Origin: Dehalococcoidia bacterium
Lineage (GTDB): Bacteria; Chloroflexota; Dehalococcoidia; GIF9; UBA5629
Length of the DNA: 64,000 nucleotides
Reading direction: 5' to 3'
Assembly (NCBI GenBank): GCA_034429715.1
Contig: DAOUFR010000058.1
Location: 7,811-71,810 of the forward strand
This document shows, in pieces, positions 1 through 64,000 of this stretch. The notes beneath the pieces are model-generated. The model searched no databases, was not told where the DNA came from, and saw only the letters and a program-made list of their open reading frames with translations. The translations under genes and the position numbers were made by a program. Every line of letters starts with the position of its first letter. The stretch's first letter is position 1.

Positions 1-1
1 T

Positions 2-931
2 GAGTCTTTGGATAACGGTAAGATCGCCGTTATTGAAGCATTGAAAGAAGCGATCGACATCGGGCGTAAAACCGGCATCCCCGTCCAGATAGCGCATATT
101 AAAATAGGACACATACAAAATTCCGTAATGAAAGATCCGCAGCAAATGATTGATATGATCGTTGCAGCGCAGCAGGAAGGAATCGATGTAACTGCCGATC
201 AGTATCCATATGAGACAGAATGCGACCCATTACTGGTTACGCTGAATTACAAATATCTCACAGGCGGACAGCTTAAGAAGGAGTTTAAGACCAGCCAGGG
301 CAAAATGGAATTGAAAAAAGGTGCCGATGAGGCCTTGTCCCTGGTCCCGCCCGAAGATATTTTGATAGTCGGTTGTGATGTGAAGAAGGACTATGAAGGC
401 AAGAATATCAAACAAATTGCGGAACTCGAAAAAAGAGAGCCCGCAGATGTATACATGGACTGCGTCCTCATGGACAAGCCCCCATACTGCGCATACTTCA
501 CTCAGGACATTAACATCGTGCGTAGTTTCATGAAGTATGACTGGGTATTTACCGGCTCTGACGGGGCTCTATTTCCGAAATCTTTTGCTCCGATTGTGGG
601 GAAAATGCATCCCCGCTTCTACGGCACTTTTTCCCGTAAACTCAAGCAGTTTGTTCTTGATGAAAAATTGATGGACCTTCAGTCCGCGATCAGGTCTATG
701 AGTTCCATGCCGGCTGAGAAATTTAAGCTTAAAGGCAGAGGGAAGATAGCCGAAGGTTACTATGCCGATATTGCGGTAATAGATCTTAGCAAGCTGGCGG
801 ACAAAGCGACATATGAAGATCCCATTGAGTACCCGACCGGTGTGGTCGACCTGATCGTAAACGGAGTTATTGAAATTCGGGACGGCAATGCAACGGGTCA
901 GGCAGGTGGACGTGGATGTACGAAGGAGTGA
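2..931 (+). CDS. N-acyl-D-amino-acid deacylase (D-aminoacylase) family amidohydrolase, C-terminal ~310 aa; 5' end lies outside the window
   Basis: The reading frame is open to the window edge, and the track start at 8 is an internal TTG. The motifs DQYPYE, FTGSDG and HPRFYGTF are characteristic of the amidohydrolase-3/D-aminoacylase C-terminal half. Confidence 0.6.
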   Translation, partial: ESLDNGKIAVIEALKEAIDIGRKTGIPVQIAHIKIGHIQNSVMKDPQQMIDMIVAAQQEGIDVTADQYPYETECDPLLVTLNYKYLTGGQLKKEFKTSQGKMELKKGADEALSLVPPEDILIVGCDVKKDYEGKNIKQIAELEKREPADVYMDCVLMDKPPYCAYFTQDINIVRSFMKYDWVFTGSDGALFPKSFAPIVGKMHPRFYGTFSRKLKQFVLDEKLMDLQSAIRSMSSMPAEKFKLKGRGKIAEGYYADIAVIDLSKLADKATYEDPIEYPTGVVDLIVNGVIEIRDGNATGQAGGRGCTKE

Positions 932-937
932 GCATGA

Positions 938-1204
938 CTACCCCTCGCCCACATAAGCGGCAATAACTTCTTTGTTTGATGCTATTTCCGCGGGAGTTCC
1001 ATCGGCAATATTTTTACCAAAGTCGAGCACGACGATACGGTCCGCAAGATCCATCACCACGCCCATGTCATGCTCGATCAGCACTATTGAGTCAACGCCG
1101 TCGCGCAGGACAGTAGTATCCGAGTAGGATTCACCTGGGCCTTCGCAGATATCGTAAACAAAGCGTGCGATTGACATCGTGATAGAAAGAACATATAATT
1201 TCAA
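938..1204 (-). pseudogene. 3' remnant of an ABC-transporter ATP-binding protein gene (LivG/LivF-like)
   Basis: The last ~70 aa (TTVLRDGVDSIVLIEHDMGVVMDLADRIVVLDFGKNIADGTPAEIASNKEVIAAYVGEG) match the H-loop and C-terminus of branched-chain ABC ATPases. The ORF is only 88 aa and has no Walker A/B or signature motif. Its upstream part is degenerate and closed by a stop. Confidence 0.45.
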
Positions 1205-1385
1205 ATGAATGAACTGTTCAGTATATATGTAATTCTGAATTATAGTGGTTCATAGCAGTCATTTGTTAACATGGATATGTCTTTTGATTGTGTCCATTGC
1301 GTAAAATTTCTTACGTCCGGGTTATTCTAAATTCGTAATGAGTATCAACTGTACTAAATATCAAATAATATAAGGGGAAAGGGGT

Positions 1386-2537
1386 ATGAAAACTAAAACA
1401 AAGGGCCCCGTCGACCTGTTCGATGAGGTGATTGATCAGGGCTTGTGTACTAATTGCGGTGCATGCATAGGTTTCTGTCCATACCAGGTCTTCTACAAGG
1501 GAAAAGTTCGCCGTCTTGATTTCTGTTCAGGAACGGAAGGTCAATGCTATGATCATTGCCCGCGCACTTATACGAATATGGATGCGATTAGCAATAAGAT
1601 CGTCGGGCAGCCCTATAACGGCAGCTCAATAGGTACTATGAAAGCGATATTTATTACCAGAGCGAAAACCGCAGCCATAAGAAACAAAGGACAATACGGA
1701 GGAACTGTTACTGCACTTCTGACGTATGTACTTGAAAACGGGATCATCGACCGAGCCTTACTGTCAAAGACGACCAAAGAGAAATTGCCAGTAGGATTCG
1801 TGGCGCGAAATGGAAAAGAAGTCCGTGAATGCGCAGGCTCAAACTATATCGCTTATCCGGCACTTGAAGCTTTAAACAGGGTAAATCCGGAGAGCGGGGA
1901 TCGCATCGGTATTGTCGTCACTCCCTGCCAGGCTCAGGCGTTAGCTAAAATGCGAACCTATCCGTCACGGAAGAGACATAGCGCTGAAAACGTCAAACTG
2001 GTGATCGGTCTTTTTTGTACATGGGCTATGGCGTATGAAGGATTTTATGATTTCCTCCGACAACGCCTTGACATTCAAGATATCAAGAAGTTCGATATTC
2101 CCCCGCCTCCTGCCAATACTTTCGACGTACATCTTGCCAAAGAAACCAGGACATTTTCACTCGATGAAATCAGGAAATTCCGCATGCCGACATGTGCGTA
2201 TTGTCTGGATATGACAGCCGAATTGACCGATATTTCCGTGGGATCAGCAGAGGGTATACCCGGGTGGAATACTGTTATAGTTCGCACCGATGAAGGCGCC
2301 AGGGTGGTTGAGACTGCAAAAAATATGGGTATAATCGAGATTGATGAATTGCCGCCCGCAAATTTGGATCATCTAAAAATGGCGTCGATGAATAAGAAAA
2401 AACGCGCAGTCAGCGAGATTGTGAGAAAAACAGGCAATAGAAACGATATGCTCTACTTAGGCCTGCCGGGCACAGTTAAAGATGACCTGTTGTCACAAAC
2501 AGACGATCAGGGAGGAAGTGCCGATGTTAACCATTGA
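1386..2537 (+). CDS. FrhB/FdhB-family (coenzyme F420 hydrogenase/dehydrogenase beta-subunit-like) iron-sulfur flavoprotein
   Basis: The N-terminal 2x[4Fe-4S] ferredoxin motif (CTNCGACIGFCPY ... CYDHCP) is followed by an FrhB-like body. A GGGGAAAGGGG RBS lies upstream. The stop overlaps the iorA start by 14 nt. Confidence 0.6.
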   Translation: MKTKTKGPVDLFDEVIDQGLCTNCGACIGFCPYQVFYKGKVRRLDFCSGTEGQCYDHCPRTYTNMDAISNKIVGQPYNGSSIGTMKAIFITRAKTAAIRNKGQYGGTVTALLTYVLENGIIDRALLSKTTKEKLPVGFVARNGKEVRECAGSNYIAYPALEALNRVNPESGDRIGIVVTPCQAQALAKMRTYPSRKRHSAENVKLVIGLFCTWAMAYEGFYDFLRQRLDIQDIKKFDIPPPPANTFDVHLAKETRTFSLDEIRKFRMPTCAYCLDMTAELTDISVGSAEGIPGWNTVIVRTDEGARVVETAKNMGIIEIDELPPANLDHLKMASMNKKKRAVSEIVRKTGNRNDMLYLGLPGTVKDDLLSQTDDQGGSADVNH

Positions 2538-4464
2538 TATTGATGCTCCGGGCAAAAGACGAATATTCATCGGGAATGAAGCTATCGCAAGGGGGGCGCT
2601 GGAAGCCGGAGTAGGTTTTGCAGCGGCATATCCAGGGACTCCTTCCTCGGAGGTCCTCGGCAGCCTGGTCGAAGTGGCCAAATCGCAGAACATCTACGTA
2701 GAATGGTCTGTAAATGAGATGGTATCGCTTGAGGAAGCAGCAGCAGCATCGTACGCCGGCGTGCGTTCCCTGTGCGCCATGAAGATGAATGGTCTCAATG
2801 TGGCATTGGATTTTATATCCGGCCTTGTTATTACCGGCATAGGGAAGAAAGGCTTGGTACTGATGGTCGCCGATGATCCGCAGGCACATTCCAGCTCTGA
2901 AGAGGAAGACTCGCGTAATATAGCCAAGATGTTCGATATCCCTCTTCTTGAACCAAGCGATGCCCAGGAAGCCAAAGATATGATGAAATATCTGTATGAA
3001 TTGAGTGAGGAGATCGGTTCTATTTGCTTCCTGCGCAGCGTAACGAGGGTGGCACATGCCCGCGGCACAGTGACGCTGGGTGAGTTGCCGAAGATGAAAC
3101 ATCACGCGCGCTTTGATGACGTGCTGGATCTTAAAAAAATTATGCCCACGTCAATAATGCCGTTGCCCACATCCTTGCGGCACGCGTTTCAGCATATGAA
3201 GCTGGAAAAAGCGCGCGCCAAGTTCGAGCAATCGTCTTTTAACGAGTATCTGGGACCTCAGAAACCGGATTTACTAATAATCACATCCGGCAGTGGATGG
3301 ACATACTCGCAGGATGCAGTTGAAGCGCTGAAACTTCAAGAAAAGGTTGGTATCCTTAAGTTGGGTACTGTGTGGCCATTACCCGAAAAACTGGTAAAAA
3401 GCTGTTTGGATAGCGCAAGCAAGGTGCTTTTCGTAGAAGAGATCGATCCCTTTATTGAGGATGCGGTAATGGCGTATCGATCGAGTGTCTCCGTGGAAGG
3501 ATACAAAAATATATTCTATGGCAAGTTTACGCGACATATGAACGTGGTCGGTGAGTTGACGCCCGATGGGATCATAAAAGCTATAACGGACATCCTGAAT
3601 ATCCAGTATGAGGCTCAGACTGCGTCGTACGTCAAACGTCTTGAAACAGTGCCTCAAAACATCATGATGGAACGTATTCAGACCTTTTGTCCCGGATGTC
3701 CCCACCGCGCGACATACTGGTCTATTAAGAATGCGTTGATGATGGACGGGAGAAAGGGGTTTGTGACGGGTGATATCGGGTGCTATTCGATGGCTCTTGG
3801 CCCTGCCGGGTTTTTCATGAACAGGGTGCAGCAATGCATGGGGGGTGGAAGTGGACTAGCCAACGGATTTGGACAGCTCTGGAGATTCGGATTCGATCAG
3901 CCTGTCGTAGCAGTATGCGGAGATTCTACATTCTTCCACGCAGTTATGCCGGCGCTGATTAATGGTGTCCACAATAATGCTAACTTCGTGCTCGTTGTGC
4001 TTGATAATCGAGCGACAGCCATGACAGGTTTCCAGCCCAATCCCGGAACCGAGTTGACTGCTATGGGTGAACGAGCAAAGATGATTAGCATAGAGAAGAT
4101 TTGCCAGGCCATAGGAGCGCGGGTGGAAGTCTGTGATCCGTTCAATCTTTCAGACACGCAGGCAACTTTATTGGATTTATTAGAGAATGAAAAAGGAACC
4201 CGGGTGGCTGTGATGCGACGCAGTTGCGAGCTTGTTCGTGGCAGGAGAGAGGCGAAACCATACAAAGTCAGTGTTAATGCAGAGAAGTGCTGGTCTGATG
4301 AGTGCGGATGTAACAGACTTTGCACAGAAGTCTTTGGCTGCCCTGCCCTGGCAATCGATGAAGCAACAGGTAAAACTAAAATTGATGAAGTCTTGTGCAA
4401 TGGATGTGGTGTGTGTGCTGACATCTGTCCGCATGGTGCAATATTGAAGGAGGCAATCAAGTGA
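2524..4464 (+). CDS. iorA: indolepyruvate:ferredoxin oxidoreductase alpha subunit
   Basis: The N-terminus (IFIGNEAIARGALEAGV, GYPGTPSSE) is IorA-like. A TPP-binding region is present, and the C-terminus carries a 2x[4Fe-4S] motif (CNGCGVCADICP). ATG 2524 follows a GGAGG RBS; the track ORF starts earlier at 2482. Confidence 0.8.
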   Translation: MLTIDIDAPGKRRIFIGNEAIARGALEAGVGFAAAYPGTPSSEVLGSLVEVAKSQNIYVEWSVNEMVSLEEAAAASYAGVRSLCAMKMNGLNVALDFISGLVITGIGKKGLVLMVADDPQAHSSSEEEDSRNIAKMFDIPLLEPSDAQEAKDMMKYLYELSEEIGSICFLRSVTRVAHARGTVTLGELPKMKHHARFDDVLDLKKIMPTSIMPLPTSLRHAFQHMKLEKARAKFEQSSFNEYLGPQKPDLLIITSGSGWTYSQDAVEALKLQEKVGILKLGTVWPLPEKLVKSCLDSASKVLFVEEIDPFIEDAVMAYRSSVSVEGYKNIFYGKFTRHMNVVGELTPDGIIKAITDILNIQYEAQTASYVKRLETVPQNIMMERIQTFCPGCPHRATYWSIKNALMMDGRKGFVTGDIGCYSMALGPAGFFMNRVQQCMGGGSGLANGFGQLWRFGFDQPVVAVCGDSTFFHAVMPALINGVHNNANFVLVVLDNRATAMTGFQPNPGTELTAMGERAKMISIEKICQAIGARVEVCDPFNLSDTQATLLDLLENEKGTRVAVMRRSCELVRGRREAKPYKVSVNAEKCWSDECGCNRLCTEVFGCPALAIDEATGKTKIDEVLCNGCGVCADICPHGAILKEAIK

Positions 4465-5075
4465 AACATCTTTTTAAAGAGCCGGTTAATTTCATTGTTT
4501 CCGGGGTGGGTGGGCAAGGAAATGTAATGATTTCTTTAATAGTCGGTGGCGCATTGGTGGACATGGGTTACTATGTTGCTGTTGGAGAGACGTATGGTTC
4601 CAGCCAGAGGGGGGGTTCGGTTATGAGCCACGTCAGAATATCAGCCAATAAACAGTATGGACCTCTTATACCCGAAGGTCAGGCGCATATAATTCTGGGA
4701 ATGGAGCCAGTGGAAACTGTAAGAATGTTCAGGCAATTTGGAAATGAACACGTAGTAACGATTGTTAATCCAAGACCGATTCCTGCAGTTGGCATGATCT
4801 ACGATAAATATCCGGAAATACCTGTTTTACTCCAGCATATACGTAATATGTCCGCTAAGATCTATGTTGTAAATGCTACGGAAGAAGCGCAAAAGCTGGG
4901 GAATCCTATTCTGGCAAATATGGTCCTGATTGGAGCTCTTGTCGAAACATCATTGCTTCCGATTGAGGAGAAAGACATTAGGTTGAGCATAGAAGAGCTT
5001 TTCCCCAAAGCAATAGATATCAATATGAAGGCGTTAAAACTGGGAAGGGAAATTGTTCACAAGCAGGCCGCGTAG
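4461..5075 (+). CDS. iorB: indolepyruvate:ferredoxin oxidoreductase beta subunit
   Basis: The motif GVGGQGNVMISLIVGGA marks the POR gamma-domain family. The GTG start overlaps the iorA stop by 4 nt. Confidence 0.75.
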   Translation: MKHLFKEPVNFIVSGVGGQGNVMISLIVGGALVDMGYYVAVGETYGSSQRGGSVMSHVRISANKQYGPLIPEGQAHIILGMEPVETVRMFRQFGNEHVVTIVNPRPIPAVGMIYDKYPEIPVLLQHIRNMSAKIYVVNATEEAQKLGNPILANMVLIGALVETSLLPIEEKDIRLSIEELFPKAIDINMKALKLGREIVHKQAA

Positions 5076-5099
5076 TGCTTTGTATTTCAGCAGAGAAAA

Positions 5100-5130
5100 G
5101 TCTGTTTCAGTGAAACATATACTGAAATGA
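5100..5130. terminator. possible hairpin (7-bp inverted repeat TTTCAGT-N9-ACTGAAA) in the convergent gap between iorB and the TetR gene
   Basis: The inverted repeat sits at 5105-5111/5121-5127. A T-rich stretch follows on the minus strand. A weak CC-UUCG-GG hairpin with a T-run lies at 5147-5166 on the plus strand. Confidence 0.3.
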
Positions 5131-5191
5131 GTAGCAGTAATATTAGGCCTTCGGGAAATTTTTCAGTATGGTTATCTGAATCGTCGTAAAA

Positions 5192-5917
5192 TTACCTTCT
5201 GGACCTGGTGGTTTTCTGTGGCTCGATAAAGGCATTCTTAAGTGCGCTAACAACCGTTTCCTCACACAGCTTTTCATCCAGGTGTACAGGGTGCGGGCCA
5301 CCGCGCTTATGAACGGCAAACCAATTAGTTGTCTCGAAAATTAACCTTGCTGAAATAGAGGTATCAGGCACAGCTTTAAACAACTTCATCTTTATGCGCG
5401 AATCCAGATACTTCGACAGTAAATCGATGAGGTCTTCACGAACACGCTGATAAAAGAATTGAGCGAGGTCAGGATAATCTTCTGCCGATTGCATGACAAT
5501 GGCTATACCGTATCTATATCTTGATAGCGTATGATATAAATTGCGCAGGATGTTATCAAATTCCGCTTCAATATCGGGTACGTCTTTCCGATCAATAGCC
5601 TCTTCAATATATCGGAATACATGTCTTTCCTCAATCATCTTTTCCAACATGGCCACAGGCGTCATTTTGCGCGAAAGTTTTATCGGTAATACCACATGAG
5701 TTAAATCCTCATCATCCGAAAAAATACGCTTTAAAACAAAATGAAACAAGGCCTTCTTGCTTTTTACATAAAGATATAAAGTCCCTGGCGCTATGTCCAT
5801 GTCACCGGCTATTTTTGACATGTGCGTCTTGTTGTAACCGAACTTTGCAAATATCCTGGCACTGGTTAGGACAAGTTTATTTAAACGCTCAAGGCTCCTG
5901 TTATTTTGATCTGCCAT
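5192..5917 (-). CDS. TetR-family transcriptional regulator
   Basis: An N-terminal HTH (RIFAKFGYNKTHMSKIAGDMDIAPGTLYLYVKSK) is followed by an alpha-helical C-terminal domain. It is divergent from the AbfD-like operon. Confidence 0.75.
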   Translation of the reverse strand: MADQNNRSLERLNKLVLTSARIFAKFGYNKTHMSKIAGDMDIAPGTLYLYVKSKKALFHFVLKRIFSDDEDLTHVVLPIKLSRKMTPVAMLEKMIEERHVFRYIEEAIDRKDVPDIEAEFDNILRNLYHTLSRYRYGIAIVMQSAEDYPDLAQFFYQRVREDLIDLLSKYLDSRIKMKLFKAVPDTSISARLIFETTNWFAVHKRGGPHPVHLDEKLCEETVVSALKNAFIEPQKTTRSRR

Positions 5918-6000
5918 ATACAAGCCTACTAATATATATTTTGAAAAAGTTTAATATATGCGAGTTACAAAATCAAATTTATATAAATCAGTCATTCAGC

Positions 6001-6028
6001 TTGACATTTATTTACAGATTGTTATAAT
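6001..6028 (+). promoter_or_regulatory. sigma70-like promoter (TTGACA-16 nt-TATAAT) driving the AbfD-like genes
   Basis: TTGACA sits at 6001-6006 and TATAAT at 6023-6028, in an AT-rich divergent intergenic region. Confidence 0.5.
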
Positions 6029-6044
6029 GATTATTATAATGGAT

Positions 6045-6065
6045 ATGAATGAATAAGTCATTCAT
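6045..6065. promoter_or_regulatory. candidate TetR operator: inverted repeat ATGAATGA-N5-TCATTCAT
   Basis: 8-bp perfect arms sit at 6045-6052/6058-6065, just downstream of the -10 element. A further TCATTCA half-site lies at 5992-5998 next to the -35 element. Confidence 0.45.
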
Positions 6066-6178
6066 ATTATTACAGTAAGAGATCAGTATGGTTATCAAAT
6101 TAACTAATTTAATCATCCTATTTGCTGGCTCTTCTAATCACTGTCGCAAATTATTATTTAAATAGGCAGGAGAACAAG

Positions 6179-7642
6179 ATGCGGACTAAGAAAGAGTTCA
6201 TACAGGCGCTGAAGAAGAAGAGAAGAAACGTTTACTACGAGGGCAAGCTCATTGATCGCGATGACGAATTACAGATGCCTGCTATAGATACAATGGCAAT
6301 CACGTTCGATATGGCAAATGATCCTAAATATAAAGACCTGGTATTAGCCAAAAGCCACCTGACAAGTGAGACCATTAATCGGTGGACACATATACATCAG
6401 AGTAAAGAGGACTTGCATAAGAAACAAGATGCAACACGTGCCCTTTGCCGCTTGGTCGGAGGATGTCTGCATAGGTGCATGGGTATTGATGCCGCAAATG
6501 CTATTAATGCCATTTCATACGAAGCGGATAAGGCAAATGGTAATTCCACCGAATATCATAAAAATTTTCTCAAATGGCTTGAACGTTTCCAGAAAGAAGA
6601 CCTGGTTGGTTGTTGCGCGCAGACTGATGTGAAGGGAGACAGAATGAAACGTCCAAGTCAGCAGAAGGATCCGGACTTATATTTGAGGATTATTGAGAAA
6701 AAAAGCGATGGCGTTATAGTTCAGGGTTGCAAACTGCATAATTCTGAAGCTTCGTACGCTGATGAGATACTGGTTGTACCGACCCGTTCGCTGCTGCCGG
6801 AGGAAAAAGACTGGGCGATAGCTTTTGCTATACCTGCAGATTGGGAAGGTGTGACGCAAGTAGTGACGATTCATAACCTGAGGGAACGAAAACATTTCAG
6901 GAAAGGATTTATGCAGGGAGCTACTGATTCATACACAATATTTGATAAGTGTTTCATTCCCTGGGAAAGGGTATTTCTTTGCGGTGAGACAGTTCATGGC
7001 TCCGTAGGCGCGCTGCTTTTTGCGCTTTTCCACAGGCACAGTTTCTCCGGATGTAAACCTGCGTTGGGTGATCATTTAGTGGGGACGGCAGCATTAATAG
7101 CTGAATATAACGGCATTGAGAGGGCAGGACATGTAAGAGCTAAGCTGGCGGAGTTGATACGCGTCTCGGAACTCGGCTACGCTGCAGGTTTTACAGCGTC
7201 GGAACTTGCCATGCCGAAAGTGTACATGCCCGGTGTTGGTGTGGTCCCCTATGGTCCTGGCAGCTATTTCCCCGATTCGATCTATTGCAATGTTGGTCGT
7301 TGCCTGACAGGCGAGGCCGTTTACAGAGAGTCCGAGATCATTTGCGACCTTGCCGGTGGGATTCCGGCCACATTTCCGCATGAAGCTGATTTCTTGAATC
7401 CTAAAACGCGTGGCTTTCTTGAAAAATATACGATGCGTAATCCAAATAAGAAGATAGAGAATGCTATCAAGTTGTGGATGCATGTTGGTGATATGTTGTG
7501 TTCCGCTTCTGGCGGCATCTGGATGGTGGGAAATTATCACGGTGGCGGCTCACCCGTTATGGAGACAATAGCTATAACTGCACAATACGATATCGAAGAC
7601 CGCAAGCAGATAGTCAAGAAGGTGGCCGGTATGGAGGACTGA
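6179..7642 (+). CDS. 4-hydroxybutyryl-CoA dehydratase/vinylacetyl-CoA isomerase (AbfD) family [4Fe-4S] flavoenzyme, paralog 1
   Basis: The cluster-ligand pattern C-x3-C (GGCLHRCMG, Cys96/Cys100) plus H-x6-C (FHRHSFSGCKP) matches AbfD Cys99/Cys103/His292/Cys299. Length (487 aa) and fold family fit AbfD/HpaB. ATG 6179 follows a GGAG RBS. Confidence 0.6.
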   Translation: MRTKKEFIQALKKKRRNVYYEGKLIDRDDELQMPAIDTMAITFDMANDPKYKDLVLAKSHLTSETINRWTHIHQSKEDLHKKQDATRALCRLVGGCLHRCMGIDAANAINAISYEADKANGNSTEYHKNFLKWLERFQKEDLVGCCAQTDVKGDRMKRPSQQKDPDLYLRIIEKKSDGVIVQGCKLHNSEASYADEILVVPTRSLLPEEKDWAIAFAIPADWEGVTQVVTIHNLRERKHFRKGFMQGATDSYTIFDKCFIPWERVFLCGETVHGSVGALLFALFHRHSFSGCKPALGDHLVGTAALIAEYNGIERAGHVRAKLAELIRVSELGYAAGFTASELAMPKVYMPGVGVVPYGPGSYFPDSIYCNVGRCLTGEAVYRESEIICDLAGGIPATFPHEADFLNPKTRGFLEKYTMRNPNKKIENAIKLWMHVGDMLCSASGGIWMVGNYHGGGSPVMETIAITAQYDIEDRKQIVKKVAGMED

Positions 7643-7727
7643 GACTCACGATTTAATAGCGGATTACAGATACGAAGCAGCTTAATAATATTATAACCCA
7701 AAACATTGGTAAAAGGAGGATAAATCA

Positions 7728-9206
7728 GTGATTTCATCCAGCGAATACAGAAAAAGGCTAAGCAAACTCAGGCGCAATATATATAATGATGGTAGTCTGG
7801 TGGACCGGGAATACGATCGATTGCAAGGCGCAATAAACGTACTGGCCAGAGGCTATGATATTGTGACTGATCCGGAGTTCAAGGAATATGAAGATATACT
7901 TACTGCTACTTCCCATTTGACTGGAGAAAAGATAAATCGCTTCAACCATATCCATCGTAGTGTCCAGGATCTGCTTGCTAAACAGAGAATGACGCGATTG
8001 ACAACGCAGCAGGTTGGAGGCTGTATCGCACGCTGCATGGGTATAGATTCAACCAATGCGCTTTCAGTTATAACATACCTTACTGACCAGAAATATGGCA
8101 CAGAGTACCATAAACGCTTCGAGGCTTGGCTAAAGGATTTCCAAATTAATGATCGCACAGCTTGCTGTGCTCAGACCGATGTTAAAGGTAACCGACCCTG
8201 GCGCCCACACCAACAAAAAGACCTCGACCTTTATCTAAGGGTCGTGGAGAAGAAGAGCGACGGCATTGTAGTCAGAGGCGCTAAGGTACATAACTCATGG
8301 GCCTCAGTTGTGGAGCAAATTAACGTTATACCGACCAGGGCATTAACGAAAGAAGAAGGAGACTGGGCGGTGGCTTTCAACGTTCCTGCAGATGCCGATG
8401 GCATCAAACAGATAGTTAGTGTTACCAAGGCAGATCTGCCTGAAGGTATGACGGGTCCTGGGCCCTTTGGAAGTGCTGATTCCATGACTGTATTTGATAA
8501 TGTATTTATTCCCTGGGACCACGTTTTTCTCTGCGGTGAGTCAGAAATGGGCGGCTATTTAGCGTTGCTTTTCGCTCTATATCACCGGCACAGCTATACT
8601 GGATGCAAGCCCGCCATGACTGACATCCTGACCGGAGCCGTGGCCCTCATGGCTGAGGTCAATGGTATCGAAAAGGAGCACCATGTAAGGGAGAAGTTGT
8701 CCGAAATGATCTGTACATCGGAACTCTGCTACGGAAGCGGCATCGCCGCCGCGGTCAATGCCTCGAAGTCACCTTCTGGAACTTTTATACCTGATATGAT
8801 GTATTGCAATGTTAGCCGCAGGCATGCGGGAATTAATATTTATCATGAGTATGACATACTGGCAGATATTGCAGGGGGTATGCCTGCAACTTTGCCACGT
8901 CCCAAGGACTGGACCAACGAGGAAACACGTCCCTTCATAGAGAAATACATGGCCCGTAATCCCGATGTCAAAGTTGAGGACGTGCTCAAGGCTTTCTATT
9001 TCGTACAGACCTTTTCCTGCACTGAGATTGCCGGGGTATCACAATATGCCGGTGTTCACGGAGGCGGTTCACCCAGAATGGAGCAGATAGCTATAATGGG
9101 AGCTTATAATCTGGAAAATCCAAAAAATATTGCCAAAAGGCTGGCCGGAATTGAAACGGGCAAACCGTACACATTCGATCGCCTGGGTATCACGCCTATC
9201 CTATGA
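7728..9206 (+). CDS. AbfD-family dehydratase, paralog 2
   Basis: It carries the same C-x3-C (GGCIARCMG) and H-x6-C (YHRHSYTGCKP) motifs. It is roughly 45% identical to paralog 1 by eye. AGGAGG precedes the GTG start. Confidence 0.6.
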   Translation: MISSSEYRKRLSKLRRNIYNDGSLVDREYDRLQGAINVLARGYDIVTDPEFKEYEDILTATSHLTGEKINRFNHIHRSVQDLLAKQRMTRLTTQQVGGCIARCMGIDSTNALSVITYLTDQKYGTEYHKRFEAWLKDFQINDRTACCAQTDVKGNRPWRPHQQKDLDLYLRVVEKKSDGIVVRGAKVHNSWASVVEQINVIPTRALTKEEGDWAVAFNVPADADGIKQIVSVTKADLPEGMTGPGPFGSADSMTVFDNVFIPWDHVFLCGESEMGGYLALLFALYHRHSYTGCKPAMTDILTGAVALMAEVNGIEKEHHVREKLSEMICTSELCYGSGIAAAVNASKSPSGTFIPDMMYCNVSRRHAGINIYHEYDILADIAGGMPATLPRPKDWTNEETRPFIEKYMARNPDVKVEDVLKAFYFVQTFSCTEIAGVSQYAGVHGGGSPRMEQIAIMGAYNLENPKNIAKRLAGIETGKPYTFDRLGITPIL

Positions 9207-9230
9207 GGATGGTGATCACTATCATAGCAA

Positions 9231-9270
9231 AAAGGAGCTGCCTATAATACGGACAGCTCCTTTTAATATT
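9231..9270 (+). terminator. rho-independent terminator after the AbfD operon
   Basis: The stem AAAAGGAGCTG / CAGCTCCTTTT has a 13-nt loop and is followed by TTTTAATATT. Confidence 0.65.
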
Positions 9271-9390
9271 AAACAAGAAAACGTGATTAAGTAACTGTTG
9301 AACACGTCGAGCGCCTGTGTCGCAGCCAATAACGTTCCGGGTACCGGGCCTGCCCATCATCTTCCTGGCGATGTCAGCCCGTGCGGTGTA

Positions 9391-9419
9391 TTGACCATGC
9401 TGCTTTAAAACCGTATAAT
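9391..9419 (+). promoter_or_regulatory. sigma70-like promoter (TTGACC-17-TATAAT) immediately upstream of purF, giving a ~8 nt leader
   Basis: TTGACC sits at 9391-9396 and TATAAT at 9414-9419. The purF ATG is at 9434 with no SD between. Confidence 0.5.
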
Positions 9420-9433
9420 TCACGTGCAACCCG

Positions 9434-10864
9434 ATGCATGATTTGCACGAAAGCTGTGGCATTTTCGGTATTTACGCCCCCGGAGTAGATGTAGCCCGTA
9501 TCTCTTTCTTTGCTCTGTTTGCCCTTCAGCATCGCGGGCAGGAAAGCGCGGGTATAGCTACGGTCGAGGGTGGAAAGATCTATATCCATACGGATATGGG
9601 GCTTGTTTCACACGCATTCAACGAGGAAGAGTTGCTGCGTCTCAAGGGCAATATCGCCATCGGCCATAACCGATACTCCACCACAGGCTCCAGCGTTGCC
9701 TGCAATGCCCAGCCTATCCTGGCGGGCACCACTGACTTGCAGGTGGCCCTGGCCCATAACGGCAATATAATCAACAGCGCCGCCCTGCGGGCCAGTCTGG
9801 AGGAGCAGAGCTTCAAATTCAACTCGTCCACCGACTCGGAGGTGATCGGCTACCTGATGATCAGCTCTCCCGAGAAAGAGATAGAAGCAAAAATCAAGTA
9901 CGCCATGCGTCGTCTGCAGGGGGCCTACTCCCTGGTTATACTGGCAGGAGAAAGGCTCTACGGCGTGCGCGATCCCATGGGCGTCAGGCCGCTGTCGCTG
10001 GGGACCATCGACGGCGGGTGGGTGCTGGCATCCGAGACGTGTGCTTTCGATAATATCGGCGCCCAGTTCGTCAGGGAGATAGAGCCCGGCGAGATTGTTA
10101 CAATCGATGGTAACGGCGTGCGCAGCACACGTATCGAAAGCGAACGTAAGGCCCTCTGTATATTCGAATTTATCTACTTTGCCCGGCCCGACAGCCTGCT
10201 CAACGGTAAACTGATTTACTCCGCCCGGGAGCAGATGGGCGCAATACTGTCCAGGGAGTACCCGGTGGATGCCGATATGGTAATGGGTGTACCCGATTCA
10301 GCCACGGCCGCCGGAATAGGTTACGCCAGGGCTTCGGGCATCCCCTACCATGAAGGCCTGCTCAAGAACCGCTATGTGGCGCGTACCTTTATTGCACCGG
10401 ACCAGCGCCTGCGCGAACTGGGGGTCAGGCTGAAGTTCAACCCATTGACTCAGGAGATATCCGGCAAGCGACTGGTTGTAGTGGATGACAGCATCGTGCG
10501 CGGCACTACCACGCCTCGTGTTATCAACATGCTGAAAAAAGCCGGGGCCAGGGAGGTGCATATGAGGATCTGCGCACCGCCCATACGCTACCCCTGCTTT
10601 TTCGGCGTCGATATGGCTACGCGCTGGGAGTTGATAGCAGCGCATAAAACCGTGCCCGAGGTCAGAGACGCCATCGGCGCAGACACGCTCGGCCACATCA
10701 GCATGGACGGACTGATCGAGGCAGTAGGGCTGCCCAAGGAGATATTCTGCACCGCTTGCTTTACCGGCCAGTACCCGATGCCGGTGCAGCTTGAGATGGA
10801 CAAGTTACAACTGGAGACTCTTCCTTTAGACGTGGCAAGGAGCCTCAGTGAAATCGAAACCTAA
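9434..10864 (+). CDS. purF: amidophosphoribosyltransferase
   Basis: A 7-aa propeptide is followed by CGIFGI (the Ntn Cys). The PRTase motif VVVDDSIVRGTT and C-terminal Cys ligands are present. Confidence 0.9.
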   Translation: MHDLHESCGIFGIYAPGVDVARISFFALFALQHRGQESAGIATVEGGKIYIHTDMGLVSHAFNEEELLRLKGNIAIGHNRYSTTGSSVACNAQPILAGTTDLQVALAHNGNIINSAALRASLEEQSFKFNSSTDSEVIGYLMISSPEKEIEAKIKYAMRRLQGAYSLVILAGERLYGVRDPMGVRPLSLGTIDGGWVLASETCAFDNIGAQFVREIEPGEIVTIDGNGVRSTRIESERKALCIFEFIYFARPDSLLNGKLIYSAREQMGAILSREYPVDADMVMGVPDSATAAGIGYARASGIPYHEGLLKNRYVARTFIAPDQRLRELGVRLKFNPLTQEISGKRLVVVDDSIVRGTTTPRVINMLKKAGAREVHMRICAPPIRYPCFFGVDMATRWELIAAHKTVPEVRDAIGADTLGHISMDGLIEAVGLPKEIFCTACFTGQYPMPVQLEMDKLQLETLPLDVARSLSEIET

Positions 10865-11873
10865 GGGCGCTTATGCCCAGGCCGGTGTCGACATATCGGC
10901 TGCCGATAAGACCAAGGAACTGATTAAGGAACTGGTGCGGCCGACGTTCGGCCCCGAGGTGTTGACCGATATCGGGCATTTCGGCGCTTTCTTCAAGCTG
11001 AAAAAGTACAGGGACCCCGTGCTCGTCTCCAGCTCCGACGGCGTGGGCACCAAGCTGAAGATAGCCGTTCTTATGGACAAGCACGATACGGTCGGCATGG
11101 ACCTGGTCAACCATTGCGTTAACGACATACTCTGCAGCGGCGCCAGCCCCCTCTTTATGCTGGACTATGTGGCCCTGGGCAAGCTGCACCCGCACAAGGT
11201 GGCGGCCATAGTGTCCGGCCTGGCACAAGCCTGCAGGGAGGTGGGCTGCGCTCTGATCGGCGGCGAGACGGCCGAAATGCCCGGCATGTACAAATCGGCA
11301 GACTACGACCTGGCGGGATTCATCGTGGGTGTGGTGGAAAAAAATAGTCTGATCAGCGGTGAGAAGATCAGCGAAGGCGATACCGTGATCGGGCTTGCGT
11401 CAACAGGCCTGCATACAAACGGTTACTCGCTGGTACGCAAGGTGTTCAACATCGACCATGATTCGCTAACACTCAAGGTGATACATCCCGAGCTGGGCAG
11501 GACCCTGGGAGAGGAGCTGCTCGTGCCTCACCCCTGCTATTACAATGATCTAAAACCCTACCTGGGGGAGGTCCACGGCATCGCGCATATAACCGGTGGA
11601 GGGCTTGTGGGGAATATACCGCGAATCCTGCCTCAAAGCTGTTCGGTGGAGCTGGACAGGTCATCCTGGACGACGCCTGCCATATTTGAGCTCATTCAGA
11701 AGAGAGGCAATGTCAGGGATGAAGAGATGTTCCGCGTCTTCAATATGGGCGTGGGCATGGTCGTGCTCTGCGATAAGGAATGCTCCGATAAAATATTGCA
11801 GACCGTGACCGGTGCGAGCGTAATCGGCAGGGTTATCAAGGCCAATGGCAGCGAGAGAGTGATAATACGGTAA
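10848..11873 (+). CDS. purM: phosphoribosylformylglycinamidine cyclo-ligase (AIR synthetase)
   Basis: PurM/AIRS N- and C-domains are present (GAYAQAGVDI, DLAGF, GGLVGNIPR). The GTG start overlaps the purF end. Confidence 0.85.
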   Translation: MKSKPKGAYAQAGVDISAADKTKELIKELVRPTFGPEVLTDIGHFGAFFKLKKYRDPVLVSSSDGVGTKLKIAVLMDKHDTVGMDLVNHCVNDILCSGASPLFMLDYVALGKLHPHKVAAIVSGLAQACREVGCALIGGETAEMPGMYKSADYDLAGFIVGVVEKNSLISGEKISEGDTVIGLASTGLHTNGYSLVRKVFNIDHDSLTLKVIHPELGRTLGEELLVPHPCYYNDLKPYLGEVHGIAHITGGGLVGNIPRILPQSCSVELDRSSWTTPAIFELIQKRGNVRDEEMFRVFNMGVGMVVLCDKECSDKILQTVTGASVIGRVIKANGSERVIIR

Positions 11874-11883
11874 GGGGGTAGCC

Positions 11884-13416
11884 ATGCGAGCAATCCTGAG
11901 CGTTTCCAATAAATCAGGGCTGGTCGATTTCGCTAAAAAGCTGGGGAGTCTCAAGGTCGAGATATTCAGCACCGGCGGCACCAGGAAATCGTTGACCGAT
12001 TCAGGCCTTAAAGTACGCAGCATATCGGACATTACCGGATTTCCCGAGATACTGGACGGCCGGGTTAAAACGCTGCACCCCGCGGTGCATGGCGGGATAC
12101 TTGCGCGGCGCGACCTGGACCGGCATATGCAGGAGCTTGGCGATCATAAGATCGGCTTGATCGACCTGGTGGTGGTCAACCTGTATCCCTTTGTCGAGAC
12201 CGTTTCCAAAGCGGAAGTGACGCTGGAAGACGCGCTGGAGAATATCGATATCGGCGGCCCGACTATGATCAGGGCTGCGGCCAAGAATTTCCCGGCCGTT
12301 CTGGTGGTGGTGGACCCGGCGGACTATGATGAACTGATAGAAAAACTGAAGGCGGGACAGGTCGACACGGCCTTCCGCCGCAAGCTGGCGCAGAAAGCGT
12401 TTCAGCATGTTGCGCTCTATGACACGGCTATCTCACAGTACCTGCTGGAAGGCGAGACCTTCCCCGGGGACCTTACTCTGGCCCTGAGCAAAATGTATAA
12501 CCTTCGCTACGGCGAAAACCCGCATCAGCCTGCGGCGCTGTACGTTGAGAAGGTGGCGGGGCATAACCCCCGGGGTATCACCCAGGTCAAACGGCACTCC
12601 GGGCCCGAGCTTTCTTTCAACAACTTCCTTGATATCGACTCGGCATGGAATGTGGTGAGCGATTTTGTGGAGCCCGCCGTGGCGGTCATCAAGCACACAA
12701 ATCCCTGCGGCCTGTGCAGCAACAACGACCTTGTCGAAGCCTACGGCAGGGCGCTGGCCGGTGACCCCGTGGCAGCCTTCGGGGGTATCGTGGCCGTGAA
12801 CAGGGTAATGGATATCGCCCTGGCCACCGAGGTGGATAAGACGCATTTCGATGCAATCATAACGGGAGGGTATACGGAGGAGGCGCTGGCATTGCTGGGC
12901 CGCAAGAAGAGCCTGCGGCTGCTGTCCATGCCGGCTGAGCCGCCGGCTCCCGGGGGAAAAGCGGTGGAGTTTCGCCCTATTAGAGGAGGATTCCTCGCGC
13001 AGCTCAAGGATTTTTATACGGAAGAAGAATTCAAGCCCAGGGTCGTAACCAAACGCGCGCCGAGCGAGAGAGAATGGGAAGACCTCTTCTTCGCCTGGAA
13101 GGTGGTCAAGCATATTAAATCGAACGGCATAACGCTGGCCAGGGACCGCACGCTGCTGGGCATGGGAGCGGGCCAGCCCAACCGGTCTGTCAGCGCCCAG
13201 ATCGCCCTGGAGCGGGCAGGCGGAAAATCGAAGGGGGCTGTGCTGGGCTCGGATGCCTTCATCCCCTTCCCTGATACGGTGGAGCTGGCCGCAGCCGGCG
13301 GGGTGACGGCCATAATACAGGTGGGCGGATCGATCAGGGACCAGCAGTCCATCGATGCGGCCGACAAGCACGGCATGGCCATGGTTTTCACAGGAGTCAG
13401 GCATTTCAAGCATTGA
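11884..13416 (+). CDS. purH: bifunctional AICAR transformylase/IMP cyclohydrolase
   Basis: An MGS-like N-domain (RAILSVSNKSGLVDFAK, STGGT) is joined to an AICARFT C-domain. An AAGGGGG RBS is present. Confidence 0.9.
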   Translation: MRAILSVSNKSGLVDFAKKLGSLKVEIFSTGGTRKSLTDSGLKVRSISDITGFPEILDGRVKTLHPAVHGGILARRDLDRHMQELGDHKIGLIDLVVVNLYPFVETVSKAEVTLEDALENIDIGGPTMIRAAAKNFPAVLVVVDPADYDELIEKLKAGQVDTAFRRKLAQKAFQHVALYDTAISQYLLEGETFPGDLTLALSKMYNLRYGENPHQPAALYVEKVAGHNPRGITQVKRHSGPELSFNNFLDIDSAWNVVSDFVEPAVAVIKHTNPCGLCSNNDLVEAYGRALAGDPVAAFGGIVAVNRVMDIALATEVDKTHFDAIITGGYTEEALALLGRKKSLRLLSMPAEPPAPGGKAVEFRPIRGGFLAQLKDFYTEEEFKPRVVTKRAPSEREWEDLFFAWKVVKHIKSNGITLARDRTLLGMGAGQPNRSVSAQIALERAGGKSKGAVLGSDAFIPFPDTVELAAAGGVTAIIQVGGSIRDQQSIDAADKHGMAMVFTGVRHFKH

Positions 13417-13805
13417 GCAAAGGCGGTAAAATAGCAGCAGGCGGTGCAACTATGCTGATGATAAATATCGATACATTCAACCAGGCCCGGGCCAAGCTCG
13501 GGAATACTGCGACCAGGCGTGAGGGCATCGAGGAACTGCGTAAGTTCCTGGATATAAAGCAGGCGCACCTGTGGCGGTCGGAAGTCATAGCTCCCTGCTG
13601 CGGCAACCTGGGCGGATTCGCCTGCCAGCTGAGCGAGGAAACACAGCTCCTGGAGAAAGCGCTGCCCCTGCTGGAAAATGACGACCTGGACGGGGCGAAG
13701 CCCATGCTCGACCGGCTGGCGCAGCTGATTGGCTACGGCATGGGACAGAAGGAGACGCCGGACCTCATCCGGCGGCTGACCAACTCCCCCGGGCCATCTC
13801 ATTAG
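13413..13805 (+). CDS. hypothetical protein (130 aa; start could be ATG 13452)
   Basis: The ORF is in operon position and overlaps the purH stop by 4 nt. Codon usage is consistent with neighbours. I recognise no motif. Confidence 0.4.
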   Translation: MSKGGKIAAGGATMLMINIDTFNQARAKLGNTATRREGIEELRKFLDIKQAHLWRSEVIAPCCGNLGGFACQLSEETQLLEKALPLLENDDLDGAKPMLDRLAQLIGYGMGQKETPDLIRRLTNSPGPSH

Positions 13806-13836
13806 AAACAACTATAACTGGTTGTCGGAGGAAGAC

Positions 13837-14241
13837 ATGAGTAAGAGGCGGGCAATTATACCCAAAGGCTGGGAGATCTACGAGCACCTTACCTTTGCGC
13901 CGGCCGTGCGCAGGGGCAATATGCTCTACATCTCGGGCACCGATGCCACGGAGATCGACCTTCAGACCGGCAAACTGTTAATCAGGGGAGACATCGTGCA
14001 GCAGTACCGAACGATCTTTCTCAAGATGAAAACCATACTGGATGCGGCCGGCGCTACCTTTGATGACGTGGTCTGGACCTGCGACTATATAAAAACCAAA
14101 GAAGGGTACAAGGGGACGGCGGCTGTGCGACGGGAGTTCTTCGGCGCCAGCTTCCCCGCCTCCACCGGCATAGTGGTCCAGGACCTTCTGAGCAGGGACG
14201 CCCTGGTTGAGATGGACGCCGTAGCCATGCTCGACGGATAA
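13837..14241 (+). CDS. RidA/YjgF/L-PSP family reactive-intermediate deaminase
   Basis: RidA-family length and the C-terminal motif (GASFPASTGIVVQDL ... VEMDAVA) fit. A GGAGG RBS precedes the ATG at 13837. Confidence 0.7.
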   Translation: MSKRRAIIPKGWEIYEHLTFAPAVRRGNMLYISGTDATEIDLQTGKLLIRGDIVQQYRTIFLKMKTILDAAGATFDDVVWTCDYIKTKEGYKGTAAVRREFFGASFPASTGIVVQDLLSRDALVEMDAVAMLDG

Positions 14242-14242
14242 C

Positions 14243-14917
14243 ATGCACAAGACTGTAGTCATCGCCCACCGCGGCTTCCACAGGGACTTTCCCGAGAATA
14301 CGCTGGAGGCTTTTAAAGCCGCCCTCGATCTAGGGGCGGACGGGGTCGAGTTCGACGTGCAGGAGACCGCGGACGGTGGATTCGTTATCCATCATGATGC
14401 GGATATAGGTGGAAGCAGCATCGGCAGCCTTTCGCTGGCCGACCTGGCCGGGCGCAGGGTGGCAGGCGGCTACCGCATACCCACACTGCAGGAAGCGCTG
14501 AATATACTGGGCAAAGGGCTGGTGCTTCTGGTCGAGCTCAAACAGGTGCGTTCCCCGGACAAATTCCTGACCATACTGCGCAGCTATGTCGATAAGGCGT
14601 GGACGGTGCTGGTCTCTTTTGATGCCGCCCTGATCGAGAGACTGGCAGTGCTGGCGCCTGAGTTGCCCCGCGCTGTTATCAGCGAGCCCAAAGATAGCGG
14701 GCATAAGGTTGCCTCAGCCGGGACCGCCGGTTTCGCTCAGCTGGCCGCCGGTATGGTAACGGGCGATCTGGTTGAAAAAGCGCATGCCAGAGGAGACCTG
14801 GTGTTCGTCTGGGACGGCGGGGATGAGGAAACGATGAGACGGGCTGTGCGCTGCGGACCTGACGTGATCATGACCGACCGTCCCGATATCGTGATCAGGG
14901 AAATCCGGAAGCTATAA
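14243..14917 (+). CDS. glycerophosphodiester phosphodiesterase (GDPD family)
   Basis: The motifs HRGFHRDFPENTLEAF, GADGVEFDVQ and HHD mark the GDPD family. Confidence 0.75.
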   Translation: MHKTVVIAHRGFHRDFPENTLEAFKAALDLGADGVEFDVQETADGGFVIHHDADIGGSSIGSLSLADLAGRRVAGGYRIPTLQEALNILGKGLVLLVELKQVRSPDKFLTILRSYVDKAWTVLVSFDAALIERLAVLAPELPRAVISEPKDSGHKVASAGTAGFAQLAAGMVTGDLVEKAHARGDLVFVWDGGDEETMRRAVRCGPDVIMTDRPDIVIREIRKL

Positions 14918-15709
14918 ATCCCGGCTTTTCAGCCGCTCCCGGGCCAGCTCACAGGCGGCCGGGGAGACATCGATGCCGATCCATCGGCGGCCCAGCTTGT
15001 GAGCGGCGGCCAGGGCTGTGCCGCTTCCGCAAAAGGCGTCCAGCACGATATCCCCCTGATTGCTGCCGGCGGAGACTATTCTTTCGAGCAGGGCCAGCGG
15101 CTTCTGTGTAGGATAGTCCAGTCGCTCGCGGCTGGTCCTGCCCACCATGTTTATCTCCCAATAATCTTTCATACCTACCTGCGTATACCAGCCGGCCTCA
15201 TCCCGGTACTCAGCCACGCCCTGGAACCTGTAGGGCTTGAGCCCGCGGTTGTACGATTTCTCCTTCAGCCCGTTGAAAACATAATCGCCGGTCTTGGAAT
15301 AGAAGAGGATGATATCGTGCTTGCGCGAGAAGCGCCTGCGCGGGCTGGCTCCTCCCGACCTGTAGCACCAAACTATTTCGTTCTGAAAATTGCTGTAGCC
15401 GAATAAATCGGGGCCGTCCAGCAGCACCTTGACGTAATGCGACGCATGCCAGTCACAGTGATAGTAGAAGCTGCCCGTCGGCTTTAAAACGCGGTGCAGT
15501 TCTTTAATTCGTGGTTTCATATAATCAAGATAGGCGTTCACACCATCGAACCTGTCTTCAAAGCGCCTGTCGCCGGTGGTCTTGGGGGAGGTACTGTAGT
15601 TGCGGTTGGAATTGAAGGGCGGGTCGATATAGATCAGGTCGACGCTTTGCGAAGCTATATCCCTCAGCTTCACCAGGCAGTCGCCGCAGTAGATAATGCC
15701 GGTCTTCAC
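14912..15709 (-). CDS. beta-class (N6-adenine or N4-cytosine) DNA methyltransferase, orphan
   Basis: DPPF (motif IV) sits near the N-terminus and FCGSGTALAAA (motif I) near the C-terminus. I find no adjacent restriction endonuclease candidate. The 3' end overlaps the GDPD gene by 6 nt, convergently. Confidence 0.75.
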   Translation of the reverse strand: MKTGIIYCGDCLVKLRDIASQSVDLIYIDPPFNSNRNYSTSPKTTGDRRFEDRFDGVNAYLDYMKPRIKELHRVLKPTGSFYYHCDWHASHYVKVLLDGPDLFGYSNFQNEIVWCYRSGGASPRRRFSRKHDIILFYSKTGDYVFNGLKEKSYNRGLKPYRFQGVAEYRDEAGWYTQVGMKDYWEINMVGRTSRERLDYPTQKPLALLERIVSAGSNQGDIVLDAFCGSGTALAAAHKLGRRWIGIDVSPAACELARERLKSRDL

Positions 15710-15784
15710 AGATTCATTGTATCATGCGGGATGTCCCGGTTTAATGCTATTATTGGATAAAATCGATTACGCGAGAGGTTTAGT

Positions 15785-16294
15785 GTGACGGAATCGACGA
15801 TCAACCAGGTTAAATCGTTAATATTACCTTTGACGGCGTTGTTTATCATACCGGCCGCCATCCTGTGGGCGACCGGATTTAAAATCGGCTGGGGCCTGGG
15901 TCTGCCCTGGGATGCGGTGATCGTGCTGGCAGGCGGAATATTGATGGGTGCCGGGCTGTATTACCTTTCCATTACCATACGGCTTTTTGTCAATATCGGA
16001 AAGGGCACTCTGGCGCCCTGGTCGCCCACCAGGAAGCTGGTGGTCATCGGACCCTATCGCCACGTGCGCAATCCCATGATCAGCGGCGTGCTGATGACGC
16101 TGCTGGGTGAATCAATAGTCTTCGGTTCGATAGGAATATTCATCTGGTTCCTGCTGTTTTTCATCGTCAACCATATTTATTTCATATGTTCGGAGGAGCC
16201 GGGCCTGGAGAAGAGGTTTGGCGGGGAATACCTTATATATAAAAAGAACGTGCCACGCTGGATACCCAGGTTGCAGCCGTGGACCGGCCAATAA
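15785..16294 (+). CDS. isoprenylcysteine carboxyl methyltransferase (ICMT/PEMT) family membrane methyltransferase
   Basis: TM helices are present together with the C-terminal motif VVIGPYRHVRNPMISG. Confidence 0.65.
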   Translation: MTESTINQVKSLILPLTALFIIPAAILWATGFKIGWGLGLPWDAVIVLAGGILMGAGLYYLSITIRLFVNIGKGTLAPWSPTRKLVVIGPYRHVRNPMISGVLMTLLGESIVFGSIGIFIWFLLFFIVNHIYFICSEEPGLEKRFGGEYLIYKKNVPRWIPRLQPWTGQ

Positions 16295-16305
16295 AAGGGA
16301 TTAAT

Positions 16306-16953
16306 ATGGCATTTCAAAGGTCCGACCTGGTGAATTTCTATTCCCACCTGCTGGGCGCCGTGGCGTCACTGGCGGGCTATATAGTCCTGCTCTGCAACTC
16401 CTCCGGCTCCATGACAAAAATCGTTCTGTCCAGCATTTACAGCCTGTGTGCCATCTTCATCTTCACCTGCAGCGCCATTTACCACGGGCAGAAAGCGGGC
16501 GAAGACGAGAGAAATCCGTGGCGGCGGCTGGACCATATAGCGATCTTCTTTATGATAGCGGGCACGTATACGCCTATAAGCTATATTTACCTGGAAGGCT
16601 GGTGGCGCTGGGGCATCATCGGCGCGCAGTGGCTGCTGGTCATCCTTGGATTCGTCTTCAAGATGGTTTATATCCACGGCCCGCGCTGGCTGACTACAGT
16701 GATCTACGTCGTAATGGGCTGGATGTTACTGGTACCCCTTATATGGGGTCCTTTGCTGTCGACCATGCCGCTCCAATCGCTTTTATTGCTGTTGGCCGGC
16801 GGCGTTGCCTATACTCTTGGAGCGGTTTTCTACGCCATGAAGAAGCCCAACCCACTGCCAGGCGTATTCGGGTTCCACGAGATATTCCATCTGCTGGTCA
16901 TCGCAGGCGCGGTGCTGCACTATATGGTTATTTACTATGCCATAGCAGGATAA
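16306..16953 (+). CDS. hemolysin III / PAQR family membrane protein
   Basis: It has seven TM helices and the hlyIII motifs (YHGQ..., DHIAIFFMIAGTYTP, HEIFHLLV). Confidence 0.7.
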   Translation: MAFQRSDLVNFYSHLLGAVASLAGYIVLLCNSSGSMTKIVLSSIYSLCAIFIFTCSAIYHGQKAGEDERNPWRRLDHIAIFFMIAGTYTPISYIYLEGWWRWGIIGAQWLLVILGFVFKMVYIHGPRWLTTVIYVVMGWMLLVPLIWGPLLSTMPLQSLLLLLAGGVAYTLGAVFYAMKKPNPLPGVFGFHEIFHLLVIAGAVLHYMVIYYAIAG

Positions 16954-16970
16954 CGGGACGAGGGTAGAGT

Positions 16971-17741
16971 ATGAGAATCGAGATGCTGGGCGCCCATAAT
17001 ACGGAGACCGATAAAGCCCGACTACCATCTGTGCTGGTGGACGGTATCGTCGCGCTGGATGCGGGCGGCCTGACTGCTTCGCTGCCGCTGGAAAGGCAGC
17101 AGCAGATAAAGGCCGTATTGCTCACGCACCATCACTTCGATCACTGCAAGGACCTGATTATGCTGGGGGCCAACAGCCTGCCCTCTTCGACGGTTGATGT
17201 CTACGGCCTGCGCGATACGCTCGAAGTTGTTTATCTTTACCTGCTGGATGGGAAGCTGTATCGAGATTACACCTGCTGGCCCTCTGCGGAGAATCCGCGC
17301 ATGAAGCTGAAGCCTGTTGCGCTGTTTCAACCACTATCGCTGCAAAACCTTGAAGTACTGCCCCTGCCCGTCAGCCATTCCGTCCCGTCGGTCGGCTACT
17401 TCATCAAAGCGGACGGCGGAAAAAGCCTCTTTTACGCGGGCGATACGGGGCCGGGTCTGGAGGGGTGCTGGGAGCGGATAGCGCCGGACCTGCTTGTTAT
17501 CGAGGTTACGCATCTAAATCGCGCACAGAAAGACATGGAGAAGCTGCGTCACATGACGCCAGGGATGCTGGCGCAGGAGCTTTTAGAGTTTCGCAAGGCC
17601 AGGGGCTACCTGCCCCGGGTGATCGTCGGCCATTTGCCTGTGGCGTACGAGGATGAGATGCGCGAAGAGATAGCCACGGCCGGCAAGCAGCTCGAGATGG
17701 AGATAGAGGTCGGATACGAAGGGCTGACGGTCGAACTGTGA
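16971..17741 (+). CDS. MBL-fold metallo-hydrolase
   Basis: The HxHxDH motif (LLTHHHFDHCKD) is present. Confidence 0.7.
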   Translation: MRIEMLGAHNTETDKARLPSVLVDGIVALDAGGLTASLPLERQQQIKAVLLTHHHFDHCKDLIMLGANSLPSSTVDVYGLRDTLEVVYLYLLDGKLYRDYTCWPSAENPRMKLKPVALFQPLSLQNLEVLPLPVSHSVPSVGYFIKADGGKSLFYAGDTGPGLEGCWERIAPDLLVIEVTHLNRAQKDMEKLRHMTPGMLAQELLEFRKARGYLPRVIVGHLPVAYEDEMREEIATAGKQLEMEIEVGYEGLTVEL

Positions 17742-17757
17742 GCGAGTTTTAATACGG

Positions 17758-17843
17758 GTCATTGCGAGGAGCATAGCGACGAAACAATCCTGTGCGTAAT
17801 TGCGGGTACACCGGATTGCCACGCCCTTCGGGCTCGCAATGAC
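17758..17843. repeat. 86-nt structured palindromic element (11-bp terminal inverted repeat GTCATTGCGAG/CTCGCAATGAC; internal C-UUCG-G tetraloop hairpin) in a convergent intergenic region
   Basis: The arms sit at 17758-17768 and 17833-17843. An internal GCCC-TTCG-GGGC hairpin lies at 17823-17833. Its location between the convergent MBL and hbd genes suggests a bidirectional terminator, small RNA or REP-like element. Confidence 0.5.
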
Positions 17844-17886
17844 ATTTAAAAACTGAAGCGCTCGGAACGATGTAATTAAATCGTAC

Positions 17887-18771
17887 TTACAGTTTGGTCA
17901 CATCGAAAGGGGTCATCTTCCCGTCGGGCGAGTAATCGTAGAAACCTTTGCCGACCTTGCGGCCCAGCCTTCCGGCCTTGAGCATTTTCTCCATCAGCGG
18001 CGATGACGCCGCGATATCCGCAGCGCCCAGCGCGGCGAAAGATTTGCCCACTCTTACATAAGTATCGATGCCTGCGTTGTCGGCGATCTCGAAGGGGCCG
18101 ACATTCCAGTTGAACCCGTAACGCATGCCTTTATCCACGTCTTCCACTGTTGCGATGCCGTTCTCTACCAGCGACAGCGCCTCCCGGAATGCGACACCGC
18201 TCACGCGGTTCATGATGAACCCGGGTATATCTTTCATGACTTTGACCGGGTACTGGCCGAGGGAAGCTATGAAGTCCACGCCTTTCCTGAACACTTCATC
18301 CGATGTCTTTTCGCCCTTGATGACCTCCACCAGCCGCATCACCGGCACCGGGCCGAAGAAGTGCAGTCCGACCACCCTCTCGGGATGTACGGTCAGCGAA
18401 GCCAGGCGCGTAATGGGTATGCTGGATGTGTTGGAGGCCAGGATGGTATCCGCCGGGCAGGCGGCGTCCAGCTCCTTGAACAGCTCCTTTTTCATTTTCT
18501 CGTCCTCGAAGACAGCTTCGATAACCCATTTACAGCGGGGGGCCATGGAGAAGTCATTGACCGGATTGATCCTGTTTTGCACCACCTGGGCGCTGTCCTT
18601 GATCCTGCCCTTGGAGGCAAGCTTCTCGGTCGACCATTTTATCTGCGCCAGGCTCTTTGTGATCGCCTCCGGACTCATATCCTGCAGGAAGACGTTGTAA
18701 CCGGACTGCGCCGCCACCTGGGCGATGCCTCCGCCCATGAAACCTGCGCCGATAACCATGACGTCGTCCAT
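17887..18771 (-). CDS. 3-hydroxybutyryl-CoA / 3-hydroxyacyl-CoA dehydrogenase
   Basis: A Rossmann motif VMVIGAGFMGGGIAQV is followed by a HAD C-domain. ATG 18771 has a GGGGG RBS. The track ORF extends spuriously upstream. Confidence 0.8.
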   Translation of the reverse strand: MDDVMVIGAGFMGGGIAQVAAQSGYNVFLQDMSPEAITKSLAQIKWSTEKLASKGRIKDSAQVVQNRINPVNDFSMAPRCKWVIEAVFEDEKMKKELFKELDAACPADTILASNTSSIPITRLASLTVHPERVVGLHFFGPVPVMRLVEVIKGEKTSDEVFRKGVDFIASLGQYPVKVMKDIPGFIMNRVSGVAFREALSLVENGIATVEDVDKGMRYGFNWNVGPFEIADNAGIDTYVRVGKSFAALGAADIAASSPLMEKMLKAGRLGRKVGKGFYDYSPDGKMTPFDVTKL

Positions 18772-18954
18772 AATTAAGACCCCCTTGAGTGAATTTTGCC
18801 TTAAGAAATGAAGCCTGCCTATTGTGCACAAATCCAACGGAATTAGCAATACACTGTACTGGCCCATCGCATCGTTATATAATATTTAACGCCGCCTCAA
18901 AGGGCGCCCCCCACCGGGCGGTCGCCAAATAATTTAATTACGGAGGTATCCCCC

Positions 18955-19671
18955 ATGTCTTTAGTCGAATGGAGCGTTGACGAAAACATCGCGCTGCTCA
19001 CCATGAAGAATGGTGAGAACAGGTTTAATATGGGCTTCTGCAGCGAATTGCTCAAAGCGCTGGACGATATCGAGAAGAAGACCGCCGTCACCGCGCTTGT
19101 CGTGAAATCTGCCGACGAAAAGATCTGGTGCAACGGTATGGACCTCGACTGGCTCGTGCCCGCAATCGGACGCAAGGATCCCGAAGTGGAGAAATTTTTC
19201 GAGGTCCAGGATAGGGTTTACAGGCGCATTACCTTCTATCCCATGAATACGGTGGCGGCGCTGACCGGCCACGCGTTCGCCGGGGGCGCCATACTGGCCT
19301 GCTCTTTCGATTTTCTTTACATGCGCGCCGACCGCGGCTTCCTGTGTTTCCCCGAAGTCGATCTAAATATCCCCTTCCTGCCGTATATGGATGCTTTAAT
19401 CAAGAGGACCCTGCCCTCAACCAGAGTGCGCGAAGCCCAGTTGACCGGGAAGCGTTACACCGCTGCAGAGCTGGAGAAGCTCAACGTTGTGCGTAAAGCC
19501 TGCTCCTCGGCCGATGAGACCGTAAAAGAGGCGGTGGCCTTCGCCAAAAGCCTGAATAAGGGCAGAGGCATCGTGGGCGAGATGAAAAAAATCATGAACG
19601 CACGCATCGGAAATCTCATGGACAATGTGGTTAGACCTAAACTGGATACGGGCGGCGTTCCCATTAAATAG
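18955..19671 (+). CDS. enoyl-CoA hydratase/isomerase (crotonase) family protein
   Basis: It shows the crotonase fold signature. A GGAGG RBS is present. Confidence 0.65.
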   Translation: MSLVEWSVDENIALLTMKNGENRFNMGFCSELLKALDDIEKKTAVTALVVKSADEKIWCNGMDLDWLVPAIGRKDPEVEKFFEVQDRVYRRITFYPMNTVAALTGHAFAGGAILACSFDFLYMRADRGFLCFPEVDLNIPFLPYMDALIKRTLPSTRVREAQLTGKRYTAAELEKLNVVRKACSSADETVKEAVAFAKSLNKGRGIVGEMKKIMNARIGNLMDNVVRPKLDTGGVPIK

Positions 19672-19702
19672 CGTTTGACTCTGTGTGATACAAATTATGC
19701 AT

Positions 19703-21331
19703 ATGCGGAATACAGCGGTCCGGCTCTTGATACTGCCGGTTGTTTTCATATCAGCGATGCTGTGCGGCTGCGGCAGCCCCGCGATCGTGGGTTCACTGGT
19801 GAAGGTGCAGGCCGACAATGCTGTCGTCAACGGCGTAATCATCGATCAGGCCGGCTATATAGCTACCGGCAGCGGCGCGCTGGGCGACTCCACCTCTCTA
19901 TCTGTTGAGCTCAAGCCCGGGCAGAGCTACGAGGGCCGTTTGGTCTGCAGGGACAGTGAGAGGGACCTGGCCCTGCTTAAAATAGAGGCGCCTGAGCTCA
20001 AGTCGGCTTTACCGGGAGATTCGGACCTTGTGCACCAATGGGATGAGGTGACTGTGTGGGGATTCAAGCCCGGCGATGCCGCTCCGATAGAGTCAAAGGG
20101 CAGCGTGACTTCATTGCCCAAAGACGAGCAGATTACCTATTTACAGACCAACGCAGCCCTGGACCCATCGCTGGCGGGAAGCGCCGTATTGAACAAGGCG
20201 GGCGAGATGGTCGGCATGGTTTCATGGAATGCCGACCAGCCGGGTCGCGAAGGGTTCGCGCTGACATCCAACGAGATACAAAGAGTGCTGGATCAGGCCG
20301 GGGAAGCGGAATCCAACCCGCTTGCCGTCGCTTCGGTCGATTCTCCTTCGGTCTTCAGCGATCGCGCGGTGATATCCTGGCAGACCAACCGGCCGGCAAC
20401 CGGCCAGGTTGAGTTCGGATTAAAAGGCTCTTACGGTAACAAGACAGCGCTGGACGCGACCATGCTGAACACACATGCGGCCGTGCTGCAGGGATTGGTA
20501 CCTAAAACGGCCTATTATTTCCGGGTGCTTTCCGTCGACTGTTGCGGCAATGCTGTGGCTTCAAAGGGATATACGCTCACGACCACAGCGGCCGGCGCCC
20601 AGGCGGGCGAGTTCACGATCTCGAATGTTGACGTATACGATATTACCAGCACAGCCGCTTCGGTGAGATGGATTACCAGCAAACCGGCTACGGGCGTCGT
20701 CAACTACACTGCGGATAAAGAAACCGAATCCGACAGCGAAATGGACAATAGCTTTGTGTACGAACATAAATTCAGGTTGAACGGCCTGTATCCTCAGACG
20801 CGCTACAGCGTGGCCATCAAGTCCGAAACTGATTTCGATGAGTCTGCGCAACAGACGTTGAATCCTTTCACGACACCGCCGACCTCCCCTGTTTGCTGCA
20901 AGATGAATTGCAAGATACTGGATTTCTCTTTTAAAACTCTCCAGGGCGATGATTTTACAAACAAAGACATCGCGGGAAAGAAGGTATTTATTGTTTTCAC
21001 CAAGACCACCTGCCCGAACTGCATGAAGCAGGCTCTTTTCCTCAACGACGTCTATCGCGACTGGCCGAAGGGGACCGATATGATGATGTTCATGGTGGCC
21101 AGCAGCGAGAAGCAAGCTGATGTCGAGGAGTGGATCAAGAAATACGGACTGGTCATGCCCGTTTATATAGATCCGACTGCGAAGCTGGTCAGCGGGTGCC
21201 AGTTCAGGACCATCCCCACGGCGCTCTTCCTGGATACGGGATCGGTCATAAGGGATTATAAGAGCGGCGGATTCGGTAATAGAAAGGATATGGAAGCTGC
21301 CCTGAAGTATTTTTATGAACAAGAGCGATAG
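19703..21331 (+). CDS. lipoprotein with an HtrA/trypsin-like domain (apparently catalytically dead), 2 x FN3 domains and a C-terminal TlpA-like thioredoxin domain
   Basis: A lipobox (AMLCGC) is present. The trypsin-like region aligns to HtrA with the catalytic His replaced by Gly (YIATGSGAL) and the catalytic Ser by Ala (DPSLAGSAV), while the Asp is kept (RDLALLKI). Two FN3/PAP-N-like repeats (VISWQTNRPATGQVEFG..., ASVRWITSKPATGVVNY...) follow. The redoxin domain carries CPNC. Confidence 0.6.
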   Translation: MRNTAVRLLILPVVFISAMLCGCGSPAIVGSLVKVQADNAVVNGVIIDQAGYIATGSGALGDSTSLSVELKPGQSYEGRLVCRDSERDLALLKIEAPELKSALPGDSDLVHQWDEVTVWGFKPGDAAPIESKGSVTSLPKDEQITYLQTNAALDPSLAGSAVLNKAGEMVGMVSWNADQPGREGFALTSNEIQRVLDQAGEAESNPLAVASVDSPSVFSDRAVISWQTNRPATGQVEFGLKGSYGNKTALDATMLNTHAAVLQGLVPKTAYYFRVLSVDCCGNAVASKGYTLTTTAAGAQAGEFTISNVDVYDITSTAASVRWITSKPATGVVNYTADKETESDSEMDNSFVYEHKFRLNGLYPQTRYSVAIKSETDFDESAQQTLNPFTTPPTSPVCCKMNCKILDFSFKTLQGDDFTNKDIAGKKVFIVFTKTTCPNCMKQALFLNDVYRDWPKGTDMMMFMVASSEKQADVEEWIKKYGLVMPVYIDPTAKLVSGCQFRTIPTALFLDTGSVIRDYKSGGFGNRKDMEAALKYFYEQER

Positions 21332-21351
21332 ACATTTAAAAGGGGAATGAG

Positions 21352-21390
21352 AAAGGCCGGCGTCCCCCGGGGGACGCCGGCCTTTAATTT
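21352..21390. terminator. bidirectional rho-independent terminator (perfect 14-bp stem GGCCGGCGTCCCCC/GGGGGACGCCGGCC)
   Basis: The stem sits at 21355-21382 and is flanked by TTTAATTT on the plus strand and TTTCTC on the minus strand. It lies between convergent genes. Confidence 0.75.
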
Positions 21391-21395
21391 AACGG

Positions 21396-23147
21396 TTAAG
21401 ACCTGAACACGAAGCTGAGAGCGCCTGCGAGATCGATAGTGTCACCATCTTTAATCGCCTGCCTGCCTGTGCCCTTGATGGAGGACCCGTTCAGCCTGGT
21501 GCCGTTGGTGCTGCCACGGTCCTCGATGTAATACTGGCCGTTTTCATAGGAGACTGTGACATGTTGCCTGGATATAAGGTCTGCCTTATCCGGGGAAACC
21601 ATGTGCTGGAAGTCCCTTCGTCCCAGCGGCGCGTCACCCGCCAGCGAAAGTTCGCTTCCGTTGGAGGCAACGAATTTGGCCGCTGGACCGACGGGTACCG
21701 GCGAGGTTTTGGGAGAGCCTGTTGCCGGCAGAGTGGCTACGGGTGAAGTGACAGCAGGCATCGTGCCGGAGCGCCCGCCGCCGTAATGAACGGCCTGCGC
21801 AGCAGGTTTCCTCAGCAGAAGGATGACTATGATTATGGCGGCTGCGGCCAGCAGCGCAACGAGCAGGATATAGGGTAGCCACCATGACAGCGTGCCATTA
21901 CTGCTGCCGGCGGTGCTGACCGGGTCGGTGGCGGTGGAGGCGGCTTCGGTTGTGCCGCTATAGGTGCCGCCGGTGTAATAGGTGCTGCCGACATAGGGCG
22001 CCACCGTTACCGTGGTGCTGGCCACCCCCGAGCCTGCGCTGTTCGACGCGGTAAGTGTATAAGTGGTCGTGTAGGCGGGAGTTACAACGTACACTCCCGT
22101 ATTGGGCACCGAGCCAACCGAAGGCGATATGCTGACATTAGCCGTGTTGTTGACCGTCCATGACAGTGTGGATGATTGCCCCGGCTGGATATAGCTGGGA
22201 TTGGCCGTGAACGAGCTGATCACAGGCGCATAGACCGGAGAAGGTGTGGACGGCACCACCACGACAGGATAGCTACGATAGTAAGGTGTTACCCATGAGT
22301 TGGAGTACCACCGGTACCCGTAGGGATAGTATGGTGCAAAGGGATTATACGGATTGTATGGTGGCCTGTGTGGTGGCGGTGGCCCAGGGGGCGGCGGCCC
22401 GGGAGGCGGTGGCCCGGGAGGCGGTGGCCCGGGAGGTGGCGGCCCAGGAGGTGGTGGTCCTGGAGGAGGAGGCAATGGTGGAGGTGGAGGAGGTGGCATC
22501 GGCGGAGCAGGGAAAGAGTCCGGTCCCGGCACCGATATCGGTGGATGGACTTGGACTGTAATTGGCGATGAAGGTGGCAGAGGGGGTGGCGGGAGCGCAT
22601 CACCCGCAGGTGGTTCAGCCTGGGCGACCTGAATAGGCGGCTGAAGCTCCTCAGACACCTGTTCTGAAGAGGTAATAGCAGGGTCTTCAATTGCAGAATC
22701 CTGCGATGGGACGATAGGCTCGGAACCGGTTGCAACCGTGGTCTCGATCACCGGTTCAGGCAAAGGTGGAGGTGGTGGTGCGACCAACTCGGTAGTGGAC
22801 GCAACCGTGGTCTCGACCACCGGCGCGGGCGGCTCAGGAGTAGATGTAACCGTAGTCTCGACCACCGGAGCTACCGGATCAGGTGCAGACGCAACCGTGG
22901 TCTCGACCACCGGAGCTACCGGCTCGGGTGCAGATGCAACCGTGGTCTCTGCTACCGGCGCGGGTGGCTCAGGAGTAGATGTGATCGTGGCCTCTTCCAC
23001 AACAGCCGGGGTGGTTGTCTCTGTGGCTATGGAAGTTTCCGATGGCGCCGGTGCATCGTCCGCAGAGGCAGGTATCAGCGGCAGCATTAAGACAGAGCAG
23101 ACAAGAAGCGCTGCCGCCAGGAACTGAACAATTTTTTTAGCAGTCAT
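21396..23147 (-). CDS. membrane-anchored FHA-domain protein with a repetitive Pro-rich ectodomain, an Ig/PKD-like domain, one TM helix and a C-terminal cytoplasmic FHA domain (583 aa)
   Basis: A signal peptide is followed by about five copies of the 15-aa repeat ETTVASAPEPVAPVV, then (PPPGP)x6, a Tyr/Trp-rich segment and an Ig-like domain. The TM helix is LPYILLVALLAAAAIIIVILLL. The FHA motif is GRR...ISRQH...GSTNGTRLNG. A GAGGAGG RBS is present. Confidence 0.75.
   Translation of the reverse strand: MTAKKIVQFLAAALLVCSVLMLPLIPASADDAPAPSETSIATETTTPAVVEEATITSTPEPPAPVAETTVASAPEPVAPVVETTVASAPDPVAPVVETTVTSTPEPPAPVVETTVASTTELVAPPPPPLPEPVIETTVATGSEPIVPSQDSAIEDPAITSSEQVSEELQPPIQVAQAEPPAGDALPPPPLPPSSPITVQVHPPISVPGPDSFPAPPMPPPPPPPLPPPPGPPPPGPPPPGPPPPGPPPPGPPPPGPPPPHRPPYNPYNPFAPYYPYGYRWYSNSWVTPYYRSYPVVVVPSTPSPVYAPVISSFTANPSYIQPGQSSTLSWTVNNTANVSISPSVGSVPNTGVYVVTPAYTTTYTLTASNSAGSGVASTTVTVAPYVGSTYYTGGTYSGTTEAASTATDPVSTAGSSNGTLSWWLPYILLVALLAAAAIIIVILLLRKPAAQAVHYGGGRSGTMPAVTSPVATLPATGSPKTSPVPVGPAAKFVASNGSELSLAGDAPLGRRDFQHMVSPDKADLISRQHVTVSYENGQYYIEDRGSTNGTRLNGSSIKGTGRQAIKDGDTIDLAGALSFVFRS
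22381..22470. repeat. 6 x 15-bp tandem repeat (GGCCCGGGAGGCGGT) encoding PPPGP repeats on the minus strand
   Basis: The repeat units are directly visible in sequence. Confidence 0.8.
22738..23025. repeat. about 6 x 45-bp tandem repeat (four near-perfect copies at 22801-22980) encoding 15-aa ectodomain repeats
   Basis: The unit gcaaccgtggtctcgaccaccgg[a/c]gc... recurs at 45-nt period and is in-frame coding within the FHA583 gene. Confidence 0.8.
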
Positions 23148-23176
23148 TTTAACCTCCTCTTTGATTACGATGATTA

Positions 23177-24724
23177 CTATATTTTAAAGGTGATACTCAA
23201 TTTATCGGCCAGCTCAATGACATCGCCGTCCACGAGGGGTTGTTTGCCGCTGTCGCGGATCTCCGAACCGTTGAGCCTGGTGCCGTTTGTGCTGCCGGGA
23301 TCCTCGACGTAGTATTTTCCGTCCTCATACCATACGTTGATGTGCTGCCTTGAGATGAACGATGCTCTGTCCGACGGCAGCAGTTTTTCAAAGTCCTGGC
23401 GTCCGAGCGTCCTGGTATTGCCGGCCAGCAGCATCTCCCCGCCGTCGGGCATGATAAGTTTGGCGGGAGGAGCTTCTGTGATGGATGTGGACGCCCCCGA
23501 TGTGCCCGCAGTCGATGTAGCGGCGCTGGATGTAGCGGTACCCGCGCTTGCAGCCGATGTACGTGGCGACTTGGGAGAGCGGGGCTTTTTCACCATCATA
23601 ACGACTATTATTATGGCGGCTATAGCCAGCAGCGCCAGAAGTCCGTAAAGAAGGTAGAAGGGTTGCTCGACGGTGACGGTAACGGCTGCCGTCTGCGTCG
23701 TGCCGTCGATATAAGTGGCGGTGAGGCTATATGTAGTCGTTTGATTGGGCGCTACCATCGCTGTGCCCACGGCATCGAAATTACCCAGCCCGTCGATGTA
23801 TACCTGTAAGGCGGCGGGAGCGTTCCATGAAAGCGTGGTGGACTGTCCGGACTGTATGGTGGGTTGCTGCACGCTCAACGCAGGCGGCACCCTCGGTATA
23901 ACGTTAATGGTGGCGGAAGACGTCACCGTGCTTCCCGAGCTGCCCGTAGCCGACAGTGTGTAAGTGGTGGTCGCGCCGGGTGTGACAGTTGTCGATCCGG
24001 ATGTCCCCACCGTACCTATGCCGGGTGATATGATAACGCTGCTGGCGTTGCTCGTGGTCCAGGTCAGTGTGACGGTTTGTCCGACGTCTATAGACGATGC
24101 ATTTGCGCTGAAAGAATTGATCACGGGTTGATAGATCGGCCTGGGCGACGGCCCGCTGTAAGGTGAAATGCTGCCGCGTGCGTAATTGAAGCTCAGAGTA
24201 CGCTCCGACCAGGAGAAGCCGGAGTTGTACCACATCTTCCAGACATAGAGCCCGTCGGGATCCCATGACTCAGCACTGAACGGCCCGATGCGCCATACGC
24301 CCGCGTAAGGCCTGTACCATCTGTAACACAGCCAGTGCCCGTAGGGCGTGGTCCCTGACGGATAGTATTCCCACAGGTAGAAGTACCCCGGGCCGTTAAA
24401 GGAAACAAGCAGGTAGCACAGGTCGTTACGATAAAGATTGTAGAGCGTTTGCCCGTAGCTGGTTACCAGGTAGGCGTTTACGATGGACCCTGCTGCTCCT
24501 GCCGGAGGGGATGGCGGCACCGTCATCTGAAGGCTGGGCCAGGTCTGGTTGTAAGTGTCAACACCGACCGGCGGCTCGACCATTTCCCCGCCTTCGTCCG
24601 GCGGCTGCCAGCTTTCATCGGGATTAATTGGCGGTGATGGCTGTGCCTGAGCCGGCGAAAATACTGCAGCTGCGGCTGATAAAACCATGCACGCGATCAG
24701 CAGCGGTAAAACTATCTTTTTCAT
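23177..24724 (-). CDS. membrane-anchored FHA-domain protein with the Tyr/Trp-rich ectodomain and two Ig-like domains (515 aa)
   Basis: A signal peptide is followed by the shared motif block (YFYLWEYYPSG...WLCYRWYRPYAGVWRIGPF). Two Ig/PKD-like domains follow (PVINSFSANASSIDVGQTVTLTWTT..., PALSVQQPTIQSGQSTTLSW...). The TM helix is LLALLAIAAIIIVVMMV, and the FHA domain is C-terminal. Confidence 0.75.
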   Translation of the reverse strand: MKKIVLPLLIACMVLSAAAAVFSPAQAQPSPPINPDESWQPPDEGGEMVEPPVGVDTYNQTWPSLQMTVPPSPPAGAAGSIVNAYLVTSYGQTLYNLYRNDLCYLLVSFNGPGYFYLWEYYPSGTTPYGHWLCYRWYRPYAGVWRIGPFSAESWDPDGLYVWKMWYNSGFSWSERTLSFNYARGSISPYSGPSPRPIYQPVINSFSANASSIDVGQTVTLTWTTSNASSVIISPGIGTVGTSGSTTVTPGATTTYTLSATGSSGSTVTSSATINVIPRVPPALSVQQPTIQSGQSTTLSWNAPAALQVYIDGLGNFDAVGTAMVAPNQTTTYSLTATYIDGTTQTAAVTVTVEQPFYLLYGLLALLAIAAIIIVVMMVKKPRSPKSPRTSAASAGTATSSAATSTAGTSGASTSITEAPPAKLIMPDGGEMLLAGNTRTLGRQDFEKLLPSDRASFISRQHINVWYEDGKYYVEDPGSTNGTRLNGSEIRDSGKQPLVDGDVIELADKLSITFKI

Positions 24725-24891
24725 ATCTATAAAGCACCTCCAGGTGATCGTGTATCTTTATTAAGTATAAGGGCACATTACACCCTCTGCTTGACCCTGG
24801 CCTGACAGGTTCCTGACAAACACCTGATAAAAAGGCGGATGCTCGGATTGAACCAGGTACCGGGCAGGGCCCTCATGAGGAAATAAAGAGG

Positions 24892-26004
24892 TTAATGGTT
24901 GGATCGGAACTTCAGACTGGCCTTGCCGGCCATCTCGATAACGTCCCCGTCTTTCAATTCCAGTGGGCCTGAGTCACGAATACTGGCAGCATTGACGGCA
25001 GTGCCGTTGGCGCTGCCCATGTCTTCGATGAAAGCCTTCCCGTCTGTGAAGCTGATCTTAAAGTGCTGCTTTGATATCATCCCCAGCTCATCCAGTCCCA
25101 GCGACCTGGCGACCTGGGCGCGTCCGATTATCTCGCTTTCTTCACCCAGGCGAATCTTCAATCCGTTGGGTAATTCCAGGACGGCCCTGGCTGTGCCGTG
25201 CAGCGGCGCTTTTGGTGTAATACCCGGATGCTCGAGCAATTCCACCAGCGGCTGCTGCGTCATATTCCGGGCGTAATTCTGTTCGCGCAGGCGGCGTCGC
25301 CCATACAGTGCCAGGAGCACAATGACGACTATGGCGGAAGGGGCAATCAGCAGGAAAAGGGGATTGGTTATAAATTTCAGCAGGTTGTTGTCCGCTGTGT
25401 CAGGCTGTTCAGGTGTCGAGGGGGTGGCTGGCTGAGCCGGCTCTTCCGTGCCCTTGACATAGTTCCAGAAGACAAGGTGGCTTCTCTGCGCTTCGCTGCT
25501 GCCTGCCGCCCATTGTCCGTTTCCGTAAAAGAAGAGCCTGTAGATATGCTGGCCCTCCAGCTCGTCCTCGCCCGGCCGGAACGGCCCGAACCTCCATCGT
25601 CCCTGCTCTTTCAACTGCCATTTGTAGGCAATCCATCTGCCCTGGTCATATCTGTCCGACGGATAGTATTCATATATATACAACCAGCCCGGCATATTGA
25701 CATCGACATCGAGGTACCATTGCTCGTCGCCCGTGAAGGTGTCGCCGCCTTCGGCGGATATCCCATGTATGGTCGCAACCAGATCAGGCGATTCGCCTGA
25801 AGGCAGTGCAGTAGTGCTGTGCAATATGAAATTAACGGGCGGCTTAATCTCATTATGCTGGGTATCATCCATGGGATCCGGTATGGTGAAGTTGTCGGTA
25901 GGCGCCCCCATGGCATACGCGCATACATGTGTGAGGGCTACTGCGCTGAGGGAAGCGAACAGGACGGCCAGCGCAAATATCAATGCCGGTACCGGCCGTT
26001 TCAC
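24892..26004 (-). CDS. membrane-anchored FHA-domain protein with the Tyr/Trp-rich ectodomain (370 aa)
   Basis: A signal peptide is followed by the shared block (WLYIYEYYPSD...WIAYKWQLKEQGRWRFGPF). The TM helix is LFLLIAPSAIVVIVLLALY, and the FHA domain is C-terminal. The GTG start overlaps the kinase stop (GTGA). Confidence 0.75.
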   Translation of the reverse strand: MKRPVPALIFALAVLFASLSAVALTHVCAYAMGAPTDNFTIPDPMDDTQHNEIKPPVNFILHSTTALPSGESPDLVATIHGISAEGGDTFTGDEQWYLDVDVNMPGWLYIYEYYPSDRYDQGRWIAYKWQLKEQGRWRFGPFRPGEDELEGQHIYRLFFYGNGQWAAGSSEAQRSHLVFWNYVKGTEEPAQPATPSTPEQPDTADNNLLKFITNPLFLLIAPSAIVVIVLLALYGRRRLREQNYARNMTQQPLVELLEHPGITPKAPLHGTARAVLELPNGLKIRLGEESEIIGRAQVARSLGLDELGMISKQHFKISFTDGKAFIEDMGSANGTAVNAASIRDSGPLELKDGDVIEMAGKASLKFRSNH

Positions 26005-27017
26005 TTAGATACCCCCACTTCTTTCACCTCGCATTCGTTTGCAGACAGAAGTGCTGACCGCATGGCCGTGGCGCTGGCAAATCTGCTGCCCGGTGAAAAC
26101 ATAATGGCCTGGGCCAGGCAGCGTGATGTCCTTGCCGAGATACCCGCCGAGATCATGTAGTCCGCCACCTTGCCGGCCTCGGTGTAGCTCCGCGGCCAGT
26201 TGGTGCGGATCAGCTCGGTGCACAGATCGTTGGGCTGTCTGAGCGTGAGCAGGTAGATACAGGTCTGCGCCAGGCCGCACAGGTCGCAACGCTGGTCGCT
26301 CTCGCCGCCTATGAATAATTCAGGTATATCGAAACCCTTGTTGGCTATCTGGGTGAAGGGATCCGTCTTGACCGTGTCCCTTTTCATGCTCTCCAGGCTT
26401 TTGGCCGTGCCGAAGTCGATCAGTTTGATGCCGCCGTTTCCGCTGAGCATGATGTTCTTGGGATTGACGTCCCTGTGCACAATACCCGCGGCGTGGATAT
26501 AGGCCAGGGCGTCCAGCGCCTGTCCGGCCCAGGCCAGGAGCTTCTGCTCACCGGCCGATGTCCTGGGAGAGGACGACATGACAGGTTCACCTGTTACGAG
26601 CTCCAGTACCAGGTGGAATTCCCCTTTGTAATAGAAATCATCAAGGTATGTGACTATATTGGGATGCTGCAGCCTTTTGAGGAAAGCGGCTTCCTGGCGT
26701 AGCTTGTCCAGATAAACATTGTCCATGGTGGTGCCCCTGCGGGGCGTCTTGATGATGCATTTCTTACCGCTGGTGCGGTCCCTGGCCAGCCAGATGTTTG
26801 CCATGCCTCCTTGTTTGAAGGCCGGTGCTTTAAGCTCGTAGCGGCTGTTGATGCGGTGCTTGCGTTCAGGCTGGGCCTGCTGTTGCGTCGGCCTGCCCTG
26901 GCGCCGGGCTGAGGCGTTCGCCTTGTGCCGCTGGACCGCCTGGATAATAGCCACTGTGACCGGTATGCTGGTGAAGATCAGTGCAAAGACTATGACAAAG
27001 ATGGTCGGATCGTCCAT
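26001..27017 (-). CDS. Ser/Thr protein kinase (Hanks-type, atypical motifs) with an N-terminal TM helix
   Basis: Subdomain motifs are present: ANIWLARD...KCIIK (Lys), HRDVNPKNIM (catalytic loop) and DFGTAK. The N-terminal TM helix is IFVIVFALIFTSIPVTVAIIQAV. The ATG overlaps the PP2C stop by 1 nt (TGATG). The track ORF is extended spuriously upstream. Confidence 0.8.
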   Translation of the reverse strand: MDDPTIFVIVFALIFTSIPVTVAIIQAVQRHKANASARRQGRPTQQQAQPERKHRINSRYELKAPAFKQGGMANIWLARDRTSGKKCIIKTPRRGTTMDNVYLDKLRQEAAFLKRLQHPNIVTYLDDFYYKGEFHLVLELVTGEPVMSSSPRTSAGEQKLLAWAGQALDALAYIHAAGIVHRDVNPKNIMLSGNGGIKLIDFGTAKSLESMKRDTVKTDPFTQIANKGFDIPELFIGGESDQRCDLCGLAQTCIYLLTLRQPNDLCTELIRTNWPRSYTEAGKVADYMISAGISARTSRCLAQAIMFSPGSRFASATAMRSALLSANECEVKEVGVSK

Positions 27018-27820
27018 CAGACTGTTTTTACCCCCGTCTTTGCCGACACCAGTGCCTGCCAGGAGGGGAGGCCGCCGGGTTGGGCGATGATAACCGATAT
27101 GTTGTCGGGGCCGCCGGCCAGGTTGGCCCGGGAGATCAGGTCCGCGCAGGCCTGCCGCGGACTCTGCGAGGCAAGCACCGTTTCCTCGATTCTGCCAGCA
27201 GGGAGCACCCCGCACAGGCCGTCCGAGCACAGCAATATGTTGTCCCCGGCATAAAGCTTGATTTGTATCAGGTCCGGCAGGCTATTATCATTGTAACCCA
27301 GCACGCGTGTTATCTCGTTGCGGCGCGGATGTGTCAGGGCTTCCTCCGCCGATATATCACCGGTATCTACCAGCTCCTGCACCACGGAATGGTCCGTTGT
27401 GACCTGAATGATCTCCCTGGTGTTGATAATGTAACAGCGGGAATCCCCTATGTGGGCAACGTACATATCCTGCCCTGTAATAAGGGCCGCGGTGAGAGTG
27501 GTGCCCATACCCTGCAGCGACTTTTCTGTTGCAGCTTCGAGGACGGCGTTGTTAGCCTTGCTGAAAGCCGAGGCCATCAGCGGCAATCCGGGCGCCGTCT
27601 GCCGAGCCAGCAGTCCGGAGATACATTCGACCTGGAAAATCCTGATAGCCAGGTCGCTGGCGATTTCCCCTGCTTCGTGTCCGCCCATGCCGTCCGCCAC
27701 CGCGAACAGACCGGCAGATACCGTACCTGAATTAGTATGCAGGTCGAAGGTGCTGTAGAAAACACTGTCTTCGTTGAGTTTTCTCACCAGGCCGGTGTCC
27801 CAGCCGTAACCTATCTCCAA
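27017..27820 (-). CDS. PP2C-family Ser/Thr protein phosphatase
   Basis: Metal-binding motifs are present (NEDS, FAVADGMGGHEAGEIAS, DG...D). An AAGGAG RBS precedes the TTG start. Confidence 0.85.
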   Translation of the reverse strand: MEIGYGWDTGLVRKLNEDSVFYSTFDLHTNSGTVSAGLFAVADGMGGHEAGEIASDLAIRIFQVECISGLLARQTAPGLPLMASAFSKANNAVLEAATEKSLQGMGTTLTAALITGQDMYVAHIGDSRCYIINTREIIQVTTDHSVVQELVDTGDISAEEALTHPRRNEITRVLGYNDNSLPDLIQIKLYAGDNILLCSDGLCGVLPAGRIEETVLASQSPRQACADLISRANLAGGPDNISVIIAQPGGLPSWQALVSAKTGVKTV

Positions 27821-27842
27821 TCAAATCTCCTTCATTTGCATA

Positions 27843-28334
27843 TTAGCTCAACCGGAAGATGAGTGTGGCTCCCGGCTGTCTGGCCAGCTCTATACTATCT
27901 CCGTCCCTGAGAGCCTGCCTGCCTTTATGGTGGATATCGATATTGTTTACCCGTGTGTGATTGGTGCTTCCGGTGCCGTCGCGCCCGTGGTCCTGGACAA
28001 AATAAGTGCCGTTCTCGCGCGTAACGAGCAGATGCTGTCTGGAGATGCTCATCAGCGCATCTTGCGAGAGTTTGCCCTCGAAGTTACTGCGCTGAATGAA
28101 CTGGGAATTGTCCGCCAGAGTGATCTCCTCGCCTCCCGGCATGATCATCCTGGCCACGGCTCCCTGCGCTGCAGCTTCCGCAGCCTCTTCCATGACGGTG
28201 TCGTTGCTTGTACATTCCTTTTCGTCCGCCAGGTAATGCCCGCAGCTGTAACAGAAAAAGCTGCCGGCCCCGTTCAAGCCCTGGCAGGCCGGGCAGATGA
28301 CGCTGACGCTGATTACCTCTTCCATTACGATCAC
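27843..28334 (-). CDS. zinc-ribbon + FHA domain protein (163 aa), first gene of the kinase/phosphatase operon
   Basis: The N-terminus carries CPACQG...CYSCGH (4-Cys zinc ribbon), and the C-terminus an FHA domain (SRQHLLV...GSTNHTRVNN). Confidence 0.7.
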   Translation of the reverse strand: MIVMEEVISVSVICPACQGLNGAGSFFCYSCGHYLADEKECTSNDTVMEEAAEAAAQGAVARMIMPGGEEITLADNSQFIQRSNFEGKLSQDALMSISRQHLLVTRENGTYFVQDHGRDGTGSTNHTRVNNIDIHHKGRQALRDGDSIELARQPGATLIFRLS

Positions 28335-28364
28335 ATCATTCTAGTCTGCTGAAAAACCGACTGC

Positions 28365-28393
28365 TTGACAGCTTTCTGACGAATACCTAATAT
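28365..28393 (+). promoter_or_regulatory. sigma70-like promoter (TTGACA-17-TAATAT) for the FHA/winged-helix regulator gene
   Basis: TTGACA sits at 28365-28370 and TAATAT at 28388-28393, in a divergent intergenic region shared with the kinase operon. Confidence 0.45.
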
Positions 28394-28483
28394 AAATCTG
28401 ACATATATATTCAATGTGATGGTTGCCCTTGATATATTATACTGCAAGAGGAAATACAGCCTGCATATAGCAGGAGGCCCGTT

Positions 28484-29167
28484 GTGGCTTTTATTATAGT
28501 CAAGAAAGGCGATGCCGAAGACATCGGCAAGATTTTTACCCTCAGGCAGGCTGCCACGGTAGTCGGCCGGCGTACTCCCCAGTATAAGCCGGATATCGAA
28601 TTAAACGACGAGGCGGTATCCAGACGGCATTGCGAGATACTGGAAAAAGAAGGCCATTATCAGATAAGAGACCTGGGCAGCACGAACGGGACCGTGCTCA
28701 ACGACGACAGGATACTGTCGGGCAGGTTATATGACCTGAAACACAATTGCAAGATCGGGCTTGGTATGGCAGTAGGGCCGGCGCATTCCCTTTTGATATT
28801 CAAAGAGACGGAGAGCACCAATTTACTGGGGGGAAAGGGGGCAGGAGCAAGCCAGAAAGCTGTAGCGATGGATGTTAGCTGGCTCAAAATTGATGAGGCC
28901 AAGAAAGAGGTGCATGTGGACGGCGAGCCTGTGAAACTATCGCGCAAAGAGTACGAATTACTTAGTTATCTCTACGAAAACGCCGGTGTGGTCTGCCTGC
29001 GCGACGAGATTATCAAAGCCGTATGGTTCGATAGTCTGGACCCGGCCGCCATATCGGATGCGACGCTCGACCAGCTCGTGCACCGACTGCGGGAGAAGAT
29101 AGAACCCGACACCGCCAACCCCACCCGCATTATCAGCCGCAAGGCCTTCGGATACATGCTGGTATAA
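28484..29167 (+). CDS. FHA domain fused to an OmpR/PhoB-type winged-helix DNA-binding domain (transcription factor)
   Basis: The N-terminal FHA domain is GRR...VSRRHCEI...GSTNGTVLND. The C-terminal trans_reg_C-like region is VHVDGEPVKLSRKEYELLSYLYENAGVVCLRDEI...FGYMLV. AGGAGG precedes the GTG start. Confidence 0.7.
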   Translation: MAFIIVKKGDAEDIGKIFTLRQAATVVGRRTPQYKPDIELNDEAVSRRHCEILEKEGHYQIRDLGSTNGTVLNDDRILSGRLYDLKHNCKIGLGMAVGPAHSLLIFKETESTNLLGGKGAGASQKAVAMDVSWLKIDEAKKEVHVDGEPVKLSRKEYELLSYLYENAGVVCLRDEIIKAVWFDSLDPAAISDATLDQLVHRLREKIEPDTANPTRIISRKAFGYMLV

Positions 29168-29168
29168 A

Positions 29169-30041
29169 CTAATATTTGAAGGGCCGGTCCTTCCACCATG
29201 GGTAGAACGCAGGCATATCTTTGCTCGGCTTCATGGGGAAGGCGGGCGTCCTCTTCTCGAGGAACGACAAGATGCCTTCTTTGGCATCGGGCACGCCGAA
29301 AATCCAGTTGAGCGCCTTCGACTCCACCTGGTGGGCTTCCATGGGATGGTCTGCGCCCAGCATCTTCCACATAAGCTGGCGGCAGAACGCCACTGAAATG
29401 GGGGATGAGTTGTTGGCGATGCCGGCGGCGATCTCACGTGCCCGGGGCAGCAGCGCCTCGGGCTCCAGCAGTTCGCTCACCAGGCCCTTCTCGAAGGCCT
29501 CCTTCGCGCTGAACACCCGGCCGCTGTAAACCCACTCGGTCGCAACACCCATATTAACCAGCCGAGTTAAAAACCAGCTGGCGCAGCCGTCGAAAACAAT
29601 GCCGCGCCGGCAGAACACCAGTCCCATTTTGGCGCTGGTCGAGGCGATACGGATATCCATGGGGAACGTCATGGTTATGCCGAAGCCCACTGCCGGCCCG
29701 TTGATGGCCGCTATTAGCGGTTTCTTCATGTCGTATATGCGCAGCGATACGATGCCGCCCTCATCCCGGTGCGGTTGGTCGTCCTCCCGGCCCAGGAACC
29801 GTTCCATGAAGTACGAACCCTTGGCTTCTTCGCCGCCTCCCAGGGCAGCCCCTGCGCTGAATGCCCGGCCGGCGCCGGTGACTATCACCACACGCACGTC
29901 ATCGTCGTTATCGGCTCTCTCGAACGCGTCAAGCAGCTCTCTGCAGGTAGACGCCGTGATCGAGTTCATCTTGTCCGGATTGTTGAGCGTCAGCGTGAGA
30001 ATACCCTCCGCTACCTCGTATTTAAGCTCCTTGTACTCCAT
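29169..30041 (-). CDS. enoyl-CoA hydratase/isomerase family protein
   Basis: A crotonase signature is present (ILTLTLNNPDKMNSI, VVIVTGAGRAFSAGA). An AAGGAGG RBS is present. Confidence 0.75.
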   Translation of the reverse strand: MEYKELKYEVAEGILTLTLNNPDKMNSITASTCRELLDAFERADNDDDVRVVIVTGAGRAFSAGAALGGGEEAKGSYFMERFLGREDDQPHRDEGGIVSLRIYDMKKPLIAAINGPAVGFGITMTFPMDIRIASTSAKMGLVFCRRGIVFDGCASWFLTRLVNMGVATEWVYSGRVFSAKEAFEKGLVSELLEPEALLPRAREIAAGIANNSSPISVAFCRQLMWKMLGADHPMEAHQVESKALNWIFGVPDAKEGILSFLEKRTPAFPMKPSKDMPAFYPWWKDRPFKY

Positions 30042-30108
30042 GGGTTCCTCCTTTATCTACAATTTGAACGGCCTCTTGCCCCAGGCCGGGCTGAAGACGG
30101 ATAAAAAC

Positions 30109-31134
30109 TTATACCTGGATTGAAATTCCGTGGTCCTTCAGATCAGTGAGTATCTCAAAAGCCGCCCGGTGTTTGGTGTAAAGCAGCTCCGAAACGCCCT
30201 TGTTTGCCCCCTGTTTATGGGTGATCCTGAGCTCGCATGAGGCCAGTTTGCTGTTGAGACAATGCTTGCTCCCACCCGGCGGATTGTAGTAATTAAGTCC
30301 GGCGAACAGCTCTTTAGGGGCATGCATACGGCCTCTGATATCGACGTCGTCGTCGCATGACGCGAAATGCCAGTCGAAATAGGTGAATTTTCCCTCCGCT
30401 CTGATCGTCTGCATTACGTTGTTAAGCTTGTATTCCTGGCCTTTATGCCTGAGCGTGATGAGCGTCATGCGGGGTGTCCACAAAGGCCCTATTTTAACCC
30501 TGGCCGTGGCCACCTCGAGGAAGCTGTCACGGCTGTTGTCGAACCCGGCGACCTGACCCCAGGCGTAAAGGTCGGTATGCTTGGAGCCCCAGTTATGGTT
30601 CTGGCTGCCTATCCAGTTCTCGATTTTGATCTGGTCGCCGTCGACCTCCAGAGTGCCGTTGAAGCGGGCCAGGGGCAGCGGAACGCACAGCTTGGCCTTG
30701 GGGAAGTTGCCCGAATACATTTTCATGGGCAGGGGGAAGATGGGCCGGCTATCCCCACTGTATTTGAGGTCCCAGGTGATCGTATGGTTATGTGATGTGG
30801 CGCTGCCCTTGAGCCAGTCTTTATGCAGAAAAGCGTCTCCGATCCTGACGTCGAGGCCTGAACGACTGAAAGAGCACTGGCCGATATGCAGCTCTTTTTT
30901 CACTGCTGTACTGGACGGAGTCTCGCCGTTGAAATAGACCGCCCAGAGCTCGCCGATGGCCTTTTCGGGACGGCCGTGGGGATTGAAGATGGTGTACCTG
31001 ATCCAGAAAGCTAGAGGGCGCTCAGGATGATTGGCGCGCAGGAAATAGCTCTCGTAGTGGCCTGTCTGCTGTCCCGGCTGGTAGATAGCGCAGTTGGCGG
31101 CGCCCGACCAGTCTTTCTCTGTTGTCTTCATCAT
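30109..31134 (-). CDS. hypothetical protein (341 aa, Trp-rich; possibly a CrtC/AttH-like lipocalin-fold hydratase)
   Basis: A strong GGGAGG RBS supports real coding. I recognise no confident motif. The CrtC/AttH suggestion rests only on composition and an HYESYF-type N-terminal segment. Confidence 0.5.
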   Translation of the reverse strand: MMKTTEKDWSGAANCAIYQPGQQTGHYESYFLRANHPERPLAFWIRYTIFNPHGRPEKAIGELWAVYFNGETPSSTAVKKELHIGQCSFSRSGLDVRIGDAFLHKDWLKGSATSHNHTITWDLKYSGDSRPIFPLPMKMYSGNFPKAKLCVPLPLARFNGTLEVDGDQIKIENWIGSQNHNWGSKHTDLYAWGQVAGFDNSRDSFLEVATARVKIGPLWTPRMTLITLRHKGQEYKLNNVMQTIRAEGKFTYFDWHFASCDDDVDIRGRMHAPKELFAGLNYYNPPGGSKHCLNSKLASCELRITHKQGANKGVSELLYTKHRAAFEILTDLKDHGISIQV

Positions 31135-31178
31135 TAACCTCCCGGAGCCTGATAATCATAACGTAAAACCGGTTAAAA

Positions 31179-32429
31179 CTAAATGCCGCCCTCGATACAG
31201 TATTCCCGCAGTGTGTTAAGGGCTGCGAAAAACTCCTTCATCATGGTGCCCACCGTGTACATACCGCGCTTTGTGACTGAAATTATGCTGTTTTTCTCCT
31301 GGATAACACCGGCAATTTTAAAGAATAGCAGCTCCGCCCATATCCTGGCGTGGATATCCGAATCGAAGCGCTGTTTGAACTGCTGCGTGCTCAGGCTCAT
31401 ACCGAATAACCTGGTCAGCATGTAGTAACGGTATTGCTCGGTAGCGGAGAGATGACGTGTGCGGACTATGGGCAACCTTTCTTCCGCGATCAGCTTATGG
31501 TAGCCGTCCAGCGAGAAGGAATTGACCAGGAAATCGCCTCCCAGGAAGCTGACGGACCCGGCGCCGACGCCGATATAGTCATCGTAGTCGATGATATATT
31601 CGTCGATCATGAGGTCGCCGCGCGAAAAGCACCAGGCTGTCGAAGCTTTGTATCCGCCGTCCATCAGCTCCTGCAGGATTATCTCGTAATATTGCTTTTC
31701 GCGTTTGGTATCCACCCGGCGGAATTTTTTGGTCAGCGCATCCAGTTTATGTGGAGAGGGCATGAGCGGGTAGAAAGTGGCCTGGTCGGTGCCGAGGTCC
31801 TTGAAGATTTTTATATCGGAGCGGAACTGCTCCGGTGTCTGTGTGGGGAAGTTGAACATGAGGTCCACGTTGACCGTATCGAATTTGCCCTGCGCCAGCT
31901 TAAGCTTCTGTATGGAGTCTTCGCCCTTGAAAAGCGTCCTGCCCATGGCTTTAAGAAGGGAGTTATCGAAGCTTTGAACACCGATGGAAAGCCGGTTGAC
32001 TCCCATCTGTTTCAGCTGATCAACGGTGTCAGGCGTCAGCTCGCGCGGTGTGGTCTCAAGCGAGATGCGCCTGATCTCGAATTTCGATCTGAGGAAATCG
32101 ACGAAGCCGGACAGCTCGTCCATGAGGACGGTGGGCGTGCCGCCCCCGAAATAGAAGTCGTTGAATTTGAAACCCAGCGCGGCGTACAGGTCGACTTCCC
32201 GGCGCAGGTCTGCGAAGTAAGCGCGGGCTTGATCCTCCTTGAACAGGTAACGGTTGAAGCAGCAGAAGGGACACAGGGTGCGGCAGAAAGGGATGTGGAT
32301 ATAGAGGGATACCCTGTCCCCCCGTATAATGCCCTCTGAAGCGATGCGGGAAAGGTCCGCATCGCCTGTAAACCTGAGGAACTTCTGGCCTTCGTAGCGG
32401 ACGACCGAGCCGGCAAATAAACTGATCAT
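31179..32429 (-). CDS. radical SAM enzyme, HemN/HemW-like (oxygen-independent coproporphyrinogen-III oxidase family)
   Basis: The CxxxCxxC motif (IHIPFCRTLCPFCCF) sits in a HemN-like N-terminus, and a HemN C-terminal domain follows. Confidence 0.7.
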   Translation of the reverse strand: MISLFAGSVVRYEGQKFLRFTGDADLSRIASEGIIRGDRVSLYIHIPFCRTLCPFCCFNRYLFKEDQARAYFADLRREVDLYAALGFKFNDFYFGGGTPTVLMDELSGFVDFLRSKFEIRRISLETTPRELTPDTVDQLKQMGVNRLSIGVQSFDNSLLKAMGRTLFKGEDSIQKLKLAQGKFDTVNVDLMFNFPTQTPEQFRSDIKIFKDLGTDQATFYPLMPSPHKLDALTKKFRRVDTKREKQYYEIILQELMDGGYKASTAWCFSRGDLMIDEYIIDYDDYIGVGAGSVSFLGGDFLVNSFSLDGYHKLIAEERLPIVRTRHLSATEQYRYYMLTRLFGMSLSTQQFKQRFDSDIHARIWAELLFFKIAGVIQEKNSIISVTKRGMYTVGTMMKEFFAALNTLREYCIEGGI

Positions 32430-32480
32430 GTTTATTGAATGTGCAGCAGCTTAAAATTATCTGTGGTCGAGTTTACCAAG

Positions 32481-33089
32481 CTAAGCAAGCAATCCGTACA
32501 AAATGGTTTGAACCATTCTGTCCCCGGCAGCCGTTAAGTCGAAGCTGCCATCTTTTAAACACCATTCATACAGGATACCCCGATAACTCATCATGATAAA
32601 CCGGGTGATTTCCGTAGCGTCCGTATCGTCTTTTAGTATGCCGACTTTTAAACACTCATCTATCTGTTCAAGCACAGTATTAAACAATATGCCCCTCTCT
32701 GCTGCCATCACAGGATCTTTTCTGCCGGCGCTGATCTGACTCTGCATAACCACTTTAATAAAATCCACACCCAGATTGTCCATGTACCGGGATACAGATG
32801 CGCATAAGAATTTGAGCTTGTCGATCCGGCTATCTATTTCAGGTAGGACAGGAATTACTTCATCTCTAATTAATTTATTTATCGCCATGAAGTGCTCCAT
32901 GATAACCGCGTCTTTGGACTTGAAATGGATATAGAATGTCCCCAACGAAACGCCGGATTTTCTGCAGATCTCACTGATGGTAACCCTGTCGTATCCCTTT
33001 TTTGAGAACAGCGTAAGGGATGTCTGGTAAATCTTCTTGTGCGTAGCCAGCGACTGTTTTTTTCGATGAGTGGACTTTTTATTATTCAT
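32481..33089 (-). CDS. TetR-family transcriptional regulator
   Basis: The HTH is TLFSKKGYDRVTISEICRKSGVSLGTFYIHFKSKD. Confidence 0.75.
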   Translation of the reverse strand: MNNKKSTHRKKQSLATHKKIYQTSLTLFSKKGYDRVTISEICRKSGVSLGTFYIHFKSKDAVIMEHFMAINKLIRDEVIPVLPEIDSRIDKLKFLCASVSRYMDNLGVDFIKVVMQSQISAGRKDPVMAAERGILFNTVLEQIDECLKVGILKDDTDATEITRFIMMSYRGILYEWCLKDGSFDLTAAGDRMVQTILYGLLA

Positions 33090-33154
33090 GATAGGTACCT
33101 TCGCTATACAGTTAAACTATTATATTTGTAACTAACGTGAATTACAATTCAGGC

Positions 33155-33206
33155 TTGACAATATTTTGATAGTAGAATAGAATACATTCACTGAATATAT
33201 TCTATT
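33155..33206 (+). promoter_or_regulatory. sigma70-like promoter (TTGACA-17-TAGAAT) overlapped by the inverted repeat AATAGAATA-N13-TATTCTATT (candidate TetR operator)
   Basis: TTGACA sits at 33155-33160 and TAGAAT at 33178-33183. The inverted-repeat arms sit at 33176-33184 and 33198-33206. Confidence 0.45.
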
Positions 33207-33221
33207 ATTAGGAGGCTGTTG

Positions 33222-33974
33222 ATGGATTTGGGATTAAAAAACAAAACTGCTTTAGTTACAGGCGCCGGGAGTGGTGTGGGGCGAGAGGTAACGCGAGTGC
33301 TATGTTCAGAGGGGGCCATTGTTGCCGCTGCCGATATAGATTTGAAGAAAGCAGAGCAAACGGTTGAGTTGATGCAAGGTCTTAATGGCAGGGCGTTCGC
33401 CTATGAAATGGATGTGATCAACTGGAATAAGGTGCAGGATACCGTAGCCCTTTTTATAAAGAAAGCAGGTCATATAGATATTCTGGTCAATAATGCAGGC
33501 TATGGAGTATATAAGACCTTTGATACCACAACTTATGATGACTGGATGACCGATATCAATGTTAATCTCATCGGATCGCTGAACTGCGCAAGGGCGGTGA
33601 TTTCTCATATGTTGGAAAATAAATATGGGAAGATTGTAAATGTAGTATCCGATGCTGGAAAGACTGGTGAACGCTTTTTAGTAACTTATTCTGCGGCAAA
33701 AGCGGCCGTTATCGCTTTTGCTAAAGCGCTGGCGAAGGAAACAGGCAGGAGCAATATCAACGTCAATTGTGTTGCGCTCAGCAGTATTAAGACGCCGCTT
33801 ATTTTACCTTTTCTTACTCCGGAAGCCGAGAAGAAGATGATCAAGAGTTATCCGCTTGGTAGATTGGGGCTTCCGGAAGACCCTGCGAGTTTAATTGTGT
33901 TCCTGGCGTCCGACAGGGCGTCATGGATAACGGGGCAGGCTTTTTCGGTCAATGGCGGATATGCCATGGTTTAG
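33222..33974 (+). CDS. short-chain dehydrogenase/reductase (3-oxoacyl/3-hydroxyacyl-CoA reductase-like)
   Basis: TGAGSGVG marks the NAD(P) site and the catalytic YxxxK lies in YSAAK. Confidence 0.75.
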   Translation: MDLGLKNKTALVTGAGSGVGREVTRVLCSEGAIVAAADIDLKKAEQTVELMQGLNGRAFAYEMDVINWNKVQDTVALFIKKAGHIDILVNNAGYGVYKTFDTTTYDDWMTDINVNLIGSLNCARAVISHMLENKYGKIVNVVSDAGKTGERFLVTYSAAKAAVIAFAKALAKETGRSNINVNCVALSSIKTPLILPFLTPEAEKKMIKSYPLGRLGLPEDPASLIVFLASDRASWITGQAFSVNGGYAMV

Positions 33975-34002
33975 GCTTTCAAATAGAAGGAAGAAGGTTG
34001 TG

Positions 34003-35280
34003 ATGAAAGAAGTCTATGTCATTGGATCGTATTCAACTGTGTTCAAACGCTGGCCTGAGAAATCCGTAAAAGACCTAACAAGAATGGCTTATCTGGGAGT
34101 GCTTGAGGATATGGGGCTTGATGGTATATATCCTGAGAGTACCTGGTTCTCCAATTGCGGCTGGGGGCACACAATTCCAAGAGTGGAGGATGATCCGGGG
34201 GTGCTCGGTCAGATGAATATAAGGGGCCAGGTTGCCTTGGCACCTCTGGTGAATGAAGGATTATTTCCCAGACATATTCCGATAACAAACATTGAAAGCG
34301 CCTGTGCCAGCGGTTCGGTTGCGTTTCACGGGGCTTGGAGGGATATCCTTTCGGGAAATGTCGAAATCGCCCTTGCAATAGGTGCAGAAAAAGTATTTTT
34401 TCCGAAACAGCTGGCTAAAGTAGTGGAGTTATTCTCGGGAGGCATCGATGTTACTCGGGTGAGCGAGCTTTTCGAACAATATAAAACAGTCGGCGCCGAA
34501 TACGGAAAGGAATGGGCGGCATCTCCCGGCCATACGCTTTTTATGGATGTTTATGCCACACTGGCAGCCAGGCATATGAAGAAATTTGGTACCACGGTAG
34601 AACAGCTGGCGGTTGTTGCATCCAAGAATCATTTTCACGGCTCCCTCAATCCTCTGGCACAGTATCGGTTTGAGGTACCGGTTGAGAAGGTATTAAACGA
34701 TTATATGGTCAGCTGGCCTCTAACACGGTCCATGTGCTCACCTCTTGGAGACGGCGCTGCCGCCGCCATAGTCTGCTCCGATAAATTCTTAAGAAAGCTT
34801 CCAAGTTCGGTTAAAAAACGCGCAGTTAAAATTTTAGCCAGCGTACCGGCATCCGGATGTGAACACGCTATAGATGAGCCGTCGATAACTAACTGGGCAT
34901 CTCAAAAAGCTTACAAAATGGCAGGTATAAAAGCTGACGATGTGTGCTTTGCTGAAGTCCATGACGCTTCCTCCTTTGCTGAAGTCAATCAGCTGGAGCA
35001 ACTGGGATTTTGCCCATTGGGAACTGGGGGTACATATTCAGAAAGCGGTGCAACCAGATTTGACGGTGAAAAACCCATAAATACATCGGGTGGATTGGAA
35101 TCAAAAGGGCATCCGATCGGAGCAACCGGTCTATCTCAAATCAATGAAATCGCGATCCAATTGAGAGGAGAGGCGGGCAACAGACAGGTGCGGCGGCCCA
35201 AAATTGGTTTAGTTGAAAACGGCGGCGGCCTCATTGGCTTTGAAGAAAGCTGCTGTGTAATAACGATTTTGAGTAAGTGA
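34003..35280 (+). CDS. thiolase-like protein (SCP-x / nsLTP-type)
   Basis: It has a thiolase fold with an active-site Cys in NIESACASGS and C-terminal motifs. An RBS precedes ATG 34003. Confidence 0.7.
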   Translation: MKEVYVIGSYSTVFKRWPEKSVKDLTRMAYLGVLEDMGLDGIYPESTWFSNCGWGHTIPRVEDDPGVLGQMNIRGQVALAPLVNEGLFPRHIPITNIESACASGSVAFHGAWRDILSGNVEIALAIGAEKVFFPKQLAKVVELFSGGIDVTRVSELFEQYKTVGAEYGKEWAASPGHTLFMDVYATLAARHMKKFGTTVEQLAVVASKNHFHGSLNPLAQYRFEVPVEKVLNDYMVSWPLTRSMCSPLGDGAAAAIVCSDKFLRKLPSSVKKRAVKILASVPASGCEHAIDEPSITNWASQKAYKMAGIKADDVCFAEVHDASSFAEVNQLEQLGFCPLGTGGTYSESGATRFDGEKPINTSGGLESKGHPIGATGLSQINEIAIQLRGEAGNRQVRRPKIGLVENGGGLIGFEESCCVITILSK

Positions 35281-35303
35281 GTTATCTGAGGAGGAGAAGG
35301 AAG

Positions 35304-36860
35304 ATGTCGGAAAATGTCACACTGCAATTTTTACTGACTAATTCATTATTAAAATTCAGAGAAAGGGTCTTTGCGAAAATTGGTGATAATGAATATACCT
35401 ATCTTGATGTCCATCTGTGTTCGAATCGTATTGCTAACGCTATAAAGAAGGCAGGTTTTGGGCGCGGTGATTGCGTTGGCACGATATTGGTAAATGGTAT
35501 CGAACTGCTGAGTTGCGTGTTCGGTATCTATAAAGCCGGAGCTGCCTCAGTGGCCATGAACGTTATGGTAGGTGACAACGATATCGTTTACATTATTAAC
35601 GACGCTAAAGTCAATCTATTGATTATTGATTCAGCTCTGGTAGACAGGATTTTGAGTCTCAAGCCAAAATGCCCCACCCTGAAAAAAATCGTTGTTGTGG
35701 GCGCTGCTACGACTGACGGCTATACCTCCTATGAAGACTTTCAGAGCGGCCAGCCGGATACGACTCCCATATTGACTGCAAAACCTGATGACAATGCGGT
35801 GATTGTATACACGGGTGGCACTACCGGAAAGCCAAAAGGTGTGATTCATACGCAACGTTCGGGCTGGAATTTTGTAATCGCACAAACTGTAGGATTGAAC
35901 TGGCTGCGGGAAGACTCACTGCTGATCATGACTCCTCTGGGCCATGCTGTGGGCGCCATTATGTTTAGCGGAGCCACTGTGGGGTGCAAATTTATCATTG
36001 AGAAGCAGTTTGATCCGTTTAAAATACTCGAAATCATAGAAAAAGAGCGGGTTCAAAAGGTATTCCTTGTTCCAACCATTATCTATGTCCTTCTCGATCT
36101 TTTAAAGCAGAAAAAGTACGATTTGAGCTCATTGAACAGTATTTATTATGGAGCATCTCCCATCTCTGCCAACAGGCTTAAGGAGGCTATTGACCAATTC
36201 GGTCCCATATTGATGCAAAAATATGGCCAAAGTGAATGTCCCAATATGGTTACTACATTATCGATTGCAGACCATCTGAATGCGCTGGAAAATCCCAAAT
36301 TATTGCTTAGCTGCGGCAGGCCCGACGTCATGGCCGATGTAAAAATATTTGATGACAATGATAAAGAACTGAAAGTTGGTGAATTGGGTGAGATTTGTGT
36401 TCGAACGCCGTTTTCTATGAAAGGTTATTTGAATCAACCTGAATTGACCAGGCAAACGCTGAGAAATGATTGGCTCCATACGGGCGATATGGGAAGAATG
36501 GATGAGAATGGGTATGTATATATTGTAGATAGAAAAAAAGACATGGTTATCAGCGGCGGTATGAACGTATATCCAGCCGAGGTCGAAGGTGTAATAAGTA
36601 AACATCCCAAGGTAAAGCAGGTTTCTGTTATCGGCATCCCCGATGAAAAGTGGGGTGAGGCGGTAACTGCCGTAATCATTCCCGATGGAGATCTGTCCGA
36701 GCAGGATATCAAGGATTTCTGCCGAAATAAGCTTTCAAAATACGCTCAACCAAAAATTATCGTGTTCCAGGAACAGCTGCCACTCACACTGCTGGGTAAA
36801 GTCGATAAAAAAGCTTTGAGAGCTCCGTTCTGGAAGGGCGTAGAAAGGGCAGTGCATTAA
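35304..36860 (+). CDS. AMP-dependent acyl-CoA synthetase/ligase
   Basis: The AMP-binding motif YTGGTTGKPKGV and the C-terminal motif (GEICVRTP...KGY) are present. Confidence 0.8.
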   Translation: MSENVTLQFLLTNSLLKFRERVFAKIGDNEYTYLDVHLCSNRIANAIKKAGFGRGDCVGTILVNGIELLSCVFGIYKAGAASVAMNVMVGDNDIVYIINDAKVNLLIIDSALVDRILSLKPKCPTLKKIVVVGAATTDGYTSYEDFQSGQPDTTPILTAKPDDNAVIVYTGGTTGKPKGVIHTQRSGWNFVIAQTVGLNWLREDSLLIMTPLGHAVGAIMFSGATVGCKFIIEKQFDPFKILEIIEKERVQKVFLVPTIIYVLLDLLKQKKYDLSSLNSIYYGASPISANRLKEAIDQFGPILMQKYGQSECPNMVTTLSIADHLNALENPKLLLSCGRPDVMADVKIFDDNDKELKVGELGEICVRTPFSMKGYLNQPELTRQTLRNDWLHTGDMGRMDENGYVYIVDRKKDMVISGGMNVYPAEVEGVISKHPKVKQVSVIGIPDEKWGEAVTAVIIPDGDLSEQDIKDFCRNKLSKYAQPKIIVFQEQLPLTLLGKVDKKALRAPFWKGVERAVH

Positions 36861-36900
36861 AAAGCAACTTATCGAGATTAGTGGTTGAAGGAGTAATAAA

Positions 36901-38052
36901 TTGGATTTCACATATTCAGAATTTCAAGAATCCACCAGGAAACTTGTTCATGAATGGGTAGAGAACGAGGTTAGACCGGAGGAATATCATCGTTTCACTT
37001 CAGGCGTATGGGATTCTGCTTTATTTCGCCGACTGGGTGAACTGGGTATTTCACAGATGCTGTTCTCTGAAGAGTGGGGTGGCGTCAATGCGGACTATCT
37101 CACATGGTGCCTTGTTCTGGAGACTGTGGCTCGCGGCGATCCCGAGATGGCAGGTTGCCTGATGGTTACGATGGCTAATGCAAGGCAAGTTGTTGAGACG
37201 GCGACGGAAGAACAGAAGGCGGCCTTCAAAGATAAATACCTGACGCCTGTAATCAACGCTGAATGCATGTGTTCGGGAGCGATTACGGAGCCGGAAGCAG
37301 GCACTGACGTTTCGCGTATACAGACAAAAGCCAACCTTGTTGACGATAAATGGATTATTAATGGAGAAAAAACTTATATAACTAATTCAGGACTGGAGAA
37401 TAACGTTTTTATAAGCGTACTTTGTGTTACCGATAACAAAGGATCGAAAGAGTTCAATTACATCTTCGTACCTACCGATACTCCAGGTATCACAATTAAT
37501 CCTATGAGGACCATGTACGGTTCCAGTCATGAGCTCGGGCAGATATTTTTTAATGATTGCTGTGTACCGGCATTTAATCTGCTCGGTCAAAGGGGGAAAG
37601 GTCAAAAATATGTGGTGCGAGATGTTTTTGCTACTGCCAGGATAGGTGTCGCTTCTTTAGCACTGGGTGTAGCCGATGCCTGCTTCGAAGATGCGCTGAG
37701 TTATGCTAAAAATCGTATAGCGTTCGGGCGTCCCATCTCCAAGCATCAGTATATTAAATTTTCGCTTGCTGAAATGGCTCTCACAAATGAGTTGAGCAGA
37801 ATGATGCGGGATAAAGCTGCCATGTCTGTAGTGGGCGGCACTTATAACATGAAATTGAGCTCGATGTCGAAATTTTTCTGCTGTGAATCAGCCAATCAAG
37901 TGGCTTATAAAGCAATTCAGATACACGGTGGATTAGGCCTGATGGATGAAGTGCGCGTGTCACGGTTCTACAGGTTTGTCAGAGGAATGACAATCGCTGA
38001 CGGTACTTCGGAAATACAAAGACACATCATTGCGAGAGAACTGGATATATAG
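36901..38052 (+). CDS. acyl-CoA dehydrogenase
   Basis: An ACAD fold is present with the catalytic Glu region near the C-terminus (IADGTSEIQRHIIAREL). A TTG start follows a GAAGGAG RBS. Confidence 0.8.
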   Translation: MDFTYSEFQESTRKLVHEWVENEVRPEEYHRFTSGVWDSALFRRLGELGISQMLFSEEWGGVNADYLTWCLVLETVARGDPEMAGCLMVTMANARQVVETATEEQKAAFKDKYLTPVINAECMCSGAITEPEAGTDVSRIQTKANLVDDKWIINGEKTYITNSGLENNVFISVLCVTDNKGSKEFNYIFVPTDTPGITINPMRTMYGSSHELGQIFFNDCCVPAFNLLGQRGKGQKYVVRDVFATARIGVASLALGVADACFEDALSYAKNRIAFGRPISKHQYIKFSLAEMALTNELSRMMRDKAAMSVVGGTYNMKLSSMSKFFCCESANQVAYKAIQIHGGLGLMDEVRVSRFYRFVRGMTIADGTSEIQRHIIARELDI

Positions 38053-38071
38053 GTAATTACAATATATAAAT

Positions 38072-38884
38072 GTGCCGGGCAAGCTGTGCAGCGGCAACAG
38101 GAGGTGCGTTATTTCAACTGATACACTGATCTTCGATAGAGATGGACAGGTGGGTATAATCACTTTTAATCGACCTGAGCGACTTAATGCTATTAACTGG
38201 CAGATGGCACATGATTTTTCAGTTCTCTTTGATGATATCTATGATGATGAAAGTATAAAAACCATTATCCTCACCGGTTCCGGCAAAGGGTTCTGCGCCG
38301 GAGCCGATATCGTGGAAATAATGGACCCGGATGCCAGGCATATATCAGAGAATATGGGTTATGAAATTTTTAATAAAATTGAGAATCTTCGGAAGCCGGT
38401 CATTGCCGCCATTAACGGTAGCTGCAACGGGGGTGGATTGGAATTAGCATTATGCTGTGATTTTCGTATAGCTTCGGAGAAGGCAAATTTCGGTTTAGGC
38501 GAAGTTAAAATAGGTGTCATGCCGGCGGCCGGCGGCACTGCGCGTTTACCACGTTTGATCGGGGTGGCGAGGGCCAAAGAGATGCTGTATTTCGGGAACC
38601 GTATCAATGCAAAGGAAGCTGCCGAGATAGGTCTGATAAACCGGGTCGTCAGCCATGATGCTTTGCTGGAAGAAACTCGAAAATGGGCAAATGAGCTTGC
38701 CGAAAGAGCGCCGTTATCGCTTCAGATGTTAAAGTGGTGTGTCAACTACGGCATGCAGATGGATCTTCCAGGCGCGCTGCAATACGAGGCAAGATGCGCG
38801 GCCACTCTACGAAAAAGCGAGGATTTTAAAGAAGGCGTCAGCGCGTTTGTCGAAAAACGCAGACCTGACTTTAAAGGGATGTAA
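38072..38884 (+). CDS. enoyl-CoA hydratase/isomerase family protein (start codon uncertain)
   Basis: A crotonase signature is present (GIITFNRPERLNAIN, ILTGSGKGFCAGADI). An AGGAGG sequence inside the track ORF suggests the true start lies downstream of 38072. Confidence 0.7.
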   Translation: MPGKLCSGNRRCVISTDTLIFDRDGQVGIITFNRPERLNAINWQMAHDFSVLFDDIYDDESIKTIILTGSGKGFCAGADIVEIMDPDARHISENMGYEIFNKIENLRKPVIAAINGSCNGGGLELALCCDFRIASEKANFGLGEVKIGVMPAAGGTARLPRLIGVARAKEMLYFGNRINAKEAAEIGLINRVVSHDALLEETRKWANELAERAPLSLQMLKWCVNYGMQMDLPGALQYEARCAATLRKSEDFKEGVSAFVEKRRPDFKGM

Positions 38885-38989
38885 TTCCTGAGGCCATAAT
38901 ATCCAGGCCTTGTGAATCTGCCACGTGCTTTGGTGATATGGATTCCAAAAGGTGCACCATCATTTAGCTTTAATGAGGAGAACATTGTC

Positions 38990-40177
38990 ATGCAAGCCCT
39001 CTCGGGATTAAGAGTATTGGATCTCTGCCATTTAGGTCCCGGTATGTATGCCACCATGATACTGGGCGATTTCGGCGCCGAGGTCATAAAAATTGCGAGA
39101 CCAACTGATAATATTGATGCGTTCAAAGACGATCGAGTTGCGTGGAGCCTGGGCAGAGTTCTGTATTCCAATCATCGCGCCTATAATCGAAATAAACAGA
39201 GCATGATTTTAAATTTAAAATCTCCTGAAGGAAAGGAGATTTTTTACAGGCTCTGCAAAACTTCAGATATTATCGTCGAAGGATTCAGGCCGGGTATCAC
39301 CAAAAAACTTAGAATAGACTACGAGTCCGTTAGAAAAATTAATACCAGCATAATATATGCGTCATTAAGCGGATATGGACAGGACGGTCCATATGTAGAG
39401 ATGCCGGGGCATGATCTGAACTACACTGCGATGAGTGGCGTATTGAATATGATTGGGAATCCACAGGCAGCCCCGGTAATCCCGATGAATTTCATAGCAG
39501 ATCTTGCCGGCGCCGCCTTACATGCAACCATCGGGATATTGATCGCCCTTGAAGCCAGGCGAAAGACCGGGAAGGGGCAGTACATCGATATCTCCTATCT
39601 TGACAGCGTTCTTTCCTTGGCTACGCCTTTCATCTTCGATCATATGAATTACGGCGTGGAATATGAACGCGGCAGTTCGCCATTCAACGGAGGATATCCC
39701 TGCTACAACATATACAGGACGAAAGATGGCAAATATATCACTATAGGTTGTATTGAACCCGTATTCTGGATCAATTTATGCCGTTTCATCGGCAGGGAAG
39801 ATTTTATTCCGGATCAACTATGCGAGGCAGAAAAAAAGCAGCAAATATTTAGTTATATATGCGATTTTTTTCTCAATAAAAATCGTGATGAGTGGTTCGA
39901 ACTGATGAAAGACAAAAATATACCTGTCGGAAAGGTCTATGACCTTAAAGAGCTTCCATTCGATCAGCAGATACAGCACAGGAAAATGCTGAAGGAAATT
40001 AAAATTGTTGGAGAGCGTGCCGAAAAGGTGGTAGATACCGGCATTAAGCTATCAGAGACGCCTGGAGGAATTTCCAGAGCGTCTCCTTTATCGGGAGAAC
40101 ATACAGAAACTATTTTATTGCAGTTAGGTTACAATAAATCTGAAATTGAAGAACTCCGAAACAAAGGCATTATTTAA
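38990..40177 (+). CDS. family III CoA-transferase (CaiB/BaiF/BbsEF-like)
   Basis: The N-terminus is LSGLRVLDLCHLGPGMYATMILGDFGAEVIKI and the catalytic Asp region is present. GAGGAG precedes ATG 38990. Confidence 0.8.
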   Translation: MQALSGLRVLDLCHLGPGMYATMILGDFGAEVIKIARPTDNIDAFKDDRVAWSLGRVLYSNHRAYNRNKQSMILNLKSPEGKEIFYRLCKTSDIIVEGFRPGITKKLRIDYESVRKINTSIIYASLSGYGQDGPYVEMPGHDLNYTAMSGVLNMIGNPQAAPVIPMNFIADLAGAALHATIGILIALEARRKTGKGQYIDISYLDSVLSLATPFIFDHMNYGVEYERGSSPFNGGYPCYNIYRTKDGKYITIGCIEPVFWINLCRFIGREDFIPDQLCEAEKKQQIFSYICDFFLNKNRDEWFELMKDKNIPVGKVYDLKELPFDQQIQHRKMLKEIKIVGERAEKVVDTGIKLSETPGGISRASPLSGEHTETILLQLGYNKSEIEELRNKGII

Positions 40178-40243
40178 ATGACCAGCGCATAGCCGAGCTC
40201 ATCTGAGAAATCGTACGTATTTGATCTGCATAAGCATATCAAG

Positions 40244-41539
40244 CTATTTGGCTTCCAACAATCCCATAGCGCGGTCCACCTCGCGGGCGCGGTGGTAATC
40301 AGCGTTGAAGTATTTGGACGACCACAGGTAGCCGAAGCTGCTGAGGAAGCCGATACCGGATATGACGAGGAATGACGTTTGTATGTTAACGGCGTCGGAA
40401 ACAGCCCCCATCAGTATGGGACCCCACATGCCGCCCAGGATGTAGCCGGTGAGCATATAGAGACCCATGGCCGTGGAGCGCTGATAGGCGGGCACGATCT
40501 CCTGCACCGCGTTGAGCTGGGCTGCGACAAAGGCGGAGGTGAAGAACACGCCGATGGCGAATACCGGCAGGGAAACGAAGTAAGTGCCCGCCGCCATGAA
40601 GATGCTGGCCAGCAGCATGACCACAACGATGACCAGTACTTTGTTGCGCGGGTTATTCTGAGAGACCTTATCCGTCACCCATCCGCCCAGCGGCATGGCG
40701 ATGATAGCCGTTAGAGCAAGGCCGGCCGAGACTGAGCTGGCCAGCACCGTGTCCATGCCCATAGTGCGGTTCAGCAGCACCGGCACCCAGGGCACATAGC
40801 CCAGCACGTAGCACATCTCGAGCGCGATGGTAAGATAAAGGATGGGCAGGGTTTTGATCTTTACGAACTCCTTGAGCGTCGAACCCAATGCGTTGCTGCG
40901 GGGTACATCCCCCGCTTTGTGAAGCGCCGATTTGTCTATCTTATAGTCGGGCATGAACCAGGCCAGGATGCCGAAGATGATGCCCGGTGCGGCCACAGCC
41001 ATGAACGCGGCCTGCCAGCCGAAGCTCTTGGTGACGAAACCCCCGATCAGGAAGCCGAAGGCCGAACCAAAGGGTATAGCAGCCACCCAGATACCGGTAA
41101 CCAGCGCGCGCCTGGCCTTGTTGATCATAGCGGCGATAAGGGCCATGCCACCCGAGACGAAACTGGCCTCACCGACTCCCACCACCGTCCTGGTGGCCAG
41201 CAACTGCCCGAAGTTAATGCAGAAGCCGGACAGCAGGCTGGCCACGCTCCAGATAACGGACATCAACGAGATCATTTTGGACCGGCTCCAGCGGTCGATA
41301 AGGTAGGACAGCGGAAGCGCAAAGACCGCTACCCCGATAAGCACCACAGACATCAGCCAGCCCACCTCGGTATCGCTCAGCCCCAGGTCGGCCTTTAAGG
41401 CCGGCGTCATGGGGCCGATCACCGACCGCAGCGCGTAGTCCATCATATAGAGGACGAAAAGTACAACTATCGTGTACCAGACCTGCCACGGCTTCACTTT
41501 AATCAGGACATCGCTATTTTCCGTTTGCCCTTTTTTCAT
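40244..41539 (-). CDS. MFS transporter
   Basis: It has 12 predicted TM helices and the MFS signature. GGAGG precedes ATG 41539. Confidence 0.75.
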   Translation of the reverse strand: MKKGQTENSDVLIKVKPWQVWYTIVVLFVLYMMDYALRSVIGPMTPALKADLGLSDTEVGWLMSVVLIGVAVFALPLSYLIDRWSRSKMISLMSVIWSVASLLSGFCINFGQLLATRTVVGVGEASFVSGGMALIAAMINKARRALVTGIWVAAIPFGSAFGFLIGGFVTKSFGWQAAFMAVAAPGIIFGILAWFMPDYKIDKSALHKAGDVPRSNALGSTLKEFVKIKTLPILYLTIALEMCYVLGYVPWVPVLLNRTMGMDTVLASSVSAGLALTAIIAMPLGGWVTDKVSQNNPRNKVLVIVVVMLLASIFMAAGTYFVSLPVFAIGVFFTSAFVAAQLNAVQEIVPAYQRSTAMGLYMLTGYILGGMWGPILMGAVSDAVNIQTSFLVISGIGFLSSFGYLWSSKYFNADYHRAREVDRAMGLLEAK

Positions 41540-41604
41540 CACAACCTCCGACATTTATTGTGGCAGCGGCATATACGCGCCGCCCCATATAATAGGAATA
41601 TATT

Positions 41605-42801
41605 CTATTTTTTTACAACAGTGGCCGAGCAATTACCCTGTTTGCCGGCATTGACTGTGAAACCGACTTTAGCGCCCTCGATCTGCCTCGGTCCGGAAAC
41701 GCCCCTCATCTGCCATGTAAGCTCGCATACCTGGGCCATGGCCTGGGCCGGGATAGCCTCTCCAAAAGAGGCACAGCCGCCGCTGGTATTGACCGGCATC
41801 CTGCCCCCCATCCCCGTAACGCCTTCCCGCAACAGCTTCTCAGCGTCTCCCCGCTTGCAGAGCCCGATCTCCTCGTACCAGCCCAGCTCGAAGGCAGAGC
41901 TGAGATCGTATACTTCCGCCAGGTCCAGGTCTTCGGGTCCGATACCAGCTTCTTCGTAGGCGTTGTAGGCCGCCCGGACTCCCATGCCGTTGCTGAACTC
42001 GAGATCACCCGAGTCGCTGGCAATATCCAGGCCGTAGCCTCCGCTCCTGGGATCGGGGTATTTGGGAGTGGCTATTCCCACGCTGGCCAGTCTGACAGGC
42101 TTACGGATGTGTTTTTTAGCCGCCTTCATGCTGCTGAGGACGATTGCAGCTGCGCCGTCGCTGGTCGCGCATAGCTCATACAGTCGCAGAGGATAAGTTA
42201 CCATGGGTGATTTGAGCACATCCTCGACGGTAAACGTTTTCTTGAAGCGCGCAAGGGGATTGAGCGATCCGAATTTGGCATTTTTTACCTTCACCAGGGC
42301 AAGGTCGTTTTCGGTCATTCCATAATGGTGCATCCTGTATGTAGCCATGAAAGCAAAACCCGTGGGATTGGTCAGCCCCAGTATCCTGAAACGCTGTGAA
42401 TCCAGGTCGTTCGGATCATCTTCCCGGCCAACAGTGGTGACACCGAAGAAACCGGAGGGCGAAATGCTGGCCGCCACGACCAGTACATAATCACAGAAGC
42501 CGGAGTTGATGTAGGCCTGCGCTGTCTTCAACGCGTATCCGCCTGTTGCGCAGGCGTTATACACATTGACCACCGGTATGCCGTTATTGCCTATTTTTTG
42601 CGATAATCTGCAGCCGGCTAACAGGCCATCGACACCGCTCCATGGATCCGAACCTGCCACGACAAACTGGATGTCTTTCCACTCCAGGCCGGCGTCTTTC
42701 AAAGCTTTTTGAGCCACCTCAAGATTCAGCTCGGGAACGCTCTTATCTTTTATTTTTCCCCAGGGATGCATAGCAACTCCCAGAATAGCTACTTCATTCA
42801 T
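41605..42801 (-). CDS. thiolase (SCP-x type; catalytic partner of the DUF35 protein)
   Basis: A thiolase fold is present with the active-site Cys in VYNACATGG. It lies immediately downstream of the DUF35 gene. Confidence 0.8.
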   Translation of the reverse strand: MNEVAILGVAMHPWGKIKDKSVPELNLEVAQKALKDAGLEWKDIQFVVAGSDPWSGVDGLLAGCRLSQKIGNNGIPVVNVYNACATGGYALKTAQAYINSGFCDYVLVVAASISPSGFFGVTTVGREDDPNDLDSQRFRILGLTNPTGFAFMATYRMHHYGMTENDLALVKVKNAKFGSLNPLARFKKTFTVEDVLKSPMVTYPLRLYELCATSDGAAAIVLSSMKAAKKHIRKPVRLASVGIATPKYPDPRSGGYGLDIASDSGDLEFSNGMGVRAAYNAYEEAGIGPEDLDLAEVYDLSSAFELGWYEEIGLCKRGDAEKLLREGVTGMGGRMPVNTSGGCASFGEAIPAQAMAQVCELTWQMRGVSGPRQIEGAKVGFTVNAGKQGNCSATVVKK

Positions 42802-42841
42802 TATTTCACCTCATTATTTAACGCTGATATTTGTGTTGCCC

Positions 42842-43291
42842 TCATTTGTGAGCAGGCCTGAACTTCCATGCCATAACGTCGTTGCCCTGGCTGTCCTCAT
42901 ACAGCTTCTCGATTACGACGTCCATATCCATGCCGACCTCCAGGTTTTTCTCGTCATAGCCGGAGGAAATCTGGCCTGTGATGCTGATGCCTTCAGGCAG
43001 GCTGACCATCCCGACCCCGAAGGGAACAAATGGATCCGGTGCGTGGTATGGCGGGGGCGGCGAAAAATAGTTGATGGAATAGGCCTCCAGTTTGCCTTTA
43101 TTGCTGAGCATCACCGATTGCATGGTACCGTCTTTTTTGCAGTTCGGATTGCGGCATACCTGTGCCGGCGGGAAGAAATAGCCGTTGCACAAAGAGCATT
43201 TGCTGGCTATGATATGCGGCTCCCTGGGCGGCATGGTGAACCAGCCCTGGATGGCGGGAACCTGTTGTTTTTGCGCGTTTTGATCGCTCAT
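42842..43291 (-). CDS. DUF35 Zn-ribbon/OB-fold protein (BbsA-like thiolase partner)
   Basis: It carries CSLCNGYFFPPAQVCRNPNC (a rubredoxin-like Zn ribbon) followed by an OB-fold region. An AAGGAGG RBS is present. Confidence 0.75.
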   Translation of the reverse strand: MSDQNAQKQQVPAIQGWFTMPPREPHIIASKCSLCNGYFFPPAQVCRNPNCKKDGTMQSVMLSNKGKLEAYSINYFSPPPPYHAPDPFVPFGVGMVSLPEGISITGQISSGYDEKNLEVGMDMDVVIEKLYEDSQGNDVMAWKFRPAHK

Positions 43292-43327
43292 GGATGACCT
43301 CCTTAATTCTTATCCGATCTTTGTTTC

Positions 43328-44215
43328 TTACGTTAGCTTCGTGGTATCGAAAGCAGTCTTTGCCCCATCGGGCATGTAGTCGTAGAACCCTTTGCCTGCC
43401 TTCTTGCCCAGGCGTCCGGCCTGTACCATCTTGTCGATCAGTGTAGATGTCGGAGCATACGATTCAACTCCCATAGCCTTGAACGCCTGGCCGACACGCT
43501 GATAGACGTCCAGCCCTGCGTAGTCCGCCATCTCGAACGGGCCCAGAGTCCATCCGTACCCATATTTCATACCTGCATCGACATCCTGAACCGTAGCAAT
43601 GCCCTGTTCCACCAGGTTAAGGGCCTCGCGGAAGGCCGTGCCACTGATACGGTTCATGATGAAACCGGGTATATCTTTCATGACTTTCACCGGATATTTA
43701 TTAAGCGAAAGTATGAAATCCACGCTTTTCTGGAAAACCGCTGCGGATGTTTTTTCTCCTTTGATCACTTCAACCAGCAGCATCAGAGGTACCGGACCAA
43801 AGAAGTGCAGCCCCACCATCCTCTCGGGATGCTGTGCATCCATGGCCAGCCGTGTAATACGTATGCTGGATGTGTTGCTGGCTAGAATGGTCTCCGCCGG
43901 ACAGATTCTTTCCAGCTCCTGGAAAAGTCCTTTCTTGAGTTTTTCGTCTTCATAAACCGCTTCGATGACCCACGGGCACTTTGCGGCGACGGCAAGATCT
44001 TTTACTGCGCTGATCCTCTCCTGTACGGCTTTAGCCGGATCCCTGAGCTGGCCCTTGCTCTCGAGTTTCCCGGTCGACCAGCGGATATCGGCGAGGGCTT
44101 TTTCAACAGCCTCAGCATTGGAATCATACAGGTAGACGCGGTAGCCATTCTGGGCGGCAACCTGTGCGATGCCGGTGCCCATAAAGCCGGCGCCGACGAC
44201 GAGGACGTTTTCCAT
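43328..44215 (-). CDS. 3-hydroxyacyl-CoA dehydrogenase (paralog of the 17887-18771 gene)
   Basis: VLVVGAGFMGTGIAQV is present. It is roughly 65% identical to the other Hbd by eye. Confidence 0.8.
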   Translation of the reverse strand: MENVLVVGAGFMGTGIAQVAAQNGYRVYLYDSNAEAVEKALADIRWSTGKLESKGQLRDPAKAVQERISAVKDLAVAAKCPWVIEAVYEDEKLKKGLFQELERICPAETILASNTSSIRITRLAMDAQHPERMVGLHFFGPVPLMLLVEVIKGEKTSAAVFQKSVDFILSLNKYPVKVMKDIPGFIMNRISGTAFREALNLVEQGIATVQDVDAGMKYGYGWTLGPFEMADYAGLDVYQRVGQAFKAMGVESYAPTSTLIDKMVQAGRLGKKAGKGFYDYMPDGAKTAFDTTKLT

Positions 44216-44312
44216 TTATTATTCTCCTTCTGACTTTTATTACCTGTCTAACGGGAATCAGCCGTCTCAACCGGCAAACCTTCGATTTTCAAACTTCAGC
44301 TTGTGGTAGGTG

Positions 44313-45608
44313 TCATTTTTCGGCCAGCAGATGCTCGTGTTTGACCTTATCCATGTCAGCAATATAGGGCCGGGAAGCCATGAAATAGCACAGTCCGCCC
44401 AAAACGCCGCCCAGGGTAGCAATTATCAGCGCGGTGCCCAGCGCCTGCGCATCCTGCCCCAGCGCATTGGAGATGGCTCCGACCAGGTAAGGGCTCCAGC
44501 CGCCGCCGAATACGTACATGAAAAAGATCATGGCGCCCCATACCAGGCCTTTCTGGGCTACCGGGGCGACATCCTGAGCCATGGCCATGATGCAGGGAAT
44601 CGCCATCACATTTAAAATGCCGTAGACAATGATGAGGACCATGCCCAGCGGCCCTTTTAACTGTAAGAACAGGGCTGCTGCAAGGAAAAAGGCGCTGAGT
44701 ATAATGGTGATGGCCGGCACATAGAGCCTGCCCCTGGGATTTTTCCTGAACCACAAATCCGCCAGGAATCCGCCCAGTGGCGAGCCGATGATGGCAGCCA
44801 GGACGATAGGAACAAGTATGCTGTTGGCGGCCTGCACATCCACTCCCCAGGCACGTCCGATAAAAGCCGGCGACCAGAAGAGAAATGACATCGACATAAC
44901 GTTGGCCAGGCCGTAGCCGACGAAGGTCCAGACCAGCGTGGGGATTTTAAAGAGACCGATTATTGAGTGGCCGAAATCCACCTTCATGCCGGGCGCCTGG
45001 TCTGCTTCCACGGTCTTGTAATCCTTCATAAAGAATGCCATCAGACCCAGGGCGATGCCCGGTATGGCGAAGATGAAGAACGGCGCCTGCCATCCGTACT
45101 GCTTGGCTACAATGCCTCCGGCGAGTGAACCCAGCGCTATTCCCAGCGGCACAGCTGCATTGAACACGCCCATGGCTATGCCGCGCGCCTTTTTCGAGTA
45201 AGCGGCGCCGATCATGGCCGAGCCGCCCGGCACAAATCCGGCTTCACCCACTCCGACAAGACTGCGGGGGACCAGGAAGCTCCAGAAATTCCAGGCAAAT
45301 CCGTTGGCGGCAGTGAACATACTCCAGAGCAGCGCCATTATGCCGACAGCCTTGCGCCTGCTCCAGCGGTCTATCAGATAGGAAATGGGAAATGAGAAGA
45401 CCGCGATGCTCAAAAGGAATACCGTCCCGAGGATACCCATTTCACTATCATTAAGCCCCAGGGCGGCTTTCATGGGCTCTACAACGGCGGCCACGACCTG
45501 CCGGTCCATGAAGTTAACCATCAGGAGGAGAGTACAGGTGATCAGTATATATAGTTTTCCCCCAGCTCCGGCCTTATATTCTTTTGGCGCACCTGTATCT
45601 GTCGACAC
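44313..45608 (-). CDS. MFS transporter (paralog of the 40244 gene)
   Basis: TM topology and MFS motifs fit. An AGGAGG RBS precedes the GTG start. Confidence 0.75.
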   Translation of the reverse strand: MSTDTGAPKEYKAGAGGKLYILITCTLLLMVNFMDRQVVAAVVEPMKAALGLNDSEMGILGTVFLLSIAVFSFPISYLIDRWSRRKAVGIMALLWSMFTAANGFAWNFWSFLVPRSLVGVGEAGFVPGGSAMIGAAYSKKARGIAMGVFNAAVPLGIALGSLAGGIVAKQYGWQAPFFIFAIPGIALGLMAFFMKDYKTVEADQAPGMKVDFGHSIIGLFKIPTLVWTFVGYGLANVMSMSFLFWSPAFIGRAWGVDVQAANSILVPIVLAAIIGSPLGGFLADLWFRKNPRGRLYVPAITIILSAFFLAAALFLQLKGPLGMVLIIVYGILNVMAIPCIMAMAQDVAPVAQKGLVWGAMIFFMYVFGGGWSPYLVGAISNALGQDAQALGTALIIATLGGVLGGLCYFMASRPYIADMDKVKHEHLLAEK

Positions 45609-45667
45609 TAACCACCTCCTTTTCAGTGGGCTGTTATCGTATCGTTCTGCCGATTATTATTCTTTTT

Positions 45668-47029
45668 TTACCAGTCCAGGCCTTTGGATCTGCGGACCTT
45701 CCTGTAATGGTCCATGGTCTGTTCGAAGGCCTCGGCCCTGGCCAGTGTGTCCTGGGGATTGAAAACACGCTTGTCGATGATGTCGCCCTCGACCCACAGG
45801 GTGGGGACGTCCAGCTTCTTGAGCAGGAAATCCTGTATCGGTCGGAGATTGGAACTGGCTGCGCGGCAGGAGATAAGAGGATGCAGGAAAAATCCGTCGG
45901 CGCGATACCCCCCGGCGTAATTCAGATAGCATGCTACGATGGGATTATTGATGCTGTTCTTCCGGGCATGCTGATGTATGTTGAATACGAAGTTACGAGA
46001 GAGGCGCGCCAGCTTCTCTACGGGATTGCTGACCCTGCTCAGGTCCGGTGGTTTGGGGGCGTGATAGCCGTAGCCTTCGAAGACGAAATTCCAGCCCCTC
46101 TCGGCCAGGCTGTCGAAGAACTTGAGGCTGTGCCAGGGGGGCAACTCGGCGAAGATCAGCCGGTACCTCTCGGGATAGTTGATGGCTGCTTCTTTATTTT
46201 TAATCCTCTCCTGTACCTCGGCCAGCATGTCCTGGTACAATTTAAGAGACATCTTCATATCACCGGCGAAGAAAAGCGACGGCGGCATGCTGCTCCAGAA
46301 ATCTGTGCTGTGCATGGGCCCGGGTATGGCCTTGCGGGCCTCGCTGATCTGCCAAACGGTTTCGTGGATCTGAATGGCCAGGTCCATCAGCTCTTCGAAC
46401 CTGTTCCAGTCCATCTTCTTCTTGAAAAGTTTCTCCAGGAAGGAGATGTAATCGTTGAGCTCTTTAACCAGGAACTTCACCTGATACCCTTCGAGATCCT
46501 CCTCCGAGCCCTCGGCAGTGCCCATCACCGGCATCTCAAGGCACCATTGCGGCGCATCGAAGTACCTGGCCAGCGCCTGGAACCACTTGAAGCGCGCATC
46601 GCAGAAGATGCCCGAGCCGAGCAATAGCTGTGGTCTGGCCATTCCGCCCAGCGGGGCGTCGGGTGGAATATTGCCGTTGTTTTCCTTCATCATGCGGCAG
46701 GAGTAGCCGATAGTGGCCCTGCCGTATCCGCACATATGGTTGGGGAAGCCGTCAGAGTCCGAGGCGTCTAAGAATTGCTCGGCTGTGCCGGAGGCCGCCA
46801 GCAGCGTGGAATAATTCTCGGGATATACGATATTGAGGTCCATGGCCTTGAGAGGGATATCCCCTTCGAAGATGGTGAGCATGGACCAAACAGTAGGTCG
46901 GCCCTCTTTGCTGGCCTGCAGCGTATCGACATAGTCCTGCTGTACCAGGTTGCGCAGCGGGTACATGCTCTTCAGGCGGTTGATGGCCCTTTTCTTCTCG
47001 GTTTTAACCGTAGTTTCTGTTTCACTCAT
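45668..47029 (-). CDS. benzoyl-CoA reductase BzdO/BcrB-like (2-hydroxyacyl-CoA dehydratase family) large subunit, extra paralog
   Basis: It is about 80% identical by eye to the 52390-53751 gene across its full length. GGGAG precedes the ATG at 47029. Confidence 0.7.
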   Translation of the reverse strand: MSETETTVKTEKKRAINRLKSMYPLRNLVQQDYVDTLQASKEGRPTVWSMLTIFEGDIPLKAMDLNIVYPENYSTLLAASGTAEQFLDASDSDGFPNHMCGYGRATIGYSCRMMKENNGNIPPDAPLGGMARPQLLLGSGIFCDARFKWFQALARYFDAPQWCLEMPVMGTAEGSEEDLEGYQVKFLVKELNDYISFLEKLFKKKMDWNRFEELMDLAIQIHETVWQISEARKAIPGPMHSTDFWSSMPPSLFFAGDMKMSLKLYQDMLAEVQERIKNKEAAINYPERYRLIFAELPPWHSLKFFDSLAERGWNFVFEGYGYHAPKPPDLSRVSNPVEKLARLSRNFVFNIHQHARKNSINNPIVACYLNYAGGYRADGFFLHPLISCRAASSNLRPIQDFLLKKLDVPTLWVEGDIIDKRVFNPQDTLARAEAFEQTMDHYRKVRRSKGLDW

Positions 47030-47135
47030 AAAATACACTCCCAGTGGAGAGAAGCATTCTCCAGGCGAGAAAGCGACTACTCTCAGGACGCAGTGAATAC
47101 GAAGCGGATAAAAGGCGAAACTTCGATACCGGTTG

Positions 47136-48695
47136 CTATATTATTCTGCTGTCCTTGCCCTTCCAGTATTTTTCCTTTACCAAACGGCGTAATATCTTGC
47201 CGGTGGGAGTCATGGGCAGCTCCGTAACGAAGTCCACGGTGCGCGGACGTTTATAGCCGGCCAGCTTTCCCTTGGTGAAATCGACGATCTCTTCCTGCGT
47301 AGCGCTCATGCCGTCCTTCAGCAGGACCACCGCCTTGACCGACTCGCCCCAGAATTCATCAGGCACGCCGACGATGGCCACCTCTCTGACCGAAGGATGT
47401 GCATAAATGACGTTCTCAACTTCGGTGGGGTAGATGTTCTCGCCGCCGGAAATGATCATGTCGTTTTTGCGGTCGACCAGGTACAGGTAATTCTCCTCGT
47501 CCACGTATCCCATATCACCCACAGCACACCAGTCGCCGCGGAAGGCGGCCCTGGTGGCCTCGGGATTCTTCAAGTAGCCTTTGAAGATATTGATGCCGCG
47601 TGTATATATCTCACCTATCTCGCCGGGCTTCATCTCATTGCCGTCGGGGTCCAGTATCTTGATCTGCTTGCCGAAAACGGCCTGCCCTACCGAATTCAAC
47701 TTCCTGAGCTGGTCCTCCGGCCGCAGAGCTGTCACCACACCCGTCTCGGTGGCGCCGTAGCCCTCGTATAGTCGGCCGTTTTTGAAGAAGGACAGTATCT
47801 CTTTTTTGGTCTTGGCTGAAATTGGGGCGGATGATGAGAGTAGCGTTGTCATGCTCGAGACGTCGTACTTATTGCGCACCTCCTCGGGCAGGGCCAGGAT
47901 AATGTTGTACATGGTCGGCACCATGCTGGAGATATTGACCTTATATTTATCGATCAGCTGAAGTATCTCCTCGCCGTTGAATCCGCGCAGGTGATATATA
48001 TGGATGGTCATACCGTTGAGGAACGAGGCCATCACGTTGTTGATGGAATTTGAGTGGAAGGTGGGCATGACGATCAGGTTAACCATATAGGAGGTAACGA
48101 ATTCGATATTCATGGCTATCGCTGTTTCAACGCCCGTTTTGTGCTGGGTGATGGCGCCCTTGGGGAAGCCGGTGGTGCCTGATGTATAACCTATGCATAA
48201 AATGTCCTCGGGATCGATTTTTACATCTGGCTCTGAGATGGGGCCGTCTTTTATCAGGTCCTGATAGAGGCCGCCTGCATCGCGGAATTTCTTACTCCCC
48301 ACCACCCAGTATTTATCCGCCGGTATCTGTTTTATGTCCTTCGCCGCTGTTTCCATGACCGGTATGAATTCTTCTCCCAGTATCATGGCGCAGGCATCGG
48401 AGTTGTCGATGACGTACTTGATCTCGGGCGCCTGGAAGCGCCAGTTGACCGGCACCATGATGATACCGGATTTGGCGCAGGCCATAATCAACTCGACGAA
48501 CTGATAGCAGTTCATGAGCAGTATCCCCAGCCTGTCGCCTTTTTTTAACCCGCTGGCCAATAGATTATTGGCAATGCGGTTTACGCGGCGGTTGAGCTCC
48601 TCGTATGTGAAAGAGGCATCATTGCCGACGATGGCATTGCGTTTGGGATACTTGTTGACACTATTGAGCAGAAGTTCGCCTACTACCAGGTTCAT
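47136..48695 (-). CDS. AMP-dependent acyl-CoA synthetase/ligase
   Basis: YTSGTTGFPKG and GEIYTRG...KGY are present. An AGGAGG RBS is present. Confidence 0.8.
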   Translation of the reverse strand: MNLVVGELLLNSVNKYPKRNAIVGNDASFTYEELNRRVNRIANNLLASGLKKGDRLGILLMNCYQFVELIMACAKSGIIMVPVNWRFQAPEIKYVIDNSDACAMILGEEFIPVMETAAKDIKQIPADKYWVVGSKKFRDAGGLYQDLIKDGPISEPDVKIDPEDILCIGYTSGTTGFPKGAITQHKTGVETAIAMNIEFVTSYMVNLIVMPTFHSNSINNVMASFLNGMTIHIYHLRGFNGEEILQLIDKYKVNISSMVPTMYNIILALPEEVRNKYDVSSMTTLLSSSAPISAKTKKEILSFFKNGRLYEGYGATETGVVTALRPEDQLRKLNSVGQAVFGKQIKILDPDGNEMKPGEIGEIYTRGINIFKGYLKNPEATRAAFRGDWCAVGDMGYVDEENYLYLVDRKNDMIISGGENIYPTEVENVIYAHPSVREVAIVGVPDEFWGESVKAVVLLKDGMSATQEEIVDFTKGKLAGYKRPRTVDFVTELPMTPTGKILRRLVKEKYWKGKDSRII

Positions 48696-48763
48696 GTTTG
48701 TAATCCTCCTGAATTAATTGAATTTAATGATCGTAATCTGATCTGGATTTCGCGACGCCGCTG

Positions 48764-49327
48764 TTATTGCGGCTTTTTACTATCAGACGATTCATCAAAA
48801 TTGGAGATTATTTTTATAGCGCTCTCCGTCCACTCCAGCAAAGCTTCATACTGTGCAAGGGTCCGGTCCACAACCAGCGTCCAGTAAAGCTTATCCAGCG
48901 GGTCCGCCGAGCCCCACAGGTCGCTATTAATGGCCGGTTTCACCATCGCCTTATATTTATCGACCTCAACCCTCAGTATTTTTGAGTATTTTTTTATGTC
49001 GTTCACAATATCCTTTCTGCTGACACGACTTCCATACCATAGCTTGGTCAGGAGAGTTTCACGGGGCACGACGAATTCAGGAGGCTCCTTAAGCCATTTT
49101 TTTAATTCTTCTGTGCCTTTGTCGGTTATAGTGAAAACGTTTTTGTTGGGCAGCTTCTCCTGGTCCACTCTTTCACATTCGACCAGTCCCTCCTCGGCCA
49201 GCAGGTTCAGTTTGCGATAAATCTGGCTGAGTGAAGGGCGCAGAGGCTCGAAAAACATTTTCGACAGATCGTACCCTGTTTTAGGACCGTAACTGAGGAA
49301 TCCCAGCAAGCCGTGTTTCAACGACAT
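48764..49327 (-). CDS. PadR-family transcriptional regulator
   Basis: The N-terminal winged HTH is LLGFLSYGPKTGYDLSKMF...LVE. Confidence 0.7.
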   Translation of the reverse strand: MSLKHGLLGFLSYGPKTGYDLSKMFFEPLRPSLSQIYRKLNLLAEEGLVECERVDQEKLPNKNVFTITDKGTEELKKWLKEPPEFVVPRETLLTKLWYGSRVSRKDIVNDIKKYSKILRVEVDKYKAMVKPAINSDLWGSADPLDKLYWTLVVDRTLAQYEALLEWTESAIKIISNFDESSDSKKPQ

Positions 49328-49376
49328 ATCAATAAGCTCCTATGATAGATATTCCTATGGGCAGTACTCGCTTAAG

Positions 49377-49402
49377 CATGTATAGACCCAGGTCAATACA
49401 TG
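49377..49402. promoter_or_regulatory. inverted repeat CATGTAT-N12-ATACATG upstream of padR (candidate PadR operator)
   Basis: The arms sit at 49377-49383 and 49396-49402, about 50-75 nt upstream of the padR start codon. Confidence 0.4.
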
Positions 49403-49510
49403 CCGCCAAATAAGATAACATATGCCTGAAATGCATGTCAAACCGGATTGTAATCACGAGGACGGGGAATCAGAGAAGTTGTAAATACGGCCGTTATAAT
49501 GAATGGAAGG

Positions 49511-50293
49511 CTATGAAATGGAGCGGTCTCTGGCGATCAGTGCCGCGCCCAGGGCAGCGATGATGCGGGGGTTCTGCGGCACCAGCACTTTGAGTTTCAG
49601 CTTTTCCTCGATGCTCCGGACCAGGCCGATATCGAGCGCGCCGCCTCCGATGACAGCCACCTCCGGCCGGATGTTGACGCCGCGTGTCAGGGCGCTGACC
49701 TTATCGGCGATAGAGCGGTGGATGCCGGCCACGATATCCTCAGGTTTATCGCCCTGCGCGATACGGGTGATGACCTCGGTCTCCAGGAATACCGTGCAGG
49801 ACGTGGAGAAGCTGGACGGTTGCGTGGATTTTAAAGAGAGAGGACCCAGGTCCTCGATGTTCAGTTGCAGTATGCGCGCCACCAGCTGCAGAAGGCGGGC
49901 GCTGCCTGTGGCACAAATCTCGGAGATATTGAAGTTGATGACCTGGCCGTTTTCATCGATATCGATGAGCTGGCTTCCCTGTCCGCCGATATCCACTATT
50001 GTGCGGGCGGAAGGGAAGACAAGGTTAACTCCCCGGGCGTTGCAGACGATGACTCCGTGATAGCTGTCGGCCTCAGCGTTGCGGCCGCCGGTGCCCGTTG
50101 AGCCGCTGGCTTTGATATCCTCGGGCTTAAGGCCCGCCCTGTTTATAACCTCTTCTTTGAGCGCGGTTGCGGTAGTGGCATAGTTGTTGCCCGAAGGTAC
50201 TACGGATGCGGCTTTGATATTCCGGCTGTCGTCTATAATGACGGCCTTGCCGCCGACGGATCCGATATCGATACCGAGATAATAGGCGCTCAT
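49511..50293 (-). CDS. BCR/HgdC-type ATPase subunit (BzdP/BcrD-like, BadF/BadG/BcrA/BcrD ATPase family)
   Basis: The N-terminal actin-like fold is YLGIDIGS, and the bridging-[4Fe-4S] Cys pair lies in VIVCNARG / SEICATGSARLL. It overlaps the upstream ATPase gene by 4 nt. Confidence 0.75.
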   Translation of the reverse strand: MSAYYLGIDIGSVGGKAVIIDDSRNIKAASVVPSGNNYATTATALKEEVINRAGLKPEDIKASGSTGTGGRNAEADSYHGVIVCNARGVNLVFPSARTIVDIGGQGSQLIDIDENGQVINFNISEICATGSARLLQLVARILQLNIEDLGPLSLKSTQPSSFSTSCTVFLETEVITRIAQGDKPEDIVAGIHRSIADKVSALTRGVNIRPEVAVIGGGALDIGLVRSIEEKLKLKVLVPQNPRIIAALGAALIARDRSIS

Positions 50294-51177
50294 TTAGTCT
50301 TCTCCCCGAAATCCACACGGGCCTCGGTGAGCTTCTTTTCACGATGCGCCTGGTATTCGCCGCGCTGCACCAGTTTGAAGGCCTCGTCGCGCGCCAGTAT
50401 GGCCGCTCCCAGCGAGCCGGTGATGAGCGGCTCCTCGGGAATTAGCACGGGCACGCCCAGCACGGTCTCCATGGCTTTGACCATGCCGGCGTTCTTGGCC
50501 ACACCACCGGTGAAGACCACGGGCACTTCCACTTTGAGCTGTCGAGCCAGCTTGACCACGCGCGTGGCTATGGCTATATAGACTCCCGCCAGTATATCAG
50601 GCAGGGGTTCCCCCGTTGACAGACGTGAGATGATCTCCTGCTGGGCGAAGATGGTGCAGAGGCTGTTGATCTTGACCGGAGTATCGGTTTGAAGGGATAT
50701 TTTGCCCATCTCGTTGAGGTCCAGCCCCAGGGTCTCGGCGGCCACCTCCAGGAACCTGCCTGTGCCGGCTGCGCATTTGTCGTTGGTCAGAAAATCTACA
50801 AGGCGTCCATTTTTGATTTTGAGCACCTTGGCGTCCTGTCCCCCGATATCAATGGCCGTCCTGACATCGGGAAAAAGCGCAGCCACACCTTTAGCGTGGC
50901 AGGTCAGCTCGGTGATCTGCTTGTCGGCAAAGGGCACATTGACGCGGCCGTAGCCGGTGGAGACGATATAAGCGATATCCGCAAGCGGCAGTCCGGCTTT
51001 ATGCAGGGTATCTTCCATGACCTTGTTGGCGCGCAGGCGGTGCTGGGCGCCGGTGGGGCCGACAACATAGGCCAGCATCTTGCCTTCGGCGTCCACTATT
51101 GTTGCCTTGGACATCGTGGAGCCGATATCGATGCCGGCGAAATAAAGGCGTGAGGTCAGATCATCGATGCCGGGCAC
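50290..51177 (-). CDS. BCR/HgdC-type ATPase subunit (BzdQ/BcrA-like), distinct from the adjacent ATPase
   Basis: FAGIDIGS, ELTCHAKG and NDKCAAGTGRFLE are present. It is only about 35% identical to the neighbouring ATPase. Confidence 0.75.
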   Translation of the reverse strand: MPGIDDLTSRLYFAGIDIGSTMSKATIVDAEGKMLAYVVGPTGAQHRLRANKVMEDTLHKAGLPLADIAYIVSTGYGRVNVPFADKQITELTCHAKGVAALFPDVRTAIDIGGQDAKVLKIKNGRLVDFLTNDKCAAGTGRFLEVAAETLGLDLNEMGKISLQTDTPVKINSLCTIFAQQEIISRLSTGEPLPDILAGVYIAIATRVVKLARQLKVEVPVVFTGGVAKNAGMVKAMETVLGVPVLIPEEPLITGSLGAAILARDEAFKLVQRGEYQAHREKKLTEARVDFGEKTK

Positions 51178-51186
51178 AGTGCTACC

Positions 51187-52359
51187 TTATCCCAGCGTCT
51201 CCAGGAATGCCTCAACCCTGGTTTTGATGGGCGCCAGCGATCGTTCGCTGTAATCGTGCTCGATATAGATACTGGGAATGCCCAGCGTATCGAGATAGTG
51301 CCGCAGGTTGGGTACCTCGTAGCCATGAGTGTCGCAGTATTTGACGCTCTGCAGAATTGCGCCGTTGACTTTCCAGTCGGTGACGGCCTTCTTGATATAG
51401 TTGAACCTGCTGTCCAGGTCCCTGTCGTAGTTGCGCTCGAGCTCATGGTGCTTGGTATCGCGATAGGTGCGCGGGCACTTGAGATCGACCAGGTAGCGCT
51501 GCGCCAGGGAGTGCAGATTATAAGGTGCTTTAACGTCTGCCCAGAACGCTCTGGTGCCGACGCAGGTGTCATCGACTACGACGCTGGCATCTGCGCTCTC
51601 TATGAGCTCATAAAGCGACGTATTGTCGAAAACCGGTCCCCATACCAGCAGGCGAGCCTTCTTTTTAGCAGGCTTTATTCTGCGTTCCCTGACCTCTTTG
51701 ATGACGTCTTCCAGGAGTTCGTTGCCTTCATCCACGGGCAGGCTGAAAAGAGCCACCAGTACTTCTATATTCTCCACGGATGTCAGAAGGGGCGGATCCG
51801 ACTTACGCAGATCGTAGAGCTCCCTCACCAGCTTGCGCTGTTTATTATGAAGCTCACAGGCTTTCTTCAGCTTGTCGTCGGTCAGCTTCTCCCCGGCCAG
51901 TTCTTCCAAGTGTCGTTTGAAGGAGTTGATCTGCCCTTCGAAGTAGTCGACGGCAGGTTCGTGGTCGGTATGGGGCACATCTATGAGATGGGAGAATGGT
52001 GCATCCTTGACATAATCACGCCAGGATATGACCAGGGTCATTCCGATATCGCAGGTATGCGCTCCTACGATGCCGTCCAGGAAGTTGAATTTGCCTTTGA
52101 GTCCCAGGTCGATAATGCTGCGCAGGAAGGGGCAGACCACCGTGGTGGATACCTGGTCGGCGGCGGTGATCGGCTCGCTCATATCGCCGAAGACGCGGAA
52201 GGGCACCATGCCCAGCGCGCTGATGACCTCGACAGGCGGGTAGAGGCAGATATAGCCGATGATCTTCTTGCCGGCCTTGCGCAGCTCGCGCACGCGCCGC
52301 CCCCTGTCCGCATAGATCTCATGTGCTCTTGAAAGACCCTTGGTTGTAGCTATTACCAT
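51187..52359 (-). CDS. BzdN/BcrC-like subunit (2-hydroxyacyl-CoA dehydratase/benzoyl-CoA reductase family)
   Basis: Cys motifs CPFLRS, HTCD, DDTCVG and YCDTHG are typical of the HgdB/BcrC family. A GGGAG RBS is present. Confidence 0.7.
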   Translation of the reverse strand: MVIATTKGLSRAHEIYADRGRRVRELRKAGKKIIGYICLYPPVEVISALGMVPFRVFGDMSEPITAADQVSTTVVCPFLRSIIDLGLKGKFNFLDGIVGAHTCDIGMTLVISWRDYVKDAPFSHLIDVPHTDHEPAVDYFEGQINSFKRHLEELAGEKLTDDKLKKACELHNKQRKLVRELYDLRKSDPPLLTSVENIEVLVALFSLPVDEGNELLEDVIKEVRERRIKPAKKKARLLVWGPVFDNTSLYELIESADASVVVDDTCVGTRAFWADVKAPYNLHSLAQRYLVDLKCPRTYRDTKHHELERNYDRDLDSRFNYIKKAVTDWKVNGAILQSVKYCDTHGYEVPNLRHYLDTLGIPSIYIEHDYSERSLAPIKTRVEAFLETLG

Positions 52360-52389
52360 CTCAATCTCCCGGTTTTTATTATTCTTGGC

Positions 52390-53751
52390 TTACCAGTCCA
52401 GTCCCTTGGATTTCCTGACCGTCCTGTAGTGGTTCATGGTCTGCTCGAAGGCCTCGGCCTTGGCCAGCACTTCCTGAGGATTGAAGACGCGTTTGTCGAT
52501 GATGTCGCCCTCCACCCACAGGCTGGGTATATCCAGCTTGTCCTGCTCGAAGTGCTGTATCGTCCTGAGGCTGCAGCTGGCTGCGCGGCAGGAGATAAGC
52601 GGATGCATGAAGAAGCCGTCGGCCTTAAAGCCACGGGCGATCTTGAGGTAGGTTTCGACCACGGGATTGGAGATGCCGTCCTTCTTTGCATCGGGGAAGA
52701 TGTTGAACCAGAAATTGCGCGAGAAGCGCGCCAGCTTCTCGCAGGGATCGCTGACCTTGCTCAGGTCGAGCGGCCTGGTGTTATGGTAGCCGAAGCTCTC
52801 GAAGACGAAATTCCAGCCTTTCTCGGCCAGATTGTCAAAGAACTTGAGGCTGTGCCAGGGCGGGAGCTCGGCGAAGATCAGCCGGTATCTTTCCGGGAAG
52901 TTGATGCCCGATTCCCTGTTCTTGACACGCTCCTGCACCTCGGCCAGCATATCCTGGTACAGCTTGAGCGATACCTTCATATCGCCTGCAAAAAAGAGGG
53001 CGGGCGGCATGCTGCTCCAGAAGTCCGTGCTGTGCATGGGCCCGGGTATGGCCTTGCGGGCCTCGCCGATCTGCCAGGTGGTCTCGTGTATTCTGGTAGC
53101 CAGGTCGATCAGCTCCTCCAGCTTGGCCCAGTCCATCTTTTTCTTCAGCAGCTTTTCCAGGAATTCTATAAAGTCCTTAATTTCCCTGGTGAGAAATTTA
53201 ACCTGATAATCTTCCAGGTCCGCTTCAGTGCCTTCGAAAGTGGCCATCATGGGCATCTCGAGGCACCATTCAGGCGCATCGAAATATCGGGCCAGCGCCT
53301 GGAACCATTTGAAGCGGGCGTCGCAGATAATGCCCGAACCGAGCAGCAGCGCCGGTTTGGCCATGCCGCCCAGCGGCGCATCGGGCGGTATCTTGCCGTT
53401 GTTTTCTTTCATCATGCGATAGGAGTAGCCGATGGTGCTCCTGCCGTATCCGCACATATGGGTGGGGAAGCCGTCGGAGTCCGACGCGTCCAGGAACGGC
53501 TCGGCTGCGCCCGAGGCCGCCAGAAGCGTGGCGTAGTTCTCGGGATAAACGATGTTAAGCCCCATGGCCTTGAGCGGGAGGTCGCCCTCCCAGTAATTGA
53601 GCATGGACCATACGGTCGGCTTGCCCTCGTTGCTGGCCTGCAGAGTGTTGACATAGTCCTGCTGTACCAGGTTGCGCAGCGGATACATGCTTTTCAGCCG
53701 GTTAATGGCTCTCTTCTTCTCGGTCTTGGCGGGAGTTGCGGTTTCACTCAT
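52390..53751 (-). CDS. BzdO/BcrB-like large subunit (2-hydroxyacyl-CoA dehydratase/benzoyl-CoA reductase family)
   Basis: HgdA/BcrB-like motifs are present (MCGYGRSTIGY, GSGIICDARF). It is the first gene of a four-gene O-N-Q-P operon. Confidence 0.7.
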   Translation of the reverse strand: MSETATPAKTEKKRAINRLKSMYPLRNLVQQDYVNTLQASNEGKPTVWSMLNYWEGDLPLKAMGLNIVYPENYATLLAASGAAEPFLDASDSDGFPTHMCGYGRSTIGYSYRMMKENNGKIPPDAPLGGMAKPALLLGSGIICDARFKWFQALARYFDAPEWCLEMPMMATFEGTEADLEDYQVKFLTREIKDFIEFLEKLLKKKMDWAKLEELIDLATRIHETTWQIGEARKAIPGPMHSTDFWSSMPPALFFAGDMKVSLKLYQDMLAEVQERVKNRESGINFPERYRLIFAELPPWHSLKFFDNLAEKGWNFVFESFGYHNTRPLDLSKVSDPCEKLARFSRNFWFNIFPDAKKDGISNPVVETYLKIARGFKADGFFMHPLISCRAASCSLRTIQHFEQDKLDIPSLWVEGDIIDKRVFNPQEVLAKAEAFEQTMNHYRTVRKSKGLDW

Positions 53752-53869
53752 TTTGCACCCCTTTATGATTAGATATAAGTAACAGCTTTAATACCAGAAT
53801 TAAATCTTAGAATATCGCTGGCCTTATTGCAAAGACATGCATGAAACATTCATTCATCGGTTCGACCTG

Positions 53870-55387
53870 TCACTTTATCTGGCCGTCGTTCAGCATCTTG
53901 ACCAGCTCTTTTTTCAGTATCTTTCCCATGGGGTTGCGCGGCACCTGTTGCAGTATATAGACGTGACGCGGCACCTTGAAGCGCGCCAGCTTGTCGCCTA
54001 AAAAGTCGGTGATATCCTTCTCGGTTAATGTCGTACCAGGCTTGGGCACCACGATGGCTACGGGTACCTCGCCCAGGCGGACGTCCCGCTGAGGCACCAG
54101 CGCGGCGTCGGCCACCGACGGATGTTTGTACATTATCTCTTCAACCTCGCGCGGGAATACCTTCTCGCCTCCGACGTTGATCAGCTCCTTCTTGCGGTCG
54201 ACCATGAAGAAGTAGCCGTCCTTATCGTAATACCCCATGTCTCCGGTATGCAGCCATCCCCCGCGCAGCGTCTCGGCAGTCTCTTTGGGCTTTTTATAAT
54301 AGCCTTTCATCACAATCGGGCCCTGGATGACCAACTCGCCCACCTCCCCTGCTGCCAGAAGCTTGCCCGATTCGTCCATGACGCCCACTTTCACGCCGGG
54401 ATAGGCCAACCCGACGCTGCCCTGTTTGTAGGCGAGGCCTGAGCGCTGCATGGTGGCCGAGGCCGAGCATTCGGTCAGTCCCCAGGCCTCGAGTATCACG
54501 ACGTTAAGTGCGGCAGAGGAGTCCTTCATGAGCTGCGCGGGCATGGCCGAAGCCCCGGAGATGCCTATTCGCAGTGAGGAGAGGTCGTACTTGCCGCGGT
54601 CCGGATGGTTGATCAACATGAAATACATGGCAACCACCATGGGCAGGAAGGTGACCTTGTGTTTCTCGATCTGTTCGAAGATCTCGACGGGATTAAAGGG
54701 GTCCAGCAGCACGAACGATGAGCCGGTGACCAGCGAACAGAGTATCACGGTGATACCGAAGCCGTGGAATGCCGGGACCACCATAAGCGCGCGGTCGTTG
54801 TCCCCCAGTTTGAGCAGGCTGACGATGATGTCGGCATGGAAAAACAGGTTGGCGTGCGTCAGCATGGTACCCTTGGGTTCGCCGGTGGTGCCCGATGTGT
54901 AGAGGATCTCGACCACGTCTTTTTCCTTACACAGGGCCTTAAAAGGAGTCGACGGCGCCTCCGCCTCGAGCTTTGAGAACTCCAGACCTTCCCGGTAGGC
55001 GCCGTTTACGATCAGGTGTTTGAAGAGGGGTGGTTTATTTGTGATTTTGCTGAAGTGCTCGGCAAAGGCCGGATTTGCCACCAGGGCGACCGAGTCGCTG
55101 TCCCGCAGCAGGTATTCCAGCTCCCGCTCCTTGTAAAAAATATTGACCGGCACGGCCACCGCTCCCAGGTAAGCACAGGCGAAATAGGTCACGATGAACT
55201 CGGGACAGTTATTGAGCATGATGGCGACTTTGTCATCAGGTTTGACGCCGAGCTTTTTGAGGGCATGTGCGAACTTTTGCGCCCTGGTCAGAAGCTGGCT
55301 GTAGGTTACAGGCTGGTCCTTGTAAATTAGTGCAGGTTTGTCTCCAATCTTGGAGGCCCTGGCCTCCAGCATACCGGGCAGATGCAT
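53870..55387 (-). CDS. AMP-dependent acyl-CoA synthetase/ligase
   Basis: YTSGTTGEPKG and GELVIQGP...KGY are present. A GAGGAGG RBS is present. Confidence 0.8.
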   Translation of the reverse strand: MHLPGMLEARASKIGDKPALIYKDQPVTYSQLLTRAQKFAHALKKLGVKPDDKVAIMLNNCPEFIVTYFACAYLGAVAVPVNIFYKERELEYLLRDSDSVALVANPAFAEHFSKITNKPPLFKHLIVNGAYREGLEFSKLEAEAPSTPFKALCKEKDVVEILYTSGTTGEPKGTMLTHANLFFHADIIVSLLKLGDNDRALMVVPAFHGFGITVILCSLVTGSSFVLLDPFNPVEIFEQIEKHKVTFLPMVVAMYFMLINHPDRGKYDLSSLRIGISGASAMPAQLMKDSSAALNVVILEAWGLTECSASATMQRSGLAYKQGSVGLAYPGVKVGVMDESGKLLAAGEVGELVIQGPIVMKGYYKKPKETAETLRGGWLHTGDMGYYDKDGYFFMVDRKKELINVGGEKVFPREVEEIMYKHPSVADAALVPQRDVRLGEVPVAIVVPKPGTTLTEKDITDFLGDKLARFKVPRHVYILQQVPRNPMGKILKKELVKMLNDGQIK

Positions 55388-55664
55388 TTTAACCTCCTCT
55401 ATGAGTTATCCGGACCTGATCAATATGGTGCTCTATGGAGGTACAGCCCCGCGAGGATCATAACAGGGCAGGCTGAGCCCGCATAAAATGGTAAAGCATC
55501 GCCTGTCGAAATGTAAAGAAGTATGTTTTTGTGTTTGAATGTTAACCACGCATCTCCCGCCGTCAGATACTTGACTATTGATATCCTTCTGTTAGAATAA
55601 GCGACTGTCAGTCAGTTATATCCAGCTTATTGCAGGGTGTTTTGCATAGCCTGGACTTGTCCTG

Positions 55665-55687
55665 GCATCGCAGTGAGAAGCTGCGAT
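55665..55687 (+). promoter_or_regulatory. 8-bp inverted repeat CATCGCAG-N7-CTGCGATG in the leader of the 55711 ligase gene
   Basis: It lies 24-46 nt upstream of the ATG. A candidate promoter TTGACT-16-TAGAAT sits at about 55575-55603. Confidence 0.35.
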
Positions 55688-55710
55688 GAATATCAGCAGG
55701 AGGTGCTGGG

Positions 55711-57309
55711 ATGAACCTGGCCAACCTTGTAGTTGAAGGGATCAGGAAATTCGGGGAATACCAGTGCTGTTATTTCGAGGGTAAATGGTATACCAACGTT
55801 GAGTTGGATGAGATGTCCAGCCGCCTGGGCAACGCGCTCAAATCGATCGGCATCAGCAAGGGAGACCGCGTGGTCACGCAGCTGCCGAACTGCCCTGAGA
55901 TCGGCTGTGCGTTCAATGCCGCCTATAAAATCGGCGCCATTGCCGTGCCTATGAATCCCATATTGCGGCCGGACCAGATATCCCATATTTACAGGGATTG
56001 CGGCGCCGGGGTGACCATAACGACTTCCGATTACCTGCCCTGGATCAGGGAGGCGCAGAAAAACGCGCCGGGCCTCAAGAACATAGTCCTGGTTGATAAG
56101 GACGATGAGCCGGGGGCACTCTCCTTGAGAAAGCTAATGGAGAGCTCCAGCAATGAATTGAAGGTGGAGGAAATGGATTCCGACGACCTGGCGGCGCTGA
56201 TCTATACATCCGGCACTACCGGAAATCCAAAGGGTGTAATGCATACCCACTTCTCGCTGTGGATCAATGCGGTTTGCTTCGCTGATTTTACAGCCATGTG
56301 TTCCCCCACTACGCTGACCAATGCACACCGGGATCTTAACAAGCTGACTTATCAGATCGAGGAGACCCAACAGGTAGTTACGGGACACGACCGGCATGTA
56401 TTATTTCTGGCAGTACTGCCGCTGTCTCATTCGTACGGCCTGTCTTTTATGAATTTCGGCAACCTGGTCGGATCCAGATATGTGGTGATGAAGTGGTGGA
56501 ATCCGGCGGCGGCGCTCAATTTCATTCAGGAGATGCGCATCGAGTACCTTGCTATGGTTCCGACCATGTACGTTCACATGCTGGACCAACCCGACTTCGA
56601 TAAGTATGACCTCAGTTCCCTTAAATACTGCAACTCGGGGGCTGCGGCGCTCGATCCGGGCGTCGCATCCAGGTGGAAGGACAAGACCGGCGTCCACATA
56701 CACGAGGGCTGGGGACTGACGGAGTCCGGCGCTCTGACAGCGGGCAATCCCACCACGCGCCCTCCCAAGATCGGCTCCATCGGCGTCAACATGCTAAAGT
56801 GCAACACAATGAAAATATTCGACGACCAGGACTGCGAGCTACCGACTGAGGGAAGGGGGGAGCTGGTTATCAGAGGACCCGCTGTAATGAAAGGTTATTG
56901 GAATATGCCGGAAGAGACGGCTGAAACGCTTAAAAACGGCTGGCTGCATACCGGTGACATCGGTTACATGGACAGAGATGGCTACTTTTATATCACTGAT
57001 AGAAAGAAGGATATAATCATCCGCGGAGGAGAAAACGTTTCGCCCAGGGAAGTCGAAGAAGTTGTCGGCCGGCATCCCAAGGTGCTTGAAGCGGGCTGTG
57101 TGGGGATCAAAGACAGGGTATACGGGGAGGAGATAAAGGCGTTCGTCGTGCTCAGAGAGGGCGAGCAGTGCAGCGAGGCTGAGATCATCGAGCACTGCAA
57201 ACGATATCTGCCCTCGTTTAAAACGCCCGGCAAGGTGCAGTTTATAAACGCGCTGCCCAAGAATATCCTGGGCAAGGTATTGCGGGCTGACCTGCGAAAG
57301 CTGAGGTAG
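55711..57309 (+). CDS. AMP-dependent acyl-CoA synthetase/ligase
   Basis: YTSGTTGNPKG and GELVIRGP...KGY are present. An AGGAGG RBS is present. Confidence 0.8.
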   Translation: MNLANLVVEGIRKFGEYQCCYFEGKWYTNVELDEMSSRLGNALKSIGISKGDRVVTQLPNCPEIGCAFNAAYKIGAIAVPMNPILRPDQISHIYRDCGAGVTITTSDYLPWIREAQKNAPGLKNIVLVDKDDEPGALSLRKLMESSSNELKVEEMDSDDLAALIYTSGTTGNPKGVMHTHFSLWINAVCFADFTAMCSPTTLTNAHRDLNKLTYQIEETQQVVTGHDRHVLFLAVLPLSHSYGLSFMNFGNLVGSRYVVMKWWNPAAALNFIQEMRIEYLAMVPTMYVHMLDQPDFDKYDLSSLKYCNSGAAALDPGVASRWKDKTGVHIHEGWGLTESGALTAGNPTTRPPKIGSIGVNMLKCNTMKIFDDQDCELPTEGRGELVIRGPAVMKGYWNMPEETAETLKNGWLHTGDIGYMDRDGYFYITDRKKDIIIRGGENVSPREVEEVVGRHPKVLEAGCVGIKDRVYGEEIKAFVVLREGEQCSEAEIIEHCKRYLPSFKTPGKVQFINALPKNILGKVLRADLRKLR

Positions 57310-57355
57310 AATATACCCCACTCACAGTAATCAAATAGCGTCAGGAGATTTTACG

Positions 57356-57874
57356 ATGAATAGGAAAGACGCTGCTTATGACATTAAGACGGCGGCGGTG
57401 TGCGGTCTCTTCTGCCCTGCCTGCACCCTCTACATCGGGACTCAGGAAGATCCGCATAGGCTGCAATTCCTGGCTGATAGATTCAAGCTCCCGCTGGAGG
57501 AGGTCCGCTGCGGTGGATGCCGTTCTGAATTGCGATCTTTTTATTGCCGCGGCGTCTGTAAGATGGCCGTGTGCGCGGCCGAGAAAGGGATCGAGTTTTG
57601 CGGAAGCTGCGAATCATATCCCTGCCGGGAGTTAAAGGATTTCCAGTGTGCCATGCCGCACAGGATCGAGCTGTGGAGGTCTCTGGACCGTATCCGGGAT
57701 GCCGGTCCTGAGACATGGTACGGCGAGATGCTGGAGCATTACGCCTGCCCGTCCTGCGGGACGATCAACTCCGCCTACGACTTTCAGTGCAGGAAGTGCG
57801 GTAATGACCCGGGCTGTGCTTATGTTGCTGAGCACAGGGATGAGATAATCAGGCAGCTCGGCAAGATGAAATAA
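57356..57874 (+). CDS. DUF3795-family Cys-rich (zinc-binding) protein
   Basis: Multiple CxxC pairs are present (CGLFCPAC, CGGC, CRGVC, CGSC, CPSCG, CRKCG), matching the DUF3795 pattern. Confidence 0.55.
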   Translation: MNRKDAAYDIKTAAVCGLFCPACTLYIGTQEDPHRLQFLADRFKLPLEEVRCGGCRSELRSFYCRGVCKMAVCAAEKGIEFCGSCESYPCRELKDFQCAMPHRIELWRSLDRIRDAGPETWYGEMLEHYACPSCGTINSAYDFQCRKCGNDPGCAYVAEHRDEIIRQLGKMK

Positions 57875-57918
57875 GAACGTGCAGGTTTAAAAAACGCGCC
57901 CGTTCAACTATCAAACGC

Positions 57919-57950
57919 AGGGGCGGACCTTCAGGTCCGCCCGCGATTGT
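57919..57950. terminator. bidirectional rho-independent terminator (GGGCGGACC-TTCA-GGTCCGCCC)
   Basis: A perfect 9-bp stem sits at 57921-57942 between convergent genes and is followed by a T-rich stretch. Confidence 0.65.
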
Positions 57951-57951
57951 C

Positions 57952-59415
57952 TTATTTACAGTAATTCTTTATCAACTGGATATAGAAATCGATCATCTCG
58001 CTGTAGTTGTCGACCGAGATACGCTCGTTGGTGCCGTGTAGCAGCACCAGGCCCTCGCTGGTGAACCTCTGAGGCAGAAAGCGCAGGATGTTGGGTGATA
58101 GGCCGATGTAGCGGGATGCGTCAGAGGCCGAGTTTACCAATGCCGGCGTGACCAGTGCTTCAGGGAAAACGTCTTTAATGGACTGGTTGAAAGTCTGGAA
58201 GGCCCAGGTGTCGGTGCCGGATATGGGGGATGCCTCGGTAGCGCCCTGCCCGTATAGCGAAACCTTGACGCGCGGATCGTCGATCACTTTTATAACGCGC
58301 TGGGTTACTTTCTCGACAGTGTCGCCCGGCATGAGGCGGAAATTAATCACGGCCGATGCCCGAGAGGGAAGAACATTTTCACGCTGGCTTCCCTGCAGCA
58401 TGGTGGGCGCCGTGGTGGTCCTCAGCGTAGCGTCGGTCGGTGGTGAGGCAGCCAGCTGGCTTTCGATGACCGGTCCCAGCAGCCACATATTGGCGAAGAT
58501 GGTTTTGTACAGGGGCGTCATCTCCGGGCCCAGGTAATCGAACATCCATGATGCGGGGCCTGCCAGATTGCCGGGGAAGGGATTTTTCTCAAGCTTATCC
58601 ACGGCCGCGGCGACAATGCCGGCTGCTGTCTGCCGCGGCGGCATGGAAGAATGCCCGCCCTCGGATTCGGCTGTAAGCTCCAGGTTGAGGTAACCCTTCT
58701 CGGCAATGCCTATGAGCGCGACCGGCACTTTAATGCCTGGTATCGCTCCGCTTATAATGACCTCACCCTCATCCGTGATCATCTCGAAGTCCTGTCCCTG
58801 CTCCTTGAAGTATTGCGCGATCTTGCCCGCTCCCTGCATGCCGGTTATCTCCTCGTCAAAACCCGAAGCCAGGTATATGGAGCGCACCGGCTGGAAGCCG
58901 TCCTTGATCAGATATTCCATGGCTTCCAGCATGCCGAGCAGGGTGCATTTGTCATCCAGCGTGCCGCGGCCCCAGATATAGCCGTCGGCGATTGTGCCCG
59001 AGAAGGGCGGATATTTCCAGCCTTCATCCAACGCAGGAACAACATCCTGGTGGGCCAGCAGCAGGATTGGCTTTTTCTGGGGGTCGCTGCCTTTCCAGAT
59101 ATACAGCAGACCGTAACCATTGATCACTTTCACTTCCAGGTTTGAGTACACAAGAGGATAGCTCTTCTTGAGGTATTCCTGCAGTTTGGCGAAGGGCTCA
59201 TAGTCCACCTTGGAGGCGTCCTCATTGAAAACGGTCTTGAATTTGATGGATTCCGACAACCGCAGCGCGGCCTGGTCTTTATCGATATTGTAGGTTACCT
59301 TGTCGCCGGCCGGCAGCTGTTTTGAACTGAATGTCATTGTCCTGATGGCGATAACGCCCCCCAGTATAACGATGACGGCCAGGATACACAGAACGACGAT
59401 GACCCAGGTCTTCAT
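57952..59415 (-). CDS. M20-family metallopeptidase (dipeptidase/carboxypeptidase-like), N-terminal membrane anchor
   Basis: LLAHQDVVPA, GRGTLDDKC and the M20 dimerisation region are present. GAGGAGG precedes ATG 59415. Confidence 0.7.
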   Translation of the reverse strand: MKTWVIVVLCILAVIVILGGVIAIRTMTFSSKQLPAGDKVTYNIDKDQAALRLSESIKFKTVFNEDASKVDYEPFAKLQEYLKKSYPLVYSNLEVKVINGYGLLYIWKGSDPQKKPILLLAHQDVVPALDEGWKYPPFSGTIADGYIWGRGTLDDKCTLLGMLEAMEYLIKDGFQPVRSIYLASGFDEEITGMQGAGKIAQYFKEQGQDFEMITDEGEVIISGAIPGIKVPVALIGIAEKGYLNLELTAESEGGHSSMPPRQTAAGIVAAAVDKLEKNPFPGNLAGPASWMFDYLGPEMTPLYKTIFANMWLLGPVIESQLAASPPTDATLRTTTAPTMLQGSQRENVLPSRASAVINFRLMPGDTVEKVTQRVIKVIDDPRVKVSLYGQGATEASPISGTDTWAFQTFNQSIKDVFPEALVTPALVNSASDASRYIGLSPNILRFLPQRFTSEGLVLLHGTNERISVDNYSEMIDFYIQLIKNYCK

Positions 59416-59547
59416 TTTACCAACCTCCTCGGGCAAGAAATTTACAGCATTCTAACACGATGACTGTGGTGCTACAAAAGTGTGATGAAGGTCAACAAAG
59501 AATCGCTTCGCTTCCTGCATTGAACATATTTATCATCGCAGCGCCGC

Positions 59548-60459
59548 TCACTCTACGGGCATGCGGGCGCTGCCGGTGGCCCGTATCATCCAGTTGACCT
59601 TGCTGCGGTCGCTGTACCAGAACGTCGAATTATAGAAAGTATCGATGGCCACCGGCGAGATATTAGGAGGACGCCCGCTGGCCAGGTCGGAGTGCTCGTT
59701 GATGATGCTATCGTCCACACCTACATGTATGCCCTTGTGCATGCCTGTTCCGGTGAACAGGTAAACCTGGAAATCGTTTTCAATGGGAAGCGGCGGTATG
59801 TCGAAATCCACCCAGGACGGCTCCCGGTAGGGGAAGGCGCCTTTAACAGGAAATTTGGCGATGGCATATACCTGTTTGTAGAGTGGGGTATTGAACATAT
59901 CCAGGACGGAAAGCTCAAAAGTCTTGCCTTCCCAGGCCACGCCGTAGATGCCGCCGCAGATGCTGATCTTTTTGAGCACGAAAGGCCTGGCCGGAAGTGT
60001 GAAGCTGATGAGGAAGCCGTTATTGTATCCCGCCCACAGAGCATCCTGCGAGACGCCGCTATCGTATTTAAGCTCTACATCCCTCTCCTCTACGGCGGTG
60101 ACAACGAGTGTTGCGCTGGCACTGTCAAGCTGGATTTTATAAGTGCCCGGCTTCTCTCTGGAGATATTGAAGATTATTTTAGCGATCTTTTCCGGCTGGA
60201 TGGTGATTGTTTTAGTGGCCACCTCTTCGCCGTTCATGGTGAGCACGGCTGTGAAATTGCCGGCCAGCCCGCCGGTGTTGGTCACCTGGGCTGTGACTGT
60301 AGCTTCTTCGTCAACCTGTACCTGTGCAGGCGTGACTCCCAGCGATACGACCTGGAAAGAGGCGGGCCGTACCTGCGGCTGTTGGGAGCAGGCGAAGCCT
60401 ATCGCCGTGACCAGCAGCATGAGAGGCACAAAGGTAGGGGCTATTATCCGGCGGAACAT
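59548..60459 (-). CDS. hypothetical secreted/lipoprotein (303 aa), beta-rich
   Basis: A signal peptide is followed by Cys (LVTAIGFACSQ). No catalytic motif is recognisable. Confidence 0.5.
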   Translation of the reverse strand: MFRRIIAPTFVPLMLLVTAIGFACSQQPQVRPASFQVVSLGVTPAQVQVDEEATVTAQVTNTGGLAGNFTAVLTMNGEEVATKTITIQPEKIAKIIFNISREKPGTYKIQLDSASATLVVTAVEERDVELKYDSGVSQDALWAGYNNGFLISFTLPARPFVLKKISICGGIYGVAWEGKTFELSVLDMFNTPLYKQVYAIAKFPVKGAFPYREPSWVDFDIPPLPIENDFQVYLFTGTGMHKGIHVGVDDSIINEHSDLASGRPPNISPVAIDTFYNSTFWYSDRSKVNWMIRATGSARMPVE

Positions 60460-60509
60460 CTGCAGCAGGGCAAGTATAATGCACCCACCCTGCTGCAGGC
60501 AACCCGCCG

Positions 60510-62183
60510 CTATTTTTTAGTCTTGAGTATCTCTCTCAGTTCCCGTTTGAGTATCTTGCCCACGGCGCTCAAAGGAAGCTCATCCATAAATATGATCTGC
60601 TTCGGCACCTTGTACGGGGCAACCTTCTCGCGCATAAAGCTGGTGATGGACTGACGGGTGGCGTCGTTCGGCTCCACGCCCGGCTTGAGCACGATAGCCG
60701 AGGCAACGATCTCGGTGAACTCCCTGCCGGGGTCAGGCACGCCCACCGATGCGCACATGGATATGTCCGGATGCTGGGCTAAAATATCGTCCAACTCGCG
60801 TGTGAAGACTTTCATGCCGCTGACGGAGACCATATCCTTGAGCCGGTCGACGATGTAGAAGAAGCCGTCCTCATCCATAGTCGCGACATCACCGGTATGC
60901 ATATAGCCCTCACGTATGGAGTTGGCCGTCTCATCTGGTTTGTTATGATAGCCTTTCATGATCTGCGGGCCGCGGGCGCAGAACTCGCCCGGCTCTCCCA
61001 GCTTGGCCAGCTCGCCGGTAGCCGGGTCGACCAGCTTGACCTCTGTATCGGGCAGCGGCATTCCCACCGATCCGACCTTCTTTTTACCCAGGTATGGCTG
61101 GCAGGTTATTAAAGGGCTGGTCTCCGTCATGCCGTAGACCTCGATCAGCTTGTTATCCCCCACGATTTCATAGAACTGCTTGATCAGCTCGGCCGGGAAG
61201 GGCGCCGCTCCGCTGGCGTAGAACTTGACGAAGGAAAGGTCCATCTTCTGAAAGTTCTCGTTCTTCATCATCTCCATGAAAAGGGTGGGCACATTGGCCA
61301 CTACCGTGGGCCTGTACTTCTTGATCTGGGTGATGATAAACGCCACGTCACGGGGATTAGGTATAAGGACCTGGGTCATGCCGATGGACAGGCCGACGAA
61401 GGCGTAGAGCAGGCCGGCCTGATGGAAGAGCGGGAAGGCGGATACCCCCACCTCCTCGCCGATCTTGGCCTCCGTCCAGGTCACCCATTGATATATCTGG
61501 TGCGAGACGTTGCGATTGGTGAGCACAGCGCCTTTGGAAGGTCCCGTCGTGCCGCCCGTATACTGCATCAGGCAATCCGAGTCACGGTCCACCCAGGTAT
61601 TTATCTCCTTGTCGGGGTATTTCTTGAGAATATCGATGGTATTGAAGACATCGATGCCGTCCTGTTTTTTAACTTCGCCGATGGGCGCGTTCCAGTCCAC
61701 CGGGCCCATAAAGTCGAAGACGCCGGCCACCGCCAGTGTTTTTACCTTTGTCTTGGCTATCACGGCATTGACGCGCGGCAAATTGACATCGAAAGTGACC
61801 AGCACTGTAGCCCCCGAGTCGTTGAGTTGATGTTCCAATTCGTGCTCGGTGAGCAGCGGGCTGACGCCCGTTGTGATGCACCCCACCTTTTGAGCGCCAA
61901 CAAAACAGATAAGGTAAGCAGGAATATTGGGCATGTTCAATCCGACGACATCACCCTGCTTAACACCCCTATCCAGCAGGAAACCGGCGAATTTGTTGGA
62001 CATGACGTCGAGCTCTTTGAAGCTGATGACCGTGTCGATGTAGATCATGGCCGCCCTGTCGGGCACTTCTCGGAAACTCCTGCGAGCCATGTCGATGAAG
62101 GACATCCAGGGATAGGCGAGGTTAGCCGGGACATGCGCATCGTAGTGCTTGAGCCAGGGTTTGGCGGAATACGGATCGTACAT
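60510..62183 (-). CDS. AMP-dependent (long/medium-chain) acyl-CoA synthetase/ligase
   Basis: YTGGTTGPSKG and GEFCARGP...KGY are present. An AGGAGG RBS is present. Confidence 0.8.
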   Translation of the reverse strand: MYDPYSAKPWLKHYDAHVPANLAYPWMSFIDMARRSFREVPDRAAMIYIDTVISFKELDVMSNKFAGFLLDRGVKQGDVVGLNMPNIPAYLICFVGAQKVGCITTGVSPLLTEHELEHQLNDSGATVLVTFDVNLPRVNAVIAKTKVKTLAVAGVFDFMGPVDWNAPIGEVKKQDGIDVFNTIDILKKYPDKEINTWVDRDSDCLMQYTGGTTGPSKGAVLTNRNVSHQIYQWVTWTEAKIGEEVGVSAFPLFHQAGLLYAFVGLSIGMTQVLIPNPRDVAFIITQIKKYRPTVVANVPTLFMEMMKNENFQKMDLSFVKFYASGAAPFPAELIKQFYEIVGDNKLIEVYGMTETSPLITCQPYLGKKKVGSVGMPLPDTEVKLVDPATGELAKLGEPGEFCARGPQIMKGYHNKPDETANSIREGYMHTGDVATMDEDGFFYIVDRLKDMVSVSGMKVFTRELDDILAQHPDISMCASVGVPDPGREFTEIVASAIVLKPGVEPNDATRQSITSFMREKVAPYKVPKQIIFMDELPLSAVGKILKRELREILKTKK

Positions 62184-62278
62184 AGTTACCTCCTGTTTTT
62201 ATTTTTCAGGCGCAGCCGAAGCTACGCTCCTTCAACCCAAGTGGAGGCGGATCACAAGTATTCAGATGTTGTAGATCT

Positions 62279-63247
62279 TCAGCCGCTGAAAATGTTCCTG
62301 GGATTCTCCACCATCATTTGCCCTATCTGCGCATCGGTCACTCCCGCCTGCTTGAGCTGAGGGATGATGTTCTTGAAAAGATGAGTATAAGACCAGTTGA
62401 CTATGAGAGCCTGTATAAAATCGGGCATGACGGTTTGGCGTCCCATGATGCGCGTTACGCAATCCTGAGAAAGCACGATGCGGTCGGCAAATCCCAGCCC
62501 CAGCAGCCCCAATATCGTAGCCTTACGCAGGTTGTCGGGGAAGATGAAACCGATGCCCCAGCGATCGAATCCCAGGTAGACGCCCTTATCTATCACCGAC
62601 ATCTGATATTCCAGGCTGGCATTGCCGCACATGTGTCCGACCACTATTTTTTTTGGATCCACGCCTTCCCCCAGCAACAGCGCCGCCTGCTCAGCCCCCA
62701 TGGTACCCTGTTGAGTATGCGTTATTATGGGCACACCCGTCTCCTTTTGTGCTCTGGCCGCAGCCTTAAGCACCTTTTCCTCATAGGGAGTGATGCAGCC
62801 ATGGCTGGTACCCACCTTGATGACACCGGCCCTTACACCGGTTTTGCCGATGCCGACCGTCAGTTCCTGCATGAAGGATTCGTACATCTCAGTGGTGATA
62901 TCCATCACCTGGCTGCGAAATTTCAGGTAGACCGGCATGCCCTCGGCCTCGAAGTACATGCCTGTAGCGCATACAATATTTAAACCGGTGTTCTCAGCAA
63001 CTATCTTATCCAGCTCTACGTTTCTCCAGAGATCGCAGGGGGTAGCGTCCACCACGGTTTTAATACCGAATTTTTTCGCCTCTCCCACTGACTCTGCACA
63101 GGCGGATGCCAGCTCCTTGAGGTCGACTGGAGGTGCCACGGCATCCTGTTCCCATCCCGGGTAAGCCAGCACCATATGCTCGTGCATAAGAGTGGGTCCC
63201 ATCTGGTCAACGGGCAACGTGCCGAGCACGGTATTGATCTTCACCAT
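62279..63247 (-). CDS. phosphotriesterase (PTE/PHP) family binuclear-metal hydrolase (lactonase-like)
   Basis: The N-terminal motif G.TL.HEH (LGTLPVDQMGPTLMHEHMV) and other metal-ligand His/Asp are present. An AAGGAGG RBS is present. Confidence 0.7.
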   Translation of the reverse strand: MVKINTVLGTLPVDQMGPTLMHEHMVLAYPGWEQDAVAPPVDLKELASACAESVGEAKKFGIKTVVDATPCDLWRNVELDKIVAENTGLNIVCATGMYFEAEGMPVYLKFRSQVMDITTEMYESFMQELTVGIGKTGVRAGVIKVGTSHGCITPYEEKVLKAAARAQKETGVPIITHTQQGTMGAEQAALLLGEGVDPKKIVVGHMCGNASLEYQMSVIDKGVYLGFDRWGIGFIFPDNLRKATILGLLGLGFADRIVLSQDCVTRIMGRQTVMPDFIQALIVNWSYTHLFKNIIPQLKQAGVTDAQIGQMMVENPRNIFSG

Positions 63248-63354
63248 TCCTGCCTCCTTACAACTGCCTCAACCTGGGAGATGAAATAGAACTTAACGCA
63301 ATATAGCATCGCTAATAGGCAAAGTCAATATGCGGCCACGACTAAAAAAGGGGA

Positions 63355-63383
63355 TTGACAGCGCAACCTTCAAAGTGTAATAT
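63355..63383 (+). promoter_or_regulatory. sigma70-like promoter (TTGACA-17-TAATAT) for the terminal TetR gene
   Basis: TTGACA sits at 63355-63360 and TAATAT at 63378-63383. Confidence 0.45.
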
Positions 63384-63453
63384 ATAAAACAAGCGCTTGA
63401 TTTATATATATATTTTGTAGATTCAATCGACAAGTAAGGGGGCATGAAAGGCA

Positions 63454-64000
63454 TTGGGTCGTAAAAGTCTGGCAACAGAGCGGCGGAGGCAGATACTAAG
63501 GGGCGCTGCGTCTCTTTTCATCAGGAAGGGTTATCTGAACACGTCGGTGCGCGATATTGCCGGTGAGCTCGGCATGAACGTGGCCACGCTGTATCACTAT
63601 GTAGGCTCCAAGAACGGTATACTCGGCCTTTTCCACGAATATACTATGAATGCCATCGATTTCTTCTCTAAAAAATACCAGGCGATGATCGAGAGCATGG
63701 AGCCGCAGCGCGCTTTGAAATACGCCGTCAGGGAATACTTGAAATGGGTGGAGGAGTACCAGGACCTGACCGTTTTCTGGTATCAGGAAGCAAAAAACCT
63801 TAGCCCCGCCCAGTTTAAGGCGCTGAAAATGCAGGAAGAGCGCACGATACAGATATTCCAGACGATACTCGAAAGGGGTATCAGGTCCGGTAAGTTTAAA
63901 GTCAAGAATCCCGCTCTGGCCGCCAATAACATCGTTGTCCTTTGCGATATGTGGGCCTTCCGCAGATGGCTGCTGAAAGAGCACTTCACGCTGGAGCAGT
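63454..64000 (+). CDS. TetR-family transcriptional regulator, 3' end outside the window; probable TTG start
   Basis: The HTH is RRRQILRGAASLFIRKGYLNTSVRDIAGELGMNVATLYHY. The plus-strand frame is open to the window end. It was not listed in the ORF track because it has no ATG. The overlapping minus-strand ORF 63496-63984 is antisense. Confidence 0.65.
   Translation, partial: MGRKSLATERRRQILRGAASLFIRKGYLNTSVRDIAGELGMNVATLYHYVGSKNGILGLFHEYTMNAIDFFSKKYQAMIESMEPQRALKYAVREYLKWVEEYQDLTVFWYQEAKNLSPAQFKALKMQEERTIQIFQTILERGIRSGKFKVKNPALAANNIVVLCDMWAFRRWLLKEHFTLEQ

Follow-up and report, generated by a model that had tools for sequence, protein, structure and literature searches.

The locus studied here encodes a four-subunit enzyme resembling the ATP-driven benzoyl-CoA reductases (BCRs) of class I together with a second copy of the catalytic subunit, which raises the questions of what type of enzyme it is and what role the additional subunit plays. 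We analyzed a stretch of 64,000 nt from a Dehalococcoidia bacterium (GCA_034429715.1, contig DAOUFR010000058.1, positions 7,811–71,810 of the forward strand), hereafter the window.

Gene organization of the locus

Every ORF listed in the first-pass annotation was present and intact on the minus strand. The features are as follows.

53870–55387, minus strand: CoA ligase A (ligA), AMP-binding and AMP-binding_C domains
52390–53751, minus strand: alpha1, catalytic (O/B/HadB-type) subunit, 453 aa, PF06050
51187–52359, minus strand: beta, BzdN-like subunit, 390 aa, PF06050
50290–51177, minus strand: ATPase Q, 295 aa, PF01869
49511–50293, minus strand: ATPase P, 260 aa, PF01869
49376–49441, minus strand: candidate operator and promoter-like region upstream of PadR (promoter-like site and inverted repeat)
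48764–49327, minus strand: PadR-family regulator, PF03551 and Vir_act_alpha_C
47136–48695, minus strand: CoA ligase B (ligB), AMP-binding domain
45668–47029, minus strand: alpha2, second catalytic subunit, 453 aa, without a beta of its own
44313–45608, minus strand: MFS organic-acid transporter a, MFS_1 domain
43328–44215, minus strand: 3-hydroxyacyl-CoA dehydrogenase, 3HCDH_N and 3HCDH domains
42842–43291, minus strand: DUF35/ChsH2-type OB-fold partner of the thiolase, PF01796 and PF12172
41605–42801, minus strand: SCP-x/lipid-transfer type thiolase, PRK06059
40244–41554, minus strand: MFS transporter b, MFS_1 domain
31179–32429, minus strand: HemN-like radical SAM protein, PRK08629 (412 bits, cutoff 355)
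30109–31134, minus strand: hypothetical protein, 341 aa, conserved cluster partner
29169–30041, minus strand: enoyl-CoA hydratase, PRK08260 match

A tblastn search of the window detected two alpha genes, one beta gene, and one gene for each ATPase, and no more. The proposed four-subunit set with two distinct ATPases was recovered in the order alpha-beta-Q-P, with Q and P 36% identical. The operon begins with ligA (ligA-alpha1-beta-Q-P), and the Q and P genes overlap by 4 nt, which couples P translationally to Q. The gene order alpha-beta-Q-P and both ATPase lineages are kept in approximately 60 Dehalococcoidia loci, down to an alpha identity of approximately 51%.

Ligase A matched PRK06187 (515 bits), and its nearest solved relatives were feruloyl-CoA synthetase 8wev (287 bits) and 4-coumarate-CoA ligase, against approximately 180 bits for benzoate-CoA ligase; ligA accompanies alpha1 in loci L001, L006, L007, L008, L027, and L036. 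The thiolase matched PRK06059 at 480 bits, which exceeds the cutoff, and gave a BbsB-like match of 170 bits, and the DUF35 protein gave a weak BbsA-like match. MFS b keeps its place behind the thiolase in L002, L018, and L028, and the radical SAM protein, the 341-aa protein, and the enoyl-CoA hydratase directly follow it in L002 and L028. In the 79–89% clade, the radical SAM and/or 341-aa protein genes directly follow that of the P ATPase. These three genes belong to the conserved neighborhood of the cluster; in the window, a low-GC insertion at 32481–40177 has displaced them. In L002, a corrinoid methyltransferase set is inserted within the cluster.

No ferredoxin-type Cys motif was found in the cluster, and the window contained neither a ferredoxin gene nor genes for 2-oxoglutarate:ferredoxin oxidoreductase or the dch/had/oah set, which agrees with the earlier statement that neither a ferredoxin nor the oxidoreductase is encoded adjacently. 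The FrhB-IorAB genes described as nearby are located approximately 44 kb away (FrhB-like and IorAB-like genes, 1386–5075) in a low-GC segment.

Signatures and relatives of the four subunits

We compared the subunits with those of bzd-type class I BCR, the 3-methylbenzoyl-CoA reductase MbdONQP of Thauera chlorobenzoica (9G87, 9GAI), the (R)-2-hydroxyisocaproyl-CoA dehydratase HadBC with its activator HadI (3O3M, 4EHT), and the double-cubane protein DCCP of Carboxydothermus hydrogenoformans with its reductase DCCP-R (6ENO, 7YYL). Alpha1 Cys100, Cys143, and Cys388 aligned with BzdO Cys95, Cys128, and Cys380 and were conserved in 85/85 family members, a signature of the three-Cys [4Fe-4S] site that is also found in the dehydratase. 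Glu71 aligned with BzdO Glu65, a YPEN Glu is shared with the dehydratase, and equivalents of BzdO Trp46 and Tyr97 were present. In contrast to BzdO, Arg146 occupies the position of the catalytic His131 (Arg in 84/85 members), Tyr298 and Gln274 are not conserved, and Glu381 is replaced. The catalytic subunit of MbdONQP also lacks His at the position of BzdO His131.

The AF2 model of alpha1 (pLDDT 82) superposed equally well on HadB, MbdO, and BzdO (TM 0.77–0.80; 0.77 for the dehydratase), at identities of only 22–24% (22% for MbdO, 24% for BzdO). The best curated model (112 bits) and the best PDB match (96 bits, versus 51–56 bits for BCR subunits) of alpha were both HadB, which by score appears marginally the nearest relative. 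The tree did not group alpha with BzdO or MbdO, and its placement against HadB, BzdO, and MbdO received ≤3% bootstrap support; the expected affiliation of alpha with the BCR subunits was therefore not recovered. All curated BCR and HAD models scored the cluster far below their cutoffs (56–185 bits against cutoffs of 380–487 for the BzdO, BcrB, BzdN, and BzdQ equivalogs).

The affinity of beta is clearer. Its top NCBIfam matches were double_cubane (203 bits, beneath the cutoff of 350) and BzdN (185 bits), and its best PDB match was BzdN (8s02_B, 174 bits). Cys38, 76, 103, 266, 295, and 342 of beta aligned with BzdN Cys36, 73, 100, 263, 293, and 327 and also with the cysteines of DCCP, whereas HadC, which holds a [4Fe-5S] cluster, lacks two of the six and MbdN (25% identical to beta) lacks three. 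Five of these positions are kept in 69/69 family members and the Cys103 position in 56/69. Arg55, Arg270, and His345 aligned with BzdN Arg53, Arg267, and His330. In the tree, beta clustered with BzdN (94/100) and never with HadC (0/100). These results bear out the proposed BCR-like affinity for beta. The BzdN cluster stores at least two electrons and has been lost from the HADs (Fuchs et al. 2025, PMC11971306). DCCP differs from the present layout in being a homodimer that carries the cluster in both subunits and is served by a homodimeric reductase; here, a heterodimer with a three-Cys alpha is combined with two different ATPases.

In regards to the ATPases, the predicted bridging-cluster Cys pair was confirmed in both, in 59/59 members for Q and 57/57 for P, as in bzd-type BCR. 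Q matched CoA_E_activ (271 bits) and BzdQ (183 bits), shared 47% identity with HadI and 43% with MbdQ, and carries the motifs DIGST, DIGGQD, and NDKCAAGTGRF, which, like Cys135/Cys174, are conserved in 59/59 members. Its sequence is that of a canonical electron-activating ATPase of the ASKHA type. P is 39% identical to HadI and 28% to MbdP, HadI being the best-scoring match for both ATPases. Of the P members tallied, 56/57 have Ser or Gly in place of the GGQD Asp; the GST motif has lost its Thr. P is the divergent partner in the ATPase pair, and its nucleotide site is degenerate. The GGQD Asp is kept in HadI, HgdC, MbdQ, and DCCP-R and absent from MbdP; its loss is thus paralleled in the heterodimeric ATPase of a genuine BCR, and we counted the parallel in favor of the explanation preferred below. 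Q and P represent two old lineages that have been conserved separately, each of them monophyletic (100/100). The tree gave no supported placement of Q and P as orthologs of the BCR Q and P subunits, with only 15 and 5 of 100 for MbdQ and MbdP, respectively.

The second catalytic subunit

Alpha1 and alpha2 are both 453 aa and align without gaps at 79% identity, in line with the earlier estimate of about 80%. The mechanical ORF of alpha2 begins at GTG 47038, and the ATG at 47029 gives the 453-aa product. In five usable comparisons with orthologs from six other assemblies, alpha2, whose ORF is intact, had a dN/dS of 0.05–0.09; it is under purifying selection and not a pseudogene, and these values point to a functional protein. 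The two copies have diverged to a dS of 0.98, no gene conversion between them was detected, and alpha2 branches outside alpha1 and the alpha of L015. The changes in alpha2 include N52T, Y53I, W54F, I142F, and S319G. When the differences between the paralogs were mapped to the active site, as had been suggested, no enrichment in an a-priori pocket set was found (4/94, P = 0.94).

The alpha2 unit, with PadR as its first gene, has its own predicted promoter and operator. A promoter-like site at 49441–49412 (TTGACA-18-TATCTT with TG) has 10/12 matches, and a conserved inverted repeat with 13-nt arms (GCATGTATAGACC/GGTCAATACATGC) at 49376–49403, which occurs once in the window, is a candidate operator. 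The region upstream of PadR is conserved in L001, L002, L008, and L026, and PadR occurs with ligB and alpha2 in these loci and in L003. Ligase B gave FadD13 (284 bits) and feruloyl-CoA synthetase (276 bits) as its best PDB matches. In every locus with alpha2, the next gene is MFS a, whose matches to the anion:cation and aromatic-acid symporter subfamilies were weak.

The idea that alpha1 and alpha2 are exchangeable gains comparative support because alpha2 lies in its own PadR unit with a ligase and a transporter and because other loci have two or three alphas for one beta, or an alpha that stands alone: L004 has three alpha genes and one beta, L070 has an alpha-beta-alpha arrangement, and in L086 an orphan alpha lies next to 4-hydroxybenzoyl-CoA-reductase-like Mo enzymes. 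It is rather improbable that alpha2 instead pairs with a beta encoded elsewhere, acts alone as a homodimer, or is a redundant isoenzyme that acts on the same substrate but is regulated differently. A second complete operon does exist in the related MAG JAFGHL01 (L015), the MAG of L001 and L025, the pocket frameworks of the two alphas are largely identical, and DCCP works as a homodimer (PMC7317905). However, alpha2 could not stand in for beta, since the six-Cys motif required for this is absent from it, and in the sampled genomes it is always accompanied by the ligA-alpha1-beta-Q-P operon, which shares its contig whenever the contigs are of sufficient length. Moreover, its ligase is only 33% identical to ligase A, it has its own transporter, and it differs at the positions that align with Ser44 and Trp46, which contact the substrate in BzdO.

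Function of the enzyme

Our preferred explanation, which we hold tentatively, is that the enzyme belongs to an uncharacterised clade of the BCR/HAD radical-enzyme family, a large one found mainly in Dehalococcoidia, and that it has a bzd-type class I BCR layout, non-benzoyl substrates, and alternative alphas. The layout favors a bzd-type reductase because the six-Cys beta groups with BzdN and because the four-gene order and the two ATPase lineages are conserved. The class I BCR-like reading of the first-pass annotation therefore stands for the layout and for beta, and does not for the affiliation of alpha, the orthology of Q and P, the curated models, the His131 position, and the pathway genes. 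In the proposed mechanism, ferredoxin would reduce the [4Fe-4S] cluster bridging the Q/P heterodimer, and ATP hydrolysis would push the electron to the [8Fe-9S] double-cubane cluster of beta, which would act as an electron store. Electrons would then move on to alpha and its three-Cys [4Fe-4S] cluster for a two-electron reduction of a CoA thioester. The substrates would not be benzoyl-CoA itself but probably substituted aromatic or phenylpropanoid-derived acyl-CoAs from the adjacent feruloyl/coumarate-type ligases, and the products would go to the hydratase, the 3-hydroxyacyl-CoA dehydrogenase, and the thiolase-DUF35 gene products. A general point counted against this explanation is that two ATP per turnover are costly for strict anaerobes (PMC11971306).

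A serious rival, though an unlikely one, is an ATP-activated radical dehydratase of the HAD type, which would convert 2-hydroxyacyl-CoAs (e.g., ligase-made aryl-lactyl-CoAs) to enoyl-CoAs for the hydratase, dehydrogenase, and thiolase with only catalytic use of ATP. The HadB and HadI scores speak for it, its ATP cost would suit energy-limited Dehalococcoidia, and the absence of an acyl-CoA dehydrogenase from the conserved cluster, which contains the other three enzymes, fits a feed into beta-oxidation. L085 in the 52% clade (alpha-beta-Q-P-MaoC-PTA-acetate kinase-thiolase-SDR) and the family III CoA-transferase directly upstream in L004 point the same way. However, known HADs have one homodimeric activator gene, as HadI does, whereas two lineages are kept apart family-wide here, and beta has the double-cubane cysteines and the BzdN grouping. 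The cluster also lacks a 2-hydroxyacid dehydrogenase and activates substrates by ATP-dependent ligases, not by a CoA transferase as in the Had operon. A genuine divergent bzd-type BCR that dearomatizes benzoyl-CoA, as assumed in metagenomic studies of Dehalococcoidia, is very improbable. Close homologs are automatically named "benzoyl-CoA reductase subunit B" by JGI, class I BCRs have been reported from Dehalococcoidia genomes with bcr genes enriched on lignin (PMC5736913, PMC10116835), and beta groups with BzdN. Against it stand the low equivalog scores, the divergence of alpha at His131, Tyr298, and Gln274, the distance of the ligases from benzoate-CoA ligase, and the missing ferredoxin and dch/had/oah genes; the presence of two diverged alphas with a separate ligase for each points to other substrates. 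The locus further differs from bzd systems in gene order (bzd N-O-P-Q), in its second alpha gene, and in its host, which belongs to a strict-anaerobe lineage.

Under the preferred explanation, alpha1 and alpha2 would be alternative catalytic subunits that share a single beta/Q/P module, and alpha2 would be expressed, along with its ligase and transporter, from a unit of its own under PadR control. Class I BCR annotations in Dehalococcoidia genomes have already been published (PMC5736913, PMC10116835), which makes the base claim less new than the first-pass annotation took it to be. The enzyme type itself was already annotated; the new part is the apparently modular extra alpha subunit, separately regulated with its own CoA ligase, which was previously undescribed.

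Operon structure and the paired ATPases

All ORFs listed in the first-pass annotation were present and intact on the minus strand of the window. The genes of the two catalytic-subunit copies (alpha1 and alpha2), the BzdN-like partner subunit (beta), the two ATPases (Q and P) and the genes beside them are as follows:

53870-55387, minus strand, second AMP-forming CoA ligase (ligase A), preceding alpha1
52390-53751, minus strand, alpha1, HGD-D (Pfam PF06050), 453 aa
51187-52359, minus strand, beta, HGD-D (Pfam PF06050), 390 aa
50290-51177, minus strand, first ATPase Q, BcrAD_BadFG (Pfam PF01869)
49511-50293, minus strand, second ATPase P, BcrAD_BadFG (Pfam PF01869)
48764-49327, minus strand, PadR regulator, between the alpha1 operon and alpha2
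47136-48695, minus strand, AMP-forming CoA ligase (ligase B), between the alpha1 operon and alpha2
45668-47038 (Pfam ORF), minus strand, alpha2, HGD-D (Pfam PF06050)

The PF06050 scores were 147-283 bits across alpha1, alpha2 and beta, and the PF01869 scores of the two ATPases were 212 and 160 bits. Two paralogous HGD-D subunits and an ASKHA ATPase, the features of the benzoyl-CoA reductase (BCR)/2-hydroxyacyl-CoA dehydratase (HAD) radical enzyme family, are present. The ATPase genes overlap by 4 nt, and the gaps between alpha1 and beta and between beta and the ATPase are 30 and 9 nt, respectively; the four genes therefore form a tight operon. A tblastn search of the window gave exactly two alpha genes, one beta gene and one gene for each ATPase. 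An ungapped alignment of alpha1 with alpha2 over 453 residues shows 79% identity, close to the first estimate of about 80%; ligases A and B are 33% identical.

Q and P are 36% identical, and each ATPase lineage was monophyletic in 100/100 bootstraps of a neighbour-joining tree. The order alpha-beta-Q-P is kept in about 60 loci, as far as about 51% alpha identity. These results indicate that the two different ATPase subunits are an old, maintained pair and rule out the recent tandem duplication that the first-pass annotation had raised against its own reading. The first-ATPase orthologs are 55-62% and the second-ATPase orthologs 39-51% identical to those of the window. The bridging-cluster Cys pair is kept in 59/59 Q and 57/57 P sequences. 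Q retains all canonical motifs; P has lost the Thr of GST, and the Asp of GGQD is replaced by Ser or Gly in 56 of the 57 sequences tallied. This Asp is also missing in MbdP of the 3-methylbenzoyl-CoA reductase MbdONQP, a genuine class I enzyme, and is kept in HadI, HgdC, MbdQ and DCCP-R, the reductase of the double-cubane cluster protein (DCCP). The Asp loss common to P and MbdP suggests that the two share an asymmetric ATPase design or have converged on one.

Signatures of the beta and alpha subunits

Protein searches for canonical Bcr/Bzd/Bad references in a plasmid collection returned only uncharacterised systems annotated as 'dehydratase', and the trees were therefore built on PDB chains, the sequences of which were rebuilt from HMMER alignments and compared with published BzdO residue numbers. 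The Azoarcus sp. KH32C plasmid pAZKH (L088, 8923-13114) carries a different four-module layout, in which an activase is followed by a 685-aa fusion of a BzdQ-like ATPase with a double-cubane beta-like domain and by a 414-aa HGD-D protein, and the genes adjoining this set are for a ferredoxin and an AraC regulator. Plasmids of Sphingopyxis, Rhodococcus and Rhizobium carry comparable systems, likewise annotated as 'dehydratase'.

With this PDB-chain reference set, the phylogenetic check against characterised subunits proposed in the first-pass annotation placed beta only: beta grouped with BzdN in 94/100 bootstraps and with HadC in none. Alpha clustered with the catalytic O/B/HadB-type subunits in 100/100, its placement among HadB, BzdO and MbdO having a support of ≤3/100, and Q and P joined MbdQ and MbdP in 15/100 and 5/100, respectively, which leaves orthology unsupported.

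The top matches of beta were the NCBIfam double-cubane model (203 bits, cutoff 350) and BzdN (185 bits), and among solved structures it scored 174 bits against BzdN and 135 bits against HadC. The six cysteines of BzdN bind an [8Fe-9S] double cubane, which is described as a store for at least two electrons and is stated to be lost in HADs (Fuchs et al. 2025, PMC11971306). Cys38, 76, 103, 266, 295 and 342 of beta align with Cys36, 73, 100, 263, 293 and 327 of BzdN, and also with DCCP cysteines. HadC lacks two of these six positions (Pro and Ala there), and MbdN lacks three. All 69 family members compared keep five of the six, and 56 of the 69 keep Cys103; beta also has residues equivalent to BzdN Arg53, Arg267 and His330. 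Beta thus carries, as a sequence signature, a putative bzd-type [8Fe-9S] double-cubane ligand set.

In regard to alpha, the identity to HadB, BzdO and MbdO was 22-24%. An AF2 model of alpha1 (pLDDT 82) matched the three equally at TM 0.77-0.80, and fold comparison was rejected as a classifier because it did not separate them. The [4Fe-4S] ligands Cys100, Cys143 and Cys388 are kept in 85/85 sequences, as is Glu71, the equivalent of BzdO Glu65. The position of BzdO His131 is taken by Arg146 in 84/85, so that the Glu65-His131 pair, which holds the Fe-bound water in BzdO, is represented in alpha by the Glu only; MbdO likewise lacks this His and has Phe there. Asp144 and Arg389 are invariant in the alpha family.

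The alpha2 unit and the conserved neighbourhood

With alpha2 orthologs from the five other assemblies with usable alignments, dN/dS was 0.05-0.09; the values for alpha1 were similar, at 0.02-0.06. The dS between alpha1 and alpha2 was 0.98, no gene conversion between them was seen, and alpha2 branches outside the group of alpha1 and the alpha of a second full operon (L015, MAG JAFGHL01). Alpha2 is, by these measures, an old and functional paralog, and its dN/dS disposes of the pseudogene case considered in the first-pass annotation.

Alpha2 lies in the order PadR, ligase B, alpha2, MFS, 3-hydroxyacyl-CoA dehydrogenase, DUF35, SCP-x-type thiolase and second MFS. Upstream of PadR are a strong promoter-like site (49441-49412) and an inverted repeat with 13-nt arms (49376-49403) that is unique in the window. 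The PadR upstream region is conserved in four other loci; the exact operator pattern is absent from other loci, and a degenerate version is conserved. Alpha2 lies in a unit separate from the alpha1 operon, for which these elements are the candidate promoter and operator. The pairing of ligase A with alpha1 and ligase B with alpha2 holds wherever a locus extends far enough to reveal it.

From alpha1 to alpha2, the substitutions N52T, Y53I and W54F align with BzdO Ser44, Ala45 and Trp46, I142F lies beside a cluster Cys, and S319G falls at an otherwise invariant Ser. The pocket set defined a priori was not enriched in alpha1/alpha2 differences (4/94, P=0.94), nor was the pocket enriched in alpha2-specific changes at conserved sites (P=0.42). 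Because pocket differences are not enriched, any specificity shift between alpha1 and alpha2 would be subtle. Co-located alpha paralogs differ at the common positions 52, 53, 142, 168, 317, 320, 393 and 394.

An extra alpha without an extra beta recurs in other loci. L004 has a TRAP transporter and a CoA-transferase III followed by alpha, alpha, beta and alpha, and L070 has an alpha-beta-alpha arrangement. The third, L086, has an orphan alpha (10001-11362; 76% identical to alpha1) without beta or ATPase genes beside it. Its flanks encode TetR, MFS, a CoA ligase, NuoE/F-like proteins and two Mo enzymes of the xanthine-dehydrogenase family; the latter have Fer2_2 and FAD subunits and resemble 4-hydroxybenzoyl-CoA reductase.

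Scanning GTDB with one genome for each species gave 286 loci encoding relatives, and six-frame ORFs of 84 loci were compared with the proteins of the window. The nearest relatives were without exception MAGs of Dehalococcoidia or Chloroflexota, recovered from sediments, peat, lakes and groundwater. An exact look-up of alpha1 in the assembly index gave no match. The gene order of L001 (GCA_016930155.1) is identical to that of the window, alpha2 included. Clustering of neighbours for substrate clues gave nothing beyond the four genes in >16/80 loci, and no neighbours were conserved among the loci other than the four genes and a linkage to a radical SAM protein, a 341-aa hypothetical protein and an enoyl-CoA hydratase. 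These three lie at 29169-32429 in the window, the radical SAM protein (31179-32429) being HemN-like (PRK08629, 412 bits) and the 341-aa protein (30109-31134) having a weak tocopherol-cyclase match. In L002 and L028, they follow the second MFS gene directly, and in the 79-89% clade (L009-L024, L031), P is immediately followed by the radical SAM gene, the 341-aa protein gene or both. The 341-aa protein was set aside as a clue: its family of about 4000 unnamed proteins is not BCR-linked elsewhere (Desulfatibacillum, Syntrophaceae).

A low-GC segment (32481-40177; GC 0.44-0.47 vs about 0.55 in the flanks) separates these genes from the cluster in the window. It encodes TetR, SDR, a thiolase-like protein, a CoA ligase, an acyl-CoA dehydrogenase, an enoyl-CoA hydratase and a family III CoA-transferase, an unrelated set for beta-oxidation. 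Because the segment is missing between the radical SAM and MFS genes in L002 and L028, it looks like a lineage-specific insertion splitting a conserved cluster. Another low-GC segment (1386-9206; 0.43-0.48) encodes TetR, two HpaB-family proteins (4-hydroxyphenylacetate hydroxylase/4-hydroxybutyryl-CoA dehydratase family), an FrhB-like Fe-S protein and IorA-/IorB-like 2-oxoacid:ferredoxin oxidoreductase subunits, and contains the only Fer4 motifs of the window. The first-pass suggestion that FrhB-IorAB may be a nearby electron source was set aside, as these genes lie 44 kb off in a segment of different GC.

Within a stretch of about 27 kb, the window has five genes for AMP-forming CoA ligases:

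35277-36860, AMP-forming CoA ligase
47136-48695, AMP-forming CoA ligase (ligase B)
53870-55387, AMP-forming CoA ligase (ligase A)
55711-57309, AMP-forming CoA ligase
60510-62183, AMP-forming CoA ligase

Near them are an M20 amidohydrolase, a phosphotriesterase-family protein, a DUF3795 protein and a CARDB protein, which co-occur in related loci. The ligase genes and these neighbours suggest a multi-substrate organic-acid catabolic island. A dense signalling cluster (21396-29167) lies immediately next to the catabolic cluster, at its enoyl-CoA hydratase end:

21396-23147, FHA-domain protein
23177-24724, FHA-domain protein
24892-26004, FHA-domain protein
26001-27230, Ser/Thr protein kinase
27843-28334, FHA-domain protein
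28484-29167, FHA and winged-helix response-regulator-type protein

The FHA-Trans_reg_C gene flanks the cluster in L002 as in the window. Rfam and tRNA scans gave no matches.

In other loci, the neighbours differ. In an insertion between the P gene and PadR, L002 (1904-7368) encodes a corrinoid protein (MtgC/MtbC/MtaC-like), two MtaA/CmuA-type methyltransferases, a 374-aa protein without a family match and an MFS transporter; this set is a candidate O-demethylase, compatible with possible methoxy-aromatic demethylation. In the about 52% clade (L041-L084), the neighbourhood of the operon often includes a biotin carboxylase/carboxyltransferase pair together with acyl-CoA dehydrogenase and enoyl-CoA hydratase genes, a set that resembles leucine/isovalerate catabolism. 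The substrates may differ from clade to clade and could in some be aliphatic.

Assignment to reductase or dehydratase

In class I BCRs, as in the window, the genes for the catalytic pair are accompanied by genes for two distinct ATPase subunits. Class I BCRs also have linked ferredoxin, ferredoxin reductase and dch/had/oah ring-cleavage genes, whereas the window cluster contained no Fer4 motif and no ferredoxin, 2-oxoglutarate:ferredoxin oxidoreductase or dch/had/oah genes. All NCBIfam BCR models scored far below their cutoffs of 380-578 (best: BzdO 71, BzdN 185, BzdQ 183 and BcrA 134 bits). Among solved structures, both ligases were closest to feruloyl-CoA synthetase, FadD13 and 4-coumarate-CoA ligase (276-287 bits), with benzoate-CoA ligase at about 170-180 bits, and the hydratases of the window were assigned to PRK08260 and generic types, none of them to Dch or Oah. 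We consider a true benzoyl-CoA reductase very unlikely.

A HAD-type dehydratase has serious standing, even if we consider it rather improbable. The highest scores of alpha and of both ATPases are to Had proteins; an acyl-CoA dehydrogenase is missing from the conserved cluster, which does provide a hydratase, a dehydrogenase and a thiolase; the operon of L085 adjoins MaoC-PTA-acetate kinase-thiolase-SDR; and stoichiometric ATP use is expensive for strict anaerobes. However, HADs have a single activator gene and a homodimeric ATPase, whereas the Dehalococcoidia family keeps two distinct ATPase genes throughout, and the HAD beta has three Cys only ([4Fe-4S]/[4Fe-5S]), whereas that of the window keeps all six. 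HAD operons carry a CoA-transferase (family III or I) and a 2-hydroxyacid dehydrogenase, whereas the conserved cluster uses AMP-forming ligases; the sole CoA-transferase III of the window (38912-40177) sits in the lineage-specific low-GC insertion. The curated HAD equivalog models all scored far below their cutoffs. DCCP/YjiM is a homodimer with a 6-7 Cys motif in each subunit and one homodimeric reductase, and differs from the window, in which alpha has the three-Cys set only and the ATPases are two.

In its predicted architecture, the enzyme matches a bzd-type class I BCR and not a HAD: the ATPase is a heterodimer in which one site is degenerate, the partner subunit is of the double-cubane type, and the catalytic subunit has three Cys ligands. 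On this basis, we tentatively favour, at nearly even chances, a two-electron reductase driven by ATP, the substrates of which would be CoA thioesters but not benzoyl-CoA itself; alpha1 and alpha2 would be its alternative catalytic subunits. A more elaborate form of the reductase reading, which we regard as doubtful, is modular: one Q/P and double-cubane beta module would serve interchangeable alphas, each a cassette with ligase, transporter and regulator, and Asp144/Arg146/Arg389 would be a new active-site variant, distinct from BzdO and HadB. If so, strictly anaerobic Dehalococcoidia could run very-low-potential radical chemistry (dearomatisation or dehydroxylation) on several lignin- or humic-derived acyl-CoAs.

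Class I BCR genes have repeatedly been reported from Dehalococcoidia genomes (PMC5736913, PMC10570749, PMC10116835), and the base BCR annotation is therefore not new. What appears new is the combination of a BzdN-like double-cubane subunit with a catalytic subunit of a distinct invariant Asp144/Arg146/Arg389 set, the recurrent excess of catalytic-subunit genes over partner and ATPase genes, and the packaging of the extra alpha of the window with its own ligase, transporter and regulator. To our knowledge, no member of the Dehalococcoidia class I BCR-type clade has been biochemically characterised. Non-dehalogenating Dehalococcoidia are among the most abundant bacteria of anoxic sediments, peat and aquifers, and metagenomic papers routinely assign benzoyl-CoA reduction to them from such genes. 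Sequence comparison shows these genes as a distinct clade in which a BzdN-like double-cubane subunit and a heterodimeric ATPase go with a catalytic subunit that resembles none yet characterised; inferences on the carbon cycle from KEGG 'bcr' annotations therefore need biochemical backing. Should the spare alpha prove to share the beta/Q/P module, the BCR/HAD family would have its first case of combinatorial exchange of substrate subunits, and the arrangement would offer a compact design for engineering enzymatic Birch-type reductions.
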